Shown piece after piece: positions 1 to 64,000 of a DNA stretch of 64,000 bases. Source of the stretch: an uncultured Calditrichaceae bacterium. Lineage in GTDB: Bacteria > Calditrichota > Calditrichia > RBG-13-44-9. A program made the position numbers and the translations under genes. Position 1 is the stretch's first letter; each line of letters starts with the position of its first letter. The stretch is taken from NCBI GenBank assembly GCA_964452045.1, contig CAYVKM010000005.1, positions 2,945 through 66,944 of the forward strand, read 5' to 3'. A model generated the notes under the pieces. The model made no database searches. It saw nothing but the letters and a program-made list of their open reading frames with translations, and was not told the origin of the DNA.

Positions 1-3000
1 TTGAAACTCTAGAACCCTATCCGGATCTGCAGCCATTTTTGTTTTATGTGGTGATCGATGCTGAAGATGAGCGTTTCGTATCGACAGAGCTGAAAACAGG
101 TCTTTTCGGTGTTACAAAGGAAACCATCAGGAAAACATCGCGGGTAGTGATTGCCTACAGCCAGGGTGCAAAAATGGGCATCGGTGGGCATATTCTGGCC
201 CAAAAGGTTAATAAACTGGTATCCTATCTCAGAGGGATTCAGGGACTGGAGTATTTGGCCCAGGACAAAATCAAATCGCTAGTACAAAAGATAGAAAAAA
301 TTGAAAAGAATAGTGCCCATCCACTCCTGGAAATTGCTACAGGTGCTTACGACCATTTGCTTCAGGCTCAGGAAAAACAGGAAATTTTTCCGAAATTGAA
401 AGTCTGGCTGTGGCGGATTCAGCAAAAGTCCTATGAATTAAAAGAAGCCGGAGAAATCGATCCCATAGAGTTTGAAGGGTTGCTGCGCCTTTGCGAAGAA
501 GTGATCGGTTATTCCTATACCAGTATCATTTCGCCCTTTCCATTTCATAACTGCTATTCCATTGAAGATGTGAAAGCGTTTATTGACATCATTCGCATGA
601 TCAATCCCAAAGCGGTTATATGTATTAAAATCTCTCCCTCGGTGGATATTGAGTTTATTGCCGCCGGACTGGCCCGCATCGCAAAGGATAATACTGAGGA
701 GATCTTAAAGCAAAAGATCAATCAAGTTGAAGAAAATGTGGTTGAATTATCCGGGATGCTTTCTGAATATGCCCAGAAGTATGGGATGAAAGTGGAAGTC
801 TGGCTGGATGGGCCACGGGGAGGAACTGGTGCATCACCCAACATTATTAAAGGACAAATGGGGATGCACATCGAATATGCCATTCCGCTTATACACGACC
901 GGCTTGTCCGGGATGGGCTGCGTAATTACGTCAAGTTTTTTGTGAGTGGTGGTATCCGAACTTACGAGGATGTGATAAAGGCAGTGGCACTAGGTGCAGA
1001 CGGTGTCATCTGGGGTACAGCGCCCCTGGTGGCTATCGGGTGCGACCGTAACCGCAACTGTCATGATGGCTGCTCCCGCGGTATTGCCACCAGTAACCTG
1101 ATAATGCAGAATCTACGGGATGTGGACCTGAATTCCCAGCAGATGATCAATGTTTTTCTGATGATGCAGATGCAGGTAATTCGAGCGCTGGCGGCGCTGG
1201 GAGTGAGAGATATTCGAGAGTTGAGAGGCCGCTTCGATAAGATTCAATGGTTGGGCCTGAAGGAAAGGGTTGATTTCCGCATCAGGCAACACCGGGAATT
1301 TTTACAGCAGCGACGGCAAAAATCGCCCGAGCCGCTTCATGCCACCGGTCAGTCCAATTGTGGAGTGGCGGCTGTGATCGGGACCGACCCGGTACCCAGT
1401 TATATTTTAGATAAAACACTTAAGTCCATGAAAAACCGGGGCATGGATGGGGTAGGCATTGCCAAAACGCTTTGCTTCTCGGAACATCCGCATCATTACG
1501 CTTATCGCATCATGGTAAAGGGCAGGTTGCAACTGGAATTAGAGGAAGAGCTGCAACAATTGCATGCTTATTTCCGGGATGAAGCGGAAATGAGACATGC
1601 GGCCAGGGAAGCGGTTCTGCAATATCGCTCAAAATTAGCTGAAAAAATCCGTACTGTATTTTTGGATCCTTACTTTGATTTTGTCGGAGGTACCCGGATT
1701 GACAAGGTCCGGGAAAGCTATAAAACAGATGAAGATGAACGGGAAAGGGATTACCGGGATTTTGGCAATGCCAATACTGATCCGGGAGATATTTTCAGGT
1801 TCTTTGTCCGGGTAAAACCCGCAGTGCTTAATGAGTTTATAGAAAAGGAAATATTAGCTTCAGCACGATTCGCATACATCCGGGAATATTACCCGGAGGT
1901 TACTTCTGCCAATTATAAAACAAATGAAGGTTTCCTGAGAAAAGCGGAAGATCTCTATGTCTTTAACCACTCGGTAATGCTTACCCAGGTACTTTATGTC
2001 TATAGCGTGGAACCTAAATCCTGGGAAGAATATCTGAAGCAAACCGCTGATGATAAAGAAAATTTAACACTCCTCAGCATTGATAATCCCATGTCCGATA
2101 AAAACATTGAAGGTGCTGGTGAACTTTATTTAAAGGCTTTGAGGGATTTTGTCCGGCAACATCCCTATACCCTGAACAAGAATAAATATTTGCCGCGAGT
2201 TAAAAAGATTGCTGCGGTCATTTCCTGTGGAAAGAACTTTGGTGTCTGGAAAACGGCCGGCAGGGAAATTCCCTGGGTAACGCCTCCTTCAGCAAATAAC
2301 ATCATCCATGTGCGGCTGGCAACCGGTTCGGTGGTGGAACAGATGAATGCGCATCCCTTTGGTAAACTTCATACCGCGCTTACCCACAATGGAGAGACCA
2401 CCAATTACGAGACTTTGAAACAGCGGGTGGAACAATTCGGACTCCCACCGCTTGCAACGACTGATACCGAAGTCGCTTCGCTGAAATTTCATCTGGTGGC
2501 CGAGGAGCTGGAATACCCTGACTGGGCATTGTTCGAAAGTTTCTCTCCGACCACCGGTGACGATTTGGCACTTTTGCCGCCGGAAATCCGGCATCATCTG
2601 GAAGAAGTACAGCGGGTGGAATTTACCAGCTCACCGGATGGGCCTTACCAGTATCTCTGTTTAAGACATCTGCCGGAAAAGAATATTACCGAGCGGGTCG
2701 ATTTAAAAGATCCGGCCGATTTGCGGCCCAGCACCACGGCTATCTGGTCGGATAATTCGAATGGCAGGAAAAAATCTTTCAGCATCATTGCCTCGGAAGA
2801 ACAGGCAATTCAGCAAATGGTAAATTTGCTGGACAAAGAGGGATTAATTGATGGAGCATCTCCGGATGAAGTCCTGGTCAGTGCCGGTATGATCAGCCGG
2901 CTCCGATATGATGATGATGGTAAAATTGCCGATCTGGAATTAATTGACCGTTATGGTCAGAAAATGAATCAGAAGGATTACGGACTACATTACAGTATTA

Positions 3001-4250
3001 CCCGAACTCCCTTTACAACACCCGAAAATGCTAAAACGTTAAAACAGCGAATTGAGAATTGGGTTTCTTCTAACGATGACAAGGCTCAGACGGAACTGGT
3101 AAATTTTGTCCGTAATAGTCTGAGCGACTGGAGTTTTGATACCTATCGCTGGTTCTTGACCGAATTGTCAGATGCTGCTTTGAAAAACCATGGCCTGTTG
3201 TCTGACAGAACCATTGGAATATTAACCTATTTTATCGATTATCTGCGCACCCTGGACACCGGCAGTAAGGCCAAGAGTTCGATGGTAGATATTACCAGAT
3301 TTATCCTTTACCAGTTGCTTGACCGTTTATCGGAATTGCCGAATGGTAAGTGGCATGGGATCGATGTTGATCATTCGGAATTACCAGCCGGGAAATTCGA
3401 CGATTCAAAAATTTTACTGGTGGATGCCACCGGTTTTGAACCGGAGGGAATTGATCCTACCCGCTCGCTTTCTGCATTGCTGGGCGAAGCCTACGACAAA
3501 GGGTGGAGACGTTTCGTTCTATATCGGGTGAATGGGCAGCGGCTGATCTCCACCGCCGTGATGGGCAAATCCAACACCGATGATGTTGAAATGGATGTTT
3601 ATGGCACACCGGGTGAGTACTTTGGCGCTTTTATGCAGGGTGGTATCATTCGGTTGCATGGGAATGCCCAGAATTTTGCTGCCATGGGGATGCATCATGG
3701 TCACCTCTATATATTTGGCAATGCGGGTAAAGTATGCGGGTATGCTTCCAAAGGCGGGGAGGTCTTCATTCTGGGAGATATTGTCGACCGGGCCTGGACA
3801 AATTCTGTGAACGATCCGCGCTGCCAGGATCTGAAAATTCATATTCTGGGAAGTGCCAGTAAATATGCCGGAGAATCCCTGATGGGTGGAGATTTCTTCT
3901 TCGCTGGTTTAAAATTCGATAGTACTGGAAAACTCACCGTTCAGGACCGGCCTTACCGCGGAACGAAATTGCTGGGTGGTGCTTCCCGGGGGAATATGTT
4001 GTTTTTTGATCCCTATAGCCGTTTAGACATGCAGCAATATACCCATGGAAAAGTAAAGGAAATTTTAGCAGAAGAATGGCCCTACTGGCAGGAAATGGTG
4101 GAGAGCACATTGACGCTAGCCGGCATTGAGATTATAAATGAGAATGGTTCAAAGCATTTCCTCGCTGATGATAAGAAATTTCAGATTGCCCCGGAGAATT
4201 TTAAGTTAATAGTACCCAGAGGTGGTTTAAAAGGATACGAATCTCACTAA
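1..4250 (+). CDS. Glutamate synthase-like multidomain protein (FMN domain, internal class-II glutamine amidotransferase, C-terminal GXGXG domain), 5-prime partial
   Basis: The frame is open from nt 3 to the listed TTG at 39, so the gene probably starts upstream of the window. FMN-domain motifs: QGAKMGIGGH, GGTGASP, SGGIRTYEDV..GADGV, Cys-rich GCDRNRNCHDGCSRGIATSN. Internal GATase-2 signature: SN-CGVAAVIG (Cys codon 1359-1361) and HVRLATGS..NAHPF..HNGETTNYETL..TDTEV. GXGXG repeats: GAFMQGGIIRLHGNAQNFAAMGMHHGHLYIFGNAGKVCGYASKGGEVFILGD. Confidence 0.8.
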   Translation, partial: ETLEPYPDLQPFLFYVVIDAEDERFVSTELKTGLFGVTKETIRKTSRVVIAYSQGAKMGIGGHILAQKVNKLVSYLRGIQGLEYLAQDKIKSLVQKIEKIEKNSAHPLLEIATGAYDHLLQAQEKQEIFPKLKVWLWRIQQKSYELKEAGEIDPIEFEGLLRLCEEVIGYSYTSIISPFPFHNCYSIEDVKAFIDIIRMINPKAVICIKISPSVDIEFIAAGLARIAKDNTEEILKQKINQVEENVVELSGMLSEYAQKYGMKVEVWLDGPRGGTGASPNIIKGQMGMHIEYAIPLIHDRLVRDGLRNYVKFFVSGGIRTYEDVIKAVALGADGVIWGTAPLVAIGCDRNRNCHDGCSRGIATSNLIMQNLRDVDLNSQQMINVFLMMQMQVIRALAALGVRDIRELRGRFDKIQWLGLKERVDFRIRQHREFLQQRRQKSPEPLHATGQSNCGVAAVIGTDPVPSYILDKTLKSMKNRGMDGVGIAKTLCFSEHPHHYAYRIMVKGRLQLELEEELQQLHAYFRDEAEMRHAAREAVLQYRSKLAEKIRTVFLDPYFDFVGGTRIDKVRESYKTDEDERERDYRDFGNANTDPGDIFRFFVRVKPAVLNEFIEKEILASARFAYIREYYPEVTSANYKTNEGFLRKAEDLYVFNHSVMLTQVLYVYSVEPKSWEEYLKQTADDKENLTLLSIDNPMSDKNIEGAGELYLKALRDFVRQHPYTLNKNKYLPRVKKIAAVISCGKNFGVWKTAGREIPWVTPPSANNIIHVRLATGSVVEQMNAHPFGKLHTALTHNGETTNYETLKQRVEQFGLPPLATTDTEVASLKFHLVAEELEYPDWALFESFSPTTGDDLALLPPEIRHHLEEVQRVEFTSSPDGPYQYLCLRHLPEKNITERVDLKDPADLRPSTTAIWSDNSNGRKKSFSIIASEEQAIQQMVNLLDKEGLIDGASPDEVLVSAGMISRLRYDDDGKIADLELIDRYGQKMNQKDYGLHYSITRTPFTTPENAKTLKQRIENWVSSNDDKAQTELVNFVRNSLSDWSFDTYRWFLTELSDAALKNHGLLSDRTIGILTYFIDYLRTLDTGSKAKSSMVDITRFILYQLLDRLSELPNGKWHGIDVDHSELPAGKFDDSKILLVDATGFEPEGIDPTRSLSALLGEAYDKGWRRFVLYRVNGQRLISTAVMGKSNTDDVEMDVYGTPGEYFGAFMQGGIIRLHGNAQNFAAMGMHHGHLYIFGNAGKVCGYASKGGEVFILGDIVDRAWTNSVNDPRCQDLKIHILGSASKYAGESLMGGDFFFAGLKFDSTGKLTVQDRPYRGTKLLGGASRGNMLFFDPYSRLDMQQYTHGKVKEILAEEWPYWQEMVESTLTLAGIEIINENGSKHFLADDKKFQIAPENFKLIVPRGGLKGYESH

Positions 4251-4433
4251 ACCTGCAAAGAATGTATTTTGGTGGTTAACAGTATTTTTCTTTCAACTAT
4301 TGAGAATCTTTTATTAAATTAAGACGAATCCAAAAAGAGTAAGCTCCGGCCAAATTATTGATATTGTTTCATTGAAAAGAAATTATAAAAATCCTTCCAG
4401 CAGTCTGTCCGCAAAATAGAGAATAATGTTATT

Positions 4434-5753
4434 ATGGGTAAAAAACTTTTTGTTCTGGATACCAACGTAATTTTACATGACTATAACTGTATCCACAGTT
4501 TTCAGGATAATGATATTGCTATCCCAATCAGCGTATTGGAGGAGATAGACAATTTCAAGCGCGGTCAGGATCAGATTCATTATAATGCCCGGGAATTCAT
4601 CCGGATATTGGATAGTCTTTCCGGGGATAAACTGGTAAAAAATGGCGTCTCACTCGGGCAGGGCAAGGGCAAAATAAAGATCATTACCAATCATCAGCAT
4701 GAAGCAGAAGTGGGGAAAATTTTTACGGAAGATAAAATAGACAATCGCATTTTAAGTGTTGCCTATTATCTAACCAACAATTTGAAGAAGATAATTGTTG
4801 TCCTTGTATCCAAAGATGTTAACCTTAGACTGAAGGCAAAATCACTTGGTTTGCTGGCACAGGATTATTTCACGGATCGGATTAAAGATATTGAAAAACT
4901 CTATTCCGGTAAGCGAAAAATTGAGAATTTTGATGGTATGTTAATTGATAAACTTTATGAACCGGAAGGATTTCTGGAACCATCCGGTGCCGATCTGAAA
5001 GATCTCTATCCCAATGAGTATTTGATTCTGAAAAATCAGCAAAAATCTGCCCTGGCGGTGTATCATTTCAATGAGCATCTAATTCGTCGGGTAGAGAAGA
5101 AGAGTTCTTATGGAATTACACCGCGAAATGCTGAACAAACTTTTGCTTTTAACGCACTGATAGATCCGAATATTCTGCTGGTAACCCTGTCCGGGAAGGC
5201 GGGCACCGGAAAAACACTTATTGCATTGGCTGCTGCCCTGGAAGTGAGAAAGTCCTATCATCAGATTTATTTGGCTCGCCCGATTATTCCCCTCTCCAAT
5301 AAGGATCTTGGATATTTACCCGGTAATCTTGAGGCAAAGCTGGATCCCTATATGCAGCCACTGTACGATAATTTAAATGTGATCCGAAACCAGTTTCAGG
5401 AGAATGATAAATACTACAAAAGAATTGGTGAATTGCTGGAACAGGAGAAATTATTCATAGCCCCGTTGGCCTATATCCGGGGTCGGAGTCTGGAACGGAT
5501 TTTCTTTATTGTGGATGAAGCCCAAAACCTGACTCCCCACGAAGTAAAAACCATCATCACCCGTGCTGGGGAGGGCACCAAGGTTATTTTTACCGGCGAT
5601 CCCTATCAGATCGATACCCCCTATTTGGATGCCCAGTCCAACGGTCTCACCTACCTCATCGACCGGATGAAAGGTCAGCCCATTTATGCCCACATTACTC
5701 TGGAAAAGGGAGAAAGATCGCTGCTTGCGGACCTGGCAAGTAATTTATTATAG
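4434..5753 (+). CDS. PIN domain / PhoH-like ATPase fusion (PhoH2/YlaK type)
   Basis: N-terminal PIN-like LFVLDTNVILHD. C-terminal PhoH domain with Walker A GKAGTGKT and Walker B-like FFIVDEAQN. GDPYQID motif. Confidence 0.85.
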   Translation: MGKKLFVLDTNVILHDYNCIHSFQDNDIAIPISVLEEIDNFKRGQDQIHYNAREFIRILDSLSGDKLVKNGVSLGQGKGKIKIITNHQHEAEVGKIFTEDKIDNRILSVAYYLTNNLKKIIVVLVSKDVNLRLKAKSLGLLAQDYFTDRIKDIEKLYSGKRKIENFDGMLIDKLYEPEGFLEPSGADLKDLYPNEYLILKNQQKSALAVYHFNEHLIRRVEKKSSYGITPRNAEQTFAFNALIDPNILLVTLSGKAGTGKTLIALAAALEVRKSYHQIYLARPIIPLSNKDLGYLPGNLEAKLDPYMQPLYDNLNVIRNQFQENDKYYKRIGELLEQEKLFIAPLAYIRGRSLERIFFIVDEAQNLTPHEVKTIITRAGEGTKVIFTGDPYQIDTPYLDAQSNGLTYLIDRMKGQPIYAHITLEKGERSLLADLASNLL

Positions 5754-5784
5754 TTGTGTTTTTTGGGAATATTTAAAATATCAA

Positions 5785-5808
5785 GGGGGCTAAGTGCCCC
5801 CTTTTTTA
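5785..5808. terminator. Intrinsic terminator hairpin between convergent genes
   Basis: GGGGGC (5785-5790), loop TAAGT, GCCCCC (5796-5801), followed by TTTTTT. Lies between the + strand PhoH-like gene and the - strand membrane protein gene. Confidence 0.7.
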
Positions 5809-5827
5809 TTTTACGGAAAATTTAAGA

Positions 5828-6223
5828 TCAATATTGTTGGAAATTGTGCAGAAAGCCGGACAGGATACTGCCAAAAACCAGAAATCCGATGATAGCCAGG
5901 GCAAGGACGACGATGATGAGCACACCCTGAATAATAAAGTATAGCCGTAATTTATCCATCATGGTTATCAGCTCTTCCTGATTATTGGAAAAGCGTGCAG
6001 CGGTTATTCTACTGCCTGCCTGAAGCAGCAGTACACCCAGCCATATCGGTAACCAGGCGATTATAATCCCTATCCCAAATGTTGAGATTATTGCAATGGC
6101 ACCCTGGATGATATTAACTATTCCCAGGAATTTTAACCATCCGGTCATATTGTTACTTACACCCTGGATCTGATTAAGTATTCTCACCTCTTTGGGTTGT
6201 TCCTGTACCACCGGCTGTTCCAT
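5828..6223 (-). CDS. Small integral membrane protein (DUF5362-like by recollection)
   Basis: 131 aa with hydrophobic segments (WLKFLGIVNIIQGAIAIISTFGIGIIIAWLPIWLGVLLL; YFIIQGVLIIVVLALAIIGFLVFGSIL). No catalytic motif seen. Confidence 0.45.
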   Translation of the reverse strand: MEQPVVQEQPKEVRILNQIQGVSNNMTGWLKFLGIVNIIQGAIAIISTFGIGIIIAWLPIWLGVLLLQAGSRITAARFSNNQEELITMMDKLRLYFIIQGVLIIVVLALAIIGFLVFGSILSGFLHNFQQY

Positions 6224-6300
6224 AATCCTGTCTCCTTTTTTTAGGACAAAGTTTTTACGGCTATTTTGAATGTGAAAAATATTAAATAACAGATGATAGA

Positions 6301-6768
6301 CTAAAACTCATAAATGAATAACTGGGATATTCTTGAATTCTCTTTTATTTTGATGCCGATTTTCGGCACCCATATTTGCATTCGAAAAGAGTCGTTAACC
6401 TGCGTGATGAATAAAGTTGGGTGTAAGCAACCGCATTTTAACAGGCGAATGTGCGGTTGAATAATAGCTATTTGGTTATCTGATAAGGAAAAACTTTCAT
6501 TGTATTCTATTTCAAAATGGCCTTCATGTAAATCCCACCAGCCATAGGAATCCTCAGAATTATGTTTTACCGGAAGGCAAGGTTCTGTTCCACACCCCTC
6601 AAACTCACTTCCGCCAAAATCGATCTTACCACTGGTTCGCATCCGATAAATTTTATGCACGGTGAGGTCGATGAAGGGATGATTCACCTGTTTTTTCTGG
6701 GAAATAATACCGGAGATTTGATCAATAAAATTATCAGGTGAGAATATCCTGGACAAAATGAATGTCAC
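6301..6768 (-). CDS. Divergent dUTPase / dCTP-deaminase-fold protein
   Basis: The pattern IDLTVHKIY..G.IDF...W.L..G.F.IEYNE...L..N..AIIQP...LL..G.......RISQLFIYE resembles the Dcd/Dut beta-barrel layout. The usual RSS and DPGW-type catalytic motifs are not evident. Confidence 0.4.
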   Translation of the reverse strand: MTFILSRIFSPDNFIDQISGIISQKKQVNHPFIDLTVHKIYRMRTSGKIDFGGSEFEGCGTEPCLPVKHNSEDSYGWWDLHEGHFEIEYNESFSLSDNQIAIIQPHIRLLKCGCLHPTLFITQVNDSFRMQIWVPKIGIKIKENSRISQLFIYEF

Positions 6769-6848
6769 CCTTTTAGTCGTCTGTTGAGGAATATAAAAAA
6801 ATGTTTGGAAAATTGTAATGAAAATATTTCAAAATATCTGATAGAGAT

Positions 6849-7889
6849 CTATTGATAATATTTTTTTCGAAATCCGGTAAATTCAGATTTTCCCAGGATC
6901 ACCCGGTAAAAATATGCAACCAGGAAGCCCAAACCATAACCGATGATCTGAATGGGCATAATGAGCGGGACCAACAAAAGAAGCTTCCAGTTTTTATATT
7001 GAATTGAGGCATGTAGTGCCGAAAGTGCCAATGTAATGATCCCGGCCAGGAAGAGCCAGCGGGTGACCAGCCAGATTTGCCCGGATATCAGGCTGATAAT
7101 GATTATAAGGAATAAAAACAGAGTCGCCATGGCAGGAGCGGCATGAAGCGGCTCCAGCATATTCGCATCAATTTTAAACAGGTTAATCCTGGCCACTCCC
7201 CAGTTAAATACCTGACGGAAAAATTTTCTGATGCTGGTTCGTCGTTTATGATAGACTACCGCATCGTCGATGTAAATTACCTTTGCCCCGCTTTTGATAA
7301 TCCGGTTGCTGTATTCAATATCCTGCCCGTGGCGTAATGATCCAAAATCCCCGATCTTCTGATACAAATTCCGGGATAGACCCATATTAAAGCTTCTGGG
7401 ATAAAATTTGGCTAGTTTTTTACCCTTTCTGCCGCGTAATCCACCTGTAGTGATAAATGAGGTCATCGAATAGTTGATCGCTTTCAGCAGGGGTGGGAAA
7501 TCGTCCCGGTAACTGTCCCGGCCACCAAATGCCTCAGCCTGGTCACTGACTATACTTCGGTCAATATTTTTTAGCCAATCCGGGTGTACTGTACAGTCAC
7601 TGTCGATAAAGATAAAGAAGTTACCCTTAGCTTTTTCCATCCCCATGTTTCTGGCTGCCCCGGGCCCCTGATTTTTTTGGTGAAAAAAATGAAGTTGAAA
7701 TGGTATCTTCTTTCGGAAATCCTGAACGATTTCTCTGGTCTTATCCGTGGACCCGTCATCGGCGATGATAAGTTCTGCCCGATCCGGATCAAATTTCAGG
7801 TTTTGAAATGAGAGTAATAATTCTTCGATTTCATCCTGGCGGTTAAAGGATGGAACGATGATGCTGTATTGTATGTGCTGATTTGCCAT
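6849..7889 (-). CDS. Family 2 glycosyltransferase with C-terminal membrane segments
   Basis: IIVPSFNRQDEI, ADDGSTDKT and the DXD-like FIDSDC. Hydrophobic C-terminal third. Confidence 0.8.
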   Translation of the reverse strand: MANQHIQYSIIVPSFNRQDEIEELLLSFQNLKFDPDRAELIIADDGSTDKTREIVQDFRKKIPFQLHFFHQKNQGPGAARNMGMEKAKGNFFIFIDSDCTVHPDWLKNIDRSIVSDQAEAFGGRDSYRDDFPPLLKAINYSMTSFITTGGLRGRKGKKLAKFYPRSFNMGLSRNLYQKIGDFGSLRHGQDIEYSNRIIKSGAKVIYIDDAVVYHKRRTSIRKFFRQVFNWGVARINLFKIDANMLEPLHAAPAMATLFLFLIIIISLISGQIWLVTRWLFLAGIITLALSALHASIQYKNWKLLLLVPLIMPIQIIGYGLGFLVAYFYRVILGKSEFTGFRKKYYQ

Positions 7890-7933
7890 TTGTTAAGTGG
7901 TTGAGTGCAGTGTGATCCGAGCCGAAATGGAAC

Positions 7934-8863
7934 CTATTCCATTTTTTCTTTTACTGAATATTCAACATGCTCGGCAAATTTAGCGGAGATCATTTCACCC
8001 AGTAACCCAAACATGATAAATTGAAATCCTACAATAATAGTCAGGATACCCAGGAAAAAAAGCGGACGGTTCCGGATGCCATGGCCCATGAACCACAAAA
8101 CACTCAAATAGATTTCTATGAATAATCCGAGTAAAACCCCCAACAATCCCATCATGCCAAATATGTGAAGAGGAGTTGTCTGATACCGGGTGATAAACAG
8201 AACCGTCAGGAGATCGAAAAAACCGTTGAAGAAACGGGACATACCAAATTTGGTTTTTCCAAATTTTCTGGGGTGATGTTGAACAACCTTTTCTCCTACC
8301 CGGAAACCATTCCAGTGGGCCAGAACCGGCAGAAAGCGATGTAATTCGCCATACACTTTCAAATCCTTAATCACTTCGTTCCGGTAAATTTTTAATCCGC
8401 AGTTAAAATCGTGGATTTTGATGCCTGTCAATCTTGATGTCACGAAGTTGAAAAACCGGGACGGAATAGTTTTCGAAATCGGGTCATGCCGCTTTTTCTT
8501 CCAGCCTGATATCAAATCGAGCTTGCCGGTATTCATCATTTCCAGGAATTGCGGGATCTCCGCCGGATCGTCTTGCAGATCCGCATCCATGGTGATAACA
8601 TATTTACCGGTGGCAATTTTAAATGCCTCGGATAATGCGGCGCTCTTACCATAATTTTTCCGGAAACTGATAACCTTGATATTCGGGTGTTCCTTTTTGA
8701 GCGACCGGAGCACATCCAGCGTTCCGTCATTACTGCCATCGTCCACGAAGATAATATCATAGGTTATGCCCAGCGGATTAATATTGCTCTCAATTTGCGA
8801 CACGAGCTTGGGAAGTGATTCAGCCTCATTATATGCCGGAACAACAATGGAGAGGTCTAACAT
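7934..8863 (-). CDS. Polyprenyl-phosphate glycosyltransferase (GT2, GtrB/ArnC/DPM1-like)
   Basis: SIVVPAYNEAESL, VDDGSNDGT, MDADLQDDP. Two C-terminal TM helices, typical of this subfamily. Confidence 0.8.
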   Translation of the reverse strand: MLDLSIVVPAYNEAESLPKLVSQIESNINPLGITYDIIFVDDGSNDGTLDVLRSLKKEHPNIKVISFRKNYGKSAALSEAFKIATGKYVITMDADLQDDPAEIPQFLEMMNTGKLDLISGWKKKRHDPISKTIPSRFFNFVTSRLTGIKIHDFNCGLKIYRNEVIKDLKVYGELHRFLPVLAHWNGFRVGEKVVQHHPRKFGKTKFGMSRFFNGFFDLLTVLFITRYQTTPLHIFGMMGLLGVLLGLFIEIYLSVLWFMGHGIRNRPLFFLGILTIIVGFQFIMFGLLGEMISAKFAEHVEYSVKEKME

Positions 8864-8867
8864 TAAC

Positions 8868-9638
8868 TTACCTGTTTATGATCAACTGCTTTGTCTTCGG
8901 TCCAATTTCTATATGATACAAATCTTTATTTACTTTTTCATTAATTTTAAAATTTTTATAGAAAATTGCAACCATTTCCTTTTTGTCGGGTACGGTCAGC
9001 CGGATAAATTTGGGAAAAATTATTCCATCGATCGATCGGTATTCCTGCAGTTCTTCTTTTAAAATTATCCGGTTGTTTTGTGAGATTTCCAGACTTTGCA
9101 GAGTTCCTGATTTTCTATCTACCGTTATTCGCCATTTTTTATCCCCGACCAGGGCGGCAAAGATCCCATGTTGCTGATCCACCAGTTTCAAATTGTCGGG
9201 CAAAGGAACGTAACCGAGAAAGGCATTCTTGATTTGCTTCAAAGAGAGATCTGTTTGAAGAAAAGTGTTGTAGTAATCCTCGTCCAGTTCCCCTGAAAAA
9301 AACTGGTTATTAAATTGATTATAAATAATGAATCGATTTTTACCCATGAAGATTTTTCCAAGATCAATCCCGAATGGTCCTTCTGCGGACATAAACAGGG
9401 TATCCGGCGCAACGTAGATAACATTGATATCAAAACTCATTGCTCCCTCCGGAGATTCAACTGAAATTCTGGCTTGTCCATGAAGCGATTTCAGTTTTTC
9501 GAAATTGCCTTTATAGGCAGCGGGCCAGGCCTCAAGCTCCGAGTATTCCAGTTTACCTGGTTTGAGCAAGGTTGGTGGGGTACAACTCAGATAGAAAACT
9601 GCAATGAGAGGGATGACTCCTGATAAGAGTTTTCTCAT
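8868..9638 (-). CDS. LolB-like / DUF4292-like lipoprotein
   Basis: Signal peptide with lipobox-like YLSC. Beta-rich 256-aa protein. 4-nt overlap with the upstream TPR gene, an arrangement I recall for TPR + DUF4292 pairs. Confidence 0.45.
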   Translation of the reverse strand: MRKLLSGVIPLIAVFYLSCTPPTLLKPGKLEYSELEAWPAAYKGNFEKLKSLHGQARISVESPEGAMSFDINVIYVAPDTLFMSAEGPFGIDLGKIFMGKNRFIIYNQFNNQFFSGELDEDYYNTFLQTDLSLKQIKNAFLGYVPLPDNLKLVDQQHGIFAALVGDKKWRITVDRKSGTLQSLEISQNNRIILKEELQEYRSIDGIIFPKFIRLTVPDKKEMVAIFYKNFKINEKVNKDLYHIEIGPKTKQLIINR

Positions 9639-11320
9639 AAATTCTGGATTTTCTTCTGAAGGTCTGTGTTTAGGGGATCCTTATCCAGAGCTTTTTCCCA
9701 ATATTTTTTTGCTTCCGGAATATTGTTTAATTTCAGATAAATATCACCGAGGTGTTCCAGTACCTCGGCACTGTCCTCTCTTTGATCCACTGCTTTCTGG
9801 ATGTAATGAAGCGCATCTTGATATTGGCCCATTTTATATAAAATCCATCCCTTGGTATCCAGATATGCGCCATTATCCGGATCAATTTCCAGGGCTTTGG
9901 TAACCATATCAAAGGCCTCATCGATACGGATATTCCTTTGGATCAGGGAATAGCTGTAGTTATTCAGCAGCAGAGCGTTATCCGGAAATTTATAAAGTGC
10001 CTGCTCATAAAGTGAATCCGATTCCTGCCACATTTTAATTTTGTCATAAACAGCAGCGATGGAAGAAATGGTGGAAATATTTTCCGGATCCAGTTTCAAG
10101 GCGCGTTCCAGAGGCTTCAAAGCTTCCTGATCGCGACCCAGCTCACTCAACTTGGAACCATACATTCCCAGTAAATCAACATCTTCGGGAAGAATGGTCA
10201 GGCTCTGTTGCAAAAGTTGTAAGCTTTTTTGATCGTCGTTTTCCCGGTTGTAAATCACAACTAAGAAAATCCAGCCGTAACGGTTTCTGGGATTTTCTTC
10301 GGTTAACTTTGTAAAATATTCCTTTGCCTGGGAATAATTCTCCTGTTCAAAGTAAATCCGTCCCAACAATTCATGGGCTGTCGGACGATATTCGGCGCTC
10401 TTGAGAACAGGCAGCAAAACATTCTTTGCGTCGTCCCTTTTTTCCTGGATAAAATATGTTTCACCTAAAATTAGTCTGGCCTGATTATTTGTGGTATCCC
10501 GATCCAGAATATTTTTGTACACATTTTCAATTTTCTGCCAATCCTGTTGTACCCGGTAAATCCGGTAGATCCGCATTAAAGCATCTTCCTGGAATGGATC
10601 CACATTTAAAATTTTCTGGTAGGTATTGGCTGCATTCACTGTATCTTTTTTTGCTTCATACAGATTTCCTAAAATAACCAATGCCTCTATATTGGTTGAA
10701 TCGCTGGCAACAAGCCTCTGTAAAGAAGTTTCGGCTTCATCCAGCTTTTTCAGTTTCAAACAGGTTAAAGCATATTGCAGCGCATATTCATTATCACCGG
10801 GATAGGCTGCCATCATTTTTTTATAAAAATTTAACAATCGGTCGCTCAAATTGAGTTGGGTGTAGAGGTAGATTAAGTTGTTTTGCAGAGAAGAATTGTA
10901 GGGATCTATACTTAATAATCTCTCATAATAGAAAATTGACTTATCATAATCCTTAAGATTATAATATGTCTCACCCAGGTATGTCAGTGTTTCTTCATCG
11001 TGGGGATTATACTTGAGGGATTTTTCCAGATACTGTGCGGCACTTTCATATTTTTGAAGTCGCATCAGATTGCGGGCAATTGCCTTATAAATCTGAGAAG
11101 AAGTGGAGTCATAAAGTAAAGCCTGATAATATTCAATGAGCGCCCCCTCATAATCATCCTCGAAATCCAGAAGAGCGCCATTAAAGTAATGTTCATATGC
11201 CCTTTTATCGTTATCTGTTTGTGGAATCAGGTTTTCCGATTTTACGGTTTGGCGGGAGACACCACAACTCAAAATAATAAACAGAGGAACAAAAAGTATG
11301 ATGAACAGGTATTTTTTCAT
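9635..11320 (-). CDS. Tetratricopeptide repeat (TPR) lipoprotein
   Basis: Signal/lipobox ILSCG, then many 34-residue repeats of the A..Y..AL..DP.N... type along the whole protein. Confidence 0.8.
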   Translation of the reverse strand: MKKYLFIILFVPLFIILSCGVSRQTVKSENLIPQTDNDKRAYEHYFNGALLDFEDDYEGALIEYYQALLYDSTSSQIYKAIARNLMRLQKYESAAQYLEKSLKYNPHDEETLTYLGETYYNLKDYDKSIFYYERLLSIDPYNSSLQNNLIYLYTQLNLSDRLLNFYKKMMAAYPGDNEYALQYALTCLKLKKLDEAETSLQRLVASDSTNIEALVILGNLYEAKKDTVNAANTYQKILNVDPFQEDALMRIYRIYRVQQDWQKIENVYKNILDRDTTNNQARLILGETYFIQEKRDDAKNVLLPVLKSAEYRPTAHELLGRIYFEQENYSQAKEYFTKLTEENPRNRYGWIFLVVIYNRENDDQKSLQLLQQSLTILPEDVDLLGMYGSKLSELGRDQEALKPLERALKLDPENISTISSIAAVYDKIKMWQESDSLYEQALYKFPDNALLLNNYSYSLIQRNIRIDEAFDMVTKALEIDPDNGAYLDTKGWILYKMGQYQDALHYIQKAVDQREDSAEVLEHLGDIYLKLNNIPEAKKYWEKALDKDPLNTDLQKKIQNL

Positions 11321-11553
11321 GTCTTTCTAATGGACTTTTAAATGCGTGTGAATATAATCGGTCGTTTACTTTTTTTCCAAACGGAAAAAATACGTATATA
11401 TTGTGTAAGAAAAACGACTTGCATTATTTTTATGTAATCTCTAATTTCGATTGATATATTGAATCTATATGGATAGAACAAGTTCCGTTTTGAAAATTTT
11501 ATTGCTTCCAAAAACTAATAGGGTCAAAAAATCTAACAGTGAGTTGAGGAAAA

Positions 11554-13638
11554 GTGGAATCAAATAACATCAGCTTTATCGAAAAAGTCAAAACCCGGAA
11601 ATCATACTGGGCCATTATTGCCATTGTTGTATTATTTATTGGTTATTTTATTTATTTGATCAGTGGACTACCATCATTAACCAAACTGGAAAATATCGAT
11701 CCGGCACTGGTCACCAGAATATATTCTGAAGATGGGGAGGTAATCCACGAGCTGTTCAAGTTTAATCGTGTTTATATTCCGATTGAGAAAATTCCGCAGT
11801 CTACTATCGATGCGCTGCTTTCAACCGAGGATAGACGTTTTTATGACCACTGGGGAATCAACGTCCGAAGGATTCCCAGAGTAATTGCGGTGGACCTGAT
11901 GTCCTTAAGTTTCCGGCAGGGATTCAGTACCATAACTATGCAGCTGGCCCGGAATTTATATTTTGGATTTCAGAAAACAATCAGCCGGAAATTCCGGGAA
12001 ATTTTAACTGCCATTCAAATAGAACGAACTTATTCAAAAGATGAAATTCTGGAGATGTATTTAAATGTAGCCTATTTCGGGCACGGCGTTTACGGTATCC
12101 AGGCGGCGGCAAAGAAATATTTTAATAAGGATGCTTCGGAACTCACCATTGAGGAAAGCGCCACCCTGATACCGCTGCTAAACCTGCCGGCTTATTACTC
12201 TCCCATTTTACATCCGGACCGGTCCCTCGCCCGAAGAAATCTGGTACTGCATAATATGTTAGTTACCGGGGACTTAACCCAGACACAGTATGATAGTTTG
12301 AGTCAATTACCGATTGTGGTAAATGAATTCCAGCAGGCAAGCAAAGTATCTCCCTATTTTACGGAGTATGTGCGCCAGCAGCTCAATGTAATTGGGGACT
12401 CGCTTGGTCTGAATATCTATGAAGACGGATTAAATGTTTATACTACTCTGAATACCAAGATACAAACGGCCATGGACTCCTCTATTGCCATTCATCTGCC
12501 GGAATTACAGGAGCGAGTTTCTAAAAAACTTGAACCATCAAGGAAAAAGATCGAAATGTCCGATTCGGTCTTTGAAGAAAAATCGAGGGTGCAAATTGCC
12601 TTCATCGCACTTGACCATCGGAACGGACATGTTATGGCCATGGTTGGCGGTCGCGACTTTGTTGAGTCCAAATTTAACCGCGCCATACAGGCTCGCCGGC
12701 AACCAGGCTCCGCCTTTAAACCTTTTCTCTATACTGCGGCAATTGACAACGGTTACACTACGGTGGATAAATTCTTGAATCAGCCGGTGGTGGTAAATAA
12801 CCCGGATGGTACTCGATGGGATCCGGAGAATTATGATAAAAAATTCGGTGGTCTCACCACTTTGCGGGAAGGTTTGCAACATTCCATTAATCTGGTGGCT
12901 GTCCGACTCATTCTGGAGATAACACCTTCTGCCGTGGTGGATTATGCCCATAAAATGGGAATCAGCACCCCGCTGCGACCTTTTCCTACACTGGCTTTGG
13001 GAACTTCCGAAGTAATTCCCCTGGAGTTGGCCACAGCTTATGGTGTATTTGCCAACCAGGGAGTTAAGGTAGAACCGGTAACAATTACCCGTATTGAAGA
13101 TCGTTTTGGAAATGTAGTCTACAAGAGCGCTACCAAACGGAGTGAAATTTTAAGTAAGGCAACAGCCTACATCATGACTGATTTGCTGGAATCGGTGATG
13201 AATGGAGGAACCGGTGGGAGTGCTCGCTGGAAATTTGGATTTACCAAAACAGCCGGGGGGAAAACCGGCACCACAAATGATTATACCGACGCCTGGTTTG
13301 TTGGCTTTACTCCTTACCTGACTGCCTGTGTGTGGGTTGGTCTGGATGATCCGCAGATTTCATTGGGGCGCGGGGAATCCGGTGCCATTGCCGCACTTCC
13401 ATTATGGGCCGACTTTATGAAAAGTGTTTACGATACCCTAAAATTGCCGGATGAGACATTTAAGCAGCCACCGGATGTTATCCGGTTGCAGGTGTGTGAA
13501 GAAAGTGGAAAACTGGCAACCAACTTCTGCCCCAAAATACTGGACGAAGTTTTCAATGTAAAATATCATCCGACTGAAACGTGTGATCTCCATCGCGGAC
13601 CTTCACCTTCCAATAAAAGAAAAGGTGTCATTTTTTGA
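11554..13638 (+). CDS. mrcA: Class A penicillin-binding protein (transglycosylase/transpeptidase, PBP1A)
   Basis: GTG start after GAGGAAAA. GT51 motifs EDRRFYDHWGI and RKFREIL. Transpeptidase motifs SAFKP, SIN and KTGTT. Confidence 0.9.
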   Translation: MESNNISFIEKVKTRKSYWAIIAIVVLFIGYFIYLISGLPSLTKLENIDPALVTRIYSEDGEVIHELFKFNRVYIPIEKIPQSTIDALLSTEDRRFYDHWGINVRRIPRVIAVDLMSLSFRQGFSTITMQLARNLYFGFQKTISRKFREILTAIQIERTYSKDEILEMYLNVAYFGHGVYGIQAAAKKYFNKDASELTIEESATLIPLLNLPAYYSPILHPDRSLARRNLVLHNMLVTGDLTQTQYDSLSQLPIVVNEFQQASKVSPYFTEYVRQQLNVIGDSLGLNIYEDGLNVYTTLNTKIQTAMDSSIAIHLPELQERVSKKLEPSRKKIEMSDSVFEEKSRVQIAFIALDHRNGHVMAMVGGRDFVESKFNRAIQARRQPGSAFKPFLYTAAIDNGYTTVDKFLNQPVVVNNPDGTRWDPENYDKKFGGLTTLREGLQHSINLVAVRLILEITPSAVVDYAHKMGISTPLRPFPTLALGTSEVIPLELATAYGVFANQGVKVEPVTITRIEDRFGNVVYKSATKRSEILSKATAYIMTDLLESVMNGGTGGSARWKFGFTKTAGGKTGTTNDYTDAWFVGFTPYLTACVWVGLDDPQISLGRGESGAIAALPLWADFMKSVYDTLKLPDETFKQPPDVIRLQVCEESGKLATNFCPKILDEVFNVKYHPTETCDLHRGPSPSNKRKGVIF

Positions 13639-13721
13639 GTGAGGCAAATCATTACACACCTTCAGAGATTGCTTCAGTTGGCAAACTATTAATTTTTATC
13701 GGATGTACATAGTGGCGACCT

Positions 13722-14651
13722 ATGGAATTGACCGGTAAAGTCATTCGTTCTACCAGAAGTCAGTATATTGTCTATCAGGAGGGGAAGAGATATACCTGCT
13801 CAGTGCGGGGTAAAATTGCCGGCGCACCCGATGGAGAAGGATTTTCCATTAAAGTAGGCGATAATGTATGGATTCGTAAAATATCCGACCAAGAAGGTGT
13901 TATCGAAGAAGTATTGCCCAGAAAATCCAAATTAAGCCGGGCAGTGGGTGGCAGATTTTATCGGGAACATATTATTGCTACCAATATTGATCAGATGGTC
14001 ATTATCATGTCTGTAAAAAAACCGGCCTTTAAACCCGGATTGCTCGACCGGTATCTGGTAATTGCGGAAAAGAATGACTTATCGGGCGCTATATGCATCA
14101 ATAAAATTGATCTGGCGGAGGAAAATCAATTTGCCGAATATGCTGACTGGTATCCGAAACTTGGCTATCCGGTCTATTTTACTTCGGCTATAGAAGAAGT
14201 TGGCCTGGAGCAGTTTAGGAAAGCTTTAATAGATAAAGTTTCCGTTCTGGTCGGGCATTCCGGAGTAGGCAAGAGTTCCCTGGTTCAAAAAATAGAACCT
14301 TCGTTAAATCTTAAAATCTCTGCAATCAGTGAGAAAAGGAAAAAAGGAAAGCACACCACCAGTTTTGTGGAACTGTTTCCATTGTCTTTTGGCGGATACC
14401 TCATCGACACCCCGGGAGTAAGGGAATTAGGACTATGGGATGTCTACCGGAATGAACTCAAAACTTATTTTACCGATTTTGTGAATCAATCAGAGAATTG
14501 CCAGTTTAAAGATTGCTCACACATCAATGAACCCGGATGTGCTGTGAAAGCTGCGGTTTCCTCCGGTGAGATTTTTTCTCAACGGTACAGAAGTTATTGC
14601 CAGATGTATCATGATTTAAAAACAATGCCATATGAACTTAATCCATTATAA
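13722..14651 (+). CDS. rsgA: Ribosome small-subunit-dependent GTPase A
   Basis: Circularly permuted GTPase order (NKIDL before GHSGVGKSSL). DTPG motif. C-terminal zinc knuckle CQFKDCSHINEPGCAV. Confidence 0.9.
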   Translation: MELTGKVIRSTRSQYIVYQEGKRYTCSVRGKIAGAPDGEGFSIKVGDNVWIRKISDQEGVIEEVLPRKSKLSRAVGGRFYREHIIATNIDQMVIIMSVKKPAFKPGLLDRYLVIAEKNDLSGAICINKIDLAEENQFAEYADWYPKLGYPVYFTSAIEEVGLEQFRKALIDKVSVLVGHSGVGKSSLVQKIEPSLNLKISAISEKRKKGKHTTSFVELFPLSFGGYLIDTPGVRELGLWDVYRNELKTYFTDFVNQSENCQFKDCSHINEPGCAVKAAVSSGEIFSQRYRSYCQMYHDLKTMPYELNPL

Positions 14652-14736
14652 GAGTGTTATTTCCCAATTTTTATGCGAGATTAGTGCAGGAACGGAAATT
14701 ATTTTTATTTAACTTCGCCCAATGAAAGTAAACTAA

Positions 14737-16011
14737 ATGACCTGGATATCTTTTCTGGTTTATAATTTTGTTTTTGTACCTGCATTTTTTTTGCTTATCC
14801 ATTTTGTAGCGATATTTCATGTAAAATTAAGAAAAGGTGTCTGGGGACGATACCGGATCCATAGCCTTTTGAGAAAATCGCAGGATAAATGGCGTGGTAA
14901 ATCTGTTCTGGTTATTCACTGTGCATCCATGGGTGAATTCGAACATGTTAAACCTTTTTTACTGGAGTTGAAGGCACGTAAGCCGGAAATTTATACCATT
15001 GTTTTATTCTTTTCGCCTTCGGGATACGAGAATGTAAAATCCTTCCCGGCAGTTGATCTCTTCCTATATTCACCTTTTGAGTGGATTTGGCCAATGTGGC
15101 GGTTTGTACGAAAAGTAAAACCGACGGTCTGGATTATTGCCAAACATGATGTCTGGCCGGATCAGGTGTGGTTTGCCGGGCTTTTTGATATACCGTGTGT
15201 CCTGATAAATGCTTCTTTACATGAGCAGAGTAGTCGACTGCTCTGGTTCACCAGAACATTTCATCAATCTATTTACAAACATTTCAGCAAGATCCTGGCT
15301 ATTTCGGAAAGTGATCGATTAAATTTCCTGAAGCTGGCGGAACCCTCCCAGATTATTGTGGCCGGCGATACCAAATATGATCAGGTTATCTATCGTAGTG
15401 AAGAATTTTCCAAGAGAAAAATTATTCCGGTTCAATTGGTGCAAAACAAATGGGTTTTTGTTGCCGGTAGTACCTGGCCGGAGGATCAAATACATCTCAT
15501 TGCAGCCTTAAAGTCCCTGATGAAAAATAACGGTAAAATTCTGACTATTATCTGTCCACATGAACCAACTGACCAGCATATTCAGGAAATTATGGAAAAC
15601 TTTCGGGGGAGAGAAATAATCCTCTTATCTGAAATTCAAAACTATACTGATCAACCCATAATCTTGATAGACCGCATCGGGGTTTTGGCAAATGTTTATG
15701 GTCTGGCCAAAGTTGCCTATGTCGGTGGCAGTTTTAAGCAAAATGTTCATAATGTACTGGAACCGGCCGTGTATAAGATTCCGGTGATATTCGGTCCGAT
15801 AAACCGGAACTCCCATGAAGCACAATTGCTCAAAGCGAACCGGGGAGGTTGGGAAGTACACAATGCCACAGAAATTGAATTTTTACTTCGCAAATTTCTA
15901 ATGAACGATGTATACCGGCAGGAGTCCGGGTTAAAAGCATACCAGATTGTTGAAGATAACCGGGGTGCGACTAAAAAAACAGTCGAGCATATCTTGTCTT
16001 ATCTCAAATAA
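14737..16011 (+). CDS. waaA: 3-deoxy-D-manno-octulosonic acid (Kdo) transferase
   Basis: N-terminal membrane anchor. HCASMGEFEHVKP motif typical of KdtA/WaaA. GT-B C-terminal half (GGSF..NVLEPA). Confidence 0.85.
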   Translation: MTWISFLVYNFVFVPAFFLLIHFVAIFHVKLRKGVWGRYRIHSLLRKSQDKWRGKSVLVIHCASMGEFEHVKPFLLELKARKPEIYTIVLFFSPSGYENVKSFPAVDLFLYSPFEWIWPMWRFVRKVKPTVWIIAKHDVWPDQVWFAGLFDIPCVLINASLHEQSSRLLWFTRTFHQSIYKHFSKILAISESDRLNFLKLAEPSQIIVAGDTKYDQVIYRSEEFSKRKIIPVQLVQNKWVFVAGSTWPEDQIHLIAALKSLMKNNGKILTIICPHEPTDQHIQEIMENFRGREIILLSEIQNYTDQPIILIDRIGVLANVYGLAKVAYVGGSFKQNVHNVLEPAVYKIPVIFGPINRNSHEAQLLKANRGGWEVHNATEIEFLLRKFLMNDVYRQESGLKAYQIVEDNRGATKKTVEHILSYLK

Positions 16012-16029
16012 ATTACGGATTCCATCTTT

Positions 16030-18792
16030 TTAAGGTTTGAGATAGGTTTTTAGGAATTGACCGGTGTAGGATTTGGGACTCTCGGCAATATCCGTGGGCG
16101 TGCCCTCCGCGACAATATTACCCCCTTCATCTCCACCACCAGGGCCAAGATCAATTATCCAATCCGCATACCGGATAATGTATAAATTGTGTTCTATGAT
16201 CAGCACAGAAGCGCCATGTTTTATCAGCTGGTTGAAAGCTCCCAGTAATTTGGCAATATCATTGAAATGCAACCCGGTGGTCGGTTCATCGAAAATGAAT
16301 AAAATATCCTTTTGGCTTTTTTGGCTTAAATGTGCCGCCAGCTTGATACGTTGCGCTTCGCCCCCTGAAAGGGTAGTTGCAGGTTGACCCAATTTGAGGT
16401 ATCCCAGACCGACATCCTTTAGGATTTGCAATTTCCGGATTATTGCCGGATGATCGGAAAAAAATTCATGAGCCTGATCTACAGTTAAGTCCAGGACATC
16501 CGTAATATTTTTACCCTTCCAGTAAACATCCAGAACCATTGGTTTATATCGTTTGCCCCCACAGGCTTCGCATTGGATGTATACATCTGCTAAAAATTGC
16601 ATCTCGATTTTAAGCTGACCATCGCCCTGGCACACCTCGCAACGTCCCCCGGGGACATTGAAAGAAAAGTGACCCGGTTTAAAATTTCTGGATCGGGATT
16701 GAGCTGTTCCGGCAAATAATTTTCTGATTTCATCAAAACCTTTTACGTAGGTGATGGGATTACTTCTTGGAGTTCGCCCGATAGGTGATTGATCTACCAT
16801 GATCATCCCTTTGATGTTCCTGATGCCTTCAATCCGGTCATGATCCCCCACCTTCTCTTTAACATCGCCTTTCACTGCCTGATACCCGTGGTACAAAATA
16901 TCATGAACCAGGGTACTTTTACCGGACCCCGAGACCCCGGTGATGGTCACCATGAGTCCTAAGGGAATTTTAATATCTATGTTTTTTAAATTATGTTCTC
17001 TTGCTCCCTTAACCATTAAATACTTTGAACCGGGTCGGTCAAATGATTTTTTGATTGGTACATTCTTCTTACCCTGTAAATATTCGGCGGTAAGTCCTTT
17101 ACCCTTTTGAACCAAGTTTTTGTATGTGCCATTAAAGATTACCTCTCCACCCTGCTCTCCTGAGGCCGGACCAAGATCAATTATCCGGGTGGCGTGTTCC
17201 ATAACCTGGGGATCATGTTCCACAACCAGCGCGGTATTTCCGATCCGGGATAATGATTTGAGAATTCCAACAAGTTTACCGGTATCTCTGGGATGTAATC
17301 CGATGGTCGGTTCATCCAAAATGTAGAGGGTTTCGGTGAGTGCAGTGCCCAGCGCAGTCGACAGGTTTATTCGCTGAAATTCACCACCGCTCAGGGTGTT
17401 CGAGCGCCGGTTTAAATCCAGATAGGATAAACCGACATCGTCCAGATAATTTAGACGCTGATTTATTTCCTTGAGTATATCAGCTGCGATTTCCCGCTTA
17501 TAATCTGACAACTGCAAACTGTAAAAGAATTTTCGCAAGTCACGAATGCTCATCCGGGAGAGTATGGAGATACTTTCATTTCCAATTTTTACTGCCATCG
17601 CTTCCGGTCGTAACCGGTTTCCATGACATTCGGTACAGGTGAAATAGGAGCGGAAACGGCTCATGAACACTCTGACCTGTACTTTATATTTTTTGCGTTC
17701 CAAATATCTGAAGAATTTTTTAATTCCCACAAAATCTCTGGAGCCGTCGATTATTAATCGCTTCTGTTCATCGGAAAGGTTTGCAAAAGAGGAGGTCATG
17801 GAAAAACCATATTTAGGTGCAATGGTCGAAAGTTTTGCCATTATGTGACGATAGGCCGGTGTATTCCAAATAGCAATAGCTCCATCTCTGAGTGGTTTAG
17901 AAGGATCTGGGACAATTTTATTTATATCCCAATTCATCATGTCTCCAAATCCCTGGCAGCCCGGGCAGGCGCCAAATGGATTGTTAAAGGAAAATAGTCT
18001 GGGTTGAAGTGGTATCATCTGATAACCGCAGTTACTGCAGGAAAAATTCTGACTAAAAGTCTGAACGTGCCCTTCTTCTCTGATGATATAAGCAAAACCT
18101 TCCCCCTCAAAAAAGGCGGTTTCGATGGAGTCGATAACTCGGTTTCGATCTAATTCCTTCTGTCGTTTTACCCGGTCGATAACCACCAGGGAATTCTCAA
18201 AAGTGGTTAAATTCTCAGGCTGCGACAGATTTATTAAATGACCGTCCTGCCAGATCCGCAGAAAACCTTTTGATAAAATCAGTTCCTTTGATTTGCTAAT
18301 ATTCTTTGGTTCCGGGAATGGCATTTTGAATGCAATATAGAAATTTGAGTTTTCAGGAAGTTGCTCAATGTAATTCACCATATCCTGGGGATTTTCTTTC
18401 CGGATCATTTTCCCGCAATTCACACAAAAGACATCTCCGATCCTGGCAAAGAGCAGCCTGAGGTAATCGTATATTTCGGTAATCGTGCCTACAGTCGACC
18501 TTGGATTCCCCGAAGGTGCTTTTTGCTGAATGGCGATTGCCGGGGGAATGCCTTCGATCTTGTCGACCTCTGCCCGGGGCATTTTTTCCAGAAATTGTCT
18601 GGCATAAGTCGAAAGTGATTCCACATATCGTCGCTGTCCTTCGGCAAAAATGGTATCGAAAGCCAGGCTGGATTTTCCCGATCCGCTAGGACCGGTTATC
18701 ACCACAAATCCGCGCCGCGGAATTTTTAGTGATATATTTTTTAGGTTATGGCAACGAGCCCCTTTTATCTCGATGTAATTTTTCTTTGGCAT
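16030..18792 (-). CDS. uvrA: Excinuclease ABC subunit A
   Basis: Starts IEIKGARCHNLKNISLKIPR. Two ABC modules (GPSGSGKSSLAFDT, GVSGSGKSTL; LSGGE signatures). Zinc-finger Cys clusters (CSNCG, CPGCQG, CEVCQGDG, CEACGG). Confidence 0.95.
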   Translation of the reverse strand: MPKKNYIEIKGARCHNLKNISLKIPRRGFVVITGPSGSGKSSLAFDTIFAEGQRRYVESLSTYARQFLEKMPRAEVDKIEGIPPAIAIQQKAPSGNPRSTVGTITEIYDYLRLLFARIGDVFCVNCGKMIRKENPQDMVNYIEQLPENSNFYIAFKMPFPEPKNISKSKELILSKGFLRIWQDGHLINLSQPENLTTFENSLVVIDRVKRQKELDRNRVIDSIETAFFEGEGFAYIIREEGHVQTFSQNFSCSNCGYQMIPLQPRLFSFNNPFGACPGCQGFGDMMNWDINKIVPDPSKPLRDGAIAIWNTPAYRHIMAKLSTIAPKYGFSMTSSFANLSDEQKRLIIDGSRDFVGIKKFFRYLERKKYKVQVRVFMSRFRSYFTCTECHGNRLRPEAMAVKIGNESISILSRMSIRDLRKFFYSLQLSDYKREIAADILKEINQRLNYLDDVGLSYLDLNRRSNTLSGGEFQRINLSTALGTALTETLYILDEPTIGLHPRDTGKLVGILKSLSRIGNTALVVEHDPQVMEHATRIIDLGPASGEQGGEVIFNGTYKNLVQKGKGLTAEYLQGKKNVPIKKSFDRPGSKYLMVKGAREHNLKNIDIKIPLGLMVTITGVSGSGKSTLVHDILYHGYQAVKGDVKEKVGDHDRIEGIRNIKGMIMVDQSPIGRTPRSNPITYVKGFDEIRKLFAGTAQSRSRNFKPGHFSFNVPGGRCEVCQGDGQLKIEMQFLADVYIQCEACGGKRYKPMVLDVYWKGKNITDVLDLTVDQAHEFFSDHPAIIRKLQILKDVGLGYLKLGQPATTLSGGEAQRIKLAAHLSQKSQKDILFIFDEPTTGLHFNDIAKLLGAFNQLIKHGASVLIIEHNLYIIRYADWIIDLGPGGGDEGGNIVAEGTPTDIAESPKSYTGQFLKTYLKP

Positions 18793-18975
18793 TTGACTAA
18801 CTTTTTATCCTGATATTAATAGTGTTAAAATCGCATGCATTAAAATAATTTCGGTGCTTGATGTTTGTTCCGCTTATATAACGAAAATTTTTCCAAAAAT
18901 AAACGAAACTCAAATATAAATTAAAAATTAAATTATTTGTTGAGAATTGATCTAAATATTAATTTTGTTCAGGTC

Positions 18976-18994
18976 GATGATCATTAATAATAAT
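18976..18994 (+). promoter_or_regulatory. Weak Fur-box-like AT-rich hexamer array upstream of feoAB
   Basis: GATGATCATTAATAATAAT matches about 11 of 19 positions of the GATAATGATAATCATTATC consensus by eye. It sits about 90 nt upstream of feoA in a very AT-rich 292-nt intergenic region. Confidence 0.25.
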
Positions 18995-19084
18995 TAAAGA
19001 GAATTATTTTTTAGGAAATTTTCCATTATCGAAAATTTTTAAAATCTTTTCTTCCCCATGGTAAAGGACTTGTAGATTTCGGAT

Positions 19085-19312
19085 ATGAAATCACTTTTGA
19101 AAACGACAGCAAATCAAAAGGTAAAAATTGTCAGTATTATTGGTGGCAAAGGATCCCGGCGGATGTTAGCTCAGCTGGGAATAGGGATTGGAAGTGTGGT
19201 AAAAATAACCCGCAATGCGCCGTTTGCCGGGCCTATCCTGATCGATAACCAGGGCTCGTCGGTTGCCATCGGAAGGGGAGTGGCTTCCAAAATAATGGTG
19301 GTAGAAGAATGA
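19085..19312 (+). CDS. feoA: Ferrous iron transport protein A
   Basis: 75-aa SH3-like FeoA pattern (KIVSIIGGKGSRRMLAQLGIGIGSVVKI). 4-nt overlap with feoB. Confidence 0.85.
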   Translation: MKSLLKTTANQKVKIVSIIGGKGSRRMLAQLGIGIGSVVKITRNAPFAGPILIDNQGSSVAIGRGVASKIMVVEE

Positions 19313-21231
19313 AAATTGCTATTATCGGACAGCCCAACGCCGGAAAAAGTACTATTTTTAATTCGGTGGCGGGATATAAATCCGCTACCTCCAACCTCCC
19401 CGGAACTACAGTTAAATATACGGAAAGCCAGATTAAATTGAATGGGAATGTTTATCGCTTAGTAGACTTTCCCGGAACTTATTCTCTCTCAGCGACAAAT
19501 GAGGCTGAGGCCGAAGTCGGTAAATATCTCATCAGTGGCAATTTTGATCTGATCATCAACATCATTGATGCTTCGCAATTGGGACGAAGCCTTCCGCTTA
19601 CCCTCGAACTTATGGAAATTGGTATTCCGGTAGTCATTGCCCTGAACATGATTGATGAAGCAGAGCGAAAGGGCATATCTATTGATGTTGACCATTTATC
19701 GGAAATCCTGGGAATCCCTGTCCAATCCACCATTGCCAGTAAAAATCTGGGTGTGCGCGATCTCTTCGATCTGGCAAAAAAGATGATCAGTGGTCGCGTC
19801 CCATTACGGCAGAAAAAAATTCGCTGTCAGCGGGATGTGGAGGAAGTGATTGGTGAAATGGAAAATATTGTTAACTTAAAATTGCCGATTTCTTCTCCCT
19901 ATCCACCACGCTTTCTGGCCATAAAATTACTGGAAGACGATGATTACTATCGAGACCTGGTGATGGGTAAGAATGGCCTGTATATCTCTCAAAAAATTGG
20001 TGAATACCAGAATAAGCTGGTTGACCTGAGGGGAAAACCGCAGGATAGCGTTCTGGTGCTGGAACGGCATGCTATAGCGATGGATATTTATAAACAGGTT
20101 GTCACGTTGGGACCCCCTCAACGGGACTGGCGGGGAAAAATTGATGATATTGTAATGCACAAGGTGCTGGGGTACTTTATCCTGCTGGGTGTTCTGATCG
20201 GATTTTTCTATGTAGTTTTTCAGGTAGGCGCCGTAATCGAGACTTTTCTGCTTAATGGTTTCAGTTATGTTGAGGCCTTATTACCCCAATATTTTGTCCC
20301 GGAAGGATTTATTTATCATTTTGTAAAATCGATCATTTGGGGGATCAGTGGCGGTGTGGCGATCGTTCTTCCCTACCTGGTTCCATTTTTAATCGGACTT
20401 ACTCTGCTGGAAGATATCGGATACTTACCCCGGGTAGCTTATCTGATGGACACTTTTATGCACCGAATTGGTTTGCACGGAACTTCCATTGTACCGGCGG
20501 TTCTCGGCTATGGCTGCAATGTACCGGCAGTGATGGCGACCAGGATACTCCCCTCCCGCCGGGACAAGATAATTGCCGGGGTGATATCCAGTATGGTACC
20601 CTGCTCGGCCAGATCGATTGTAATATTGGGATTGGTGGCTTTCTATCTGGGTCCGCTGTGGGCCTTCGGTATATATGTTCTAAATGCGTTGGTCATTGCA
20701 GCATCTGGCAAGGTACTTTCACTGCTCATGCCGGAAGTTTCGCCAGGAATGGTCCTGGAAATTCCACCCTATCGTTTGCCGGCACTTAAAGTGATCCGCA
20801 AGAAGACCTGGTTTAGAATAAAAGAGTTTATTACTGTTGCCTGGCCAATTTTGATTCTCGGAAGTGTTATTTTGGGTCTGTTAGAGTATTTTCATCTAGA
20901 TCAGTTGATCAATCAGGGATTTACGCCTTTCACCTCCCTGCTTAAACTCCCGGTAGTGGTTGGAACAACCCTGATATTTGGTGTTCTCAGAAAAGAACTG
21001 GCCCTAATTATGCTTACCCAGGCGATTGGCACAAATAACGTGATTGATGTGATGTCTACAACCCAGATCTTAACCTTTACCATATTTGTAACATTCTACA
21101 TCCCCTGTGTGGCTACTATGGCAGTTTTGGCGAGGGAACTCAGTAAAAAATGGACACTTATCATCATCGGATTTACCCTGATCCTGGCGACGGTATTTGC
21201 CTGGCTGGTCAGTTTCTTCGGCAGTATATAA
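19309..21231 (+). CDS. feoB: Ferrous iron transporter B
   Basis: N-terminal G domain (GQPNAGKST, DFPGTYSL, NMID) followed by a polytopic membrane domain. Confidence 0.92.
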   Translation: MKIAIIGQPNAGKSTIFNSVAGYKSATSNLPGTTVKYTESQIKLNGNVYRLVDFPGTYSLSATNEAEAEVGKYLISGNFDLIINIIDASQLGRSLPLTLELMEIGIPVVIALNMIDEAERKGISIDVDHLSEILGIPVQSTIASKNLGVRDLFDLAKKMISGRVPLRQKKIRCQRDVEEVIGEMENIVNLKLPISSPYPPRFLAIKLLEDDDYYRDLVMGKNGLYISQKIGEYQNKLVDLRGKPQDSVLVLERHAIAMDIYKQVVTLGPPQRDWRGKIDDIVMHKVLGYFILLGVLIGFFYVVFQVGAVIETFLLNGFSYVEALLPQYFVPEGFIYHFVKSIIWGISGGVAIVLPYLVPFLIGLTLLEDIGYLPRVAYLMDTFMHRIGLHGTSIVPAVLGYGCNVPAVMATRILPSRRDKIIAGVISSMVPCSARSIVILGLVAFYLGPLWAFGIYVLNALVIAASGKVLSLLMPEVSPGMVLEIPPYRLPALKVIRKKTWFRIKEFITVAWPILILGSVILGLLEYFHLDQLINQGFTPFTSLLKLPVVVGTTLIFGVLRKELALIMLTQAIGTNNVIDVMSTTQILTFTIFVTFYIPCVATMAVLARELSKKWTLIIIGFTLILATVFAWLVSFFGSI

Positions 21232-21456
21232 AATATTCCAATTCTTTGATATTACTTATTCTTTAATTCAGCAGTTCTAACAGAAAAATTCTAAAACTAC
21301 TGGTGTGAATCGGCTAAAATTTTAGGTAATTCTTCTTTTAAGGGATTTTCTTTTTTCTTGTAATTCAACAGTATTACCTTAATTTATCAATATCAAGGCT
21401 ATACGTTTGATTTTTTAAAATTATTCTTTTAAATTATTTCGTTCAGGTAAGAAATA

Positions 21457-22665
21457 ATGACAGATTTGCTTTATTACAAAAATGCGTATCAGGTTGATTT
21501 TGAAGCAAAAGTACTCTCGATAGATCAATTGAAGGATCGCTTTGCCATCGTGCTGGATGCGACCTGTTTTTATCCGGAGGGTGGTGGGCAACCTGCGGAC
21601 AGCGGCTGGTTGAATGAGGTCCAGGTGATGGATGTCCAATCGAATAATGGAGAAGTTATCCATTACACCGAAAAGCCGGTAAAGGGAGAAACAGTTCGGG
21701 GGAAAATCGATTGGGAAAAACGATTTGATTTTATGCAACAACATACCGGACAACATTTGCTTTCCCAATCTTTGGTAAGGGTCGGCAAATACCGCACAGT
21801 ATCGGTACATCTGGGGGAAAGTTATACTTCTGTCGAAATAGATGCGTCACAGTTTTCGGATCAGGAAATTTATTCAGTGGAGAAAATGGCTAATGATGCC
21901 ATTAGTAATAATTTGCCGGTTAACACCCATTGGGTCGATCCTTCAGAGGTTCATCGGTACCATTTACGAAAACCTCCACCTAAAGTGGAAAAGGTAAGGG
22001 TTGTTGAAATTAAAGGTTTTGATGCTTCATCCTGCGGTGGCACCCACGTCTCTCGTACCGGTGAAGTAGGGATTATCAAGATCATCGGTCAGGAGCGGAT
22101 ACGAGGACATGTGCGCTTGTTAGCCAAAATCGGGCAGAGGGCTCTGGACGACTATGATAAGAAAATCAGACTGATTCAGGAATTGAACCGGATGCTCTCC
22201 TGCGGAGATGATGATATTCCGGCCCGGGTGAATGATCTTGAGAATGAGGTTCGGGATTTGTCACGAGAACTGGCAAGGGTGCAGGGGGAATTGATGGAAA
22301 CTGCTGCGGAAAAGGCTGCCCATAATGCCAGGACTATCGCCGATATTGAATTTATCAGTAGTGTTTTTGAAGATTTGAATAAAAAAGCCATGAAGTCGTT
22401 TTTAGATCCTCTCCTGGCAAAAAGGAATCGCATTGTTTTGATAATAAATAAAGATAGCCAACAATTAAATTGGATGATTGGTCATTCACTGAAAGGTGAG
22501 TTAAATTTAAATCTTCTGGTTAAACCACTTTTGCCTCTTATTTCGGGACGCGGTGGTGGCCAGCCGGAATTAATTCAGGGCGGTGGCAGCAATCCGAATA
22601 GTATTCAAGAATTTATAACGGAATTTGAAAAAAAGATTGAAAAGGAGCTAAAGAAAAATGAGTGA
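21457..22665 (+). CDS. alaX: Alanyl-tRNA editing protein, AlaX-L type
   Basis: tRNA_SAD zinc motifs HTGQH and SCGGTHV. C-terminal DHHA1-like GGRGGGQPELIQGGG. Confidence 0.85.
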   Translation: MTDLLYYKNAYQVDFEAKVLSIDQLKDRFAIVLDATCFYPEGGGQPADSGWLNEVQVMDVQSNNGEVIHYTEKPVKGETVRGKIDWEKRFDFMQQHTGQHLLSQSLVRVGKYRTVSVHLGESYTSVEIDASQFSDQEIYSVEKMANDAISNNLPVNTHWVDPSEVHRYHLRKPPPKVEKVRVVEIKGFDASSCGGTHVSRTGEVGIIKIIGQERIRGHVRLLAKIGQRALDDYDKKIRLIQELNRMLSCGDDDIPARVNDLENEVRDLSRELARVQGELMETAAEKAAHNARTIADIEFISSVFEDLNKKAMKSFLDPLLAKRNRIVLIINKDSQQLNWMIGHSLKGELNLNLLVKPLLPLISGRGGGQPELIQGGGSNPNSIQEFITEFEKKIEKELKKNE

Positions 22666-23215
22666 TATTCGAGGTTTGGTGATTCAGTCGCGACTGAGCT
22701 ATCTGGAAAAATTGGATGACCAGTCTAAGTTCCAACAGGTGTTGCAAAAGTTGTCCGAACCAGTAAGAAATGCGATTGGTGAGCAGGTATTCATGACTAA
22801 TCTTTACTCGTTCGGCATGTTAAAAGATCTGGATATGGCTATCGGTGAATCGCTGAAAATTCCGCTTGAATCTATTTTTAATGAGATTGGAAAATCCTAT
22901 GCCTCACTTATCCTGGATCGCTACTTCTATAATTATATCCAGGAGAAGGACCCGCAACGATTTTTATCCCAAATTGAACGGCTGTACCCCTCTCTTTGGT
23001 ATTTTGGACAATATACCTATAAAAAAAATGGTGAGAAATCGGCAATCATCAGGTTCGATTATGATGAGGATTTACATAAACCTTATTGCTGGTTTATTCA
23101 GGCTTTTCTTAGCAAGGGGATTGAGATTTGTGGCGGAAAAGATGTTAAGATAAATGAAAAAGAATGTGTTGCCGAAGATAGGGAATCCTGTCTTTACAAC
23201 ATAAAATGGAATTAA
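22658..23215 (+). CDS. Hypothetical protein (possible small ligand-binding fold, DUF2378/V4R-like, unverified)
   Basis: 185-aa soluble ORF overlapping the alaX stop by 8 nt. No catalytic motif recognised. The family assignment is only an impression. Confidence 0.3.
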   Translation: MSDIRGLVIQSRLSYLEKLDDQSKFQQVLQKLSEPVRNAIGEQVFMTNLYSFGMLKDLDMAIGESLKIPLESIFNEIGKSYASLILDRYFYNYIQEKDPQRFLSQIERLYPSLWYFGQYTYKKNGEKSAIIRFDYDEDLHKPYCWFIQAFLSKGIEICGGKDVKINEKECVAEDRESCLYNIKWN

Positions 23216-23288
23216 ATAGTTGCTTATCGGAATTCATTTTTCTGCGAATATATGAATATAAATATTGGAATTTAAGCATCGAGGTAAA

Positions 23289-23948
23289 ATGCCCGAAGAA
23301 CAGATTTATACAGTAATTATTGGTGACATCAGCGGATCGAAGCAATTAAATGGTATGGATCGTTATCAGACCCAATTGTTCGTAAAATCTGCTATAGTTC
23401 AAATAAATGAAGAATATCAATCTTTTATCGAAGCACCGATGACCATTACCAAGGGGGATGAATTTCAGGGATTAATCGATTCCCCGGGACATGCCTACCA
23501 GATTATTCAGGCCCTGGAAAAAATGGTTTTTCCTATCCATGTGCGATATGGTCTAGGTGTTGGTCAGATATATCGTATGGGTGGTACACTGCCAATTGAG
23601 ATGGATGGGCCGGCATTTCATAAGGCGAATGGGGCGTTAAACCAGGCAAAAAAACGTAAAATAAGTGCCTGGTTCATCTCCGAAATCGAATCCTACGATA
23701 AATTAATCAATACGGTTCTATCTCTGGTCTCTGCCATAAAGTCCCGCTGGAATGACCGGCATTATAAACTGTATTGGGATTATCTGGAATTAGGAACCTA
23801 TAAACGGGTGGCGGAGCAACAAAATGTAACCCCGCAGGCGATCTGTGATGTTCTCAAGAATAGCCGTGCAACAGATATAATTTCGGCTGAAAAGCGTTTG
23901 ATTGAAGTTTTAAATAATTTCCAGCCAGAGCCGCACTTCCAGGTTTAG
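23289..23948 (+). CDS. SatD family protein
   Basis: IIGDISGSKQL ... ITKGDEFQGLI ... RYGLGVGQI ... MDGPAFHKANGAL matches my recollection of the SatD family layout. ATG 23289 follows GAGGT; the listed TTG at 23265 is a less likely start. Confidence 0.55.
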   Translation: MPEEQIYTVIIGDISGSKQLNGMDRYQTQLFVKSAIVQINEEYQSFIEAPMTITKGDEFQGLIDSPGHAYQIIQALEKMVFPIHVRYGLGVGQIYRMGGTLPIEMDGPAFHKANGALNQAKKRKISAWFISEIESYDKLINTVLSLVSAIKSRWNDRHYKLYWDYLELGTYKRVAEQQNVTPQAICDVLKNSRATDIISAEKRLIEVLNNFQPEPHFQV

Positions 23949-24781
23949 TTGGGCGAGAATGGTGTCTCGCTCCTGCCTCCATAGTATTGATAAAAAGCCC
24001 GCATCCCAAACACCAAGCCTGCTGTCCCCAGAATCAAGATGATTGGGGATACGTGGTCTCCCCACAAATAAATGCTGGCAAATTTCTCCTGATTTGTATT
24101 ATAAAACAGCAGTGCAGCTGCATTGTTGGTTGCATGGCCGATCACTGAGGGAACAATGCTATTGGCCCGCCAGGCCAGAATTCCAAGTATGATGCCCAGT
24201 AAAAATATTTGAATAGCCCAGTAGATCATGCCATGGATGATGGTCCAGGCCAGGCTGGCATAGATCACCGCCTTGGTAACATCATAATGTTTTTCCAGGG
24301 ATCGTTGCAGAAAGCCACGAATAATAGATTCTTCCACAAATGCCGCTGCAACCACCGCTCCGAAAACTAATATGATAAAATCTACCGGGGTATGGATGGC
24401 CATAGCCTGTGAAATTTCTCCGAGAAAATCCGGAGCCGGGATAAACATATTCATCAGGCGGTCCAGCTCATCGCCAATGACGCTGATGCCCAGACCAATT
24501 GCAAAACCCCAGGGAATAAGAAAAGCTGGGATCGGGTTCCAGCGGAAAACCTCCCGGTAGGATAAACCACGGCTTTTAACATAAACCAGCGGGACTATAA
24601 TCAATCCAACCTCTCCAAATGTGATGAGCATCTTTAACGCTAGGGAATGCTGATTGATTTTCTCCGGATCAGAGACCAAAATGAATAACAGGGATTGGGT
24701 AATCAGAACGATAAGAAAAAAGCTGGCAATGATAATCAGAAAGGCTTCCAGGGGGCGCGGAAATTTTGTTTTATCCTCCAT
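23945..24781 (-). CDS. CPBP family intramembrane glutamic protease (CAAX protease-like)
   Basis: Polytopic membrane protein with motifs FVEESIIRGF and HATNNAAALL. Confidence 0.8.
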   Translation of the reverse strand: MEDKTKFPRPLEAFLIIIASFFLIVLITQSLLFILVSDPEKINQHSLALKMLITFGEVGLIIVPLVYVKSRGLSYREVFRWNPIPAFLIPWGFAIGLGISVIGDELDRLMNMFIPAPDFLGEISQAMAIHTPVDFIILVFGAVVAAAFVEESIIRGFLQRSLEKHYDVTKAVIYASLAWTIIHGMIYWAIQIFLLGIILGILAWRANSIVPSVIGHATNNAAALLFYNTNQEKFASIYLWGDHVSPIILILGTAGLVFGMRAFYQYYGGRSETPFSPN

Positions 24782-24861
24782 TTGGTCTCCGTTATATTAA
24801 AAAGAGTCTATTTTATAGTCTTTCTAAACTTTCTTCAAGTAAAGACATTATTATAATAAAT

Positions 24862-25647
24862 TCAACGATGATTAAGAATTTTCTCTGCTAATGTTTGAAG
24901 AAGTATGCCACCTACCACAGAAACGTTCAGGGATTCAGCCCGGCCGTATTTTTTAATGGCGATATTTTCATCGACAATTTTTTGTAAATCCCGAGAGACT
25001 CCCTCTGCCTCTCCGCCCAGAATGAGGGCAACAGAAGATCGAACCTGGATATCCGCCATCGATTTTTTGGAGCTGGGCGAAGTAGAAATCACCTGAAATT
25101 TCTGCGCTTTTAAATCCAGAATTGTTTCCGGAATATTTTCCACTGTCAATAATTTTACATGGAAAATGGATCCCATGGATGCCCTTACCACTTTTGGATT
25201 ATAATAATCCACAGTATCCGAGGTCGAAATGATCATATCTACCCCGAACCAGTCTGCAGAACGAATCAAAGTTCCCAGATTTCCCGGATCCCGGATACCA
25301 TCCAGAATCAGGATAAAATTACTGCCCGTGAAATTTGATGTCCTCTCATTATTGACTTCAGGGATTGATATAACCAGTAAAATACCTTGAGGCTGTTCGG
25401 TCTCTGCCAGTTTTTTGAAAGAGTTTTCTTTAAGAGTGGTAAGGGATAATCCCTCTTTTTTCATTGCCTTTAATAATGCCCCATAATTTTCTGAGGAGAG
25501 GAAAGACTCACTGCAAAATGCGGCTTCCACCGGCCAGCCGGCTGTAAGCGCTTCCTGGCATAATCGGACCCCCTCGACTGTAAAAAGTCTCCAGGTATCG
25601 CGGTATTTCTTCATACGCAATTTTTGATACTCTTTCCAGGATTTCAT
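24862..25647 (-). CDS. TrmH/SpoU family RNA 2-prime-O-methyltransferase
   Basis: SpoU motifs: ILDGIRDPGNLGTLIRSA, LILGGEAEG, ESLNVSVVGGILL. Confidence 0.85.
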   Translation of the reverse strand: MKSWKEYQKLRMKKYRDTWRLFTVEGVRLCQEALTAGWPVEAAFCSESFLSSENYGALLKAMKKEGLSLTTLKENSFKKLAETEQPQGILLVISIPEVNNERTSNFTGSNFILILDGIRDPGNLGTLIRSADWFGVDMIISTSDTVDYYNPKVVRASMGSIFHVKLLTVENIPETILDLKAQKFQVISTSPSSKKSMADIQVRSSVALILGGEAEGVSRDLQKIVDENIAIKKYGRAESLNVSVVGGILLQTLAEKILNHR

Positions 25648-25653
25648 AGGTTC

Positions 25654-27420
25654 CTATGAGGTTTTAAAGAGCGGGGCTTTGCGATACCAGCGCATTAATT
25701 CGTCCCGATATATGACCCCGGTAAGGGTACGCTTGGCTCTTTTGTCAACTACCGGGAGCATTTCGGCATCAGTCAGATCGAACAGGCGCAGCACATCTGC
25801 CAGTGATTGGTCAGGATGAACGGAGATAAAATCCTCCTGCATAATATCTTTGGCAATCAGCAGGGGATAGATATGTTCTTCGAACATATAACTGCGGATA
25901 TTATTGAGGGAAATGAGACCAACCAGCTTTTTTTTCTGATTCAGGACCGGAAAGGTGGCATGATCGCTTCTTCGGAGTAAATTTAAAATCTTGATGAAGG
26001 GCATGTCTTCGGATACCTTATCGTATTTGGTTTTAATATGCTGCTCTATGGGTACACTTTGCAACAGGGTCAGGTTGCGCCCTTTGAAAATATATTCGCC
26101 GCTCAGGGCAATCTTCATGGTGTACATATTACTGCGCATCACCCAGCGGGAAGTTATGGTAGCAATAATGGTTCCCAGCATTAATGGTAAAATAATCTGA
26201 TAATTACTGGTTACTTCGAAAATGAGCATAAGGGCTGTGATCGTGGCGTGGGTTGTCCCAGCAATCATCACTCCCATTCCCACCAGGGCATAAGCGCCGG
26301 GTGAAGCGGTAATTTCGGGAAAAAGGACGTTCATTACCGTGCCGAAAAATGCGCCAAAGGCAGCACCAATAAAAAGGGTCGGGATAAATAATCCGCCGGA
26401 TCCTCCGCTTCCCAGGGAAAGAGAAGTTGCGATCATTTTAAAAATCATCAACAGAAACAATGTGCCAACCGCAGTGTGGGCGGCCAGCGCACTGTGGATG
26501 GCGCTGTCATCGAATCCGTAGATGTCCGGAAAGCGGAGTGCCACAATTCCCATCAATAATCCACCCAGTGCCGGTTTAAGATATTCTGGAAAATTTTTAG
26601 CACGATTAAATAAATCCTCGGTGCCATAAAGAATTTTGGTGAACAAGACTGCCAGCAATCCACCGACAATTCCCATGAGTAAGTAGAGTGGATATTCATA
26701 GAAGCTCTCCAGATAGTAAAGCGGGACACTTAAAACCGGACTGCTTCTGATAAGATAGTGCGAAATAGTAGTGGAAATAACAGTGGCGAAAATAATGGGA
26801 GTAAAAGCTGAAACGCTAAAATCCGCCAGAAGTACTTCCAGGGCAAATAATACCCCGGTAACCGGTGCGTTAAATACTGCCGCCAGACCTGCGGCTGCCC
26901 CGGCTCCAACCAGCAGTTTTAATCGTTCCGATGAAACGTTGAAAAGTTGGCCGACGGTCGAACCAATGGCTGCCCCCACCTGCACAATAGGCCCTTCTTT
27001 TCCGGCAGAGCCACCGGTCCCTATGGTAGTACCGGCAGTGAGTGAGGTAATCAGGGTAACCCGGGGACGGATAAATCCACTGCGATTCGCAATGGATTCG
27101 ATAACTGAAGGTACTCCGTGACCACGGGATTCCCGTGAAAGCAGGTGGATAATTAAACCGACAATTAAGCCACCGATCGCCGGAAAAAGTACCAGCATTA
27201 CTTTGGATATCCAGGTGATGTTGCTCAGGTGGTAAATTTTATCAAAGAAAATATAACGGACAAAATTAATCAGCAGATTTAAAGCATATGCGCCCAGACC
27301 GGCAAAAGTCCCGATAAGAGCAGCCAGGAACAGCATATAAAAATCCTGAGGCAGGTCAATTCGCTGAATAAGTTTAAGCAGAGTAATTTGGGCATGTTTT
27401 CTCAGATGTTTAAATCTCAA
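25654..27420 (-). CDS. ClC family voltage-gated chloride channel / H+-Cl- antiporter with C-terminal CBS pair
   Basis: Selectivity-filter-like motifs GHGVPS, GKEGPIVQ and GGLFIPTL. C-terminal ~140 aa have a CBS-pair pattern. Confidence 0.88.
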   Translation of the reverse strand: MRFKHLRKHAQITLLKLIQRIDLPQDFYMLFLAALIGTFAGLGAYALNLLINFVRYIFFDKIYHLSNITWISKVMLVLFPAIGGLIVGLIIHLLSRESRGHGVPSVIESIANRSGFIRPRVTLITSLTAGTTIGTGGSAGKEGPIVQVGAAIGSTVGQLFNVSSERLKLLVGAGAAAGLAAVFNAPVTGVLFALEVLLADFSVSAFTPIIFATVISTTISHYLIRSSPVLSVPLYYLESFYEYPLYLLMGIVGGLLAVLFTKILYGTEDLFNRAKNFPEYLKPALGGLLMGIVALRFPDIYGFDDSAIHSALAAHTAVGTLFLLMIFKMIATSLSLGSGGSGGLFIPTLFIGAAFGAFFGTVMNVLFPEITASPGAYALVGMGVMIAGTTHATITALMLIFEVTSNYQIILPLMLGTIIATITSRWVMRSNMYTMKIALSGEYIFKGRNLTLLQSVPIEQHIKTKYDKVSEDMPFIKILNLLRRSDHATFPVLNQKKKLVGLISLNNIRSYMFEEHIYPLLIAKDIMQEDFISVHPDQSLADVLRLFDLTDAEMLPVVDKRAKRTLTGVIYRDELMRWYRKAPLFKTS

Positions 27421-27440
27421 AATGCGGGTTCTCCGGATGC

Positions 27441-27689
27441 TTAAACATGATTAATCATCTGCTCAATAATCTCTCTGACCTCTTGTTCATGCTCTCCAGG
27501 GACAAAGATAAATGCCAAATTGCCAGCAATATTGGTACCGGCAATACCATAGGCGGTTGAAACACCATCCTGGGTTATCAGAAAAGGTATTGCCTTTTTA
27601 TCTAAGACCTCACTTATCATTTCTGCATATAGAATACCGGGTAGTGGACCTATTTTAACCCAGTTTTCTGATTTTATATTTTCTTCCAT
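27441..27689 (-). CDS. Small DUF2007-like putative signal-transducing protein
   Basis: 82-aa soluble protein. Pattern ...AEMISEVLDKKAIPF....DG ... FVPGEHEQEVREII resembles DUF2007. Lies 20 nt upstream of the ClC gene. Confidence 0.4.
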   Translation of the reverse strand: MEENIKSENWVKIGPLPGILYAEMISEVLDKKAIPFLITQDGVSTAYGIAGTNIAGNLAFIFVPGEHEQEVREIIEQMINHV

Positions 27690-27745
27690 ATATCACACCT
27701 TTATTTATCATACCTTAAAGTTCAAATGTACAACCATGTATAAAT

Positions 27746-28081
27746 TTAGAAAGTTTTACTGATACCAAAAATTTGATCCACATTCAGGATAAACACCAGC
27801 CCATTACCCGGTTCCTCCAGGGAGCCAACCACCTGCTCGATAGCTTTCACGGCCGGCTGCACCAGATTTTCCGGAATGAGGGTGAGTATGGTTTTATTAG
27901 CTGGCCGGCTGCCCTTCATCAGGTTTTTAAAACCGGCAAAGATAGGAATATCCTGGGCCAGAATAGAACCCATCCCGACACTGTCCAAAATGGTAGCGCC
28001 TTTAATATTTAATTCCAGGAATGCCTCGAGGATCTCTTCCAGGTGTTCCTCCTTATTAAGGATGAATACCAGCAACTTCAT
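27746..28081 (-). CDS. PII-like (GlnB-fold) signalling protein
   Basis: 111 aa. MKLLVFILNKEEHLEEILEAFLELNIKGATILDSVGMG ... GNGLVFILNVDQIFGI aligns by eye with the beta-alpha-beta / T-loop / beta-alpha-beta layout of GlnB. The T-loop region is not GlnB-like. Confidence 0.5.
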   Translation of the reverse strand: MKLLVFILNKEEHLEEILEAFLELNIKGATILDSVGMGSILAQDIPIFAGFKNLMKGSRPANKTILTLIPENLVQPAVKAIEQVVGSLEEPGNGLVFILNVDQIFGISKTF

Positions 28082-28554
28082 GAGGCGATCTCGAAATATT
28101 TTTCCTCTTCTTCCTTCAGAATCCGGTAAGCTTCATCCGGGGTTGTAGCAACTTTAAGCTTATCCCGCAGTGATTCTTTGGCGATGATCCGGGAAATCCG
28201 GCTGAGCAGGCGAATATGTGTTCCCGGATTTTCTTCTGGTCCGATGAGAAGGAAAATTATTTTTACCGGCCGGTTATCTATCGATTGAAAGTCAACGCCC
28301 TCCGGATGAATTCCCAGGGCAATGGCAAATTCACTGCATTCCTTTTTCTTGCAGTGAGGAATTGCTACCTCCCGACCCACGCCGGTGGTCATTATTTTTT
28401 CCCGTTCCATTATTGCGGAAAACACCGAATTGTGATCGGTAAAAAATCGTGATGAGGTAAGCACTTGAATCATTTCTTTGATTACCTCTTCTTTGTTTTG
28501 ACCTTTTAAAGGAATTTGGATATAACCCGGCTTGAGGACATCGACCAATTTCAT
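28078..28554 (-). CDS. ptsN: PTS EIIA type-2 domain protein (EIIA-Ntr / PtsN-like)
   Basis: EREKIMTTGVGREVAIPHCK carries the phosphorylatable His motif of EIIA-2. 158 aa. 4-nt overlap with the PII-like gene. Confidence 0.75.
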   Translation of the reverse strand: MKLVDVLKPGYIQIPLKGQNKEEVIKEMIQVLTSSRFFTDHNSVFSAIMEREKIMTTGVGREVAIPHCKKKECSEFAIALGIHPEGVDFQSIDNRPVKIIFLLIGPEENPGTHIRLLSRISRIIAKESLRDKLKVATTPDEAYRILKEEEEKYFEIAS

Positions 28555-28836
28555 GTTTGCGCCTCCGTTTCTGACAGGTCAAAATTTAGGAAATTTAGGA
28601 TTTAATACAACTGAAAAGAAAGAAAACAGAGTGAAGGAAACCTGTTTTTTGATCTCGGATGCCCGGTCAGAAATGATATTAAAAATATTACTTCTGAACC
28701 CCTGAGGCGTTTAACAAAATTATCCAACTACTAAAATCCAACTTGTATAATTAGGTAAACCTTTCAAAAACTCTTATCTTGCTCATTCCCTGCAAAATGC
28801 TTAATTTATTTAAACTACATGAAGGAGATTTATTCC

Positions 28837-30579
28837 ATGAGAACACTCCGGTTAGCCCTGGCACAAATAAATCATGTGGTAGGGGACCTGGAAGGTAATT
28901 ATCAGAAGATGGTTCGCTATATCGGTGAAGCCAGAAAACTTGGGGCAGACCTGATTGCTTTTCCGGAACTGGTAATCACCGGTTATCCTCCGGAAGACCT
29001 GCTTCTGAAGCCGGAGTTCATCCAGGACAATCTCTCCTATTTGCACAAATTGCTGGATTACACCGAAGATATCACCGTCATTGTTGGTTTTGTGGATCGG
29101 GCAGATGATATTTATAATGCGGCAGCGATATTGCACCGACAGAAAGTAGCTGGCATATATCATAAAACTTTTCTACCCAATTATGGGGTATTTGATGAGG
29201 ATCGTTATTTCCAATCCGGCCAGGAAGTACAAGTATTCAGCCTGAATGATGTGCGGATTGGCGTCAACATCTGTGAGGATATCTGGTATCCTGGTGGGCC
29301 CACCCGGGATCAGGCACTGTATGGCGCAGCTGAGGTGATCATTAATATATCTTCCTCACCCTATCACTATGGCAAGGCGATTTCCCGTTACCGGATGCTA
29401 TCCACCCGGGCAGAGGATAATACCGCAATTGTGGCATATGTGAATACAGTGGGCGGACAAGATGAGCTGGTGTTTGATGGCAATAGCATGGTGCTCTCCG
29501 AGGACGGTGTTCTGCTCAGTAAAGCCCCTTCTTTTGAAGAGTCTATGTTGACCATTAATTTACATCCGGATAACGTGTTTAGTAAAAGAATCCACGACCC
29601 ACGCCGCCGCAAGGAAAAATTGTTCATGCCTCCGGAAAAAAAGGTGTTAAGAGTTGACCTTGAACCGACTATAAAATCCAGAACAAAAAAATTTAAAGAT
29701 AGCGAGATAACTGAATTTCTGGATATGGATGCGGAAGTCTACAAAGCTCTGGAAACGGGTTTGAGGGATTATGTCCGTAAAAACCGATTCGAAAAAGTTG
29801 TTATTGGGGTTTCCGGAGGTATAGATTCCGCTCTGGTTGTTGCCATAGCAGCGGATGCCCTGGGAAAGGAAAATGTTATTGGGGTATCCATGCCCAGTGA
29901 GTTTACCAGTCCGGAAAGTAAAAGCGATGCGAAAATAGTTGCGAAAAATTTTGGCATTACTTTTTACGAACTCCCTATCGGAAATCTGTTCGAGGATTTT
30001 ATAAAAGAGCTAAAACCGATTTTTAAAAAAATGAAAGAAAATACCACCGAGGAAAATATCCAGGCCCGGATCCGGGGCAACTTATTGATGTCCATTTCCA
30101 ATAAATTTAATTCTCTGGTAGTGGCCACCGGTAACAAAAGTGAAATCAGCGTGGGATATTGCACCCTGTATGGGGATATGGTGGGCGGTTTTTCGGTGAT
30201 AAAGGATGTGCCCAAAACCATGGTCTATCGTTTGGCTCAATATCGTAATAAGATAGCTGGTAAAGATATTATACCGGAATCGGTCATTTCCAAGGCTCCC
30301 TCGGCAGAATTAAAAGCGGATCAGAAAGATATTGATTCACTTCCGCCATACGAAGTGCTGGACCCCATTTTGAAGGCATATGTTGAAGAGGATTTTTCCC
30401 TGGAAGAGATTGTCAGCATGGGTTTCGAGCACAAAACCGTAGCAAAGGTTATAAGATTGGTGGATGGCAATGAGTATAAAAGGAGGCAAGCCGCCCCGGG
30501 AATTAAAATTACTCATCGGGCTTTTGGAAAAGATCGGCGTTTTCCAATAACTAATCATTTTAATACGAATCATAAGTAA
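28837..30579 (+). CDS. nadE: Glutamine-dependent NAD+ synthetase
   Basis: N-terminal nitrilase/CN-hydrolase domain (FPEL..GYPPEDL, NICEDIW). C-terminal NAD synthetase domain with SGGIDSA. ATG 28837 is preferred because AAGGAG lies 9 nt upstream; the ORF track start is 28819. Confidence 0.9.
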   Translation: MRTLRLALAQINHVVGDLEGNYQKMVRYIGEARKLGADLIAFPELVITGYPPEDLLLKPEFIQDNLSYLHKLLDYTEDITVIVGFVDRADDIYNAAAILHRQKVAGIYHKTFLPNYGVFDEDRYFQSGQEVQVFSLNDVRIGVNICEDIWYPGGPTRDQALYGAAEVIINISSSPYHYGKAISRYRMLSTRAEDNTAIVAYVNTVGGQDELVFDGNSMVLSEDGVLLSKAPSFEESMLTINLHPDNVFSKRIHDPRRRKEKLFMPPEKKVLRVDLEPTIKSRTKKFKDSEITEFLDMDAEVYKALETGLRDYVRKNRFEKVVIGVSGGIDSALVVAIAADALGKENVIGVSMPSEFTSPESKSDAKIVAKNFGITFYELPIGNLFEDFIKELKPIFKKMKENTTEENIQARIRGNLLMSISNKFNSLVVATGNKSEISVGYCTLYGDMVGGFSVIKDVPKTMVYRLAQYRNKIAGKDIIPESVISKAPSAELKADQKDIDSLPPYEVLDPILKAYVEEDFSLEEIVSMGFEHKTVAKVIRLVDGNEYKRRQAAPGIKITHRAFGKDRRFPITNHFNTNHK

Positions 30580-30674
30580 ATTTTTGTTCCTACACCCTCT
30601 TAAATTAGTTTGTTATTCCTTTAAGATTTTGTTAACTTACTGGACAAAATTTATCCAAAAAAGGAGAAGTATCC

Positions 30675-32114
30675 ATGAAGAAATATTGCTGCTATTTGTT
30701 GATTTTGATTCTGGTGGCTCTGGTGTTTTCAGTCCATCCGGTTCAGGCACAACAGACCATTGAAAACCGGATTAATGCCATAGAAAATGAAATGAGCCAG
30801 TTGCGCAAGGATTACTACGATTTGCTTTCTCCGACAAATTTCAAGGATGCTGAAGAAGAACTGGCCAAAGCAAAAAAAGACTTCAAGGAAGGAAAAGATA
30901 TTCGCAGTATCCAGGATAAGTTAGAAAAGGCCGGGAGGTATTTAAAACTGGTAAATGATGTTGGGAAACAAGGTGAGGTATTATTCAAAGATGTTCTGGA
31001 AGCGCGCAATAATGCATTGGTCGCCCAGGCACCGGATTTTGCCTCCCAGCAGTTTAATGATGCGGAGAATAAATTTCTGGAAGCAAGCAACCGGCTGGAA
31101 AAAGGTGATCTAAATGGTGCCCGGAGCCGGATTCAGAAAGTTATGGAGGCTTATGGACAAGCGGAGTTTGTAGCCATTAAAGAAAATATTGTAGGAAATC
31201 TCCGGGATTTATTGACCAAAGCAAAAGAACAAGAAGTTCAGAAGAATGCACCTTTGACAATGAAGAAAGCCCAATCTCTTTATGATGAAGTCTTGGTGAT
31301 TCTGAATGGTAACCGGTATGCCAAAACCAACGCCCGGGAAATTGCCACCCAGGCCGCCTATGAAGTCAAGCATGCCATGTATTTGAATGATGTTATTGAG
31401 AAGTTAAAAAAAGATGATAAAAACTGGGAAAAGCTCATGCGTGATTTTGAAACACGTTTGGATAACATTGCTACTGAGCTTGGATTTAAAGGAGAGTATG
31501 ACAAGGGTTTTGCCAAAACAGAAAATGATATCATCCTGGCCATTCAAAACCTGAAGGAAGAAAATAAAACCCTGAAGGAAGACCTCAATACCGTTCAGGC
31601 CGAGGACGAAGAACTCCGACAGAAGATCCAGCAATATGAAAATACCGTGGTTTCTGAGTTGGAGAAAAAGAAAGAGAGAGAAGAAAAGTTAAAAAAGATA
31701 GAAAAGATATTTACCAGGGATGAGGCCCAGGTGCTACTTTCAGAGAATCAACTTATCATTCGTCTCTATGGGTTAACCTTCGAATCCGGTTCAACCGTGA
31801 TCACACCCGAGCATTTTATGCTGCTAACTAAAGTGATGCGGGCACTGCGGGAGTTCCCGAACCATAAATATCTGATCGCCGGACATACCGATTCCCAAGG
31901 GAATGATGCCTATAATCTGAATTTGTCCGAGAACCGGGCGCTGGCGGTAAAGTCATATCTGGAAGCCAATATGGGTTTGCCCGAAGATCAATTCGAGAGC
32001 ATTGGTTATGGTGAGAGCCGACCGATTGCCAGTAATGATAGTCCCGATGGTAGACGGCAAAACCGTCGTATAGAAATTGTTATTAATCTGGATTCAGGTA
32101 CATCTGGTGATTAG
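30675..32114 (+). CDS. OmpA family protein with long coiled-coil N-terminal region
   Basis: Signal peptide and an extended heptad-rich region. C-terminal OmpA-like domain: GHTDSQGNDAYNLNLSENRALAV, NRRIEIVI. Confidence 0.85.
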   Translation: MKKYCCYLLILILVALVFSVHPVQAQQTIENRINAIENEMSQLRKDYYDLLSPTNFKDAEEELAKAKKDFKEGKDIRSIQDKLEKAGRYLKLVNDVGKQGEVLFKDVLEARNNALVAQAPDFASQQFNDAENKFLEASNRLEKGDLNGARSRIQKVMEAYGQAEFVAIKENIVGNLRDLLTKAKEQEVQKNAPLTMKKAQSLYDEVLVILNGNRYAKTNAREIATQAAYEVKHAMYLNDVIEKLKKDDKNWEKLMRDFETRLDNIATELGFKGEYDKGFAKTENDIILAIQNLKEENKTLKEDLNTVQAEDEELRQKIQQYENTVVSELEKKKEREEKLKKIEKIFTRDEAQVLLSENQLIIRLYGLTFESGSTVITPEHFMLLTKVMRALREFPNHKYLIAGHTDSQGNDAYNLNLSENRALAVKSYLEANMGLPEDQFESIGYGESRPIASNDSPDGRRQNRRIEIVINLDSGTSGD

Positions 32115-32147
32115 TAAATCGTAGTGAATAAAATTACGTAAAAGTCC

Positions 32148-32184
32148 TGCCCGTTGAGATATAATTTTCAGCGGGCATTTCTTT
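32148..32184 (+). terminator. Putative intrinsic terminator after the OmpA-family gene
   Basis: 10-bp stem TGCCCGTTGA / TCAGCGGGCA (one G-U pair) with a 10-nt loop, followed by TTTCTTT. Confidence 0.5.
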
Positions 32185-32257
32185 AATATGAAACCTAATT
32201 ATAATGATGTAATAACTTGATGGATAGACCATTATTGATAAGTAAAACTGTATTCTG

Positions 32258-32962
32258 ATGCTTCATACTCTCCATTATTCCATATTTGATAATTATCCGG
32301 AAATTGATTGCAGGAGTCTCTGGATATCAGATGACAAAATTGACGGATCAATTGCCGAAAATAAAGGTGTCATCAGGTTAAATTTTGATTTAGAAAAATA
32401 CGGTCTCGATGAAGTACCTTTAGTTTTTGCCCGGCAGGTTCATGGTAAAAATGTTAAACTTGCCAGCAGTCCTGGTGTCCTTGAAAACTGCGACGGATTA
32501 ATTTCCACCCAACCCGGCTTGACTCCTGCCATCCGGACTGCGGATTGTGCAGCGGTGATGATTTTTGATCCGGTAAAAAGGATTGTTGCAAATTTCCATG
32601 TCGGTTGGCGAGGTGCCCAACACCAGATTATCAGCTACGGACTTCAATCGTTGATCCGGGAATATAATTGTAAAAGTGCAGACTTCATTGTAGCAATAGG
32701 TCCGTTTATCAAATCCTGTTGTTATGAAGTAGGAAAGGAGTTTAAAAAAATATTTACTGAACAGTATTTACTGGAAAAAGGAGGTAAATTATATTTTGAC
32801 TTAAAAAAATCCATATTGGATGAATTGATGTCGATGCGAATTAACCGGGATAATATTGAGTTAAATGATCAGTGTACTTACTGCGACCGGATGCAATTCC
32901 CTTCCTTTAGAAGGACAGGGACTAAAAATCGGCTTTTGAATATGATTAAAATAAAGGAGTAG
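32258..32962 (+). CDS. pgeF: Peptidoglycan editing factor PgeF (YfiH/laccase-domain family)
   Basis: ARQVHG, DGLIS.....L....ADC..V, H.GWRG and CCYEVG motifs of the YfiH family. Confidence 0.85.
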   Translation: MLHTLHYSIFDNYPEIDCRSLWISDDKIDGSIAENKGVIRLNFDLEKYGLDEVPLVFARQVHGKNVKLASSPGVLENCDGLISTQPGLTPAIRTADCAAVMIFDPVKRIVANFHVGWRGAQHQIISYGLQSLIREYNCKSADFIVAIGPFIKSCCYEVGKEFKKIFTEQYLLEKGGKLYFDLKKSILDELMSMRINRDNIELNDQCTYCDRMQFPSFRRTGTKNRLLNMIKIKE

Positions 32963-32966
32963 AGAC

Positions 32967-33464
32967 ATGTCAAAATTAATGATAGTGATTTTAGGTTTAA
33001 TATTAATTCCTGTTTTCTTGTTTGCTCAGGCCCCGTTGAGCGTTGGTTCAAAGTATATTGATTTCGAAATTAACCGGATGCCTTTTATTTCCGGCGGTTA
33101 TTTTTTACAGGACAATTTTGCCCTGGAAGCCGGAGTGGGTCTTGCCTTCGATGGCGAGATTAACAGCAATGGACTTGGCATTAAACTCGGACTGGATAAA
33201 TACACGGGCAATGACCGGCTGTCACCCTTTGTGGGCGGGTATTCGCGATTCGAGATAAATCCCAACGCTTTGGGCCAAACCTTCTGGAAAGGATCCCGCA
33301 TCGTATTCGGCGGGCACTGGGGTTTGAATCTATTTATTTTGAAAAACCTGTCCCTGGCAGGGAGTGTTGGCGCAGAGTTCCAGATAAATTCGCCCAAAGA
33401 AGAAGATAGTTCATCCTCATTTTCCACCTTTACTTCCGGAGTAAAGGTTCGTTTCTTTTTCTAA
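32967..33464 (+). CDS. Small outer-membrane beta-barrel protein
   Basis: Signal peptide (LFAQA). Alternating hydrophobic beta-strand pattern with Gly/aromatic girdles. C-terminal VKVRFFF ends in Phe, as OMP sorting signals do. Confidence 0.5.
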   Translation: MSKLMIVILGLILIPVFLFAQAPLSVGSKYIDFEINRMPFISGGYFLQDNFALEAGVGLAFDGEINSNGLGIKLGLDKYTGNDRLSPFVGGYSRFEINPNALGQTFWKGSRIVFGGHWGLNLFILKNLSLAGSVGAEFQINSPKEEDSSSSFSTFTSGVKVRFFF

Positions 33465-33508
33465 TTTTCTATTCAAGTAATAATACTGTTTATTATTAAG
33501 GAGACAGC

Positions 33509-34324
33509 GTGGCGTTGCTTAAGGCAATCATATTGGGAATCGTACAGGGATTATCCGAATTTCTACCCATCAGTAGCTCGGGTCATCTGGTTATTGTTGA
33601 GCATATACTAAACTTCAGCGAGGGGGGCCTGGCTTTCGAGGTTTTTGTTCACTTCGGTACCCTGCTGGCTGTGGTCTGGGTCTTCCGAAAAGACCTGTTG
33701 AAAATGATCAAGTCAATTCCTGATATATTCCGGCTTAAAAAACCAGATATGGAGCAGGATAGACGCGACTATGCTCTGATGGATATTTATATCATCATTG
33801 GATCAATTCCCGCGGCAGTAATCGGTTTGCTTTTTGAGAAATATATTGAGAAAATCTTCGAAAGCCATGTCTTAGCCTTAAGTATGCTTTTCCTGACTGG
33901 ATTGATCGTCTGGAGTTCCCGTTACACCAGGGAGAATCGGGAATCCATGAATGGGACTCACGCACTATTAATTGGTTTTGCCCAGGCGTTTGCCATCATC
34001 CCGGGTATCTCACGCTCCGGATCAACCATTGTCACGGGACTCTGGTTGGGAATAAAACGTGATTATGCTGCACGATTTTCATTCATCCTCTCAGTGCCGG
34101 TCATCTTTGGTGCTACTTTATTCAAGCTAAAGGATTTATTAGATACTCCACCGGCCCAAAATGAAATTGTCCATCTGACCATTGCCAGTCTGGCTGCAAT
34201 GATCTCAGGTTATTTTGCCATTATATGGTTACTGGATATTATCCGTAAACAAAAACTGGAATGGTTTGGGATTTATTGTATCATTGTCAGTATTGTGGGA
34301 TTGATTCTTACTATGGTGGTGTAA
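33509..34324 (+). CDS. uppP: Undecaprenyl-diphosphate phosphatase
   Basis: GTG start after GGAG. GIVQGLSEFLPISSSGHL and PGISRSGSTI motifs. Polytopic membrane protein. Confidence 0.92.
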   Translation: MALLKAIILGIVQGLSEFLPISSSGHLVIVEHILNFSEGGLAFEVFVHFGTLLAVVWVFRKDLLKMIKSIPDIFRLKKPDMEQDRRDYALMDIYIIIGSIPAAVIGLLFEKYIEKIFESHVLALSMLFLTGLIVWSSRYTRENRESMNGTHALLIGFAQAFAIIPGISRSGSTIVTGLWLGIKRDYAARFSFILSVPVIFGATLFKLKDLLDTPPAQNEIVHLTIASLAAMISGYFAIIWLLDIIRKQKLEWFGIYCIIVSIVGLILTMVV

Positions 34325-34771
34325 CAGATAATAACTTACAACATCCCAAATTCAAAAATAGCCGGGCACGTTTGGTATTTTGCAGTACCTGTGCTGATGT
34401 TTTATGAATATTCAATCCCTTTGTGATTGATTAATAGGATAAAATTAACTGGTTATAAAACGATTTTAAGGGCAGTGCAGGTGCTCTGAAATCACCTCAG
34501 CAAATCCCGCTTGCTTATAATTCTTACTTTCTTTCCACGCTTTCCTGGAGTGATTCTCCCGTAATAATTATCCTCTTTATAAACCTGTTTCTAAGCTTTC
34601 CAACTTTGCTTCCGAAAATTATTTCACTATGTGTGGTGATGAGGAAAAGTATCTGAAAACCGTTCAGGTGTCGAGTTGTGCGAATTTAGTGACGAAAAAG
34701 TCGTCAAATATGCTACAAAATGGGAATAAGTAAAATTTGTAAGTTTCAGTAAAATAATGAATTAAGAACGT

Positions 34772-34787
34772 TGGCACCAAATTTGAA
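34772..34787 (+). promoter_or_regulatory. Sigma-54-like -24/-12 promoter element upstream of the pilin-like gene
   Basis: TGGCAC-CAAAT-TTGAA versus consensus TGGCAC-N5-TTGCW. The -24 element and the spacing are perfect, but the -12 GC is GA. About 150 nt upstream of ATG 34937. It is the only such match I saw in an intergenic region. Confidence 0.4.
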
Positions 34788-34936
34788 GTTATTGGAATCG
34801 CATGAGCAAATTAAGAAGACAAAGTGGAATCAACAAGGAGGTTAAACATGAAAAAGCCCTTTTTTTAAATAAACACCTTAAGCAACCCAATTTTGAACCA
34901 ATTAACCAAATCAATTAATTTTAAGGAGGATTTACA

Positions 34937-35386
34937 ATGGGTCAGCAGCAATTATTACTCATCGTTTTAGGTATCATCATCGTCGGTATTGCCATAGCAG
35001 TTGGTGTGAATATGTTCCAGAGCAGTGCCGTGGACACCAATCGCCAGTCCATGATCAGTGACCTGGCCAACCTGGCAGCCAAAGCACAACGATTCTATCG
35101 GACACCCACCGAGCTGGGTGGCGGTGCTCAGAATTTCCAGAATTTCGCCCTTGGCCGTCTGGATACAGCCAATGCCAATGGCAGCTATCGTTTGTCAACT
35201 TCAGCTGATTTGTCTGCAAATGCAGTTCCTGCCCCAACAACAGCTAATACCTCGATTGCTACTTCAGTGACCGATACGATCTACATTTTGGGCTGGGGTA
35301 AGGAAATGGGCGACATTGGTACTGTCCCGGTCAAAGCACAATGTTCGGTTTCTCCGACCGGAATTCATACTACAATTGTAAACTAA
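34937..35386 (+). CDS. Pilin-like major subunit candidate (non-canonical N-terminus)
   Basis: Strong RBS AAGGAGG 7 nt upstream. 149 aa starting MGQQQLLLIVLGIIIVGIAIAVGVNMFQ, followed by an amphipathic helix (SMISDLANLAAKAQRFY). First gene of the T4P-like locus and followed by its own hairpin terminator, as highly expressed pilin genes often are. No GFTLIE motif. Confidence 0.55.
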   Translation: MGQQQLLLIVLGIIIVGIAIAVGVNMFQSSAVDTNRQSMISDLANLAAKAQRFYRTPTELGGGAQNFQNFALGRLDTANANGSYRLSTSADLSANAVPAPTTANTSIATSVTDTIYILGWGKEMGDIGTVPVKAQCSVSPTGIHTTIVN

Positions 35387-35403
35387 GAAAGCTCTAAAAA
35401 AGG

Positions 35404-35431
35404 GGGCGGGTTTCGAACCCGCCCTGTTTTT
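35404..35431 (+). terminator. Intrinsic terminator/attenuator directly after the pilin-like gene
   Basis: Perfect 9-bp stem GGGCGGGTT / AACCCGCCC with a 3-nt loop, followed by TGTTTTTA. Confidence 0.75.
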
Positions 35432-35452
35432 ATCAGGAAGAGGATGATATAA

Positions 35453-36793
35453 ATGGCAGACTTCAGATTTACCGGGATCTCAAATTCAGGAAAATCAGTG
35501 CAGGGAGTGATAACCGCCGATACTATGTCGGAAGCCAAGAAAAAAATCAAAAAAATGGCTGCCCAGCACAAAGTGAAAATTAACCGCATTCAGAAGCGGA
35601 AGATTTATATGTATAAGATCCAGAAAAACGGTGAAAAGCCCACAGCTGGTGAACAAAAGGCTTTTACCAAAGAAGAGGTCCGTCAGGCGCTGAATAAATT
35701 GGGTTATAATATTGTCAAAATACAACCCAAGATAAATTTTTTAAATATGAGGCCACCGGCAGCCGATATTGTCACCTTTGTTAGGTTAAGCGCCGATTTG
35801 TTAAGGGAAAAACTGCCATTCAATGAAGTTTTACAGTTGCTGGGGAACGATTTAAGCAACCCGACGCTGAGAGATTCGATAAAAGAAATTAACAACGACC
35901 TCCGCCAGGGGAAAGACAGCGAAGAAGCCTTTATGAAGCAGGAGAGAGTGTTTGGGAAATTTACCGCCCGGATGCTGGGGCTGGCCTCCAAGAGTGGTAA
36001 TATGGCGGATATCTATGAGAGTACTGCCAAGTTTCTGGAACGGAATGCGGAATTCAAAAAAAATCTGCGTCAGGCGCTGATCATGCCTTTATTCACCTTA
36101 GTAATTTTATTTGGTGCCTGTATCTTCTATGTGGCCTATATCTTTCCGGAAACAGCAAAATTGTTCCTGAAACTCGGTAGTGAACTCCCCCCCATGACTA
36201 TGGCCACTCTATCTCTGAGTGATTTTCTTATCGCAAATATGTCTTACTTCTTAATGGCAATGGCCTTATCAATTGGTGCACTGGCGTATGCCCTGAGAAC
36301 GGCCAAGGGAAAATTTGTTAAAGATCAGTATATTCTGAAACTGCCCATTATCGGACCAATTGTGCATAAAACGACCATTGAGATTTTTTGTCGGGTGTTC
36401 TACTCACTTTACAGTGGTTCAGGTGAAAACGTGGATGCCATAAAGTTGGCGGCAGAGGCATGCGGTAACCGCTATTTTGAAGACCGGATTAAAAATGTTT
36501 CAATTCCCCTGATGTTGAGAGAAGGACGGGGACTGGTGGATTCATTTAAGGAAGCAGATGTTTTTACGCCCACAGCGCTTTCCCGCTTTAATTCAGGTGC
36601 TGAAACCGGTACGGTGAAAAGCACAGCCATCCAGATAGCCAATTATTACGAAAAAGAAACCGTCTACAAACTTAAGAATGCAGTGGATCTGGTTCAGATT
36701 GTGGTAGCCATGATCATTATGGTCGTAATGACTGCTTTGACTCTGGTTTCTTCCGAAACAGCGCTGGTATCCCCCAAGTCGCCGATCGGTTAA
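35453..36793 (+). CDS. pilC: Type IV pilus / T2SS platform protein (PilC/GspF family)
   Basis: 446 aa with a duplicated T2SSF-like cytoplasmic domain plus TM pattern. Adjacent to the PilB-like ATPase. Confidence 0.8.
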   Translation: MADFRFTGISNSGKSVQGVITADTMSEAKKKIKKMAAQHKVKINRIQKRKIYMYKIQKNGEKPTAGEQKAFTKEEVRQALNKLGYNIVKIQPKINFLNMRPPAADIVTFVRLSADLLREKLPFNEVLQLLGNDLSNPTLRDSIKEINNDLRQGKDSEEAFMKQERVFGKFTARMLGLASKSGNMADIYESTAKFLERNAEFKKNLRQALIMPLFTLVILFGACIFYVAYIFPETAKLFLKLGSELPPMTMATLSLSDFLIANMSYFLMAMALSIGALAYALRTAKGKFVKDQYILKLPIIGPIVHKTTIEIFCRVFYSLYSGSGENVDAIKLAAEACGNRYFEDRIKNVSIPLMLREGRGLVDSFKEADVFTPTALSRFNSGAETGTVKSTAIQIANYYEKETVYKLKNAVDLVQIVVAMIIMVVMTALTLVSSETALVSPKSPIG

Positions 36794-36838
36794 ATATTTA
36801 AGATAAATATGGTAATTCTAATACAGTCAGGATTTTAG

Positions 36839-38626
36839 ATGAAAACGAATGTCGACATTACTGACAGGTTGGGTGTTACCCTTCTCAAGAAGGGTATTGT
36901 CAATTTTGAAACGCTTGAGAAAGCCATTAAAATAAAAGAAAATGGCGGCAAGGGTGAAGGGCGCACTTTAGCCCAGATCCTGGTGAAGGATTTTAATGTC
37001 GATCATGACAGCATTTTTCAGCAGGTAACCCAACTTTATGGTTTCCGCGAGGTGTTCCTGGAAGAAGAGAACATTAATGATAACCGCGTTGCCTTTATGC
37101 GTAAAATGCTGGATCCTCTTCCGGAACCGCTGCGAAAGTTAATGAAAGAAGAAAAAATCCTGGTTTATAAATATGATGAATACCGTCCTTATGTTTTAAT
37201 TATCCTGGCGGCGGACCCCACCAATAAAAATATTCCCCAGATTGCCAGAGCCATTGGTGCCAAAAGATACGAAGTCTGCTATGTAAAACAGCATAAACTG
37301 GACAACCTTTTGGAAAAAATATATCCGGAAGAGAACATCTATCTCAAAGAGATGGATGATATGGCTCTGGAAATTGAAGAGGTGGATAAGGAGCAGGAAT
37401 CTCTTGATGAGGAGGCCATTGAAGCCGAAATCAACAAAAGCTTGCTGGTTAACCTGGTGGAGGGTATGCTGGTTGAAGCAGTAAGGCGGGGTGCTAGTGA
37501 TATTCATATTATACCAAAAGGACCCAGGATATCAGAAATCCACATGCGGGTGGATGGTACGTTGCGTTTGTGGCATGTTCAGGATGGTGTACGACCGGAG
37601 TCGCTGGCAGCTGTAGTCAAGGACCGGACTAAGAATGTGGATCGTTTTGAACGGGAAAAATCCCAGGACGGCTTTATTCAGAGAAAGGTAAACAGTTATA
37701 ATATTCGTTATCGTGTATCAGTAATCCCGATCGTCGGTAAAGAATTTTCACAAAAACTGGAAAGTATTGTTATCCGTATTCTGGATGACCGTAAAGTAAT
37801 TACTGATTTAGATAAGCTTGGTTTTGGCGGGAATGCCAAGGACTTTTTCATTAAAGCAATCTCAAAACCCCAGGGAATGATTATTGTCACCGGGCCTACC
37901 GGAAGTGGTAAATCGACCACCCTGATTGCAGCACTGGCTTACATTATGCGCCCGGAGATTAATGTTCTTACGGTTGAAGATCCGGTGGAATATATTATTA
38001 ATGGAGCCCGGCAAATCAAGATAAGTCACAAGAACAATTTTGAATCTGCCTTGCGGGCAATTCTGCGTCACGACCCGGATGTAGTCATGGTCGGTGAGAT
38101 TCGTGATAAAGAAACCGCTGAAACCGGTATTAAACTGGCGAATACCGGTCACTTGACCTTTTCTACACTTCACACTAACGACGCACCAAGTGCCGTGTCC
38201 CGTCTGTATAAGATGGGGGTGGAAACATTCCTGATTGCTTATGCCATCAATATTATCATTGCCCAGAGGTTGGTTCGCAGACTATGTGAATACTGCAAGA
38301 AACCCATCCGGAGCCTGGATCCGATAGTCCCCAAAAGTCTGGGTTTTACCGATGAGGAGATTAAAAAGACAGTATTTTATGAAGCGGTTGGATGCAATAA
38401 ATGCCATAATGGATATAAGGGACGGGCGGCCATTCATGAAACTTTGTACTTTTCCAAAGAGATCCGGAAACTGATTTTTGAAACCGGGTCGGATATCAAC
38501 GAAGAAGCCATTAAAGAAGTAATGGCCAGAGAGGGTATGCATACCCTGCGGGCGGCGGGCAGGGAACGTATTAAACAAGGTTTGACTACCCTCACTGAAG
38601 TAGCCGCCATAACTACAGAAGATTAA
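36839..38626 (+). CDS. pilB: Type IV pilus assembly (extension) ATPase, PilB/GspE family
   Basis: Walker A GPTGSGKSTT, Asp box VEDPVEY, Walker B DPDVVMVGEIRD, His box TGHLTFSTLHTND. Tetracysteine motif CEYCKK...CNKCHNGYKGR. N-terminal GSPII_E_N-like domain. Confidence 0.9.
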   Translation: MKTNVDITDRLGVTLLKKGIVNFETLEKAIKIKENGGKGEGRTLAQILVKDFNVDHDSIFQQVTQLYGFREVFLEEENINDNRVAFMRKMLDPLPEPLRKLMKEEKILVYKYDEYRPYVLIILAADPTNKNIPQIARAIGAKRYEVCYVKQHKLDNLLEKIYPEENIYLKEMDDMALEIEEVDKEQESLDEEAIEAEINKSLLVNLVEGMLVEAVRRGASDIHIIPKGPRISEIHMRVDGTLRLWHVQDGVRPESLAAVVKDRTKNVDRFEREKSQDGFIQRKVNSYNIRYRVSVIPIVGKEFSQKLESIVIRILDDRKVITDLDKLGFGGNAKDFFIKAISKPQGMIIVTGPTGSGKSTTLIAALAYIMRPEINVLTVEDPVEYIINGARQIKISHKNNFESALRAILRHDPDVVMVGEIRDKETAETGIKLANTGHLTFSTLHTNDAPSAVSRLYKMGVETFLIAYAINIIIAQRLVRRLCEYCKKPIRSLDPIVPKSLGFTDEEIKKTVFYEAVGCNKCHNGYKGRAAIHETLYFSKEIRKLIFETGSDINEEAIKEVMAREGMHTLRAAGRERIKQGLTTLTEVAAITTED

Positions 38627-38644
38627 TGTATCAGGGAGGATGTA

Positions 38645-39184
38645 ATGAACACCGGTCAAATGATGTTAACAATTGGCGCCCTGGCTTTACTCAGCTTTGC
38701 CATCCTTAATCTGAATTCAAGTCTTAATGAGAACGATCTTGGACTTGCCCAAAACAGATATCGGCTGGAAGCTCTTTCCCTTATAACATCATATATGGAA
38801 CAGGCTACTATGTATTTTTTTGACGAATGTACATCCGATACCAGTAGTTTAAAACATGTCTCTGATTTTACCCTCGCCGGAAATCTTGGCGCTGAAGCTA
38901 ATGATTCCTCTGATTTTGATGATTTTGATGATTTTAATAATTACACCAAGATTGATACCGGATTGAGTGGAGTGATTTATAAAGTTATGTTCGATGTAGA
39001 TTATGTAACATTAGTTGGAGATTCTGTTAAACATTCCACTACTAGAAGTTGGCACAAACGGATGACTATTAGAGTAACTGATAATTATGATGATCCTCCT
39101 CTTTTGTATAAAAATGTGAGTGGTGACAAAGTCAAAGATACCCTGAAAATCAGTTTTGTCAACAGTTATTGGTTTTATAATTAA
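38645..39184 (+). CDS. Minor pilin/pseudopilin-like protein (non-canonical N-terminus)
   Basis: RBS GGGAGG. Starts MNTGQMMLTIGALALLSFAILNL. 179 aa. Located between pilB and pilT with two similar genes. Contains an acidic DFDDFDDFNNY segment. Confidence 0.45.
   Translation: MNTGQMMLTIGALALLSFAILNLNSSLNENDLGLAQNRYRLEALSLITSYMEQATMYFFDECTSDTSSLKHVSDFTLAGNLGAEANDSSDFDDFDDFNNYTKIDTGLSGVIYKVMFDVDYVTLVGDSVKHSTTRSWHKRMTIRVTDNYDDPPLLYKNVSGDKVKDTLKISFVNSYWFYN
38912..38938 (+). repeat. In-frame 9-bp tandem repeat (3 units) inside the minor pilin-like gene
   Basis: GATTTTGAT GATTTTGAT GATTTTAAT, encoding DFD-DFD-DFN. Confidence 0.9.
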
Positions 39185-39204
39185 AAATAACCAGAAAGCT
39201 TAAT

Positions 39205-39900
39205 ATGGCTACCTTAATAGATATTATCGGTGGAATTTTTATCGGGGGATTTTTGCTGCTTATTGCTCTGTCGGCCACCGATACGGCAACAACCGAGTTT
39301 TTTAATTATAATTCCGACGCCATTATGCAACAAAATCTGGCAAGAACTTCTGAGATCATCCAGTATGATCTCAGAAAAATGGGGTTTGGAATCCCGGAGG
39401 CATTTCAGAGCACAATCCTTAATGTAGCAACAAGCAATCGTTTGAAATTTCTGGCTCATTTAAACAGCGATCCGGATGCCTCAATGAATATTGCTGCCGT
39501 CACAACCTTTGATAATATTGTAGATACTATAGAATATGTGGCTTTGCCCTTTGACTCCGTGACTTATTATGATACTACTGTAACTACTTATCAGGTTCAA
39601 AGGACCTTAAAAATATCCCCCAATTACAATCATACTATGACTGTTGGGGTAATAGGAAATCAACAGGTTTTTCGTTATCTGGATCAGATAGGAAATGAAA
39701 CCGCTTTTATCCCGGCTACCCGGATGGTTGAAGTAACCTTAACGGCTTTTAATCCTAGGATATTCCTCAGTCGCGATTGGGTGGACAGTAAATTAACCGA
39801 TACCACGAATGTTGCATTGCGTCAAAAAGAATTGCGGCGGTTATTGAGAGCATCTTACTGGCGTCAAACTCGCTTGATTTCAAGAAATTTAAGGCGATAA
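39205..39900 (+). CDS. Minor pilin/pseudopilin-like protein (leaderless TLID N-terminus)
   Basis: Starts M-ATLIDIIGGIFIGGFLLLIAL. This resembles the mature FTLIE N-terminus of type IV pilins but has no leader and no Gly(-1). 231 aa. Confidence 0.5.
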   Translation: MATLIDIIGGIFIGGFLLLIALSATDTATTEFFNYNSDAIMQQNLARTSEIIQYDLRKMGFGIPEAFQSTILNVATSNRLKFLAHLNSDPDASMNIAAVTTFDNIVDTIEYVALPFDSVTYYDTTVTTYQVQRTLKISPNYNHTMTVGVIGNQQVFRYLDQIGNETAFIPATRMVEVTLTAFNPRIFLSRDWVDSKLTDTTNVALRQKELRRLLRASYWRQTRLISRNLRR

Positions 39901-39914
39901 CAAGGAGGTATATC

Positions 39915-41159
39915 ATGGTAGGTAAAGGTGCTTTATTAATTGTATTTGGATTTATAATGGCTTTTTCGATGTATCAGTTAAAGATGAGTCATAACGTTCT
40001 TGCCACATCCGATAATTTTGTTAATAACTATATGGAAACACTTCTTCATGAAACAGCCTTAAGTGCCATGAATTTGGCGATTAACAAAGTCTGGGATCAG
40101 GATGTCAAGAATGATACCTTTATGATAAGAGCCAATCATTGCTCATCCAGAGTAGAAATCCGTCAACCAGGTTCGGATACCGTTCGGGTAAAAGTGAAGA
40201 CCTGGGGACGGGGTTACGATATGGAAGAGCAGTTATTTGTAGAAAAGTCAGATTCGATTACGGCTTATTTTGCTTCCGATATTCAACTATCAAAATTTTT
40301 CTGGTTCACAGAAAATGAAGGTAATGTCTACTGGATTAGCGGAGATACTATCTGGGGACCCATGCACACCAATACAGTGGTTAAAACCTGGGGTTCGCCG
40401 GTTTTCTACGGGAAAGTGACTGCTAAAGCAGGGATAACACCAAATCCCTTGTCTAAGAAAAATGAGGCAGAATTTAATGGGGGCTGGGAAATTGGGGTAG
40501 AGAATGAAATCCCTACGGATATGTCTAAAATTTTTAACGCTGCTGTTGCCGGAAATGGCGGTGCTGCACCAAATACAAAATGTATGTATGATACACCAAC
40601 AAGTTTTGAATTTTTAGCCAATGGGGATGTCATCAGAACGGTGGGAGCTAATCCACCGGACACGGTGAGTCTGGTAACTATTGCCCCAACCGGAGCAATT
40701 TATTCCACCGACGAAATCAGGGTAAAGGGCACATTTAATGGTGATGCAACAATTTATTCAAAAACAAATATTTACATCGACGATGATTTGGTTTATGCGG
40801 ATAACCCGATGATCAATCCAAATTCAGATGATCTTTTAGGGTTGGTGGCCCAAAATGATGTACTCATTACCGATAATGTTGCCAATAACAGCGATTGTAA
40901 TTTACAGGCCAGCATCTTTGCCATAAATGGAAATTACGGAGCGGAAAATTATGCCTCGCGACCTGTTTCCGGGGTGCTGCGTTTTGCGGGAAGTATCGCC
41001 CAGAAGCATAGGGGACCGGTTGGTACGTTTTCTTATGGCGCGGGGCTAAAATCCGGATTCTCCAAGCGTTATTATTATGACCTAAGACTACAAAACATGG
41101 CACCAAAGAATTTTCCATCTATACAAGGCTCTTTATACTTAGTTGCCTGGTGGGAATAG
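39915..41159 (+). CDS. Large pilin-like / tip-associated subunit candidate
   Basis: RBS AAGGAGG. Starts MVGKGALLIVFGFIMAFSMYQL, followed by a ~390-aa beta-rich domain. Its position in the locus is analogous to PilX/GspK-type large minor pilins. Confidence 0.4.
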   Translation: MVGKGALLIVFGFIMAFSMYQLKMSHNVLATSDNFVNNYMETLLHETALSAMNLAINKVWDQDVKNDTFMIRANHCSSRVEIRQPGSDTVRVKVKTWGRGYDMEEQLFVEKSDSITAYFASDIQLSKFFWFTENEGNVYWISGDTIWGPMHTNTVVKTWGSPVFYGKVTAKAGITPNPLSKKNEAEFNGGWEIGVENEIPTDMSKIFNAAVAGNGGAAPNTKCMYDTPTSFEFLANGDVIRTVGANPPDTVSLVTIAPTGAIYSTDEIRVKGTFNGDATIYSKTNIYIDDDLVYADNPMINPNSDDLLGLVAQNDVLITDNVANNSDCNLQASIFAINGNYGAENYASRPVSGVLRFAGSIAQKHRGPVGTFSYGAGLKSGFSKRYYYDLRLQNMAPKNFPSIQGSLYLVAWWE

Positions 41160-41185
41160 GTGTTCACTGAGAAAGGATTTATTTG

Positions 41186-42538
41186 ATGTCGACAAACTGG
41201 CAATTTGAAGCAGAAGCGAAAAAAGCGCTGGATATAGAAAAGAAGGAAATAAAGGAGGCACAACCGGAAACTCTGGAGAGAAAAAAGACGCCGAATGCTG
41301 AAATTCCCAGAATTGTTGAAAACGGGAAAAAGCTACTGGAGCACCTGAAGAAGCAGGTTCCTTCAGCACTGTTCAGCGTTGACAAGGAACAGTTTATCGG
41401 TCATACTTTACTTCCCAAAGTTAGTGACCAGCATAAGTTAATTCTGCGGAATCTGATTAATACATTTCTGGAGGAGATGAGACGATTGGGAGCATCAGAT
41501 ATTGATCTGGGGGGTATGGGGAGCCAGAAAAAGGTCTGGTTTCGAATCCATGGAGATAAAAAGCCAATAGAAATATTTGGTAACTACGAGATAACGGAAT
41601 TTGATATCCTTATTCAGAGCATCTTACTGGCATCACAACTTGACGATTTATACGAACGGCGAAATGTTGACTTTTCCTATACTTTTTCCAGCAGCGAAAG
41701 ACAGTTATATCGAAACCGGGCCAATGTTGCTTTCGATTTGAATGCCCTTTCCTTAAATATGCGTGCCATTGAGACCCGCGCCCGGCGATTTGACCAGTAC
41801 GGATTTCACCCACATGTCGCTAAAAATCTTCACCTGAAATATACCAAAGAAGGACTCATCCTGGTGACCGGTATTACTGGCTCTGGAAAAAGTACCACAC
41901 TGGATGCGATTGTAGAATTGAATAATCAGACTGTTCCGGCACATGTTATTATTATTGCATCACCGGTCGAGTTTGTTCATACCCCCAAGAGATGTATAAT
42001 TCGACACCGGGAAGTTGGCCGGGATACTACTTCCTTTAAGCAGGGAACTATTGAGGCTCTGCGTCAGGATCCGGATATTATCATCATCGGTGAGATGCGA
42101 GATCCGGATACCATTATGTCTGCTCTGGAGGTGGCAGATAGTGGTCATAAAGTATTTTCTACCCTGCATACTTCCTCGGCGGTAGAGAGTATCGACCGTA
42201 TTATTGCGGAGGTACCCACCACAGAGCAGGATCGTATTCGAAACCGGTTGGCTGATGTTTTGCGGGTGGTGATGTCCCAGAAACTTGTTCAGACCATTGC
42301 CGGAGACCGGGTGATGGCCAAGGAGGTAATGGTGATGACACCCTCCATCCGGGCAGCGATTAAAAACAACAATGTGAATGAAATTTATCAGATGATCAGT
42401 GAAGGACATCAATGGGGGATGAATACCATTGAGCAGGATTTGGCGAAGTTGTATTTTGAAAGAAGAATAACTAAAGAAACCGCAATTAATTACGCTAATA
42501 ATAAGAGAAGATTGCAGCAGTTACTAAAAATGGCATAA
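41186..42538 (+). CDS. pilT: PilT/PilU family retraction-type ATPase with ~100-aa N-terminal extension
   Basis: Walker A GITGSGKSTTL, ASPVEFVH, Walker B DPDIIIIGEMRD, His box SGHKVFSTLHTSS. ATG 41186 is preferred over the adjacent TTG 41183. Confidence 0.85.
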   Translation: MSTNWQFEAEAKKALDIEKKEIKEAQPETLERKKTPNAEIPRIVENGKKLLEHLKKQVPSALFSVDKEQFIGHTLLPKVSDQHKLILRNLINTFLEEMRRLGASDIDLGGMGSQKKVWFRIHGDKKPIEIFGNYEITEFDILIQSILLASQLDDLYERRNVDFSYTFSSSERQLYRNRANVAFDLNALSLNMRAIETRARRFDQYGFHPHVAKNLHLKYTKEGLILVTGITGSGKSTTLDAIVELNNQTVPAHVIIIASPVEFVHTPKRCIIRHREVGRDTTSFKQGTIEALRQDPDIIIIGEMRDPDTIMSALEVADSGHKVFSTLHTSSAVESIDRIIAEVPTTEQDRIRNRLADVLRVVMSQKLVQTIAGDRVMAKEVMVMTPSIRAAIKNNNVNEIYQMISEGHQWGMNTIEQDLAKLYFERRITKETAINYANNKRRLQQLLKMA

Positions 42539-42554
42539 ATCAAGGATGTAGGTT

Positions 42555-44147
42555 ATGGCTAAATACAAAGAATTTACCGGGAAATTAGCAGTTGGGTTAT
42601 TTGTGGAGGGACACTATCTGCACGTTGCATGTTTGTCCAAAAAAGACAATACGGTACAATTAGTGGACGGGCAAGTTCTTAAAATGTCCAAAGCCCTGGA
42701 AACAGTACGGGTTCAACAGGAAATATTTTCGGACTCTGCCGACGCCCCGGAAATAATTACCCCGCAAACGGACGATGAGAGCATTACTTTCGAGGAAGCA
42801 CCGGAGAAGGAATTAAATCTGAGTGGCATCGATGCGGAAAATTATGACAATATGGAAGTGCTTCAACGGGTATTATATCAATACCCTTCCAATAAATTTC
42901 GGATGGGTATCTCCCTGGCCGAACCCCAAATTTATTATACTTATTTTGCTACAGACTGGGGCTTAAGCGGAGAAAAATTGAAGAAACGGGTTATTGAGGA
43001 AGTTTCCCGGGAACGTAAAGATTTTGAGATGACCAAACCGGATGCGGTCTATATCAAAAAATTACGTGACGGTCGCTTAATGGCTATTGTGCGGGAAAGC
43101 CAGGTAAACGTTATTAATTCTTTGCAATATTTGCAGACCGAAAACCGCAAGGTGCTCCCCAAAATATCTTTTGTGGAAAGTGCGGAAACATCTTTGGTAA
43201 ATCTGATTAATGCCAATTATTATTTTGAAGATGAGGACTTTACTGTCATTGTTTACATGGGCAATGAGTACAGCCGTTTAATATTCCTGCAGGGTCATGA
43301 GATATTCAATATTTCCTACATAATTGGGGCGGGCCTGGATTCGGAGAATATTACTCATACCATCTACAGCCGTATTTTACTGGAACAGGATAATCTAAAC
43401 CTGCCCAGAGTTCAGAATATTATCCTGGCCGGCGAAGCGCACCAGGTGAGCCTGCGAGAATTTTTAAAGGAGAAGTTATCTGACGATATCAAAATTGATT
43501 ACCTCACTTTACCGAATCTGGAAATATATGATGAAGAAATAGAAGTTTCCAAGTACGCCATTGCCATTGGTGCTGCCTGGCGTACCCAGAACGATAAAGA
43601 GAAATTTCTGTATGATGTGGATCTTTTACCGGATAGTTTCCGGGAAAGTCAGAAGAAATTTAAGCTGGGTCTAATTGGCTGGTTATTGCTTTTTACCCTT
43701 CCGGCAATCGCCTATTTCACCACTATAAAAATCAGTGAGCAGCGGGAAGTTCTGAAAGAATTAATTGCTCAGCAGCAATATCATCAGGAAGAGTTGGATT
43801 ATCTCAAAGGAATAGAGGCAAAACTTAATGAGAGGCGGACAGTTCTGGCCAATTATGAAAAGGCATTTGGCGTCCTGGATGAAATGTCTGCCGGCATTGA
43901 CAAGTGGAATAAGTTCCTCCACAAGTTGTCCATTAACCAGGATAAAATTGGTCGAATTTGGATTACAGAAATCATTCCCACTGCCGATAATGAGGTGGTG
44001 TTAAAGGGATATGCGGTTTATCGGGATCGAATTCCCAGACTGTCGCAGGTCATGGGAGCAGGGGCATTAAAAATTGTTCAGGTACAGGCGATTCGGGAAC
44101 GGACAGTTTATTACTTTGAAATGAACGCCACTTTGCCAACGGATTAA
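42555..44147 (+). CDS. pilM: PilM-like actin-fold protein fused to a PilN-like TM/coiled-coil module
   Basis: N-terminal 340 aa have PilM/FtsA-like blocks (LAVGLFVEGHYLHVA, VIVYMGNEYSRLIF, IIGAGLDS, ILAGEA, AIAIGAAW). These are followed by a TM helix (LGLIGWLLLFTLPAIAYFTTI), a coiled coil and a C-terminal alpha/beta region. Confidence 0.65.
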   Translation: MAKYKEFTGKLAVGLFVEGHYLHVACLSKKDNTVQLVDGQVLKMSKALETVRVQQEIFSDSADAPEIITPQTDDESITFEEAPEKELNLSGIDAENYDNMEVLQRVLYQYPSNKFRMGISLAEPQIYYTYFATDWGLSGEKLKKRVIEEVSRERKDFEMTKPDAVYIKKLRDGRLMAIVRESQVNVINSLQYLQTENRKVLPKISFVESAETSLVNLINANYYFEDEDFTVIVYMGNEYSRLIFLQGHEIFNISYIIGAGLDSENITHTIYSRILLEQDNLNLPRVQNIILAGEAHQVSLREFLKEKLSDDIKIDYLTLPNLEIYDEEIEVSKYAIAIGAAWRTQNDKEKFLYDVDLLPDSFRESQKKFKLGLIGWLLLFTLPAIAYFTTIKISEQREVLKELIAQQQYHQEELDYLKGIEAKLNERRTVLANYEKAFGVLDEMSAGIDKWNKFLHKLSINQDKIGRIWITEIIPTADNEVVLKGYAVYRDRIPRLSQVMGAGALKIVQVQAIRERTVYYFEMNATLPTD

Positions 44148-44165
44148 TGATAAAGGAGAAAGAAA

Positions 44166-45056
44166 TTGTCATATAAACTTAGAAATATCATTGTTCTTAT
44201 CTCACTGGTCGTCCTGCTGGGAGGGGTAAGTGGATATTTTACACTTTACCATTATCCCAAAAAGATTAAAATCGTCCAAAAGAAAATTGACGGTATAAAG
44301 AAGCAAATTTCAAATTTGGCCGGTGTTGAGGAAGAATACAAAAACATTGAGAAGATTATTAAAGAAAAAGAGCAGCGGTTAGCAAATCTCGACAGGAAAA
44401 TTGTGCCAGCGGTGACGCCTGCAAACAGTTATCAGTATCTGAACACTATTCTGAATTACAGCGGTGTTCTGGATTTTGATATGCTTTATCAGGGTGTGAA
44501 AAGTGCCGGTCGATATAGCTATAATGTCTATAATATTAAGGGTGAAGGTCCGTACTATAAAATTTACAAGTTTATCACTTTTTTAGAAAAGGGTCCCCAG
44601 GTTTATAAGATCAATAAATTGACCATGAGAATGGTTGAGGATAAGGACAAAGAGACCAGTGCCTACCGGATAATTATTACTTTTGAAATGGAAATATGGG
44701 CATTGTTTGCCGATGTCCAGAATTTGCCTCCTATTAAACGTACCCTGGGAAATGTGTACGTAAAGAGAGCCTCAAATCCCTTCTATCCCTATATCTATAG
44801 AAACATCCCAGCTAATGTGGATGAACGTTTAGAGGTGGAAAGGGCGGAATTAAAGGCCATTTTACCGGACAAAATCATGGTGGCGGACGCGGAAGGCAAG
44901 ATCCACGAATTGCAGGAAGGTGATAAGGTTTATCTGGGATATCTGAAGAGAATAGATCATGAAAATAACAAAGCATACTTTGTTTTGAATAAAGGAGGCA
45001 TTGTAGAGACATTCGAACTTCATATCAGGTTCGGTGAGGAGACGACTGGTAAGTAA
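44166..45056 (+). CDS. PilO/GspM-like bitopic alignment-complex protein candidate
   Basis: TTG start after AAAGGAG. N-terminal TM (IIVLISLVVLLGGVSGYFTLY), a coiled coil, then a globular domain. Lies between the PilM/N-like gene and the secretin. Confidence 0.4.
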   Translation: MSYKLRNIIVLISLVVLLGGVSGYFTLYHYPKKIKIVQKKIDGIKKQISNLAGVEEEYKNIEKIIKEKEQRLANLDRKIVPAVTPANSYQYLNTILNYSGVLDFDMLYQGVKSAGRYSYNVYNIKGEGPYYKIYKFITFLEKGPQVYKINKLTMRMVEDKDKETSAYRIIITFEMEIWALFADVQNLPPIKRTLGNVYVKRASNPFYPYIYRNIPANVDERLEVERAELKAILPDKIMVADAEGKIHELQEGDKVYLGYLKRIDHENNKAYFVLNKGGIVETFELHIRFGEETTGK

Positions 45057-45087
45057 ACTGTTCATAAACCCGAAGAAAGAGTTGCCC

Positions 45088-46299
45088 ATGAAAGCACGTA
45101 TTATTCTGTTAATCATCTTAGTTACGCTGATCGGGACGACAGCGATATTTGGACAAGGAAGACGATTCCGACCCCTGCGGAATGCCTATACAGCGCCGGA
45201 AGAGATTGTGTCTCTCTCCAATACCATGACGTTTAGCCAGGCCTTAGCGCTCTTTAATGATTTGAGTAAAAAATTTCTGGGAAAAATTATTGTTGATCCG
45301 GAGGGACTCAATTTCCCGATTGGCGAGGACATTGAGAAAATGCACTGGCTGGATGCAATGGAACTTATCCTGAAGCTGCATAATCTATGGTACGAGGAGT
45401 ATGAGGATTACATCAAAATTATTCCAATGGGTGGTGAGCAGGGAAAAAAGATATCAGCGGCAGATCAAAAATTACTAAGTGAATTTGATAATCGTGAAGT
45501 AATTATTACAGCAGTCTTCTTCGAAACTGACATCTCTAAACTTCGTCAGGCCGGAATGAGCTGGGATCTTTTCCGGGGAAGGGATGCAAATGCCCGGGTG
45601 AATATGAGTGCCGCCGAAACACAAAGCGGTCTGTTCCAGATTGATGTGAATCCGAATTGGGATTTTGCAGATGTTCTGGCCACCTTTAAGGCGCTGGAAA
45701 GCGATAATATTGGTGAGGTTATTTCCAGTCCCCAGGTCACGGTGAAGTCAGGTGGTGAAGGACGAATCCAGGTGGGGAGCGACATTTCGGTTACCATTCA
45801 GGATTTCGCTGGAAATGCGATCACTCAATTCTTTTCAACCGGATCAATTATCCGGGTTAAACCGGTAATTGTGAGAAAGGACTCCATTGATTTTGTCATC
45901 CTCGATCTGGAAGTAGAACGAAGTAATACCGCAACCGGTGATGTGGGCCTGGAAATTCGCAAATCAAAAGCGGAAACAGATGTATTGCTCCTTGATGGAG
46001 AGGAAACCATTATCGGTGGTCTGTTCATCAATGAAGAGGGCAACTCCCGGGAAGGTATTCCCTTTCTGAAAGATCTGCCCTGGTGGTTTTTCGGATTGCG
46101 CTATGTCTTTGGATTCGAGTCAAAAACAGTTCGGAAAAAAGAACTGATCATATTGTTGAAAGCCGAGTTGTTACCCTCATTGGAACAACGATTCAGAAGC
46201 AAAATAACTGGCGCCCGTAAAACTGACCTGTTAATTGAGTACAATAATGCCTTTAAAAATAAGATGCGGTATTACGAACGCAGATTAAAAAACCGATAA
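45088..46299 (+). CDS. pilQ: Secretin (PilQ/GspD family), short form
   Basis: Signal peptide MKARIILLIILVTLIGTTAIFGQG from ATG 45088; the ORF track start at 45034 overlaps the previous gene. Secretin domain blocks: GEVISSPQVTVKSGGEGRIQVG, DGEETIIGGLF, GIPFLKDLPWWFFGLRYVFG, ELIILLKAELL. Confidence 0.85.
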   Translation: MKARIILLIILVTLIGTTAIFGQGRRFRPLRNAYTAPEEIVSLSNTMTFSQALALFNDLSKKFLGKIIVDPEGLNFPIGEDIEKMHWLDAMELILKLHNLWYEEYEDYIKIIPMGGEQGKKISAADQKLLSEFDNREVIITAVFFETDISKLRQAGMSWDLFRGRDANARVNMSAAETQSGLFQIDVNPNWDFADVLATFKALESDNIGEVISSPQVTVKSGGEGRIQVGSDISVTIQDFAGNAITQFFSTGSIIRVKPVIVRKDSIDFVILDLEVERSNTATGDVGLEIRKSKAETDVLLLDGEETIIGGLFINEEGNSREGIPFLKDLPWWFFGLRYVFGFESKTVRKKELIILLKAELLPSLEQRFRSKITGARKTDLLIEYNNAFKNKMRYYERRLKNR

Positions 46300-46314
46300 T
46301 CTGGAGCCAATAAT

Positions 46315-47703
46315 ATGAAAAAATATTTTCCTTTACTTGTACTCTTGATGTTCATTTTTTGGGGGCTGTTCAGTTGTAACAGTCCAACAGATTCGGATGA
46401 GCCAAATCCGGAAAATATGGTGGTACTATCAGGTCAGGTGCAAAATTCGGAAACAGCGACACCGATTGCGAATGCTGTGGTAATTCTTTTGGATTATTCC
46501 CCGGAGCAATCCACCGTTACCGATGCCCAGGGCATGTTTACCCTGGAATTTGAAGTGGACCAAACGGCTGATGTAAGAGTGGTAGCTTTCAAGGCAACCT
46601 TTATTGCAGATACGATCTCGGTATTAGCTGTACCCGGGCAAACCATCGATGATCTTCAATTAAACTTAACCGCAACTTCCGGAACACCTGTAACAAGTGG
46701 ATCTGCTGCAAGTATTATTTTATCGACAGTATCAGTGTCCAGCATAGGTGTTCGAGAGAGTGGATCTCCGGAAGTCGCCGAAATTACTTTCGAAGTACAG
46801 GATTCTATGGGAGTACCGGTTGATGTTGAGCATGCGGTTACGGTAGACTTTGAGCTGGGTTCCTCACCTGGTGGCGGGGAATTTTTAAGTCCGCTGAGTG
46901 CCGAAACCGGTCCCAATGGTAAAGTCAGTACCAGTATCTTCAGTGGTACGGTATCGGGAGTCGTTCAGGTTATGGCATCGGTCGACGAGGGTGGTACGGT
47001 TATTAGGTCACTTCCTGTTGCGATTGCCATCCATGGGGGATTACCGGATTCTACTCATTTTAGTATTGCGGTGGAAAAGCTGAATTTCCCGGGTTATAAC
47101 ATTTATGGATTGACCGATGGGATTACAGCTTACGTCGGTGATAAGTACGGAAATCCGGTAAGACCCGAAACGGCGGTTTATTTTACCACCACCGGTGGCA
47201 TTATTGAAGGATCTGCTTTAACCGATCTTATGGGCCGTGCATCAGTCGATCTGATGTCTGCAGATCCCAAACCATTTCACCCGGTATATGGTGCCGGTTT
47301 CGCAACTGTAACCGCCCGAACTGCAGATGAAAACCAGAATACTATAGAGAGCAGCGGAATTGTCCTCTTCTCAGGAATTCCGCAAATTTCTGTCAATCCA
47401 ACATCATTTAATATTCCCAATCAAGGTAGTCAGTCTTTTGTTTGTACAGTGTCTGACCAGAATGATAACCCATTAGCTGGTGGAACGAGTATAAGGGTCT
47501 CTGTGGAAACAGGTGATGTCGAGGCTGTAGGAAATACTGATATAACTCTTCCTGATACCCAGAGTCCAGCCTGGACTAATTTTGGATTTTCTTTGGTAGA
47601 TTCAGCTCCTGATTCGAATCAGGTCAATAACGTCAGCGTCAAAATCAGTACTACTGGTCCAAATGGTAATTTAGAAGTTTCAATTTCGGGAATTGCCCAC
47701 TAA
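46315..47703 (+). CDS. Lipoprotein with carboxypeptidase-regulatory-like and Ig-like (Big) beta-sandwich domains
   Basis: Lipobox LFSC. VLSGQVQNSETATPIANAVVILL...TDAQGMFTLEF is CarboxypepD_reg-like. Repeated ~90-aa Thr/Ser/Val-rich beta segments follow. Last gene before the strong terminator. Confidence 0.55.
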   Translation: MKKYFPLLVLLMFIFWGLFSCNSPTDSDEPNPENMVVLSGQVQNSETATPIANAVVILLDYSPEQSTVTDAQGMFTLEFEVDQTADVRVVAFKATFIADTISVLAVPGQTIDDLQLNLTATSGTPVTSGSAASIILSTVSVSSIGVRESGSPEVAEITFEVQDSMGVPVDVEHAVTVDFELGSSPGGGEFLSPLSAETGPNGKVSTSIFSGTVSGVVQVMASVDEGGTVIRSLPVAIAIHGGLPDSTHFSIAVEKLNFPGYNIYGLTDGITAYVGDKYGNPVRPETAVYFTTTGGIIEGSALTDLMGRASVDLMSADPKPFHPVYGAGFATVTARTADENQNTIESSGIVLFSGIPQISVNPTSFNIPNQGSQSFVCTVSDQNDNPLAGGTSIRVSVETGDVEAVGNTDITLPDTQSPAWTNFGFSLVDSAPDSNQVNNVSVKISTTGPNGNLEVSISGIAH

Positions 47704-47742
47704 AGACCATCACGTGGCGGCAGCATAATACATCCTCTTCCA

Positions 47743-47771
47743 AAGGGCACAGTTCATGTGCCCTTTTTTTA
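47743..47771 (+). terminator. Intrinsic terminator closing the T4P-like locus
   Basis: 9-bp stem AAGGGCACA / TGTGCCCTT with loop GTTCA, followed by a T-run ending at 47770. Confidence 0.8.
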
Positions 47772-47947
47772 TTATCCATTGAAAAATCACCGTATAAAGT
47801 CCTGGCTGAACTTATTTACCGGATCATTCGTTTTTAATCTGGTGATTCAAATTTATATTTAGTTGAATCCATTCGGAAAAGGGAGTAGAATAAAGTGGGA
47901 AATTTAGTGGAAATCAGAAAGTACTAGAATTAAATGGATGAGGTAAA

Positions 47948-48748
47948 TTGAACTGGGGTTTAACCTGCTTTTTTGAAAATATCAGAGATTTTGGCCAGGT
48001 GGCTGACATACTTCCGGATTCACCCATTCGCTATGTAGAGATCCGGGGAGAACGTCCCTTTTTCTCCCCAGTGGATATAAGCGAAGAAGATCTTCGGTTT
48101 ATAAAAGAAGTGATTAAAAAAGCGGGTTTAAAGGTTACTCTACACGCTACTTTCTACGACATCAATCTTGCCAGCATGAATCCCTTTTTACAGGACGCCA
48201 ACCTGAAATGTTATCTGGAATATTTACGACTAGCCGAAGCTATTGGTGCGGAAATTGTGGTGGTTCATGGGGGATTAATTCATAAGGATGCAGTGGGTAT
48301 TCAAAAATTATCTCAAATTGGCCGGGAGAACCTGGTTCAAAATTTAAGAAAATTGGGGGATGCTGCATCCCAAAAGGGGATTCGAATCGGGTTAGAGAAT
48401 TCTCCCCCGAATAAAAATGTTCTGCTGATTCCGGGCTGGAATGAACAGATCAGCATTCTTAAAGAAGTGGATCATCCCGCGGTTGGAGCGGTGTTTGATA
48501 TGGCACATGCTCATCTGCACGACCTTAACCTGGCTGAGTATTTCGAACAGATTGAAAAGTATTTAATCGAAATTCATATTCATAATAATAATGGCCGGGA
48601 AGACCTGCATCTGGGAATAAATCGAGGAGAGATCGATTACGGTTTGTTTTTCCGGGAGTATGCCACCGACGTACCGATAATCATGGAAATTCGGAATATC
48701 TCTGAGGCGATGGAAAGCATTGAATGGGTTCGGAATTTTGAAAGGTAG
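47948..48748 (+). CDS. Sugar phosphate isomerase/epimerase (xylose isomerase-like TIM barrel)
   Basis: TTG start after GAGG. AP-endonuclease-2/TIM pattern: VTLHA, VVVHGG, IGLEN and FDMAHAH, the metal-ligand-like positions. Confidence 0.7.
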   Translation: MNWGLTCFFENIRDFGQVADILPDSPIRYVEIRGERPFFSPVDISEEDLRFIKEVIKKAGLKVTLHATFYDINLASMNPFLQDANLKCYLEYLRLAEAIGAEIVVVHGGLIHKDAVGIQKLSQIGRENLVQNLRKLGDAASQKGIRIGLENSPPNKNVLLIPGWNEQISILKEVDHPAVGAVFDMAHAHLHDLNLAEYFEQIEKYLIEIHIHNNNGREDLHLGINRGEIDYGLFFREYATDVPIIMEIRNISEAMESIEWVRNFER

Positions 48749-49418
48749 TGAAGTATGTGTGGGATTGGATCCCTCTTCCGGGGAAGAGAATGCCTCCGGA
48801 ATTGCAATAATCGATGAAATCGGTACGGTGCTTCACCTTGGAATATGGAGAAGTTTCCAGGAACTTCTCCATATTCTCGGTCCGTTTCAGAAAAATATTC
48901 TAACCATTGCTATTGATGGGCCATTACAGCCACCAGCTGAACTGGATTACTGTTGCTTTTCCGATCCGCCCAAACCGTGTAGTCATAGGCAGACCACACC
49001 TTACAAAGGCCGTTATGCAGAATATCTGTTAAACCGGAATGGATTTAGATGCTTCACAACTTCGAGGCAAAGTTTTGCCCGGCGATGGATCAGACGTTGT
49101 TTTGAGTTAAATCAGTATTTGAAGGTATTGCATTACAGAACCATTGAGGTCTATCCTACTACGGCCCGAAAAATTTTGTTTCCCAGTATTTTGGGTTCAA
49201 AGAAACTGCTTCGTAACAGACAGAAGTTGCAGGAAGACCTAAAAACAGTCGGAATAATAGTTCCTCATTCCCTTATAGTGTATTCGGATCATGAGCTGGA
49301 TGCCGCGCTGGCTGCTTATACTGCCTTATTGGAGCAGAAAGGGGGTAGTATAAAAATTGGTAATAAACAGGATGGATATATCATACTGCCTGAAACGGGA
49401 CTAAAATTTCTGAATTAA
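48720..49418 (+). CDS. Predicted RNase H-fold protein (DUF429-like)
   Basis: VGLDPSS...ASGIAIIDE...IAIDGPL pattern and C-terminal SDHELDAALAAYTA resemble DUF429-type proteins. The listed start overlaps the upstream gene by 29 nt, and GTG 48759 is an alternative start. Confidence 0.4.
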   Translation: MNGFGILKGSEVCVGLDPSSGEENASGIAIIDEIGTVLHLGIWRSFQELLHILGPFQKNILTIAIDGPLQPPAELDYCCFSDPPKPCSHRQTTPYKGRYAEYLLNRNGFRCFTTSRQSFARRWIRRCFELNQYLKVLHYRTIEVYPTTARKILFPSILGSKKLLRNRQKLQEDLKTVGIIVPHSLIVYSDHELDAALAAYTALLEQKGGSIKIGNKQDGYIILPETGLKFLN

Positions 49419-49540
49419 TCCCCTTGATACATAGTTGAAAATGGTAAATTGGCTGAATTCAAATCAGGACGATTTCAATTTATCTCGCGTTGATTTTTGG
49501 GAATTGATCTTTTAAATTTCCCATTCAAAATAATGGAAAA

Positions 49541-51394
49541 ATGGAGGATATGTTGTTGAAATCATTTAACTATATCATTCTGGCAGTGCTTCTGTCTTTG
49601 AATATTCTCTTTGCCCAGTCAACAGATGCTACCCTATTTCGAGATGGTGTCAATTTTTATAAGAACAGTCAATACGATAAGGCTCAGCGAACTTTTATTC
49701 AGATCCTGAAGGATTATCCAAATTCCAGCTTACAGACCGCCACAAAATTGATGCTGGCCAAATCCTTTTATAAATTAGGAGATTACAAGTCCTCCCGGTT
49801 GGTTGTGGATAATTTTATCAAAAATTATCGCTTTAGCGATTATCTGGACGACATTTACTTTCTCAAAGGTAAAATTGATTTTCGGCAGAGTGATTATGAA
49901 TCGGCAGTAAATAACTGGTTGTGGATTATCTATAATGAAAGCGATGCCCGGCTTAAAAAGAAAGCGGGAGAGTTTATCTTTTATACGATGGAAGATAATC
50001 TGACAGAAAAGGAAATCAGCAATCTGAGTGATCGATATCCTGATGATACTTTCCGGGGCCTGGTCGAAATAGTAAAAGCACAAAAATTAATTGACGCCGG
50101 TCAGGAGGAAGAGGGGGAACAGATACTTAAACTATTCATTGCGGATTATCCCTATCATATTTATGCGGATGTTGCCAAGAGGCTTTTAAGAGGAGAAATG
50201 GGTGCCAATTTAAGCAGTAACCGGATATTAATCCTGGAATCCGGAGAAAATTCCAGTAAGGCTGTCAACGAGGCGATTGCCAAAGGTTTTTATTATGCTG
50301 CCTATGAAATGTCCGAGCGGGATCGAAATAAAGCTGTTCAGATTGACACACTCACCCTGGATCAGGATCCGCTTCCCGCCATCCAAAAAGCCATGCCGGT
50401 TCTTGATAAATATCAGCCATTGGCTGTACTGGGTCCGGTTGACGATGTTGAGAATACCATTTTTACCCTGCTGTCCAAATACGAAAGTTTTCCTTTTATC
50501 TCCCCGGTAAGTGCCCAAAAAGGGCTGGCCGCGATCAGTCCATACGCTTTCCAGATAAATCCCGATGCCGAAATCAAAGGAAAATATCTGGCGAATTATG
50601 CCGTGAAGGATTTGAATTTTAAGACCTTCGCTATCCTGGCTCCTGCCGATCCCTATGGTCAGGCAATGGTCAAAGGATTTGAGGAAACCGTGCAGGACAG
50701 CGGTCGGGAGGTGGTGGAGAAACAATGGTACTACCAAGATACTCAGGATTTTTCCCGGCAGTTGAAAGCGATACGTAAGAAGGGTTTCTATATCATTTTT
50801 CGAGATTCGGTGTTAACTGCCGATTCATTGTTGACCGATGAAGAGATCCAGGAACAATTCAAACAGTATCTCACTGAAACGCTATTTGCCGATGAATCCA
50901 GACATGAGATTGATTCAACCCAGGTACCATCTACCGGGATCGATGCCCTGTTTATCATTACTTATCCCGAGTATGTTCCGTTTATTGGGCCGCAATTTGC
51001 CTTCCAGAATATCAGGACGACCCTGCTTGGTAATGAGGGATGGAACGTCCCGGATCAACTGATTCAGCAAAGGGTTTACCTGGATGGGCTAATTTTTATT
51101 TCGCCCGGTTATTTTGATCCCGAATCCTGGAATTACCGGACTTTCCTCAGTCGTTTTCGCCAGCAAATGCAGACCACACCGGATAAGTATCATCTGTTGG
51201 GATATGATATCGGCAAGTGGATGTTGTCCCATTATCGTTCCGGCATGAGCCGCCGGGAATTTCGGGATGTCCTTGCCGCGAGCGGTATGTACGAAGGCAT
51301 TCTGGAAAATATAAAATTTGGTTTAAAACCCCGGGTAAATTCGGAATTAAATATTATCCGGTTTTATCTGGGACAATTTTTAAAAGTAAAATGA
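49541..51394 (+). CDS. TPR + type 1 periplasmic-binding-fold protein (LpoA-like / branched-chain amino-acid-binding-like)
   Basis: Signal peptide, then N-terminal YfiO/TPR-like repeats. The C-terminal ~380 aa have the Peripla_BP_6-like alternating beta-alpha pattern. Confidence 0.5.
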   Translation: MEDMLLKSFNYIILAVLLSLNILFAQSTDATLFRDGVNFYKNSQYDKAQRTFIQILKDYPNSSLQTATKLMLAKSFYKLGDYKSSRLVVDNFIKNYRFSDYLDDIYFLKGKIDFRQSDYESAVNNWLWIIYNESDARLKKKAGEFIFYTMEDNLTEKEISNLSDRYPDDTFRGLVEIVKAQKLIDAGQEEEGEQILKLFIADYPYHIYADVAKRLLRGEMGANLSSNRILILESGENSSKAVNEAIAKGFYYAAYEMSERDRNKAVQIDTLTLDQDPLPAIQKAMPVLDKYQPLAVLGPVDDVENTIFTLLSKYESFPFISPVSAQKGLAAISPYAFQINPDAEIKGKYLANYAVKDLNFKTFAILAPADPYGQAMVKGFEETVQDSGREVVEKQWYYQDTQDFSRQLKAIRKKGFYIIFRDSVLTADSLLTDEEIQEQFKQYLTETLFADESRHEIDSTQVPSTGIDALFIITYPEYVPFIGPQFAFQNIRTTLLGNEGWNVPDQLIQQRVYLDGLIFISPGYFDPESWNYRTFLSRFRQQMQTTPDKYHLLGYDIGKWMLSHYRSGMSRREFRDVLAASGMYEGILENIKFGLKPRVNSELNIIRFYLGQFLKVK

Positions 51395-51433
51395 AGCCGG
51401 TCTTTTTAGAGAACAATATCTTCCTGTTTTTAT

Positions 51434-51691
51434 ATGAAGTGTGAACTCTGTGGCCGGGAAGTTGAAAACTACACTGTGCATCATCTGATCCCTAAAAGTT
51501 AAAATGGTGGCCAGAGTCCCACCGCTATTTTATGTCACGCCTGCCACCGGACAGTCCATCGTTCTTTTACCAACAAAGAACTGGCAGAATCGTTTTTCAC
51601 CATCGAACGGCTCAGATCGCGACCGGAAATTAGGCGTTTTGTTGCCTGGGTCAGGAAACAGGATCCGTATAAACGAATCAAAGTTTCTTGA
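51434..51691 (+). pseudogene. Small HNH endonuclease gene interrupted by one in-frame TAA
   Basis: My own translation of one frame: MKCELCGREVENYTVHHLIPKS-TAA(51500-51502)-NGGQSPTAILCHACHRTVHRSFTNKELAESFFTIERLRSRPEIRRFVAWVRKQDPYKRIKVS-TGA(51689-51691). This gives CxxC...HH...CxxCH..VH, the HNH zinc-finger layout. Both halves are in the same frame. Confidence 0.7.
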
Positions 51692-51821
51692 CCAATGGAT
51701 TATGAAATAAATCAAATAAATCAGTGTTTAGAGGTCGGAAATATTAATATGGGATCTGTGAAGAATTATATAGCCCTTTTTGTGGGTGAAGGTCTTTTGG
51801 AGAATATTGAAGATTACCGAC

Positions 51822-52199
51822 CTACTTTTTTTCAGCCTTTTTGGAATAGACCTTGACAAACTCCTGTTTGTACATTTGCTGGGTAAAGAGGACAGTCCGC
51901 TCTTCCGCCTGCTGAATATTTTCGCCGTATTTTTCCTGTAACCGGTCGCAGATAGCCAGGATATTCAATTTACCATCAAAAAGTTGCCAGATAAATGTTC
52001 CGATTTCGTCCAGATGAATTCTCTGGGCGGGAGATTTGGGTTTCGGTAAAAATTTCCGGGTAAACCAATTTTCCGGGTGTGGAACAATTAATACGACATG
52101 AGATTTTTCATCCATTTCATATTCTACCTGACGAATGGGATAGAGCGATAGCCAGTCAGAAATTATTTGCTCCCGATCCGGATTGTTTTTCTGCTTCAT
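51822..52199 (-). CDS. PqqD family (RRE-like) protein with N-terminal extension
   Basis: The C-terminal 70 aa (IHLDEIGTFIWQLFDGKLNILAICDRLQEKYGENIQQAEERTVLFTQQMYKQEFV) fit the PqqD pattern. The start codon overlaps the upstream stop (TGATG). Confidence 0.6.
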   Translation of the reverse strand: MKQKNNPDREQIISDWLSLYPIRQVEYEMDEKSHVVLIVPHPENWFTRKFLPKPKSPAQRIHLDEIGTFIWQLFDGKLNILAICDRLQEKYGENIQQAEERTVLFTQQMYKQEFVKVYSKKAEKK

Positions 52200-53554
52200 C
52201 AGCTTACTTTCATTTTTAAATAACGATTCAGGGTTTTGTGGTCAATCTTGAGTATTTCTGCAACCGTACCTTTTTTCTGATACTTTTCAAATAATTCCAA
52301 GGCGTACAGAGCTGCCATCTCCTTCAAGCTATAGTCCCGTTGAACACTTTTTGATATTACTTTAATTTTTTCATTATATTGTTTTGCCAGCACATCCTTA
52401 ACAGATATTTTCTCCGGGTGAAAAACCAGGATATTGGTAATCGAGTTTTTTAACTCCCGAAGATTACCTTTCCAGGTCAAATTTTCTAAAAGCGGATAAA
52501 TCTCCGGATCGATTTCGGGAATGCCTAAATTTTCCTTGCTACAAATATCCCGGACAAAATGGTCAAAATAAAGTTGAATGTCTTCCCTGCGCTCAGTTAA
52601 AGGGGGGATATTAATCAGAAACCCGGCTAATCTGAAATACAGATCCTTCCGAAAATTTTCCCTTTCTACCTCATCGGACAGATCATGGCTGGTGGTGGCC
52701 ATAATCCGGATGTCGACCTCAATTTTATCTCTGCCGCCCAGTGGAAAAAAGCTTTTCTCTTCAATTACCTGAAGTAGTTTTGCCTGAATGGAAGGTGATA
52801 AATCGCCAACCTCGTCAAGTAATAAAGTTCCTCCATCCGCAGCTTTAAATTTACCTTTTGAGCTTCTGTCTGCGCCGGTATATGCACCACGCACGTGACC
52901 GAACAATTCATTTTCTGCCAGTTCTGGGGAAAGGTTGGCACAATTAATCGTCACAAACGGTTTATTCGCTCTGGGGGATAATTGATGAATATATCTGGAC
53001 AGGTAATTTTTACCGGATCCGGTGGGCCCAATAATAAGAAGCGGCAAATCGCTGGAACTTACATTTTTCGCTGTTTGGCGCAAAGATTTTGCGGTTTCGC
53101 TCTCACCTAAAATTGAAAATTCTTCGGTGGTTTTGCGCAATTCAGCGCTCAAATATTTATTCTCCCTTTCCAGAGTTATCAGTTCGTATGCCTTTTTGAT
53201 AAGTACGGGTAATTCGAATTCGAGGCTTTCGGTTTTTTCGAAGACGGCATAGACACCGGAGTTCTGAACTTTGCGCAGTAATTCTCTGTCGGTGTAGGCG
53301 CTGACGACAATTATTTTGCAATCGATTTTTTGTTTGATAATTTCCTGGATGGTATCAATACCTTCCTGGGGACCTGGAAGACCCAGATCCATAATCACCA
53401 CGTCGAAATAACCATTACTTAAAGCAGAAATTGCCTCCGACCGGTTGGCACAAAAGGTGGGTTGAAATTCGTTTTTAAGCCATACTTTGAATAAACGACG
53501 CCAGTTTAATTGATCTTCCACCACTAAAATGTTTGGCGTGATTTCAGAAATCAT
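52199..53554 (-). CDS. Sigma-54-dependent response regulator (NtrC family: REC + AAA+ + Fis-type HTH)
   Basis: REC: ILVVEDQ, VVIMDLGLPG. AAA+: GPTGSGKN, ENELFGH, GAYTGA (GAFTGA variant), LLLDEVGD. C-terminal HTH: GTVAEILKIDHKTLNRYLK. Confidence 0.9.
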   Translation of the reverse strand: MISEITPNILVVEDQLNWRRLFKVWLKNEFQPTFCANRSEAISALSNGYFDVVIMDLGLPGPQEGIDTIQEIIKQKIDCKIIVVSAYTDRELLRKVQNSGVYAVFEKTESLEFELPVLIKKAYELITLERENKYLSAELRKTTEEFSILGESETAKSLRQTAKNVSSSDLPLLIIGPTGSGKNYLSRYIHQLSPRANKPFVTINCANLSPELAENELFGHVRGAYTGADRSSKGKFKAADGGTLLLDEVGDLSPSIQAKLLQVIEEKSFFPLGGRDKIEVDIRIMATTSHDLSDEVERENFRKDLYFRLAGFLINIPPLTERREDIQLYFDHFVRDICSKENLGIPEIDPEIYPLLENLTWKGNLRELKNSITNILVFHPEKISVKDVLAKQYNEKIKVISKSVQRDYSLKEMAALYALELFEKYQKKGTVAEILKIDHKTLNRYLKMKVS

Positions 53555-53561
53555 TCTAAAA

Positions 53562-54851
53562 TTATAATTCTAATTTAACTACAACTGGTATTTCCTGCCG
53601 GAGTTGCGTCAGCCACTCCTTAAAATCGTTTTCCCTTTTCTTTTGCAGCGCCCACTGTTCAATTTGTTCCCAATCGTTTTTTAAACTAATTGGCCGAGCC
53701 TCCTGGCGCTTATCTAAACGAACAATATGATATCCAAATTCAGTTTTAAATGGTTTACTGATTTCACCTACTTTTAATCCGGCTATAGCAGTTTCAAATT
53801 CTTTCATCTGGAATGCTCCCGTTTCGAATTCACCCAGATGCCCCTGATCGTTCTGAACATTAGGATCAACCGAATACTTCACGGCCATTTGCTCGAAAGT
53901 ACTGTCCCCATCGATTATTTTTTGTCTGATGGTATCGAGCTTATTAATTACCAGTTGCTCGTCCTGTAGCGTAGGTTGAAGTTGTATCAGAATATGCCGG
54001 ACATGGATCCGTTCCCCCTGCCGTTCAATCAGCTGAATGATATGGAATCCGAACTGAGTTCGAATGATAGTGGAAATTTCCCCCTCTTTAAGACTAAAAG
54101 CGGTTTCTTCAAACTCTTTGACCAGAGTGCCCCGGGAAACAAAACCTAGGTCTCCGCCATTTCTGGCCGATCCCGGATCCTCAGAATATTTGCGGGCTAA
54201 TTCGGCAAAATCTTCCCCGGCTTCTAGTTTCTTTTTAATTTCCTCGATTTTCTCATAAGCCGCCTGAGCACTTTCTTCACTAGGTTTTACATTCATCAGA
54301 ATATGGCTGATATCCACGGTCGATTTCCGGGCAGGTAAACTGTCCTTATAGGTATTGTAGAATTGTTCTACTTCTTTCCGGGAAATTTTGATATCGCTGA
54401 ATTTTTTCTCCCGTAACATGCCGATACGCATTTGGTTCTCAATTTCTTTGCGCATATCATTTTTTATTTTAAAAAGGGGAGCAGAATAGTATTCTTCCAA
54501 TTTGTCTTCCGAACCAGCCTGCTGTACCAGGTAATCCATTTGCTGATTCAAGGTTTGTTCCACCCGGTCCTCGTCGGCATTAATAGTATCCTCATCTGCT
54601 TTAATCAACAATAATTTCTGGTCAATCAATGATTCCAGAAATTGCTTCCGCAAGGATTCATAGAGATCCGGTTTACGGGAGAGGTCGATTTTATTTTGAA
54701 ATGCATACTGGACAACCAAACCGTTGATATCGGAAATAAGGACGATGTCATCACCCACAATAGCAGCAATGCCATCCATAATTTGTTGTCCCCGGACTGA
54801 GCTGAAGAGAATTGCTAATGTTAGTCCTGTTAATAGAAAGTATTTTTTCAT
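53562..54851 (-). CDS. surA: SurA-like periplasmic chaperone / parvulin peptidyl-prolyl isomerase (two PpiC domains)
   Basis: Signal peptide and SurA_N-like region. Two parvulin domains (GGDLGFVSRG...FGFHIIQL and GHLGEFETG...FGYHIVRL). Confidence 0.8.
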   Translation of the reverse strand: MKKYFLLTGLTLAILFSSVRGQQIMDGIAAIVGDDIVLISDINGLVVQYAFQNKIDLSRKPDLYESLRKQFLESLIDQKLLLIKADEDTINADEDRVEQTLNQQMDYLVQQAGSEDKLEEYYSAPLFKIKNDMRKEIENQMRIGMLREKKFSDIKISRKEVEQFYNTYKDSLPARKSTVDISHILMNVKPSEESAQAAYEKIEEIKKKLEAGEDFAELARKYSEDPGSARNGGDLGFVSRGTLVKEFEETAFSLKEGEISTIIRTQFGFHIIQLIERQGERIHVRHILIQLQPTLQDEQLVINKLDTIRQKIIDGDSTFEQMAVKYSVDPNVQNDQGHLGEFETGAFQMKEFETAIAGLKVGEISKPFKTEFGYHIVRLDKRQEARPISLKNDWEQIEQWALQKKRENDFKEWLTQLRQEIPVVVKLEL

Positions 54852-54926
54852 TCTGTATCTATTTCCATTTTCTTAATTATTTGATTGAATAAGATTAACT
54901 ATAACCCTTAAGATTTCTAATGCCAA

Positions 54927-55769
54927 CTATTTAATATGTTCCATATGAATTTCAATATTCATCTTTTCAGCAATTTTCTTGGCCAGATCTTCCGACAGTT
55001 TCTCCCGCTTAATTGAGATTAATCTGGTCCTGATTTCATCTTTCATCAGATCCAAACTTCTGTAACTGCCGGCTTTCTGTTTATCCATCATCTGGAAGTA
55101 ATAATAACCGGATTCAATTTTGATGGGGCCGTAAATTTTTCCGGTGCTTCCGGTTCGCACGATTCTCTGGATCTCCGGCCGTAAATTTTCCTCCGGAACA
55201 TAACCTAAATCACCGTTTTTTTCCACCATCCGGTTAACCTGGTTTTCCAGGAAGTTCTTTTCGATCACCTCTTCCAAAGATTTTAGTTCCCTGATTTCCT
55301 CGGCGATTGCTTTATCCAGATTTTCCAGATATAACTGCACCAGATGGACTTCATTTTGATCCCGAATGAACTCATCTTTGTTTTTATCATAATAATTTGA
55401 AATCTCTTCATCGGTAATGATGATGTCCCGGGGTAATTTGGCGTCAATATACCGCTGAACCAGCATTTCCTTCTTCAGATTTTCAATGGACCAATCTTCA
55501 TAGGGACTTAATTCTACCCCCTCTTTTTCGGCGGTAATGGCCATGCTGGTTTTTTGGACCCACCGGTCAATATATTGACGTGCGACAATGGCTTTCTGTT
55601 CTTCGGGAAGATTGGGTGGCATCCATTTCAGCAACTGATCCCGGGTCAGGTATTGGTCGCCTACTTTGGCGATTATCTCAATATCGGGAATGGACTTGCT
55701 CTGACAACTGGTAAAAAGTATTGCCAGTGTGAGCAGAAAAAGGAAAATATTCAGCAATAATTTTCTCAT
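54927..55769 (-). CDS. Parvulin-type PPIase-like lipoprotein
   Basis: Lipobox FTSC. SurA_N-like helical region. One degenerate PpiC domain (GDLGYVPEE...GYYYFQMMD). Confidence 0.6.
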   Translation of the reverse strand: MRKLLLNIFLFLLTLAILFTSCQSKSIPDIEIIAKVGDQYLTRDQLLKWMPPNLPEEQKAIVARQYIDRWVQKTSMAITAEKEGVELSPYEDWSIENLKKEMLVQRYIDAKLPRDIIITDEEISNYYDKNKDEFIRDQNEVHLVQLYLENLDKAIAEEIRELKSLEEVIEKNFLENQVNRMVEKNGDLGYVPEENLRPEIQRIVRTGSTGKIYGPIKIESGYYYFQMMDKQKAGSYRSLDLMKDEIRTRLISIKREKLSEDLAKKIAEKMNIEIHMEHIK

Positions 55770-55778
55770 CTCGATGTC

Positions 55779-57488
55779 CTATGATAATTTTTTAAGTAAA
55801 GTTTCATTTATCCATACATCATATTGTTGCTGAAGCTGGGCAAGCAGCGATTGTTTGATGCGGTTTGCTTTTTCCCGCTGGGCATTGCCTTTGGCGATTA
55901 ATTTCACCTCATTGAATGGTCTCACATAAGATGGCTGGAGATCACCGGTTTTGATAACATAGTAAAGATTTTTTTCCAGGATAGGTCCCACAATCTTGTT
56001 TGGCCCCGCTTTGAATGCTTCTTGCACAATTTCCCGGGTGGATTTTTCGCTTTGGTATCCCAGATTGCCTTTACGATTTTTCATGGTGCGCTTTTCCGTA
56101 TATTGGGCTGCCAGATCTTCAAAATTTGCGCCTCGTTTTAAAGCTTTGTGATAAACCTCTTCCGCCTCTTTTTCCGATTTCAGGGCAATTTCCCAGATTT
56201 TAATTTTTGCCGGCTCGGTAAATTGCTCCGGATTATCCCGGTAATAATTCTCAATTTCCTGCTCAGTGGGTTCAATATTCGGATTGATCTCGTATTGATC
56301 GAACATCTGGGAAAGTTTGCTTCTTTTGATATTATCGATCTGGGCCACAATCTCCGGATCTTTATCGACACCTTTTTTCCGGGCCATTAATACCCAGCTC
56401 AGATAATTGTTTATAAAACCATTCAGGTTTCTATCCAGCTTTTCCACGGAATTGTACTGAGGTGCAGCCCGGTAGAAATTCCCTTTAAACTGGTCAAGAA
56501 AATAGTCTACAGTTATATTTACCGATCCGATGTGACCCAATAGAATTTTACGATCCTGCTCGGTAAAGGAAGTATCCTGGAAGGTTGATTCTTTAGAGAG
56601 TGTATCGATTCTCTGCACAAACTGCTCCATGCCTTCTTTGGATAAAGACCAACCCAGATCATTTTTATAATCATAGGACAATTTTTTAAACAGTGAATCG
56701 CCTTCCGGCCGGTAAAATTGACTGAATATTTGCATTTTAATTTTACTTTCGGCATCGGCATAATTACCACCAGTGTTCATTGGTTCATCTTCCAGCACCT
56801 GCACAATAAAAACACCCCGGTCTGTTACAATTGGTCCAAGCAAGTCGCCCTTTTTTGCCCGGGAAATTTTCAGATCCACCTCCGGATCAAATAGACCGGC
56901 ACGATAGGGTTCAATAACGCCCTTTTTCCTTTTGACCATCATGCTTTCAGAATTTTTTTGCGACAGTTCGACAATTGACTGACCATTTTTAATATCGTCG
57001 AAAATACGGTTGGCAAGTTCGATGGTCTCATCTTTACTACGCTGGACATTCATGTCCTTAATCCCGGTAAAACCCAGAGCAACAATCCCAATCTTAATTT
57101 TTCTGGTACTGAGCTCAAAGAAGGCTTTGGTCAATTTTGAGGGAACGAGTTTATCTATGATCTCGATTTGGGAAAGCTTCTGTGCGGACATTCGGTCTAT
57201 CTGCTGTTCAATATCGGAAACAAACTCGGGTTTTTTATCCAAACCCAATTCCTGGGCCCGGACAATTTTTGTTTCATTATCAATGAGCTCCTGCAGTGCC
57301 GCTTTACGCTCTTCAAGGGGAACTGCAGCAATATCGGTTACTCTTTTATTTCTTTCCAGATATTGTTCCAGATCGTTCACCGTAATTTTATTGCCTTCCA
57401 CCTTGGCAATTACTTTGGGTGATTTTCCACAGCTCATTAAGAATAGCAATGGAAAGAACAATGACATAAAAGCAAAAAGGTATCGCAT
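55779..57488 (-). CDS. PpiD/SurA-like lipoprotein with two parvulin-like domains
   Basis: Lipobox LMSCG. Parvulin-like blocks (GVIEPYRAG...RGVFIVQVLE and GNLGYQSEK...NLYYVIKTGD). Confidence 0.65.
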   Translation of the reverse strand: MRYLFAFMSLFFPLLFLMSCGKSPKVIAKVEGNKITVNDLEQYLERNKRVTDIAAVPLEERKAALQELIDNETKIVRAQELGLDKKPEFVSDIEQQIDRMSAQKLSQIEIIDKLVPSKLTKAFFELSTRKIKIGIVALGFTGIKDMNVQRSKDETIELANRIFDDIKNGQSIVELSQKNSESMMVKRKKGVIEPYRAGLFDPEVDLKISRAKKGDLLGPIVTDRGVFIVQVLEDEPMNTGGNYADAESKIKMQIFSQFYRPEGDSLFKKLSYDYKNDLGWSLSKEGMEQFVQRIDTLSKESTFQDTSFTEQDRKILLGHIGSVNITVDYFLDQFKGNFYRAAPQYNSVEKLDRNLNGFINNYLSWVLMARKKGVDKDPEIVAQIDNIKRSKLSQMFDQYEINPNIEPTEQEIENYYRDNPEQFTEPAKIKIWEIALKSEKEAEEVYHKALKRGANFEDLAAQYTEKRTMKNRKGNLGYQSEKSTREIVQEAFKAGPNKIVGPILEKNLYYVIKTGDLQPSYVRPFNEVKLIAKGNAQREKANRIKQSLLAQLQQQYDVWINETLLKKLS

Positions 57489-57558
57489 GAAAAAAATCCT
57501 CCTGTAAACTATTAAAACTGATTTATCTGATTAAATAGCTGCACAAATTATTTTGATC

Positions 57559-60500
57559 CTATAGTCTTTGCAAGAAATTTTGTGCAAATGTTAAATACTC
57601 CCGTGGGTTACTACCCGCTAAATTTAAATGTACTTTAAATCCATGAGTCTGGCTGAAAGATAATTGGGCTATGGTTTGATTAATATATCTGGGCAGCTCC
57701 TTTTCTACAAAGAAATCCTTATCTACAACTTTCTCATCAAAAGTCAACGACATTTTTCCTTTCAGGATCCTAACTTGTTTGATAAATCGCTGACTGGCAA
57801 GCTTTTTTATTTTTACCATTTCAATCAATTGTTCTGCTGGCAAGGGCAGTGGTCCAAAACGGTCTTTGAGTTCTTTGGCCAGATTGTCGATGCTCAGGAT
57901 GCTCTCTAAATTTAACAGGCGGTGATAAATCAACACTTTTTCGTTGCTGGATTCGATATAATCGTCCGGTATAAAAGTTTCGGCGTCCACTTCGACCGCC
58001 GCATCAACTGTGGGCGTTCGTTCCTTAATCAATTCCTCGGGCAGGGTTTCTTCCTGGATTTTATCGACAGTGTCCTTTAATATTTTTTGATACAGATCGA
58101 ATCCGACTGCATTGATATACCCGCTTTGCTGATGTCCCAATAAGTTTCCCGCACCACGAATCTCCAGATCGCGCATGGCAATTTTTAGACCGGAGCCGAG
58201 TTCCGAAAATTCTTCAATGGCGTATAGCCTCTTCAGGCTGGTTTCGTTAAGACGATCATGCGGCGGAACAATCAGGTACGCATAAGCCTGGCGATCGGAT
58301 CGGCCTACCCGACCACGCAACTGGTACAGTTGAGCCAGTCCGAATTTATCCGCCCGGTTTATGATAATAGTGTTGCAATTGGGTATGTCCAATCCGTTCT
58401 CAATAATCATAGTAGCCAGCAAAACGTCGTACTTCTTATCATAGAAATCCTGCATGATTTTTTCCAAGGCCCGCTCCGGCATTTGGCCATGAGCAATAGC
58501 TATTTTAGCTTTTGGGACAATCTGCATCAGCATCGCTGCCACACCCTCAATGGTCTGTACCCGGTTGTGAACAAAAAATACCTGTCCACCCCGTTCCAGT
58601 TCATGGGTAATGGCTTTGTAGATTAACTCTTTGTCCCAGGAGCAAATTTCGGTGATAATCGGCAGCCTGTTCCTGGGTGCGGTATCAATATTTGATAAAT
58701 CCCGTGCCCCCATCAATGCCATCTGTAATGTCCGGGGAATTGGTGTTGCAGACAAAGTTAGGGTGTCCACATTTGTTTTTAGCTGCCGGAGTTTTTCTTT
58801 GTGCTTTACTCCGAATTGCTGCTCCTCATCAACAATCAGTAACCCCAGATCCTTGAATTCAACATCGACAGACAGTAAACGATGGGTACCAATAACGATA
58901 TCAACATCGGCAGTTTTAAGCCGATCGATAATTATCTTTTGCTCCGCCCTGCTTTTAAATCGGGAGAGTACCTCAATGTTTACCGGAAAATTTTTCAATC
59001 TTTCACGCAAGGTGTGATAATGCTGTTGCGCCAGAATAGTAGTTGGTACCAGAAATGCGGCCTGTTTACCGTCGACCACCGCTTTAAACGCGGCCCGGAT
59101 AGCAACTTCTGTCTTTCCAAAACCCACATCACCGCAGATGAGCCGGTCCATCGGTTTACCCCGTTCCATATCCTCTTTTACTTCCTGGGTTGTCCGGGCC
59201 TGATCCGGCGTATCAGCATACAAAAATGAAGCTTCCAGTTCCTTTTGCCAGAGTGTATCCTCGGAAAAACTTATTCCACCACCGCTCATCCGCTCAGCAT
59301 ATAATTTGACCAAATCCCGGGCGATGTTCTCGACTGCCTTTTTCGTTTTTTCCTTGGTGCGTTCCCATTCAGCACTGCCCAGCCGGGTAAGCGGTGGATT
59401 GTATCCTTCTTCGCTTACATATTTCTGGACGTGATTCAATTTGTCCAGGTTAACATAAAGGATATCCTTATTTTCGTATTCGACTTTAATGGTATCCTTC
59501 TGCACCCCGGCCACATTTATGCGTTCCGTACCAATATATTTTCCGATTCCGTAATCCACATGCACCACATAGTCGCCAAATTTCAGACTGTTCAGATGTC
59601 TGATCAGACTTCCGGACACTCGCAATCTGCGCCGGCTACGTCGTGCTTTAACCCTATCGAAAATTTCATGTTCGGTTAGTATTTCCGTCTGGAGATCCGG
59701 TATGGAAAATCCGTTGTGGATATCCCCCTGGATAAATTTTATTGGAGGCAGCCATCCCATTTCAGCCAGGATAATTTCTTCTAAACGTTCACGCCGGGTT
59801 GGTTTGTCGTAAACCAGATAAACCGGTGAATTTTTCTTGTTATCCCTGCCATAACATTTATTGAGGAATTTGACCAGCAATTTTATATTGCCATGAAAAG
59901 ACTCGGCCTGGTGTACATTAAAATCCAGATGGCCATTCCCGGTTCCCTTAAAATGGCGATGAATGATCTGCCGATTTCCTGAGACAGATTTTTCTATCTC
60001 CTGCCGGGAGAGATAAGTGCTTGATATATCGCCAATTCCTACTTTTTCTCCTGAGCTAAAAATTCTTTCTGCATTTTCGAGCCAATCCTGAATGGATTTA
60101 TTGGTTTGCTCCACATCATCCCAGAAAATCAGGCTGCCGGCTGGTAAGTAATCGAAGAGGGTGGCATTTTTTTGAATTTCATCGTTTTTTCCAACGATCC
60201 TGATTTTCTCCAGCTGTCGTAGGGACATTTGGGTCAGGATATCGAATTCCCGGATGGAATGGATTTCATCATCAAAAAATTCGATCCGGTAGGGGGCTTC
60301 GGCTTCAAAGGAAAAAACATCAACAATTCCGCCACGGGCACTGAATTGCCCGATCTCTTCTATAGCGGGTACCCGTTCGAATCCGGAACTGACCAGCCAT
60401 TCAAGCAGGAACTCCCGGTCCAGCTGGTTCTTGACCTGCACGTAACTGACCTGTTTCCGGATTTCTTCCGGGGATTCGATACGTTGCAGGAGTCCAACCG

Positions 60501-60861
60501 GAGTTGTTATAACGATGGAGGCCGGATTTTCCAGAGTACTGATTAACGCATTTAGTCTTGCGCTGTAAAGGGATGGGGTAAAATTTCCCTGGTCGAACGG
60601 GACGATCTCGGCCTGGGGAAAATATAAAATTCGGTTTTGTGGCATAAGAGATTGCAAGTCGTCGGCCAGCCTTTCTGCCTTTTCAGTCTCCGGGACAATT
60701 GCCAGAATGCTATTTTCAAAAAGATCGTAGACATAGTTTAATACGATACTTAAAAAAGAACCACTTAAACCCTTAATTTCAACAGTGGTATTCGCGAACA
60801 GCCTGTCCCGAAAGGTTTCAAATACAGGTTGTGCCGTTAGTATCGATTTAAGTTTTAACAT
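57559..60861 (-). CDS. mfd: Transcription-repair coupling factor
   Basis: 1100 aa. CarD/RID-like block GDYVVHVDYGIGKY. SF2 helicase motifs GDVGFGKTEVA, DEEQQFGV, SATPIPRTL, QLRGRVGR. C-terminal TRCF domain. Confidence 0.95.
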   Translation of the reverse strand: MLKLKSILTAQPVFETFRDRLFANTTVEIKGLSGSFLSIVLNYVYDLFENSILAIVPETEKAERLADDLQSLMPQNRILYFPQAEIVPFDQGNFTPSLYSARLNALISTLENPASIVITTPVGLLQRIESPEEIRKQVSYVQVKNQLDREFLLEWLVSSGFERVPAIEEIGQFSARGGIVDVFSFEAEAPYRIEFFDDEIHSIREFDILTQMSLRQLEKIRIVGKNDEIQKNATLFDYLPAGSLIFWDDVEQTNKSIQDWLENAERIFSSGEKVGIGDISSTYLSRQEIEKSVSGNRQIIHRHFKGTGNGHLDFNVHQAESFHGNIKLLVKFLNKCYGRDNKKNSPVYLVYDKPTRRERLEEIILAEMGWLPPIKFIQGDIHNGFSIPDLQTEILTEHEIFDRVKARRSRRRLRVSGSLIRHLNSLKFGDYVVHVDYGIGKYIGTERINVAGVQKDTIKVEYENKDILYVNLDKLNHVQKYVSEEGYNPPLTRLGSAEWERTKEKTKKAVENIARDLVKLYAERMSGGGISFSEDTLWQKELEASFLYADTPDQARTTQEVKEDMERGKPMDRLICGDVGFGKTEVAIRAAFKAVVDGKQAAFLVPTTILAQQHYHTLRERLKNFPVNIEVLSRFKSRAEQKIIIDRLKTADVDIVIGTHRLLSVDVEFKDLGLLIVDEEQQFGVKHKEKLRQLKTNVDTLTLSATPIPRTLQMALMGARDLSNIDTAPRNRLPIITEICSWDKELIYKAITHELERGGQVFFVHNRVQTIEGVAAMLMQIVPKAKIAIAHGQMPERALEKIMQDFYDKKYDVLLATMIIENGLDIPNCNTIIINRADKFGLAQLYQLRGRVGRSDRQAYAYLIVPPHDRLNETSLKRLYAIEEFSELGSGLKIAMRDLEIRGAGNLLGHQQSGYINAVGFDLYQKILKDTVDKIQEETLPEELIKERTPTVDAAVEVDAETFIPDDYIESSNEKVLIYHRLLNLESILSIDNLAKELKDRFGPLPLPAEQLIEMVKIKKLASQRFIKQVRILKGKMSLTFDEKVVDKDFFVEKELPRYINQTIAQLSFSQTHGFKVHLNLAGSNPREYLTFAQNFLQRL

Positions 60862-61075
60862 GCCTTTGTATTAAAGATATTAACCAAAATAATAAATCAA
60901 AAATTAACACAAAGTTCCCGGGTTAAAAAGAAAGATTTATAGGAGACATCAGGATATCGAGGGACGGTAAGGTCTTTTTTCCGGATGGATGATGTACAGA
61001 TATTTGCGGAAATCCTCAACCCACTACCTGTGCCAGGCCCGGGCATTTCACTTCTGCTGATTGAATACTTCTGAT

Positions 61076-61918
61076 TTATTTTGCCTGATGGCCCTGGGTA
61101 TAATCCAATTCCGACCCAAATACACTGTGTGGAATGAGATAAACGGCCAGCATTAAGAAAGCTGCAAAAAATATCCAGCCCCGGCTTTTCTCACCCCTAC
61201 TGTTTTTTAGCCAGGCCCAGAGCCAGCCGAGCATGGCGATCAGCGTCTTATTGTCGGTCAAATCGTAGCCGAAGGGAATGCCGGTCCATAATTCACCGAA
61301 AGCATATTTCTGAACCAGTGGTCCCAGAATAAATCCTCCCACCAGAAACAGGCCCATGGTCCAGTACATATATCTTTTGGCATTTCCTTCCGGATCAAGT
61401 GCCTCCAAAGCAGTTCGGTTGGAGAACAACATAGCCAGGAACATAAGCAGAATGTGGGGAATCAAAACGGCTTCTGGCACATGACCCTTGAATCGGATGA
61501 TCACAGGCTCATCTCCGGTGATAGATAGCGTTCGACTGCCCGTCTGAAGATAAACCTGATAAATTAGTTTACCGGCGGCAGGTTGTCTGGGAAGTTGCTG
61601 GGTGATAAAATCTCCATCCCGTTTCAGGAGCAGCTTGTTCCATTCGTCGTTCGAGTTATAGCGTTTGTATTTCACATAGCCATGAATCAACGTATCTGGT
61701 ACCTCTATTTTGATTAAGGCATCACGATCGGTAATTTCACTGCGCAATAGTTTAAAGGAAATCTCGGTGCTATTTATATGGACTTTGCCCCGAACCGGGT
61801 AGGTTGGCCCGGTAAGCCTTTGATAAACTGCCGAACTAACGGTAATTAAAATGGCAATTATCCATAATATTGTTTTATGGTGTGCTATATGAAAATTGAA
61901 AAATCTATCCTTGGTCAT
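61076..61918 (-). CDS. Hypothetical membrane protein (N-terminal anchor, beta-rich domain, about 4 C-terminal TM helices)
   Basis: Call rests on hydrophobicity pattern only. No motif recognised. Confidence 0.4.
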   Translation of the reverse strand: MTKDRFFNFHIAHHKTILWIIAILITVSSAVYQRLTGPTYPVRGKVHINSTEISFKLLRSEITDRDALIKIEVPDTLIHGYVKYKRYNSNDEWNKLLLKRDGDFITQQLPRQPAAGKLIYQVYLQTGSRTLSITGDEPVIIRFKGHVPEAVLIPHILLMFLAMLFSNRTALEALDPEGNAKRYMYWTMGLFLVGGFILGPLVQKYAFGELWTGIPFGYDLTDNKTLIAMLGWLWAWLKNSRGEKSRGWIFFAAFLMLAVYLIPHSVFGSELDYTQGHQAK

Positions 61919-62054
61919 TATGTACCTGTCGCTTTCGGTTTTCGGCCTGATAAAAGCTTAAATTTATTTTTGGATTTGTGATTGTCCAAGTGTAGTTTTA
62001 TTTCTTTTGGATATAGCTTGATTAATGTTCAGTTTATAAAAAAATGCGATTAAA

Positions 62055-62636
62055 ATGCCTGAAGATCTTTTTAGTAATTTTGCCCACTTTTTTGGAGAAG
62101 ATAATTTTCTTAAACCGTCGCTGCTTGTCCCCCAGGCAAAAATAAATCAATTCTTGCAGAACTATTTTAAAGAAGTGAAAGAAATTGACCGGGTGCTTTT
62201 TGATTTCATGGAGGGGAAGTGTCGAGTGACTTTTATGATCGATTTTCTGATAAAATTTTTGATTGATTTTGATATCACTTCGGATGACATTGCTTTTGCC
62301 GATAATACTTTTAGGATAAAGTTGGAAAGGATAACCCGACTCCGGTTTGCCGGCGGAAGTTTTATCACCATACTAATTCTGCAAATTATTTATTTTATCA
62401 TGGAAAAAATATTGAGAATCGATTTATTTCAGTTTATCAGTCGGGGTCAGCAAAATTTGTTGGTGTCCGGTAAAAACATAAAAATTAATTTTAATCTTGA
62501 TGAAATGAGTCTTCCCCAGGAGAGTGAAAAATGGCTAAAATTGCTGGGTGATAAAATTAATCCGGAAGAGCTCCAATTTGTCAAGGGTGGTGTTCGTTTA
62601 ACCTTTTCAGTTAACAAGTCACAGAGGGACTATTAA
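62055..62636 (+). CDS. Hypothetical protein
   Basis: 193-aa ORF with one central hydrophobic segment (FITILILQIIYFIM). No motif recognised. Confidence 0.35.
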   Translation: MPEDLFSNFAHFFGEDNFLKPSLLVPQAKINQFLQNYFKEVKEIDRVLFDFMEGKCRVTFMIDFLIKFLIDFDITSDDIAFADNTFRIKLERITRLRFAGGSFITILILQIIYFIMEKILRIDLFQFISRGQQNLLVSGKNIKINFNLDEMSLPQESEKWLKLLGDKINPEELQFVKGGVRLTFSVNKSQRDY

Positions 62637-62664
62637 TTTCAGGACTCATTCTTAGAGAGGCGTC

Positions 62665-63513
62665 ATGAGACTTTTTATTCAATATCGGCCTTGGTTACAA
62701 AATATGTTATTCCGGATAATCCCGGTTGGCATCATTTTTCTGTTTCTGTTGGGATGTGCATCTAAACTAAAAAAACTTGAGGATATGCAGACCAGGGGAA
62801 GTGACAGGGAAATTGTAGAATCCGATATTGACTGTATCGATAATTCAGAAAATTGTTTTAAGATTAAATTGATACGGGCAGACAGTTATCTGAAAATGAA
62901 TAAGGTTGACCGGGCTGCCCTTTATTCGGAAGAAGCAATTGACCGGATAAATAATGGTATTCCCCGCCAGGATGCTTTGCAGGCCTATCTAATTAATACT
63001 TCCGCCTTGCAGGAACAGCTGAAATCTGCCACTTTCACCGATTTAAAACAGGATTTGATCAAACAAATTAATGGTCGTCTGAGCAGCGCCGAGGACATAC
63101 TGCAGGCACTACCACAAAATGAAAAGTACAGAGAAATTGAGAAAAATGTGCTCCTGCAAAAGATTGAAAATTTGTTTCTGGAGATGGATATTTCCGATCG
63201 GAGTTACCTGGAAAGCATTTATCAGCGGTTAATGAAATCTGTTGAAGCCCTTAAAAAGGTTCAACCGGATGAAGGTTACATTTCCTATTTTACCCTTAAG
63301 GCCGAATATAAAACCCTTCGCCCGGAAATCGCCCGGTGGATGAGTGGTGGCAAGCGGCAGGGAGACCGGGAGAGATTGTTGGAACAGCTCAAGTTGATTT
63401 ACAAGCAAGCCCTTCCCCTGCGTGCAGAACCGGTTTATTATCAGGGATATGCCGGGGAAATAGAGCAGTTTTTGACCGATGTCGATAATTCAATGAAACA
63501 GCTGGTACTGTAA
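62665..63513 (+). CDS. Hypothetical helical lipoprotein
   Basis: Signal peptide with lipobox LLGCAS. The remainder is predicted helical and TPR-like. Confidence 0.45.
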   Translation: MRLFIQYRPWLQNMLFRIIPVGIIFLFLLGCASKLKKLEDMQTRGSDREIVESDIDCIDNSENCFKIKLIRADSYLKMNKVDRAALYSEEAIDRINNGIPRQDALQAYLINTSALQEQLKSATFTDLKQDLIKQINGRLSSAEDILQALPQNEKYREIEKNVLLQKIENLFLEMDISDRSYLESIYQRLMKSVEALKKVQPDEGYISYFTLKAEYKTLRPEIARWMSGGKRQGDRERLLEQLKLIYKQALPLRAEPVYYQGYAGEIEQFLTDVDNSMKQLVL

Positions 63514-63556
63514 CCCACTACTTGGAACTTCAACAAAAAAATATAAACTGCATTCC

Positions 63557-64000
63557 CTATTTTTGAACCATCAGTTGCATGAATTCCTTCATGCTTTTCA
63601 CCTTTTCCAGATCCATAATACTTTCCACAATACGATCCCGCTGAGCCTTTCCTACCTTATCCAGCACCATGCTGTCGAATTTATCGATCAATTCCTTCTC
63701 GGACATGGGATCGCGGTAATCGCCCTTGGGATAATCCACCCGGAGCTGGTGTTTTTTACCATTAGTGGTGGTAATGGTCACATCGGCTGCTTTTAGTCTG
63801 GGAAATAGCTTTTCGAATTCAGGCTCGGCCACCACTTTAATTTTTGGCAGAAGCTCCCATATCTGGGAATCTTTTAGTTTCTCGTCCTTAAATTGTGAAG
63901 GGGTAACCATTCCATCCACTACTGCAGCGGCCAGGCAGTAGGGTAGGCTATGATCAGCAGTTTCTTTGCTGGTCGGTTTGTATTTGGAGGGATCGGACAG
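63557..64000 (-). CDS. MmgE/PrpD family protein (2-methylcitrate dehydratase-like), C-terminal part; 5-prime end lies outside the window
   Basis: The reverse frame stays open to nt 64000. It reads ...SDPSKYKPTSKETADHSLPYCLAAAVVDGMVTPSQF..., and ADHSLPY is a PrpD family hallmark. Confidence 0.75.
   Translation of the reverse strand: MSDPSKYKPTSKETADHSLPYCLAAAVVDGMVTPSQFKDEKLKDSQIWELLPKIKVVAEPEFEKLFPRLKAADVTITTTNGKKHQLRVDYPKGDYRDPMSEKELIDKFDSMVLDKVGKAQRDRIVESIMDLEKVKSMKEFMQLMVQK

Follow-up and report, generated by a model that had tools for sequence, protein, structure and literature searches.

Textbook pilins carry a leader peptide that needs cleavage, and the prepilin peptidase is supposedly universal. 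We examined a type IV filament locus, within a window of 64 kb (the whole stretch of DNA analysed here), in which neither a prepilin peptidase (PilD/A24) nor a canonical N-methylation-motif pilin was predicted to be recognizable. This raises the question of whether the locus encodes an ordinary type IVa pilus (T4aP) served by a peptidase encoded elsewhere, a system with another function, or a pilus of unusual construction. The explanation that we prefer as a whole, with slightly better than even confidence, is a complete single-operon, retractile machine of the T4aP kind that has leaderless pilins and is independent of an A24 peptidase. If the leaderless reading is true, a pilus may work without this supposedly universal enzyme.

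The locus consists of eleven co-oriented ORFs on the plus strand (g1–g11; 34937–47703), separated by spacers of 66, 45, 18, 20, 14, 23, 16, 18, 31 and 15 nt. The coordinates agree with the 14–66 nt spacers of the original prediction, whose structural claims all stand, including a gene order running from a pilin-like gene to an Ig-domain lipoprotein. The gene upstream of the cassette, BacA/UppP, has its 3' end at 34324, and thus the predicted 612 nt of non-coding DNA before g1 is exact. The start given for the locus, 34772, lies within this leader at a sigma-54-like −24/−12 promoter element (TGGCAC-N5-TTGA; 34772–34786, plus strand; approximately 165 nt upstream of g1) but is no gene start. This putative promoter is a consensus match only; it is also present 146–177 nt upstream of g1 in eight Calditrichia loci and, as a TGGCAC-N5-TTGC variant, in three Ignavibacteria loci. 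The two predicted hairpins were both located on the plus strand. One is an attenuator resembling an intrinsic terminator between g1 and g2 (35403–35431), with a 10-bp GC-rich stem-loop (35403–35425) and a T-run, and the other an intrinsic terminator at the 3' end of the operon after g11 (47742–47772), with a 10-bp stem (hairpin 47742–47766) followed by a T-run. A strong hairpin and T-run occupy the same post-g1 position in 30 of 48 related loci without conservation of sequence, in agreement with expression of a major subunit at a high level.

A search for syntenic loci showed that the locus is not unique. The cassette recurs in the same order in Calditrichota, Kryptoniota, KSB1 and Ignavibacteriota. 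Its conservation extends to more than 100 bacterial species, and 165 species genomes contain relatives of g8. Synteny of eleven genes across several phylum-level lineages, with all of the genes intact, indicates purifying selection on a working system.

As had been claimed, conservation of the ATPases, the platform protein and the secretin contrasts with highly divergent subunits, none of which matches a standard pilin model. The PilB extension ATPase (g3; 36839–38626; 595 aa) has a CxxC...CxxC zinc motif and a weakly MshEN-like N-terminus; it scored 350 bits for T2SSE, 436 bits for TIGR02538 versus 389 bits for GspE, and 308–312 bits against the structures of T4aP PilB from Myxococcus xanthus (312 bits) and Geobacter versus 267–273 bits for GspE structures. 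The PilT retraction ATPase (g7; 41183–42538; 451 aa, of which about 90 form an N-terminal extension) matched PilT structures at 205–218 bits and scored 324.6 bits for TIGR01420, the T4aP PilT/PilU family, above the cut-off of 319.1. As predicted, the locus is self-contained and encodes a type IV filament system that includes an ATPase of the PilT type. The PilC platform protein (g2; 35453–36793; 446 aa) contains two T2SSF repeats (PF00482, 105 bits) and reached about 150–158 bits with the GspF and PilC models, under their equivalog cut-offs. Since the motors and platform are those of type IVa, the locus is, judged by its sequence, a lineage-specific T4aP variant and no new branch. The proposal of an undescribed branch of the superfamily went too far, given a PilB closest to T4aP PilB, a PilT above its family cut-off and a g8 with PilM ahead of GspL. 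The relaxed TXSScan T4aP model asks for four mandatory genes and a total of five, and treats pilA, pilM and pilP as accessory (PMC6668835); it would probably call the locus T4aP.

Predicted structure and profile search show that g8 (42555–44147; 530 aa) is a PilM–PilN fusion, with an actin-like PilM domain (residues ~10–345) and a transmembrane helix (~369–390) that is followed by a coiled coil and finally a PilN-like domain. Its AF2 model (pLDDT 80) matched Pseudomonas aeruginosa PilM:PilN (5eou; Foldseek E 1.7e-13) and the PilM of M. xanthus and Thermus, and residues 371–497 matched M. xanthus PilN in the profile search (E 2.4e-4). The PilO-like g9 (44166–45056; 296 aa) had no Pfam or PDB sequence match; its profile weakly matched M. 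xanthus PilN (E 0.004) and PilO (E 0.038). It ends in an additional conserved domain, rich in beta-structure and about 90 aa long, that aligned weakly with three PDB PilP sequences (hhalign P 0.012 over 42 columns), and g9 may be a PilO–PilP fusion. The predicted absence of PilP hence holds for a separate gene but perhaps not for the domain, while a PilY1-like gene is absent from both locus and window, as predicted. The short secretin g10 (45088–46299; 403 aa) was recognized by PF00263 (95 bits, residues 220–380 of a 421-aa ORF that is open from GTG 45034; we chose ATG 45088, the start called on public contigs). It scored 85 bits for the PilQ model, far under the cut-off of 284, and a search for AMIN and Secretin_N domains detected neither. 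The final gene, g11 (46315–47703), encodes a lipoprotein bearing CarboxypepD_reg and Ig-like (Big_1/invasin) domains, which follows the secretin in the majority of related loci long enough to show it and ranges from 459 aa to a giant Ig-repeat protein of more than 2000 aa in Ignavibacteria. It is a candidate secretin partner or surface adhesin.

The first gene, g1 (34937–35386; 149 aa), is the major pilin, with an invariant N-terminus, MGQQQLLLIVLG, that has no leader peptide. A strong Shine–Dalgarno sequence (TAAGGAGG; 34922–34929, plus strand) 7 nt before the ATG fixes the start codon, and so the protein opens M-G-Q-Q-Q; there is no in-frame start further upstream, as the listed ORF opens at the first start codon past a stop. 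None of the Pfam and NCBIfam pilin models matched g1. Its AF2 model (pLDDT 81) nevertheless has the predicted fold of a pilin lollipop, with a long N-terminal helix (residues 3–55) and a four-stranded beta-sheet head; the sole full-length Foldseek match was PAK pilin (1oqw; TMq 0.57), at a non-significant E of 0.35. The g1 family is large (1978 clusters at 50% identity), the start MGQQQLLL is present in 48/48 loci, and approximately 130 of the 148 family representatives begin likewise. The residue after Gly may be Q, T, S or N, whilst Q4 and Q5 are invariant; Phe1 and Glu5 are absent, and position 5 is Gln. Some homologues are labelled 'UPF0333' by JGI; this is the class of archaeal pilins that bear Gln at +1.

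Three further genes encode subunit-like proteins in which only 1–4 residues precede a hydrophobic helix, and their roles as minor subunits are inferred from these N-termini and from gene position. In g4 (38645–39184; 179 aa) the sole hydrophobic segment is N-terminal and follows M-x-x-G-Q (here M-N-T-G then Q), G4 and Q5 being invariant in 43/43 loci; on this basis we consider g4 a putative pilin, and it has no family or PDB match. The N-terminus of g5 (39205–39900; 231 aa) is M-A-T-L-I-D, with an acidic residue at the position equivalent to Glu5 of canonical pilins; the g5 profile aligned this Asp with Glu5 of the Thermus pilin TTHA1219 weakly and without significance (E 0.24). The largest, g6 (39915–41159; 414 aa), starts M-x-G-K or M-G-R and, like g5, has 1–3 residues ahead of its helix. 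It contains a DUF4900-like region, which is below threshold in 8/10 homologues, and gave a weak beta-helix-like match only; its C-terminal part may be beta-helical, and it is a candidate tip subunit.

As claimed, no N_methyl or TIGR02532 match was obtained for g1, g4, g5 or g6, and the canonical G-F-T-L-I-E motif is absent from 1.39 Mb of DNA comprising the window and related loci. On sequence evidence, these proteins appear to be pilins without a class III leader peptide, which goes beyond mere divergence and is the most interesting feature of the locus, one that the original prediction overlooked. The prediction that no peptidase would be recognizable also held: Peptidase_A24 was not found among window ORFs of at least 120 aa, an A24 motif scan of the 1.39 Mb was negative, and no polytopic ORF with a GxGD-K motif lies within approximately 10 kb of the cassette in 86 related loci (80 of them from a genome scan). 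Independence from an A24 peptidase, whose absence is seen locally, in the window and related loci, is plausible, if unproven.

A serious, albeit less probable, competitor is an ordinary T4aP in which an A24 peptidase from another part of the genome would cut g1 (M-G|QQQ), g4 (M-x-x-G|Q) and g6 (M-x-G|K or M-G|R) behind their conserved Gly, the leaders being merely very short and Gln replacing Phe at +1. In g1 (G2) and g4 (G4) an invariant Gly directly precedes the hydrophobic helix, the Gly-Gln junction in both (M-G|Q and M-N-T-G|Q) could be usable by a peptidase cutting after Gly, and an N-terminal Gln could cyclise to pyroglutamate, so that Glu5 would no longer be needed. A Gly-Gln junction ahead of the hydrophobic helix is shared with archaeal EppA-type pilins, which have Gln at +1; those pilins possess Glu5 and a charged leader of the usual kind, with an A24 peptidase dedicated to them, whereas our proteins have at most 1–3 residues before Gly and no Glu5. 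The 'UPF0333' label and the T4aP-like character of the rest of the machine also fit an ordinary system. The M-G leader that it would need, however, has two residues and no positive charge, for which we know of no precedent. Variation of the residue after Gly in g1, with Q4 and Q5 invariant, is more consistent with counting position 5 from Met1 than with a +1 rule, and in Calditrichia and Kryptonia the TLID-type motif of g5 is preceded by Met alone. Prepilin peptidases are commonly 'loner' genes, often far from pil loci and serving several systems (PMC6668835), but no A24 gene lies near any related locus that we fetched, and the annotation-based paper on the complete Melioribacter roseus genome (2013) lists pilT/Q/B/C genes, which may belong to this same cassette, with 'pilA and pilD not found'.

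We consider it improbable that the locus is mainly a protein-secretion system, in which a T4aP-derived pseudopilus piston exports or displays proteins such as g11, as in the putative 'T2SS' of Cytophaga and Flavobacterium (Cytophaga hutchinsonii CHU_3191-3201; Fjoh_0611-0622). In the TFF phylogeny this Bacteroidetes system groups with T4aP (PMC6668835). Like ours, it belongs to the FCB superphylum, occupies a single locus and has very divergent subunits, its PilM/N/O/P-like platform proteins being found by remote homology only (PMC5553014, PMC6668835). The Cytophaga cluster differs in having an in-cluster Peptidase_A24 (CHU_3197), a GspG-type major pseudopilin and no PilT (PMC5553014), whereas our locus has no A24 gene, T2SS_G domain or GspC, and PilT is kept in every related locus covering its position. 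The fused g8 follows the order of GspL (an actin-like domain in the cytoplasm, a single transmembrane helix and a ferredoxin-like domain in the periplasm), and the EpsL cytoplasmic domain (1yf5) was among its Foldseek matches at E 3e-6, but PilM structures matched seven orders of magnitude better and the periplasmic part matches PilN. While the position of g11 beside the secretin and its giant Ig-repeat form are cargo- or adhesin-like, a major subunit gene with its own terminator is as expected for abundant pilins.

Least probable of all is that g1 and g4–g6 are membrane-anchored accessory proteins and the true leader-bearing pilins lie elsewhere: T4aP pilin genes can be located outside machinery loci and g4–g6 have no family or structure matches, but g1 models as a pilin, is followed by the attenuator, occupies the major-pilin position in every locus reaching far enough upstream, and occurs as pilin-like tandem paralogues, and the canonical prepilin motif is missing from the 1.39 Mb of related DNA.

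The leaderless T4aP-like machine that we prefer might operate as follows. Transcription of g1 would be high, probably from the sigma-54-like promoter, with the post-g1 hairpin terminating part of it. PilC would provide the platform, PilB would drive extension and PilT retraction, and g4, g5 and g6 would prime or cap the fibre. The PilM–PilN fusion and g9 would connect the cytoplasmic motor to the short secretin, the C-terminal domain of g9 may replace PilP, and g11 would act as a conserved Ig-like partner. With the assembly helix starting 1–4 residues past Met1, Phe1 and Glu5 replaced, and the invariant Gln5 of g1 and g4 in place of Glu5, we infer that the pilins are assembled into the filament after minimal N-terminal cleavage or none, in which case an A24 peptidase would not be needed.

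This machine shares with the T4aP of M. xanthus, P. aeruginosa and Thermus thermophilus the presence of PilB, PilT, PilC, PilM, PilN, a PilO-like protein and a secretin, with PilB and PilT matching their T4aP counterparts best, a PilM fold confirmed in the g8 model, a pilin fold predicted for the major subunit and a pilin promoter resembling a sigma-54 promoter. It differs from them in the fusion of PilM and PilN, the single operon, a secretin of about 400 aa without AMIN or N-domain matches, the lack of a separate PilP, PilY1 and a nearby PilD gene, and pilins without a leader, Phe1/Glu5 or an N_methyl match. The Akkermansia Amuc_1098-1102 cluster similarly combines a long PilM-like protein with a secretin-like outer-membrane protein, but the weak NCBIfam matches of g8 to the Amuc_1101 PilM-like family (25 bits) and of g10 to the Amuc_1098 secretin family (20.5 bits) are far under the cut-offs of 650 and 750, a likeness of architecture and not of family membership. 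Pili had been neither seen nor analysed in cassette-bearing organisms in the literature searched; the Caldithrix abyssi genome paper already lists a 'Pili IV cluster'.

The type IV pilus locus consists of eleven + strand genes (g1 to g11, together the cassette), and the ORF list and hairpin positions bear out the layout given in the original prediction: co-oriented genes, spacers of 14-66 nt, 612 nt of upstream DNA and hairpins. The set runs from a major pilin gene (g1, 34937-35386) through pilC (g2, 35453-36793), pilB (g3, 36839-38626), three genes for minor-subunit-like proteins (g4, 38645-39184; g5, 39205-39900; g6, 39915-41159) and pilT (g7, 41183-42538) to genes for a PilM-PilN fusion (g8, 42555-44147), a PilO-like protein (g9, 44166-45056), a short secretin (g10, 45088-46299) and an Ig-like lipoprotein (g11, 46315-47703). 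The g10 ORF is open from a GTG at 45034, and gene calls on public contigs begin it with the ATG at 45088. Upstream, a BacA/UppP gene ends at 34324 and is followed by exactly 612 nt of non-coding DNA; 10-bp, GC-rich hairpins with a T-run follow g1 (35403-35425) and g11 (47742-47766). Rfam searches detected no RNA families or riboswitches in the whole window at gathering thresholds or in the 612-nt leader at E up to 1. Recent acquisition of the locus as a horizontally transferred island was rejected because its GC content (0.40-0.43) equals that of the flanks and the flanking genes are housekeeping genes.

The motors and platform are readily assigned. The g2 protein is a polytopic PilC/GspF platform with two repeats (PF00482, T2SSF, 105 bits), and g3 is a PilB (T2SSE, 350 bits) whose top NCBIfam model was the T4aP PilB model TIGR02538 at 436 bits versus 389 for GspE, both scores lying under the equivalog cut-offs of these models (675 for TIGR02538). 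Among PDB sequences, the PilB proteins of M. xanthus and Geobacter were the best matches to g3 (308-312 bits versus 267-273 for GspE). The g7 protein belongs to the PilT/PilU family (TIGR01420, 324.6 bits, over the 319.1 cut-off), with the PilT proteins of Aquifex, Geobacter and Pseudomonas closest in the PDB at 205-218 bits. Residues 10-44 of PilB (RLGVTLLKKGIVNFETLEKAI) gave a weak match to MshE-type c-di-GMP-binding domains (NF053729, E 0.015; MshEN, E 0.039), which hints at c-di-GMP control of extension.

No Pfam family matched g8. Its predicted structure (53 homologues, pLDDT 80) has an actin-like domain, a transmembrane helix near residue 369 and, on the C-terminal side, a long coiled coil followed by a small alpha/beta domain. 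The first Foldseek match was the P. aeruginosa PilM:PilN structure 5eou (E 1.7e-13), followed by PilM of M. xanthus and Thermus, and EpsL, a GspL homologue, reached only E 3e-6. Since the g8 family profile also matched M. xanthus PilN over residues 371-497 (E 2.4e-4), the proposed PilM-PilN fusion was confirmed. For g9, profile matches to M. xanthus PilN (E 0.004) and PilO (E 0.038) were weak, and the protein ends in an additional domain, about 90 residues long and strongly conserved, with an NPF..P pattern followed by a beta-rich GD..LG...I motif, which we found reminiscent of PilP. This domain had no match in Pfam or PDB sequence searches, and hhalign against three PDB PilP sequences gave a weak alignment (P 0.012, 42 columns) in the expected register. 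There is no separate PilP gene in the locus, and g9 is possibly a PilO-PilP fusion. The g10 protein has a secretin domain (95 bits) in only about 403 aa, scores 85 bits on the PilQ model versus a cut-off of 284, and has no Secretin_N or AMIN match among family models. The g11 gene encodes a lipoprotein that contains CarboxypepD_reg and Big_1/invasin Ig-like domains; the lipobox cysteine of the window copy is followed by acidic residues (C-NSPTDSDEP). Homologues of g11 measure 459-462 aa in Calditrichia and Kryptonia, whereas those of Ignavibacteria range from 800 to over 2000 aa (e.g. 13841-20677 of L034, L-numbers denoting the related loci fetched), a growth in size that suggests a surface-exposed protein built of repeats.

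These assignments make it very probable that the locus encodes a T4aP-type pilus machine. The Tad, T4bP, MSH and Com systems can be set aside, as g3 scored best on PilB (436 bits versus 50.6 for TadA-like, 118 for BfpD and 193 for ComGA models) and there are no Flp-like subunits. A T2SS, which has no retraction ATPase, fits poorly, given the absence of any PF08334 (T2SS_G) or GspC match, the presence of PilT and a g8 protein nearer to PilM than to EpsL. The Cytophaga-type 'T2SS' of Bacteroidetes resembles the locus in branching with T4aP and in its divergent subunits; however, it is defined by an in-cluster A24 prepilin peptidase gene, a GspG-type pseudopilin and the absence of PilT (PMC5553014), all of which are unmatched here, and it is thus a different system. 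The closest known system is the canonical T4aP, to which the motors, platform and alignment proteins conform. In contrast to that system, PilM and PilN are fused, the secretin is short, the genes are laid out as a single operon, there is no separate PilP and no PilY1 and, foremost, the pilins are leaderless. Because four mandatory and five total genes suffice in the relaxed TXSScan T4aP model (PMC6668835), TXSScan would, judging from the published model, probably label the locus T4aP. The suggestion that the locus represents an undescribed branch of the type IV filament superfamily therefore did not stand: the machine is a lineage-specific T4aP variant with T4aP-type PilB and PilT.

The subunits had been predicted to be highly divergent, with no canonical N-methylation-motif pilin among them, and g1, g4, g5 and g6 indeed lack any match to N_methyl (PF07963), TIGR02532 or other pilin families at E up to 0.1. 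Each has one hydrophobic segment, located at the extreme N-terminus. Among the subunits, g1 was modelled and showed the pilin fold: its AF2 model (40 homologues, pLDDT 81) has a helix spanning residues 3-55 packed on a four-stranded sheet, the pilin 'lollipop', and the sole full-length Foldseek match, which was not significant (E 0.35), was the PAK pilin 1oqw (TMq 0.57). No significant match was found for g4, g5 or g6 in PDB profile searches; g6 matched DUF4900 consistently below threshold, and a weak match (E 0.24) places the Asp of g5 opposite Glu5 of a minor pilin from Thermus.

A strong Shine-Dalgarno sequence (TAAGGAGG) lies 7 nt ahead of the g1 ATG and the ORF has no start codon upstream of it; thus, the g1 protein begins M-G-Q-Q-Q-L-L-L. 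A start of this type was present in 48/48 related loci, with invariant G2, Q4, Q5 and L7, and g4 (MNTGQ in the window) starts M-x-x-G-Q in 43/43 loci, so that position 5, numbering from Met1, is always Gln in both. The g5 protein (MATLID in the window) starts M-[GSAT]-[ST]-[LIM]-[LI]-D in Calditrichia and Kryptonia and M-G-S-Q-[TV]-I-L-D in Ignavibacteria, and g6 (MVGKG) starts M-x-G-K or M-G-R across related loci. Canonical T4aP pilins have a class III signal peptide with a charged leader, Gly-1, Phe/Met+1 and Glu+5, and this arrangement is unmatched by g1 and g4-g6, all of which lack the charged leader, Phe1 and Glu5. The canonical motif G-[FM..]-[ST]-L-[ILV]-E was absent from the 1.39 Mb made up of the window and related loci.

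When 1.84 billion representative proteins were searched with a g1 profile, 1978 clusters at 50% identity fell into the family, and about 130 of the 148 best representatives retrieved begin M-G-x-Q-Q-[LI]-L-L. Some genomes have tandem or multiple MGQQQ pilin paralogues, either downstream of g1 (L072, L082 and L084, where the ORF next to g1 again opens ATGGG.CA.CAACAG) or as protein pairs from a homologue search with an Ignavibacterium-type pilin (P0373/P0374, P0457/P0470). Six longer proteins from the profile search (P0238, P0243, P0265, P0276, P0308 and P0352; 286-581 aa) combine ordinary signal-peptide-like or lipoprotein-like N-termini with 3-5 copies of the pilin head segment (profile positions ~32-97) in their interior, indicating that this segment is also a repeat module outside pilins. 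A terminator-like hairpin of unconserved sequence is found 3' of g1 in 30/48 loci.

The search for syntenic loci recovered the cassette in the same order across four lineages. Contig CAZTXJ010000002.1 is 98% identical, and identity of g8 homologues falls from 70-98% in Calditrichia to 42% in Candidatus Kryptobacter and 30-35% in Ignavibacteria-type MAGs. Relatives of g8 were detected in 165 genomes in a scan of one genome per species. Among the 80 best loci, examined by tblastn, the order from g1 to g11 is kept in Calditrichota, Kryptoniota, KSB1/Zhuqueibacterota and many Ignavibacteriota, and Ca. Kryptobacter tengchongensis has the identical eleven-gene order. In some Ignavibacteria g4-g6 are moved or replaced. 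They are placed after g11 in L056 (15212-17808), and several Ignavibacterium-type loci, with L036, L063, L080, L081 and L085 among the variants, have an opposite-strand g4-like ORF between pilB and pilT. Only g7-g11 were found within 10 kb in L008 (chromosome CP070707.1), where the locus appears to be split. On sequence grounds, the cassette is a working system maintained by selection and not an isolated case or the relic of a degraded one.

A central question was the prepilin peptidase. As the original prediction had stated for the locus and the window, there is no Peptidase_A24 match (Pfam) in any ORF of at least 120 aa in the 64-kb window, whose polytopic membrane proteins are FeoB, a CLC channel, BacA, a CPBP/Rce1-like protease, DUF5362 and one 280-aa family-less protein. 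No polytopic ORF within ~10 kb of the cassette had a GxGD-K motif in 86 related loci (80 from the genome scan), and A24 was not among the 25 commonest of the 51 families listed by Pfam for 43 polytopic ORFs near related loci. The CPBP/Rce1-like intramembrane protease (PF02517; 23945-24781, - strand) is the sole membrane-embedded protease family in the window; it was rejected as a dedicated A24 replacement, being 10 kb away and syntenic with the cassette only in close relatives.

The subunits seem to be synthesized without a leader, and two readings of this start were considered. A peptidase encoded elsewhere may cleave after the conserved Gly, leaving leaders of 2-4 residues; this fits the data, and peptidase genes are frequently encoded apart from pilus loci (PMC6668835). 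However, g1 tolerates variation directly after the Gly but not at Q4 and Q5, g5 of Calditrichia and Kryptonia has Met alone ahead of the TLID motif, and the one relevant complete-genome report, for Melioribacter roseus, gives pilD as 'not found'. For these reasons we slightly favour the absence of endoproteolytic processing, with Gln5 replacing Glu5 and an N-terminus chemically unlike the canonical one. Independence of the pilus from a peptidase is accordingly put at a little under an even chance. The M. roseus and I. album type strains were not represented by name among the best matches listed for an Ignavibacterium-type pilin, so that the cassette is tied only tentatively to the M. roseus pilD statement. 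The Caldithrix abyssi paper refers only to a 'Pili IV cluster' (PMC5317091), and the accessible part of the supplementary tables of the type IV filament superfamily paper has no Melioribacter, Ignavibacterium or Caldithrix entry. Neither leaderless pilins nor peptidase-independent type IV pili turned up in our literature searches. The cassette genes have already been noticed at the level of genome annotation; what appears undescribed is the Gln5-type family of leaderless pilins, together with its possible peptidase independence.

We read the locus as a retractile pilus. The g1 protein would be the abundant fibre subunit and g4-g6 would form a priming or tip complex; PilB would drive extension and PilT retraction. 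PilMN, PilO (perhaps PilO-P) and the short secretin would span the envelope, with g11 as a conserved outer partner or adhesin.

Reviews and comparative studies describe a universal type IV filament core of pilin, prepilin peptidase, ATPase and platform protein, with Gly-1 and Glu5 as the subunit signature (PMC4471445; PMC6668835). We tentatively raise the possibility, for which the balance is somewhat unfavourable, of a large unrecognized class of type IV pili with no need for a prepilin peptidase, comprising about 2000 pilin clusters at 50% identity and a machine spread over four FCB lineages and at least 165 species. If so, pilins would be made already 'mature' (no leader, an N-terminus uncharged or differently capped, Gln5 for Glu5), the filament could dispense with one of the four core components held to be universal, and a different contact within the fibre core would take over from the salt bridge between Glu5 and the N-terminal amine. 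A widespread pilus with helix-first, Gln5 subunits would be a direct test of the purpose of leader cleavage, N-methylation and Glu5, distinguishing between membrane extraction, fibre registration and charge neutralization. It would also account for 'incomplete' pilus gene sets in genome papers on Melioribacter and relatives, and would supply a large unannotated pilin family to the Pfam, NCBIfam and TXSScan models. The cassette-bearing lineages are abundant in sediments and hot springs, where they degrade insoluble polymers, and the pilus is therefore likely to be important there in attachment, motility or DNA uptake. With Caldithrix abyssi, Ignavibacterium album and Melioribacter roseus in culture, the question is experimentally tractable.

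Some further features of the locus and its surroundings were observed. In four window ORFs, 155-282 aa long, Pfam searches recognized no family at E up to 0.001-0.01, the thresholds differing (61076-61918, -; 62055-62636, +; 62665-63513, +; 6301-6768, -), one of them encoding a 280-aa polytopic membrane protein. A sigma-54-like -24/-12 element (TGGCAY-N5-TTGA, 34772-34786) lies upstream of g1 and recurs at a conserved distance of 146-177 nt before g1 in seven Calditrichia loci (L007, L011, L014, L015, L017, L023 and L026); in Ignavibacteria, a perfect TGGCAC-N5-TTGC is found 62-79 nt before the pilin gene (L031, L042 and L060). An NtrC-type sigma-54-dependent response regulator (Response_reg plus Sigma54_activat; 52199-53554, - strand), which could be a PilR-like regulator, is encoded 4.5 kb downstream of the locus, adjoining a PqqD-like gene and three SurA/PPIase-like genes. 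Finally, large polytopic proteins with PMT_2 (GT-C-like mannosyltransferase) and TPR domains are encoded directly upstream of the pilin gene in several Ignavibacteria loci (L034:1-1635, L035:413-3697, L041:1754-3442, L043:3-1676, L054:2989-4626, L057:3-1586) and are candidate pilin glycosyltransferases; in the window, their position is occupied by BacA/UppP.

Follow-up and report, generated by a model that had tools for sequence, protein, structure and literature searches.

Proteins A, B, C and D, encoded in the window (the whole stretch of DNA analysed, 64 kb), very probably represent a new class of true type IV pilus subunits. Their near-leaderless, Glu5-poor N-termini are the rule in a large pilin family of FCB-group phyla, a pilin class which escapes the present pilin models. 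To the whole statement, that is, a new pilin class, its pilus machine and independence from a prepilin peptidase, we assign a probability of about one half. The sequence-only reading of this DNA had treated the N-termini as an oddity of one locus; instead we find a widespread family in a comparison set of 80 related genome loci. The pilin class is conserved in Calditrichota, KSB1, Ignavibacteria, Kryptonia, Cloacimonadota and relatives. Since the pattern is conserved among the orthologues of several phyla it is far above chance, and the alignments show a conserved family rather than an assembly artefact. The features discussed are the following.

34772..34786, + strand, sigma-54-type promoter-like element TGGCACcaaatTTGA, 150 nt 5' of the pilin ATG
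34923..34929, + strand, Shine-Dalgarno sequence AAGGAGG of pilin A, 7 nt to the ATG, overlapped by TAA 34922-34924
34937..35386, + strand, protein A, candidate major pilin, 149 aa, MGQQQLLLIVLGIIIVGIAIAV, N-terminus MGQQQLLLIVLGIIIVGIAIAVG
35403..35432, + strand, intrinsic terminator hairpin and T-run directly 3' of the pilin gene
35453..36793, + strand, PilC/GspF-type inner-membrane platform protein (PF00482 T2SSF, E 3.5e-30), syntenic in 67/80 loci
36839..38626, + strand, PilB/GspE-type assembly ATPase (PF00437 T2SSE, E 1.4e-104)
38645..39184, + strand, protein B, candidate minor pilin, 179 aa, MNTGQMMLTIGALALLSFAIL, N-terminus MNTG-QMMLTIGAL
39205..39900, + strand, protein C, candidate GspJ/PilW-like minor pilin, 231 aa, MATLIDIIGGIFIGGFLLLIAL, N-terminus M-ATLID-IIGG
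39915..41159, + strand, protein D, ComZ-like modular minor pilin, 414 aa, MVGKGALLIVFGFIMAFSMY, N-terminus MVGKG-ALLIVFGF
41183..42538, + strand, PilT-like retraction ATPase with TTG start (PF00437, E 2.6e-38)
42555..44147, + strand, PilM-like protein with C-terminal membrane segment (PilM/PilN-like fusion), syntenic in 52 loci
44166..45056, + strand, PilO-like bitopic coiled-coil protein, assigned by position only, syntenic in 49 loci
45034..46299, + strand, PilQ-type secretin (PF00263 Secretin, E 5e-27)

The gene cluster

The cluster is complete and T4aP-like and comes from a Calditrichia-like bacterium within the FCB group; judged from the homologies of its products, it specifies a type IVa-like pilus machine capable of retraction. 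The gene order A-PilC-PilB-(B-C-D)-PilT-PilM-PilO-PilQ is kept in loci from Calditrichota, KSB1, Kryptoniota, Ignavibacteriota, Cloacimonadota and Balneola. B, C and D form one unit, which adjoins pilin or PilB genes in different phyla (80 loci), and wherever B occurs in the related loci it is accompanied by C and D. Orthologues of the PilT-like protein are 50-69% identical and are encoded 3' of PilB in most loci. The PilM-like protein weakly matches the NCBIfam model Amuc_1101 PilM-like (E 7e-6), and the PilO-like protein, which has a transmembrane segment at the N-terminus followed by a coiled coil, gave no significant family match in the Pfam scan. Without A as the pilin this machine would be left pilin-less and unexplained. 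The genome paper on Melioribacter roseus lists pilA and pilD as "not found" in the complete genome; in the M. roseus MAG locus of our set (L040), a pilin starting with MGQQQ adjoins PilC.

Start sites and N-termini

The four reading frames and N-termini described in the sequence-only reading are all correct. Its exclusion of longer leaders for A, B and C also holds, as in-frame TAA codons lie upstream at 34922-34924 (A), 38624-38626 (B) and 39178-39180 (C) and no ATG, GTG or TTG separates them from the ATGs. For D the closest in-frame stop on the 5' side is at 39789-39791, and ATG, GTG and TTG are likewise absent between this stop and the start. Shine-Dalgarno sequences are found 6-7 nt 5' of A (AAGGAGG), B (AGGGAGG) and D (AAGGAGG); there is no obvious one upstream of the ATG of C. 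The canonical class III signal is indeed missing, with a leader of 0-4 residues which includes a basic residue only in D. Numbered from Gln3, A has Leu at +5. C alone keeps an early acidic residue (Asp6), and A, B and D have none before position 29-33. Neither PF07963 nor TIGR02532 matches, and Glu5 is missing in A, B and D. More generally, no Pfam or NCBIfam pilin model matches A-D, and the profile comparisons of A-D with each other and with GspG, GspJ and GspI all stayed below significance. Aligned orthologues, which had been named as a possible source of refutation, confirm the starts, keep the G-Q junction and hold no hidden canonical motif; they thus fail to refute the earlier view.

The candidate major pilin

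Homologues of A make up 1359 clusters with an invariant N-terminus. M-G is the exact start in 127 of the 135 A-family reading frames of the 80 loci, and in the remaining 8 the same MG, or V(GTG)G, lies internally. Conservation is nearly complete for G2 (134/134), Q4 (132/134) and Q5 (133/134), and charges are rare within the first 24 residues (acidic in 1/134 sequences, basic in 2/134). The AF2 model (pLDDT 82) has a helix from residue 3 to 55 (53 residues) and then a four-stranded sheet. Among PDB sequences, pilins and pseudopilins were the only matches (Geobacter PilA, E 0.05; GspG, E 0.35), and Foldseek against the PDB gave no significant match, with pilins only at E > 1. We also found weak ComP_DUS matches in 19 of 40 A-family members, and the JGI names for homologues are PilE or PulG (the latter on one). 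With its pilin-like size, helix length, Gly spacing and modelled sheet, A is a candidate major pilin.

We read A as the major subunit because of the sigma-54-like promoter, the strong Shine-Dalgarno sequence, the terminator and the tandem paralogues. The pattern TGGCAY-N5-TTG[CA] is also present upstream of 19 of 133 A-family genes, with about 0.005 expected per 400 nt, and a sigma-54 activator gene lies in the window at 52199-53554(-). The element at 34772..34786 may therefore function as a promoter. In the terminator a 10-bp stem, 7 of its pairs GC, is combined with a T tract (-23.1 kcal/mol, z -3.5); A would thus have its own attenuated transcript, as is typical for a major pilin gene.

The candidate minor pilins

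B is a candidate minor pilin on the basis of its context and N-terminal architecture; it has no Pfam, NCBIfam or PDB match. Its orthologues keep M-x-x-G-Q, the Gly being conserved in most and missing in three, and an acidic motif, FDDFDDF (residues 91-97), is invariant.

In the C family (430 representative clusters) Asp6 is invariant. The N-termini come in two forms, M-x3-h-D and M-G-x4-h-D, with the Asp five residues past Met1 or M-G. In the first form position 2 is S, A, G or T in 86% of 185 sequences, which permits Met removal, and in the second F or Y follows M-G in 54%. About one quarter of the family begins with M-G-F/Y-S-T-L-L-D and so resembles a minimal class III cleavage site. In the protein of the window and in most of the family, Gly is wholly absent before the hydrophobic tract. 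There is no significant family or structure match. C aligns weakly with the N-terminus of the equally sized Thermus PilA3/TTHA1219 (PDB 5g23; E 1.4, not significant) and with E. coli GspJ (hhalign probability 6%), and both alignments place Asp6 on Glu5 and Met1 on Gly(-1).

D is, in its predicted structure, a pilin. The AF2 model (pLDDT 87) consists of a helix (2-62), four long strands (67-124) and a beta-solenoid (130-413), and the sole significant Foldseek match is Thermus thermophilus ComZ (6qvi_B, E 1.3e-7, probability 1.0). DUF4900 (PF16241) stays below threshold in D (23.2 vs 29.4 bits) and is precomputed for many of its homologues. The orthologues keep M-(x)-G-K/R with an invariant Gly. 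Structure prediction, which had been proposed as a check, thus bears out the helix and sheet of A and the pilin module of D, but A lacks a significant Foldseek match. Taken with the gene context, the ComZ match and the GspJ/PilA3-like register of C, these folds make all four proteins credible as filament subunits, as had been claimed.

Comparison with known systems

The cluster shares with the type IVa pili of Pseudomonas, Neisseria, Myxococcus and Thermus the genes for PilB, PilC, PilT, PilM-like and PilO-like proteins and the secretin. It also shares a major pilin of about 150 aa with an N-terminal helix of about 53 residues and a four-stranded sheet, larger minor pilins and a major pilin gene that probably has a sigma-54 promoter. 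Unlike these systems it is without pilD, the leaders have 0-4 instead of 6 or more residues and lack a basic residue in A, B and C, PF07963 and TIGR02532 are not matched, and the major pilin has Leu for Glu5 and an N-terminal Gln triad. The order small minor pilin, PilW-like and ComZ-like protein recalls the Thermus thermophilus locus pilA1-pilA2-pilA3-comZ-pilA4, and D has the ComZ architecture (PDB 6qvi) of pilin module and beta-solenoid. The Thermus proteins, however, carry canonical class III signals and are PilD-dependent, and ComZ and D are only about 11% identical. Tad/Flp pili likewise have small pilins that depart from F-T-L-I-E, but their long leaders, the cleavage motif G/xxxxEY, the TadV peptidase and the TadA/B/C machinery are all absent here.

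Archaeal pilins have short leaders, often with Gly or Ala as the last residue, and Gln is found at +1 in some of them. In archaeal type IV pilins and archaellins (Methanococcus EpdE, Sulfolobus pilins) Glu5 is often missing too (PMC4471445). These systems use a FlaI/FlaJ-type ATPase and platform with PibD, FlaK or EppA and have no secretin or PilT, whereas the machine described here is bacterial, of the PilB/PilT/PilQ type. The 'T2SS' of Bacteroidetes (Cytophaga hutchinsonii chu_3191-3202; PMC5553014) likewise belongs to the FCB group and derives from T4aP; its major (pseudo)pilin is very divergent, and it has PilMNO-like components missed by standard models. It differs in that its cluster encodes a Peptidase_A24 (CHU_3197) and lacks PilT; resemblance to pseudopilin N-termini is what revealed its subunits, and we regard it as a separate system.

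Proposed assembly

The analysis shows what genes are present, how they are conserved, where they start, the folds of A and D and the absence of a linked A24 gene; from this we infer the filament roles, the membrane topology and the processing route as follows. The hydrophobic helix at the N-terminus would insert each subunit into the inner membrane, and the globular part would face the periplasm. PilB and PilC, by homology of the machine, could then extract and stack them with the helices in the filament core. A would be the major pilin and B, C and D a minor set which probably primes or caps the filament; the beta-solenoid of D possibly binds DNA or surfaces. The N-termini read as a vestigial class III signal. 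The hydrophilic leader has shrunk to M-G in A, M-x-x-G in B, M alone in C and M-x-G in D, with the uncharged Gln-Gln-Gln-Leu-Leu-Leu of A in place of F-T-L-I-E. As the N-terminus of A is uncharged, the canonical salt bridge from Glu5 to the N-terminal amine is impossible; we speculate that neutral packing takes its place, perhaps as a ladder of Gln hydrogen bonds. The initiator Met would stand where Gly(-1) is expected, and an assembly-competent N-terminus could arise once methionine aminopeptidase has cut off the Met, or with the Met still in place. We lean slightly towards the view that a dedicated prepilin peptidase is not needed.

Processing and alternative explanations

No Peptidase_A24 was found among the reading frames of at least 130 aa in the 64-kb window (Pfam scan). 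A search of 1.35 Mb (the window and the 80 loci, within 10 kb of the clusters) also gave nothing (best E 1.2) with an A24 HMM built from five peptidases, gammaproteobacterial only and with no FCB positive control. The earlier proposal that the subunits are assembled unprocessed or are processed by a different enzyme is not established by this, as the absence covers the window and the 80 loci and the Gly is conserved. It is quite possible that the same pilus and pilins follow the canonical route, with an unlinked A24 peptidase cutting after the Gly, that is, between MG and QQQ, MNTG and Q, MVG and KG and, in form-2 C, MG and F/Y. On this view the N-termini are normal class III signals whose leaders are the shortest known, and the one unusual feature left is the missing Glu5. 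Several observations speak for such a cut and against peptidase independence. Gly directly precedes the hydrophobic tract in all 134 A N-termini, in most B orthologues and in all D; however, the invariance of G2 is not specific for a cleavage site since A is near-invariant throughout its first 24 residues, and Gly is missing in the cases of B and C given above. The prefixes before the Gly in B and D are short, leader-like and variable in sequence and length, and Met removal cannot account for B (M-N-T-G) or D (M-V-G-K). With or without the M-G prefix, the Asp of C is equidistant from the putative mature N-terminus. A Gly-specific prepilin peptidase would find what it requires in the conserved Gly and in C proteins of the M-G-F/Y form; these enzymes strictly need Gly(-1), and some systems allow experimental shortening of the leader, but leaders of 2-4 residues without a basic residue are outside the bacterial range of 6-26 (PMC4471445). 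Prepilin peptidases are often encoded elsewhere, as for MSH loci without their own peptidase (PMC6668835), although for the complete M. roseus genome pilD was reported as not found.

Assembly into a surface pilus also has to be weighed against a secretion or DNA-uptake pseudopilus, in which A-D would assemble into a short filament in the periplasm, comparable to T2SS pseudopilins or a competence pseudopilus, and the non-fibre function would explain the unusual N-termini. The likeness of D to the competence-associated pilin ComZ, the name PulG on an A homologue and the existence of a T4aP-derived secretion system in Bacteroidetes (PMC6668835; PMC5553014) fit this idea. We consider it unlikely, as the conserved cluster includes a PilT-type retraction ATPase and PilT has been identified in type IVa pili only (PMC4471445). 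The Cytophaga secretion cluster, moreover, has its own Peptidase_A24 and no PilT, ComZ is part of a true T4aP in Thermus, and the signal-peptide anomaly would be left unexplained anyway. Very improbable, in our view, is that the pilus cluster merely houses B, C and possibly A as generic periplasmic proteins with a signal anchor, and not as filament subunits. The lack of significant pilin family or structure matches for B and C and of a Foldseek pilin match for A would agree with it, but the B-C-D unit stays beside pilin or PilB genes across phyla, D is modelled as a pilin and the one acidic residue of C keeps the position equivalent to Glu5 across 430 clusters. A, finally, is pilin-like in size, 53-residue helix, Gly spacing and sheet, and its sequence matches pilins only.

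The pilus gene cluster

All four filament-subunit candidates, A to D, are present as open reading frames with the N-termini that the sequence-only reading of this DNA had quoted. They belong to a pilus gene cluster of the following composition.

Genes of the pilus cluster, in order
34937-35386 (+): A, major pilin candidate, 149 aa; heads a tightly packed cluster with all genes on the + strand
after A (+): PilC/GspF platform protein, PF00482
after PilC (+): PilB/GspE ATPase, PF00437
38645-39184 (+): B, minor-pilin candidate, 179 aa; B, C and D form a block between PilB and the PilT-like gene
39205-39900 (+): C, minor-pilin candidate, 231 aa
39915-41159 (+): D, minor-pilin candidate, 414 aa
after D (+): PilT-like ATPase, PF00437
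after PilT (+): PilM-like protein, weak NCBIfam Amuc_1101 PilM-like match (E 7e-6)
after PilM (+): PilO-like bitopic protein, assigned by position and topology
last of the cluster (+): secretin PilQ, PF00263

A PilB-type and a PilT-type ATPase (PF00437 twice), PilC (PF00482) and the PilQ secretin (PF00263) are encoded together, and judged by this gene content the machine is of the T4aP kind. From the PilM/N/O/P subcomplex we found the weak PilM-like match (E 7e-6), the PilO-like protein with its assignment by position and topology, and no recognisable PilP. The remaining window looks like an ordinary diderm chromosome (Kdo transferase, SurA paralogues, PBP1, UvrA, Mfd, FeoB) with a G+C content of ~42% throughout.

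The cluster differs from the archaeal and Tad filaments, which use a FlaI/TadA ATPase and a FlaJ/TadBC platform and have no PilT. Unlike these, the ATPases and the platform protein in the window belong to the PilB/GspE, PilT and GspF families of bacteria, with a secretin alongside. The T2SS-like cluster chu_3191-3202 of Cytophaga carries its own Peptidase_A24 gene and has no PilT (PMC5553014). The window cluster, in contrast, has PilT and no A24 gene, and this difference in gene content rules out identity with the Bacteroidetes T2SS.

N-termini of the four subunits

The class III signal of type IV pilins begins with a leader of 6-26 residues, the last of which is Gly, and continues with 21 hydrophobic residues broken by Glu5 (PMC4471445). 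Gly(-1) is critical for the peptidase, and Glu5 is nearly invariant in bacteria and frequently missing in archaea; Glu5 mutants fail to homopolymerise (PMC4471445).

A-D retain the hydrophobic helix and have lost the hydrophilic leader. In-frame TAA codons at 34922-34924, 38624-38626 and 39178-39180 are followed by no ATG, GTG or TTG up to the ATGs of A, B and C, so that the exclusion of longer leaders by these stops was upheld on re-checking. For D the closest in-frame stop upstream is at 39789-39791, likewise with no standard start codon between. AAGGAGG or AGGGAGG lies 6-7 nt 5′ of the starts of A, B and D. The leader can thus be at most 2 (A), 4 (B), 0-1 (C) or 3-5 (D) residues long, as the upstream stops bar anything longer, and none of the four proteins has the hydrophilic, usually basic leader of ~6-26 residues. 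A hidden longer leader, reached through another start codon or masked by an assembly error, can be ruled out from the stops upstream, the distance of the Shine-Dalgarno sites and the orthologues.

No Lys or Arg occurs before residue 36 in A, B and C, and the first acidic residue does not appear before positions 33 (A), 29 (B) and 33 (D). Glu at +5 is absent from A, B and D, which have lost the acidic residue altogether at this place; C alone carries one at the equivalent position, Asp6. A Gly precedes the hydrophobic tract in A (G2, 134/134), in B (G4, most orthologues) and in D (G3, invariant) and is missing from the C protein of the window and from 75% of the C family.

Neither PF07963 nor TIGR02532 matched A-D at E up to 1, and scans of 40, 23 and 22 members of the families gave no match to them either; no other pilin model matched A-D. 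Alignment of the orthologues shows that the G-Q junction is conserved in the A and B families and uncovers no hidden canonical motif. The non-canonical signal proposed in the sequence-only reading is thus well founded (no hydrophilic leader, Glu5 lost in A, B and D, no HMM match), and the assignment of A-D as filament subunits draws support from the cluster context, the predicted folds of A and D and the ComZ match of D described below. A-D lack three sequence hallmarks of type IV prepilins (leader, Glu5, HMM match) and have the structural and contextual features. We regard them as a class of pilins whose class III signal is vestigial, and not as ordinary type IV pilins.

Protein A and its family

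The A family comprises 1359 homologue clusters at 90% identity. The named homologues come from Calditrichia/Calditrichaeota and KSB1 MAGs; many are called 'Tfp pilus assembly protein PilE' or 'PulG' by the JGI pipeline and hypothetical at NCBI. The first 24 residues, MGQQQLLLIVLG[IV]IIVG[IV]AIAVG, are near-invariant, also in homologues whose overall identity is down to 50%. In the 80 loci the start is exactly M-G in 127 of 135 A-family ORFs, and in the other eight this MG, or a start encoded by GTG, lies inside the ORF. G2 is conserved in 134/134, Q4 in 132/134 and Q5 in 133/134, whereas position 3 is T, S, N or K in 17/134. Within the first 24 positions an acidic residue occurs in 1/134 and a basic one in 2/134. 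Gly17 and Gly23 are invariant; they recall Gly14 and Pro22, the helix breakers of type IVa pilins.

In the pilin fold an extended N-terminal helix of ~50 residues packs with its C-terminal half on an antiparallel sheet. The AlphaFold2 model of A (40-sequence alignment, pLDDT 82) has a helix at residues 3-55, a loop and four strands, which succeed one another as they do in a type IV pilin. A pilin fold is predicted for A on the basis of this order together with the sequence evidence. In the structure prediction called for by the sequence-only reading, A has a pilin-like order and D resembles ComZ; the search of the A model against the PDB with Foldseek gave nothing significant, with pilins appearing at E 1.5-3.8 only. 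The family profile of A searched against PDB sequences matched solely pilin and pseudopilin helices (Geobacter PilA, E 0.05; GspG, E 0.35), and 19 of 40 members have sub-threshold ComP_DUS minor-pilin matches in the region past the membrane helix.

A sigma-54-type -24/-12-like element, TGGCACcaaatTTGA, is located at 34772-34786 (+), 150 nt 5′ of A. The pattern is found upstream of 19/133 A-family genes, versus ~0.005 expected per gene. A strong terminator follows A at 35403-35425. Both elements fit a highly expressed gene for a major subunit. A sigma-54 activator gene of the response-regulator type is present at 52199-53554 (-), 17 kb downstream of the promoter element on the opposite strand.

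Two or three A paralogues occur in 46/80 loci (L014, L025, L036, L040, L047, L049, L066 and others). Many of the extra copies are no more than ~2 kb from the copy that adjoins PilC. The MGQQQ start is retained throughout, and the globular parts are divergent, which suggests that they may be antigenic or functional variants of the major pilin.

Under every register tried (L6, L7 or L8) the Glu5 position of A is occupied by Leu. The filament core must therefore pack without the Glu5 salt bridge, and we speculate that the invariant Gln4-Gln5 have a role in this packing. Pyroglutamate is found at the N-terminus of a Methanococcus pilin. A similar scheme for A, in which the cut is between Gly and Gln and the cyclised Gln neutralises the N-terminus, is weakened by the variable position 3, since Q4 and Q5 are the invariant residues.

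Proteins B, C and D

None of B, C and D had a significant match when their profiles were compared with PDB sequences. Pairwise hhalign comparisons (B, C and D with A; A, C and B with E. coli GspG, GspJ and GspI) had probabilities of 0.6-14% and offer register hints only. A, B and C are outside the reach of every Pfam and NCBIfam model.

B gave no match whatever, neither in the profile search against PDB sequences nor in Pfam scans of the individual family members. Its orthologues retain M-x-x-G-Q, and its assignment as a pilin would follow from the N-terminal architecture and the strict linkage to C and D. Besides Met1, the sole invariant block of the B family is an acidic motif, F/I-D-D-F/I-D-D-Y/F-N, at residues 91-97 (38915-38935). 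It may be a metal (Ca2+) binding loop.

In C the Asp is invariant among orthologues. Scans of the individual C members found no pilin family in Pfam. Two weak and independent alignments, to Thermus PilA3/TTHA1219 (E 1.4) and to E. coli GspJ (hhalign probability 6%), have the same register, which places Asp6 on Glu5, Ala2 on Phe1 and Met1 on Gly(-1); the PilA3 match was lost with a deeper C profile. An exhaustive profile search yielded 430 representative clusters, and long leaders are absent from the best 150. The family has two N-terminal forms. The first, M-x3-h-D, is represented by 185 unique N-termini with S, A, G or T at position 2 in 86%, and here the initiator Met would sit at the Gly(-1) position. 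The second, M-G-x4-h-D, has 61 N-termini in which F or Y follows M-G in 54%, and looks like a minimal prepilin site, M-G/F-S-T-L-L-D (the stroke marks the would-be cut). At the C-terminus (39859-39897) the C family has a conserved basic motif, W-R-Q-T-R-L-x-S-[RK]-N-L-[RK]-R, which is unusual for a pilin. One homologue with 50% identity to C (P0299) is deposited under a 'Methanobacteriota archaeon' MAG. As its cluster is bacterial and contains a secretin, the archaeal label is probably a binning error.

The orthologues of D retain M-(x)-G-K/R. In the model of D (AF2, pLDDT 87) an N-terminal helix of 61 residues (2-62) is followed by four long antiparallel strands and a beta-solenoid. Foldseek against the PDB returned a single significant match, ComZ (6qvi_B, E 1.3e-7, probability 1.0, 478 aligned columns), a pilin of Thermus thermophilus associated with competence. 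The model thus predicts for D a pilin fold and, as in ComZ, a pilin module fused to a large beta-solenoid. DUF4900 (PF16241) scores 23.2 bits on D, against a cut-off of 29.4, and is precomputed for many homologues. The Thermus locus has the arrangement pilA2-pilA3-comZ, which B-C-D parallels. The likeness to ComZ hints that D might act in DNA uptake or adhesion in these little-studied sediment and subsurface phyla.

Spread and synteny

When one genome per species was scanned, the A family turned up in more than 341 loci, of which we retained 80. Represented among the 80 are Calditrichota, KSB1, Kryptoniota, Ignavibacteriota (with Melioribacter roseus and Ignavibacterium), Cloacimonadota, Balneola and numerous 'Bacteroidota' MAGs. 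The finding in Calditrichaceae is thus more general than the sequence-only reading had assumed, as these pilins are found across phyla. The gene order A-PilC-PilB-(B-C-D)-PilT-PilM-PilO-PilQ is conserved across the loci; in some Ignavibacteria the B-C-D block is upstream on the opposite strand or beyond the 10-kb flanks.

A Calditrichia MAG (L015, JANQRS010000065.1) has two full B-C-D sets, at 725-3305 and 13812-16493, and two A paralogues. One set is upstream near a second PilT/PilM/PilO/PilQ set and the other after PilB. Whole minor-pilin modules have therefore been duplicated.

Is a prepilin peptidase used?

Pfam found no Peptidase_A24 among the window ORFs of at least 130 aa, and a screen for the G-x-G-D-x-K motif in multi-pass membrane ORFs near the clusters found none. 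We also searched 1.35 Mb (the window and the 80 loci with 10-kb flanks) with filters off, using an A24 HMM made from E. coli GspO, pO157 EtpN and three plasmid A24 peptidases, with no positive control from the FCB group; there was no match (best E 1.2). We weighed the Rce1/CPBP-type intramembrane protease at 23945-24781 (-) as a leader peptidase and rejected it, as it is not in the conserved neighbourhood and nothing supports it. A missing A24 gene at the locus would not by itself mean that it is missing from the genome: the MSH pilus loci likewise have no peptidase and borrow one from elsewhere (PMC6668835). In the M. roseus genome paper both pilA and pilD are reported as not found. The pilA of this organism is now accounted for, because in the locus of an M. 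roseus MAG (L040) an MGQQQ pilin adjoins PilC.

Two processing routes fit the data about equally well. A Gly-specific peptidase encoded elsewhere could cut MG/Q, MxxG/Q and M(x)G/K, and this would account for the conserved Gly, the variable prefixes and the equal distance of the Asp from the mature end in both forms of C. The other route has no dedicated peptidase, and methionine aminopeptidase, or nothing, would trim the N-terminus. It would explain the Gly-less form of C, in which position 2 is a small residue, as well as the missing linkage and the report that pilD is lacking, but it leaves the prefixes of B and D unexplained. We lean slightly towards trimming with no dedicated peptidase. 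The most far-reaching reading, to which we give a probability of roughly 0.4, is that an entire bacterial branch (Calditrichota, KSB1, Ignavibacteriota, Kryptoniota, Cloacimonadota and allied Bacteroidota) would build retractile type IV pili with no prepilin peptidase at all. The subunits would be made essentially mature, with the initiator Met at Gly(-1) either removed by methionine aminopeptidase or kept, and an uncharged Gln-rich helix tip would replace the salt bridge between Glu5 and the N-terminus, which is considered necessary for homopolymerisation.

Two features are held to be near-universal for bacterial type IV filament subunits, the Gly-ended leader cut by a dedicated aspartic peptidase and Glu5, and major pilins lacking Glu5 do not homopolymerise (PMC4471445). 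The large and conserved A family breaks the rule on Glu5 and, with its vestigial leader, would break the other as well, inside an otherwise orthodox PilB/PilC/PilT/PilQ machine. Peptidase-free assembly, if true, would be a first within the type IV filament superfamily. Our search of the literature found no description of this pilin class, whether under the MGQQQL motif, among leaderless or PilD-independent pilins or among pili of Calditrichota and Ignavibacteria, and neither the TFF survey nor the C. abyssi paper has anything on these taxa in its supplements. These proteins escape pilin finders that use motifs or HMMs (PF07963, TIGR02532 and, by design, PilFind). Genomes of these phyla are consequently annotated as having pilus machines without pilins, and M. 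roseus is the explicit case. The family is a natural experiment on the purpose of the leader, PilD and Glu5, and the cultured carriers M. roseus, Ignavibacterium album and Caldithrix abyssi make these questions directly testable.

Other genes in the window

For three ORFs, at 61076-61918 (-), 62055-62636 (+) and 6301-6768 (-), Pfam gave nothing at E up to 0.1, and one of them encodes a four-pass membrane protein of 280 aa. Three SurA/PpiC-type peptidyl-prolyl isomerases (429, 280 and 569 aa) are encoded in a row at 53562-57488 (-), directly downstream of Mfd (57559-60861, -). At 27746-28554 (-) a PTS EIIA(Ntr)-type gene (158 aa) is overlapped at its end by the gene for a small P-II-like protein (111 aa), and both are encoded downstream of a gene for a CLC chloride channel with CBS domains (25654-27420). 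At 39-4250 (+) a single chain of 1403 aa combines a glutamate synthase FMN domain with GATase_6 and GXGXG in a non-standard order, with the FMN domain first.
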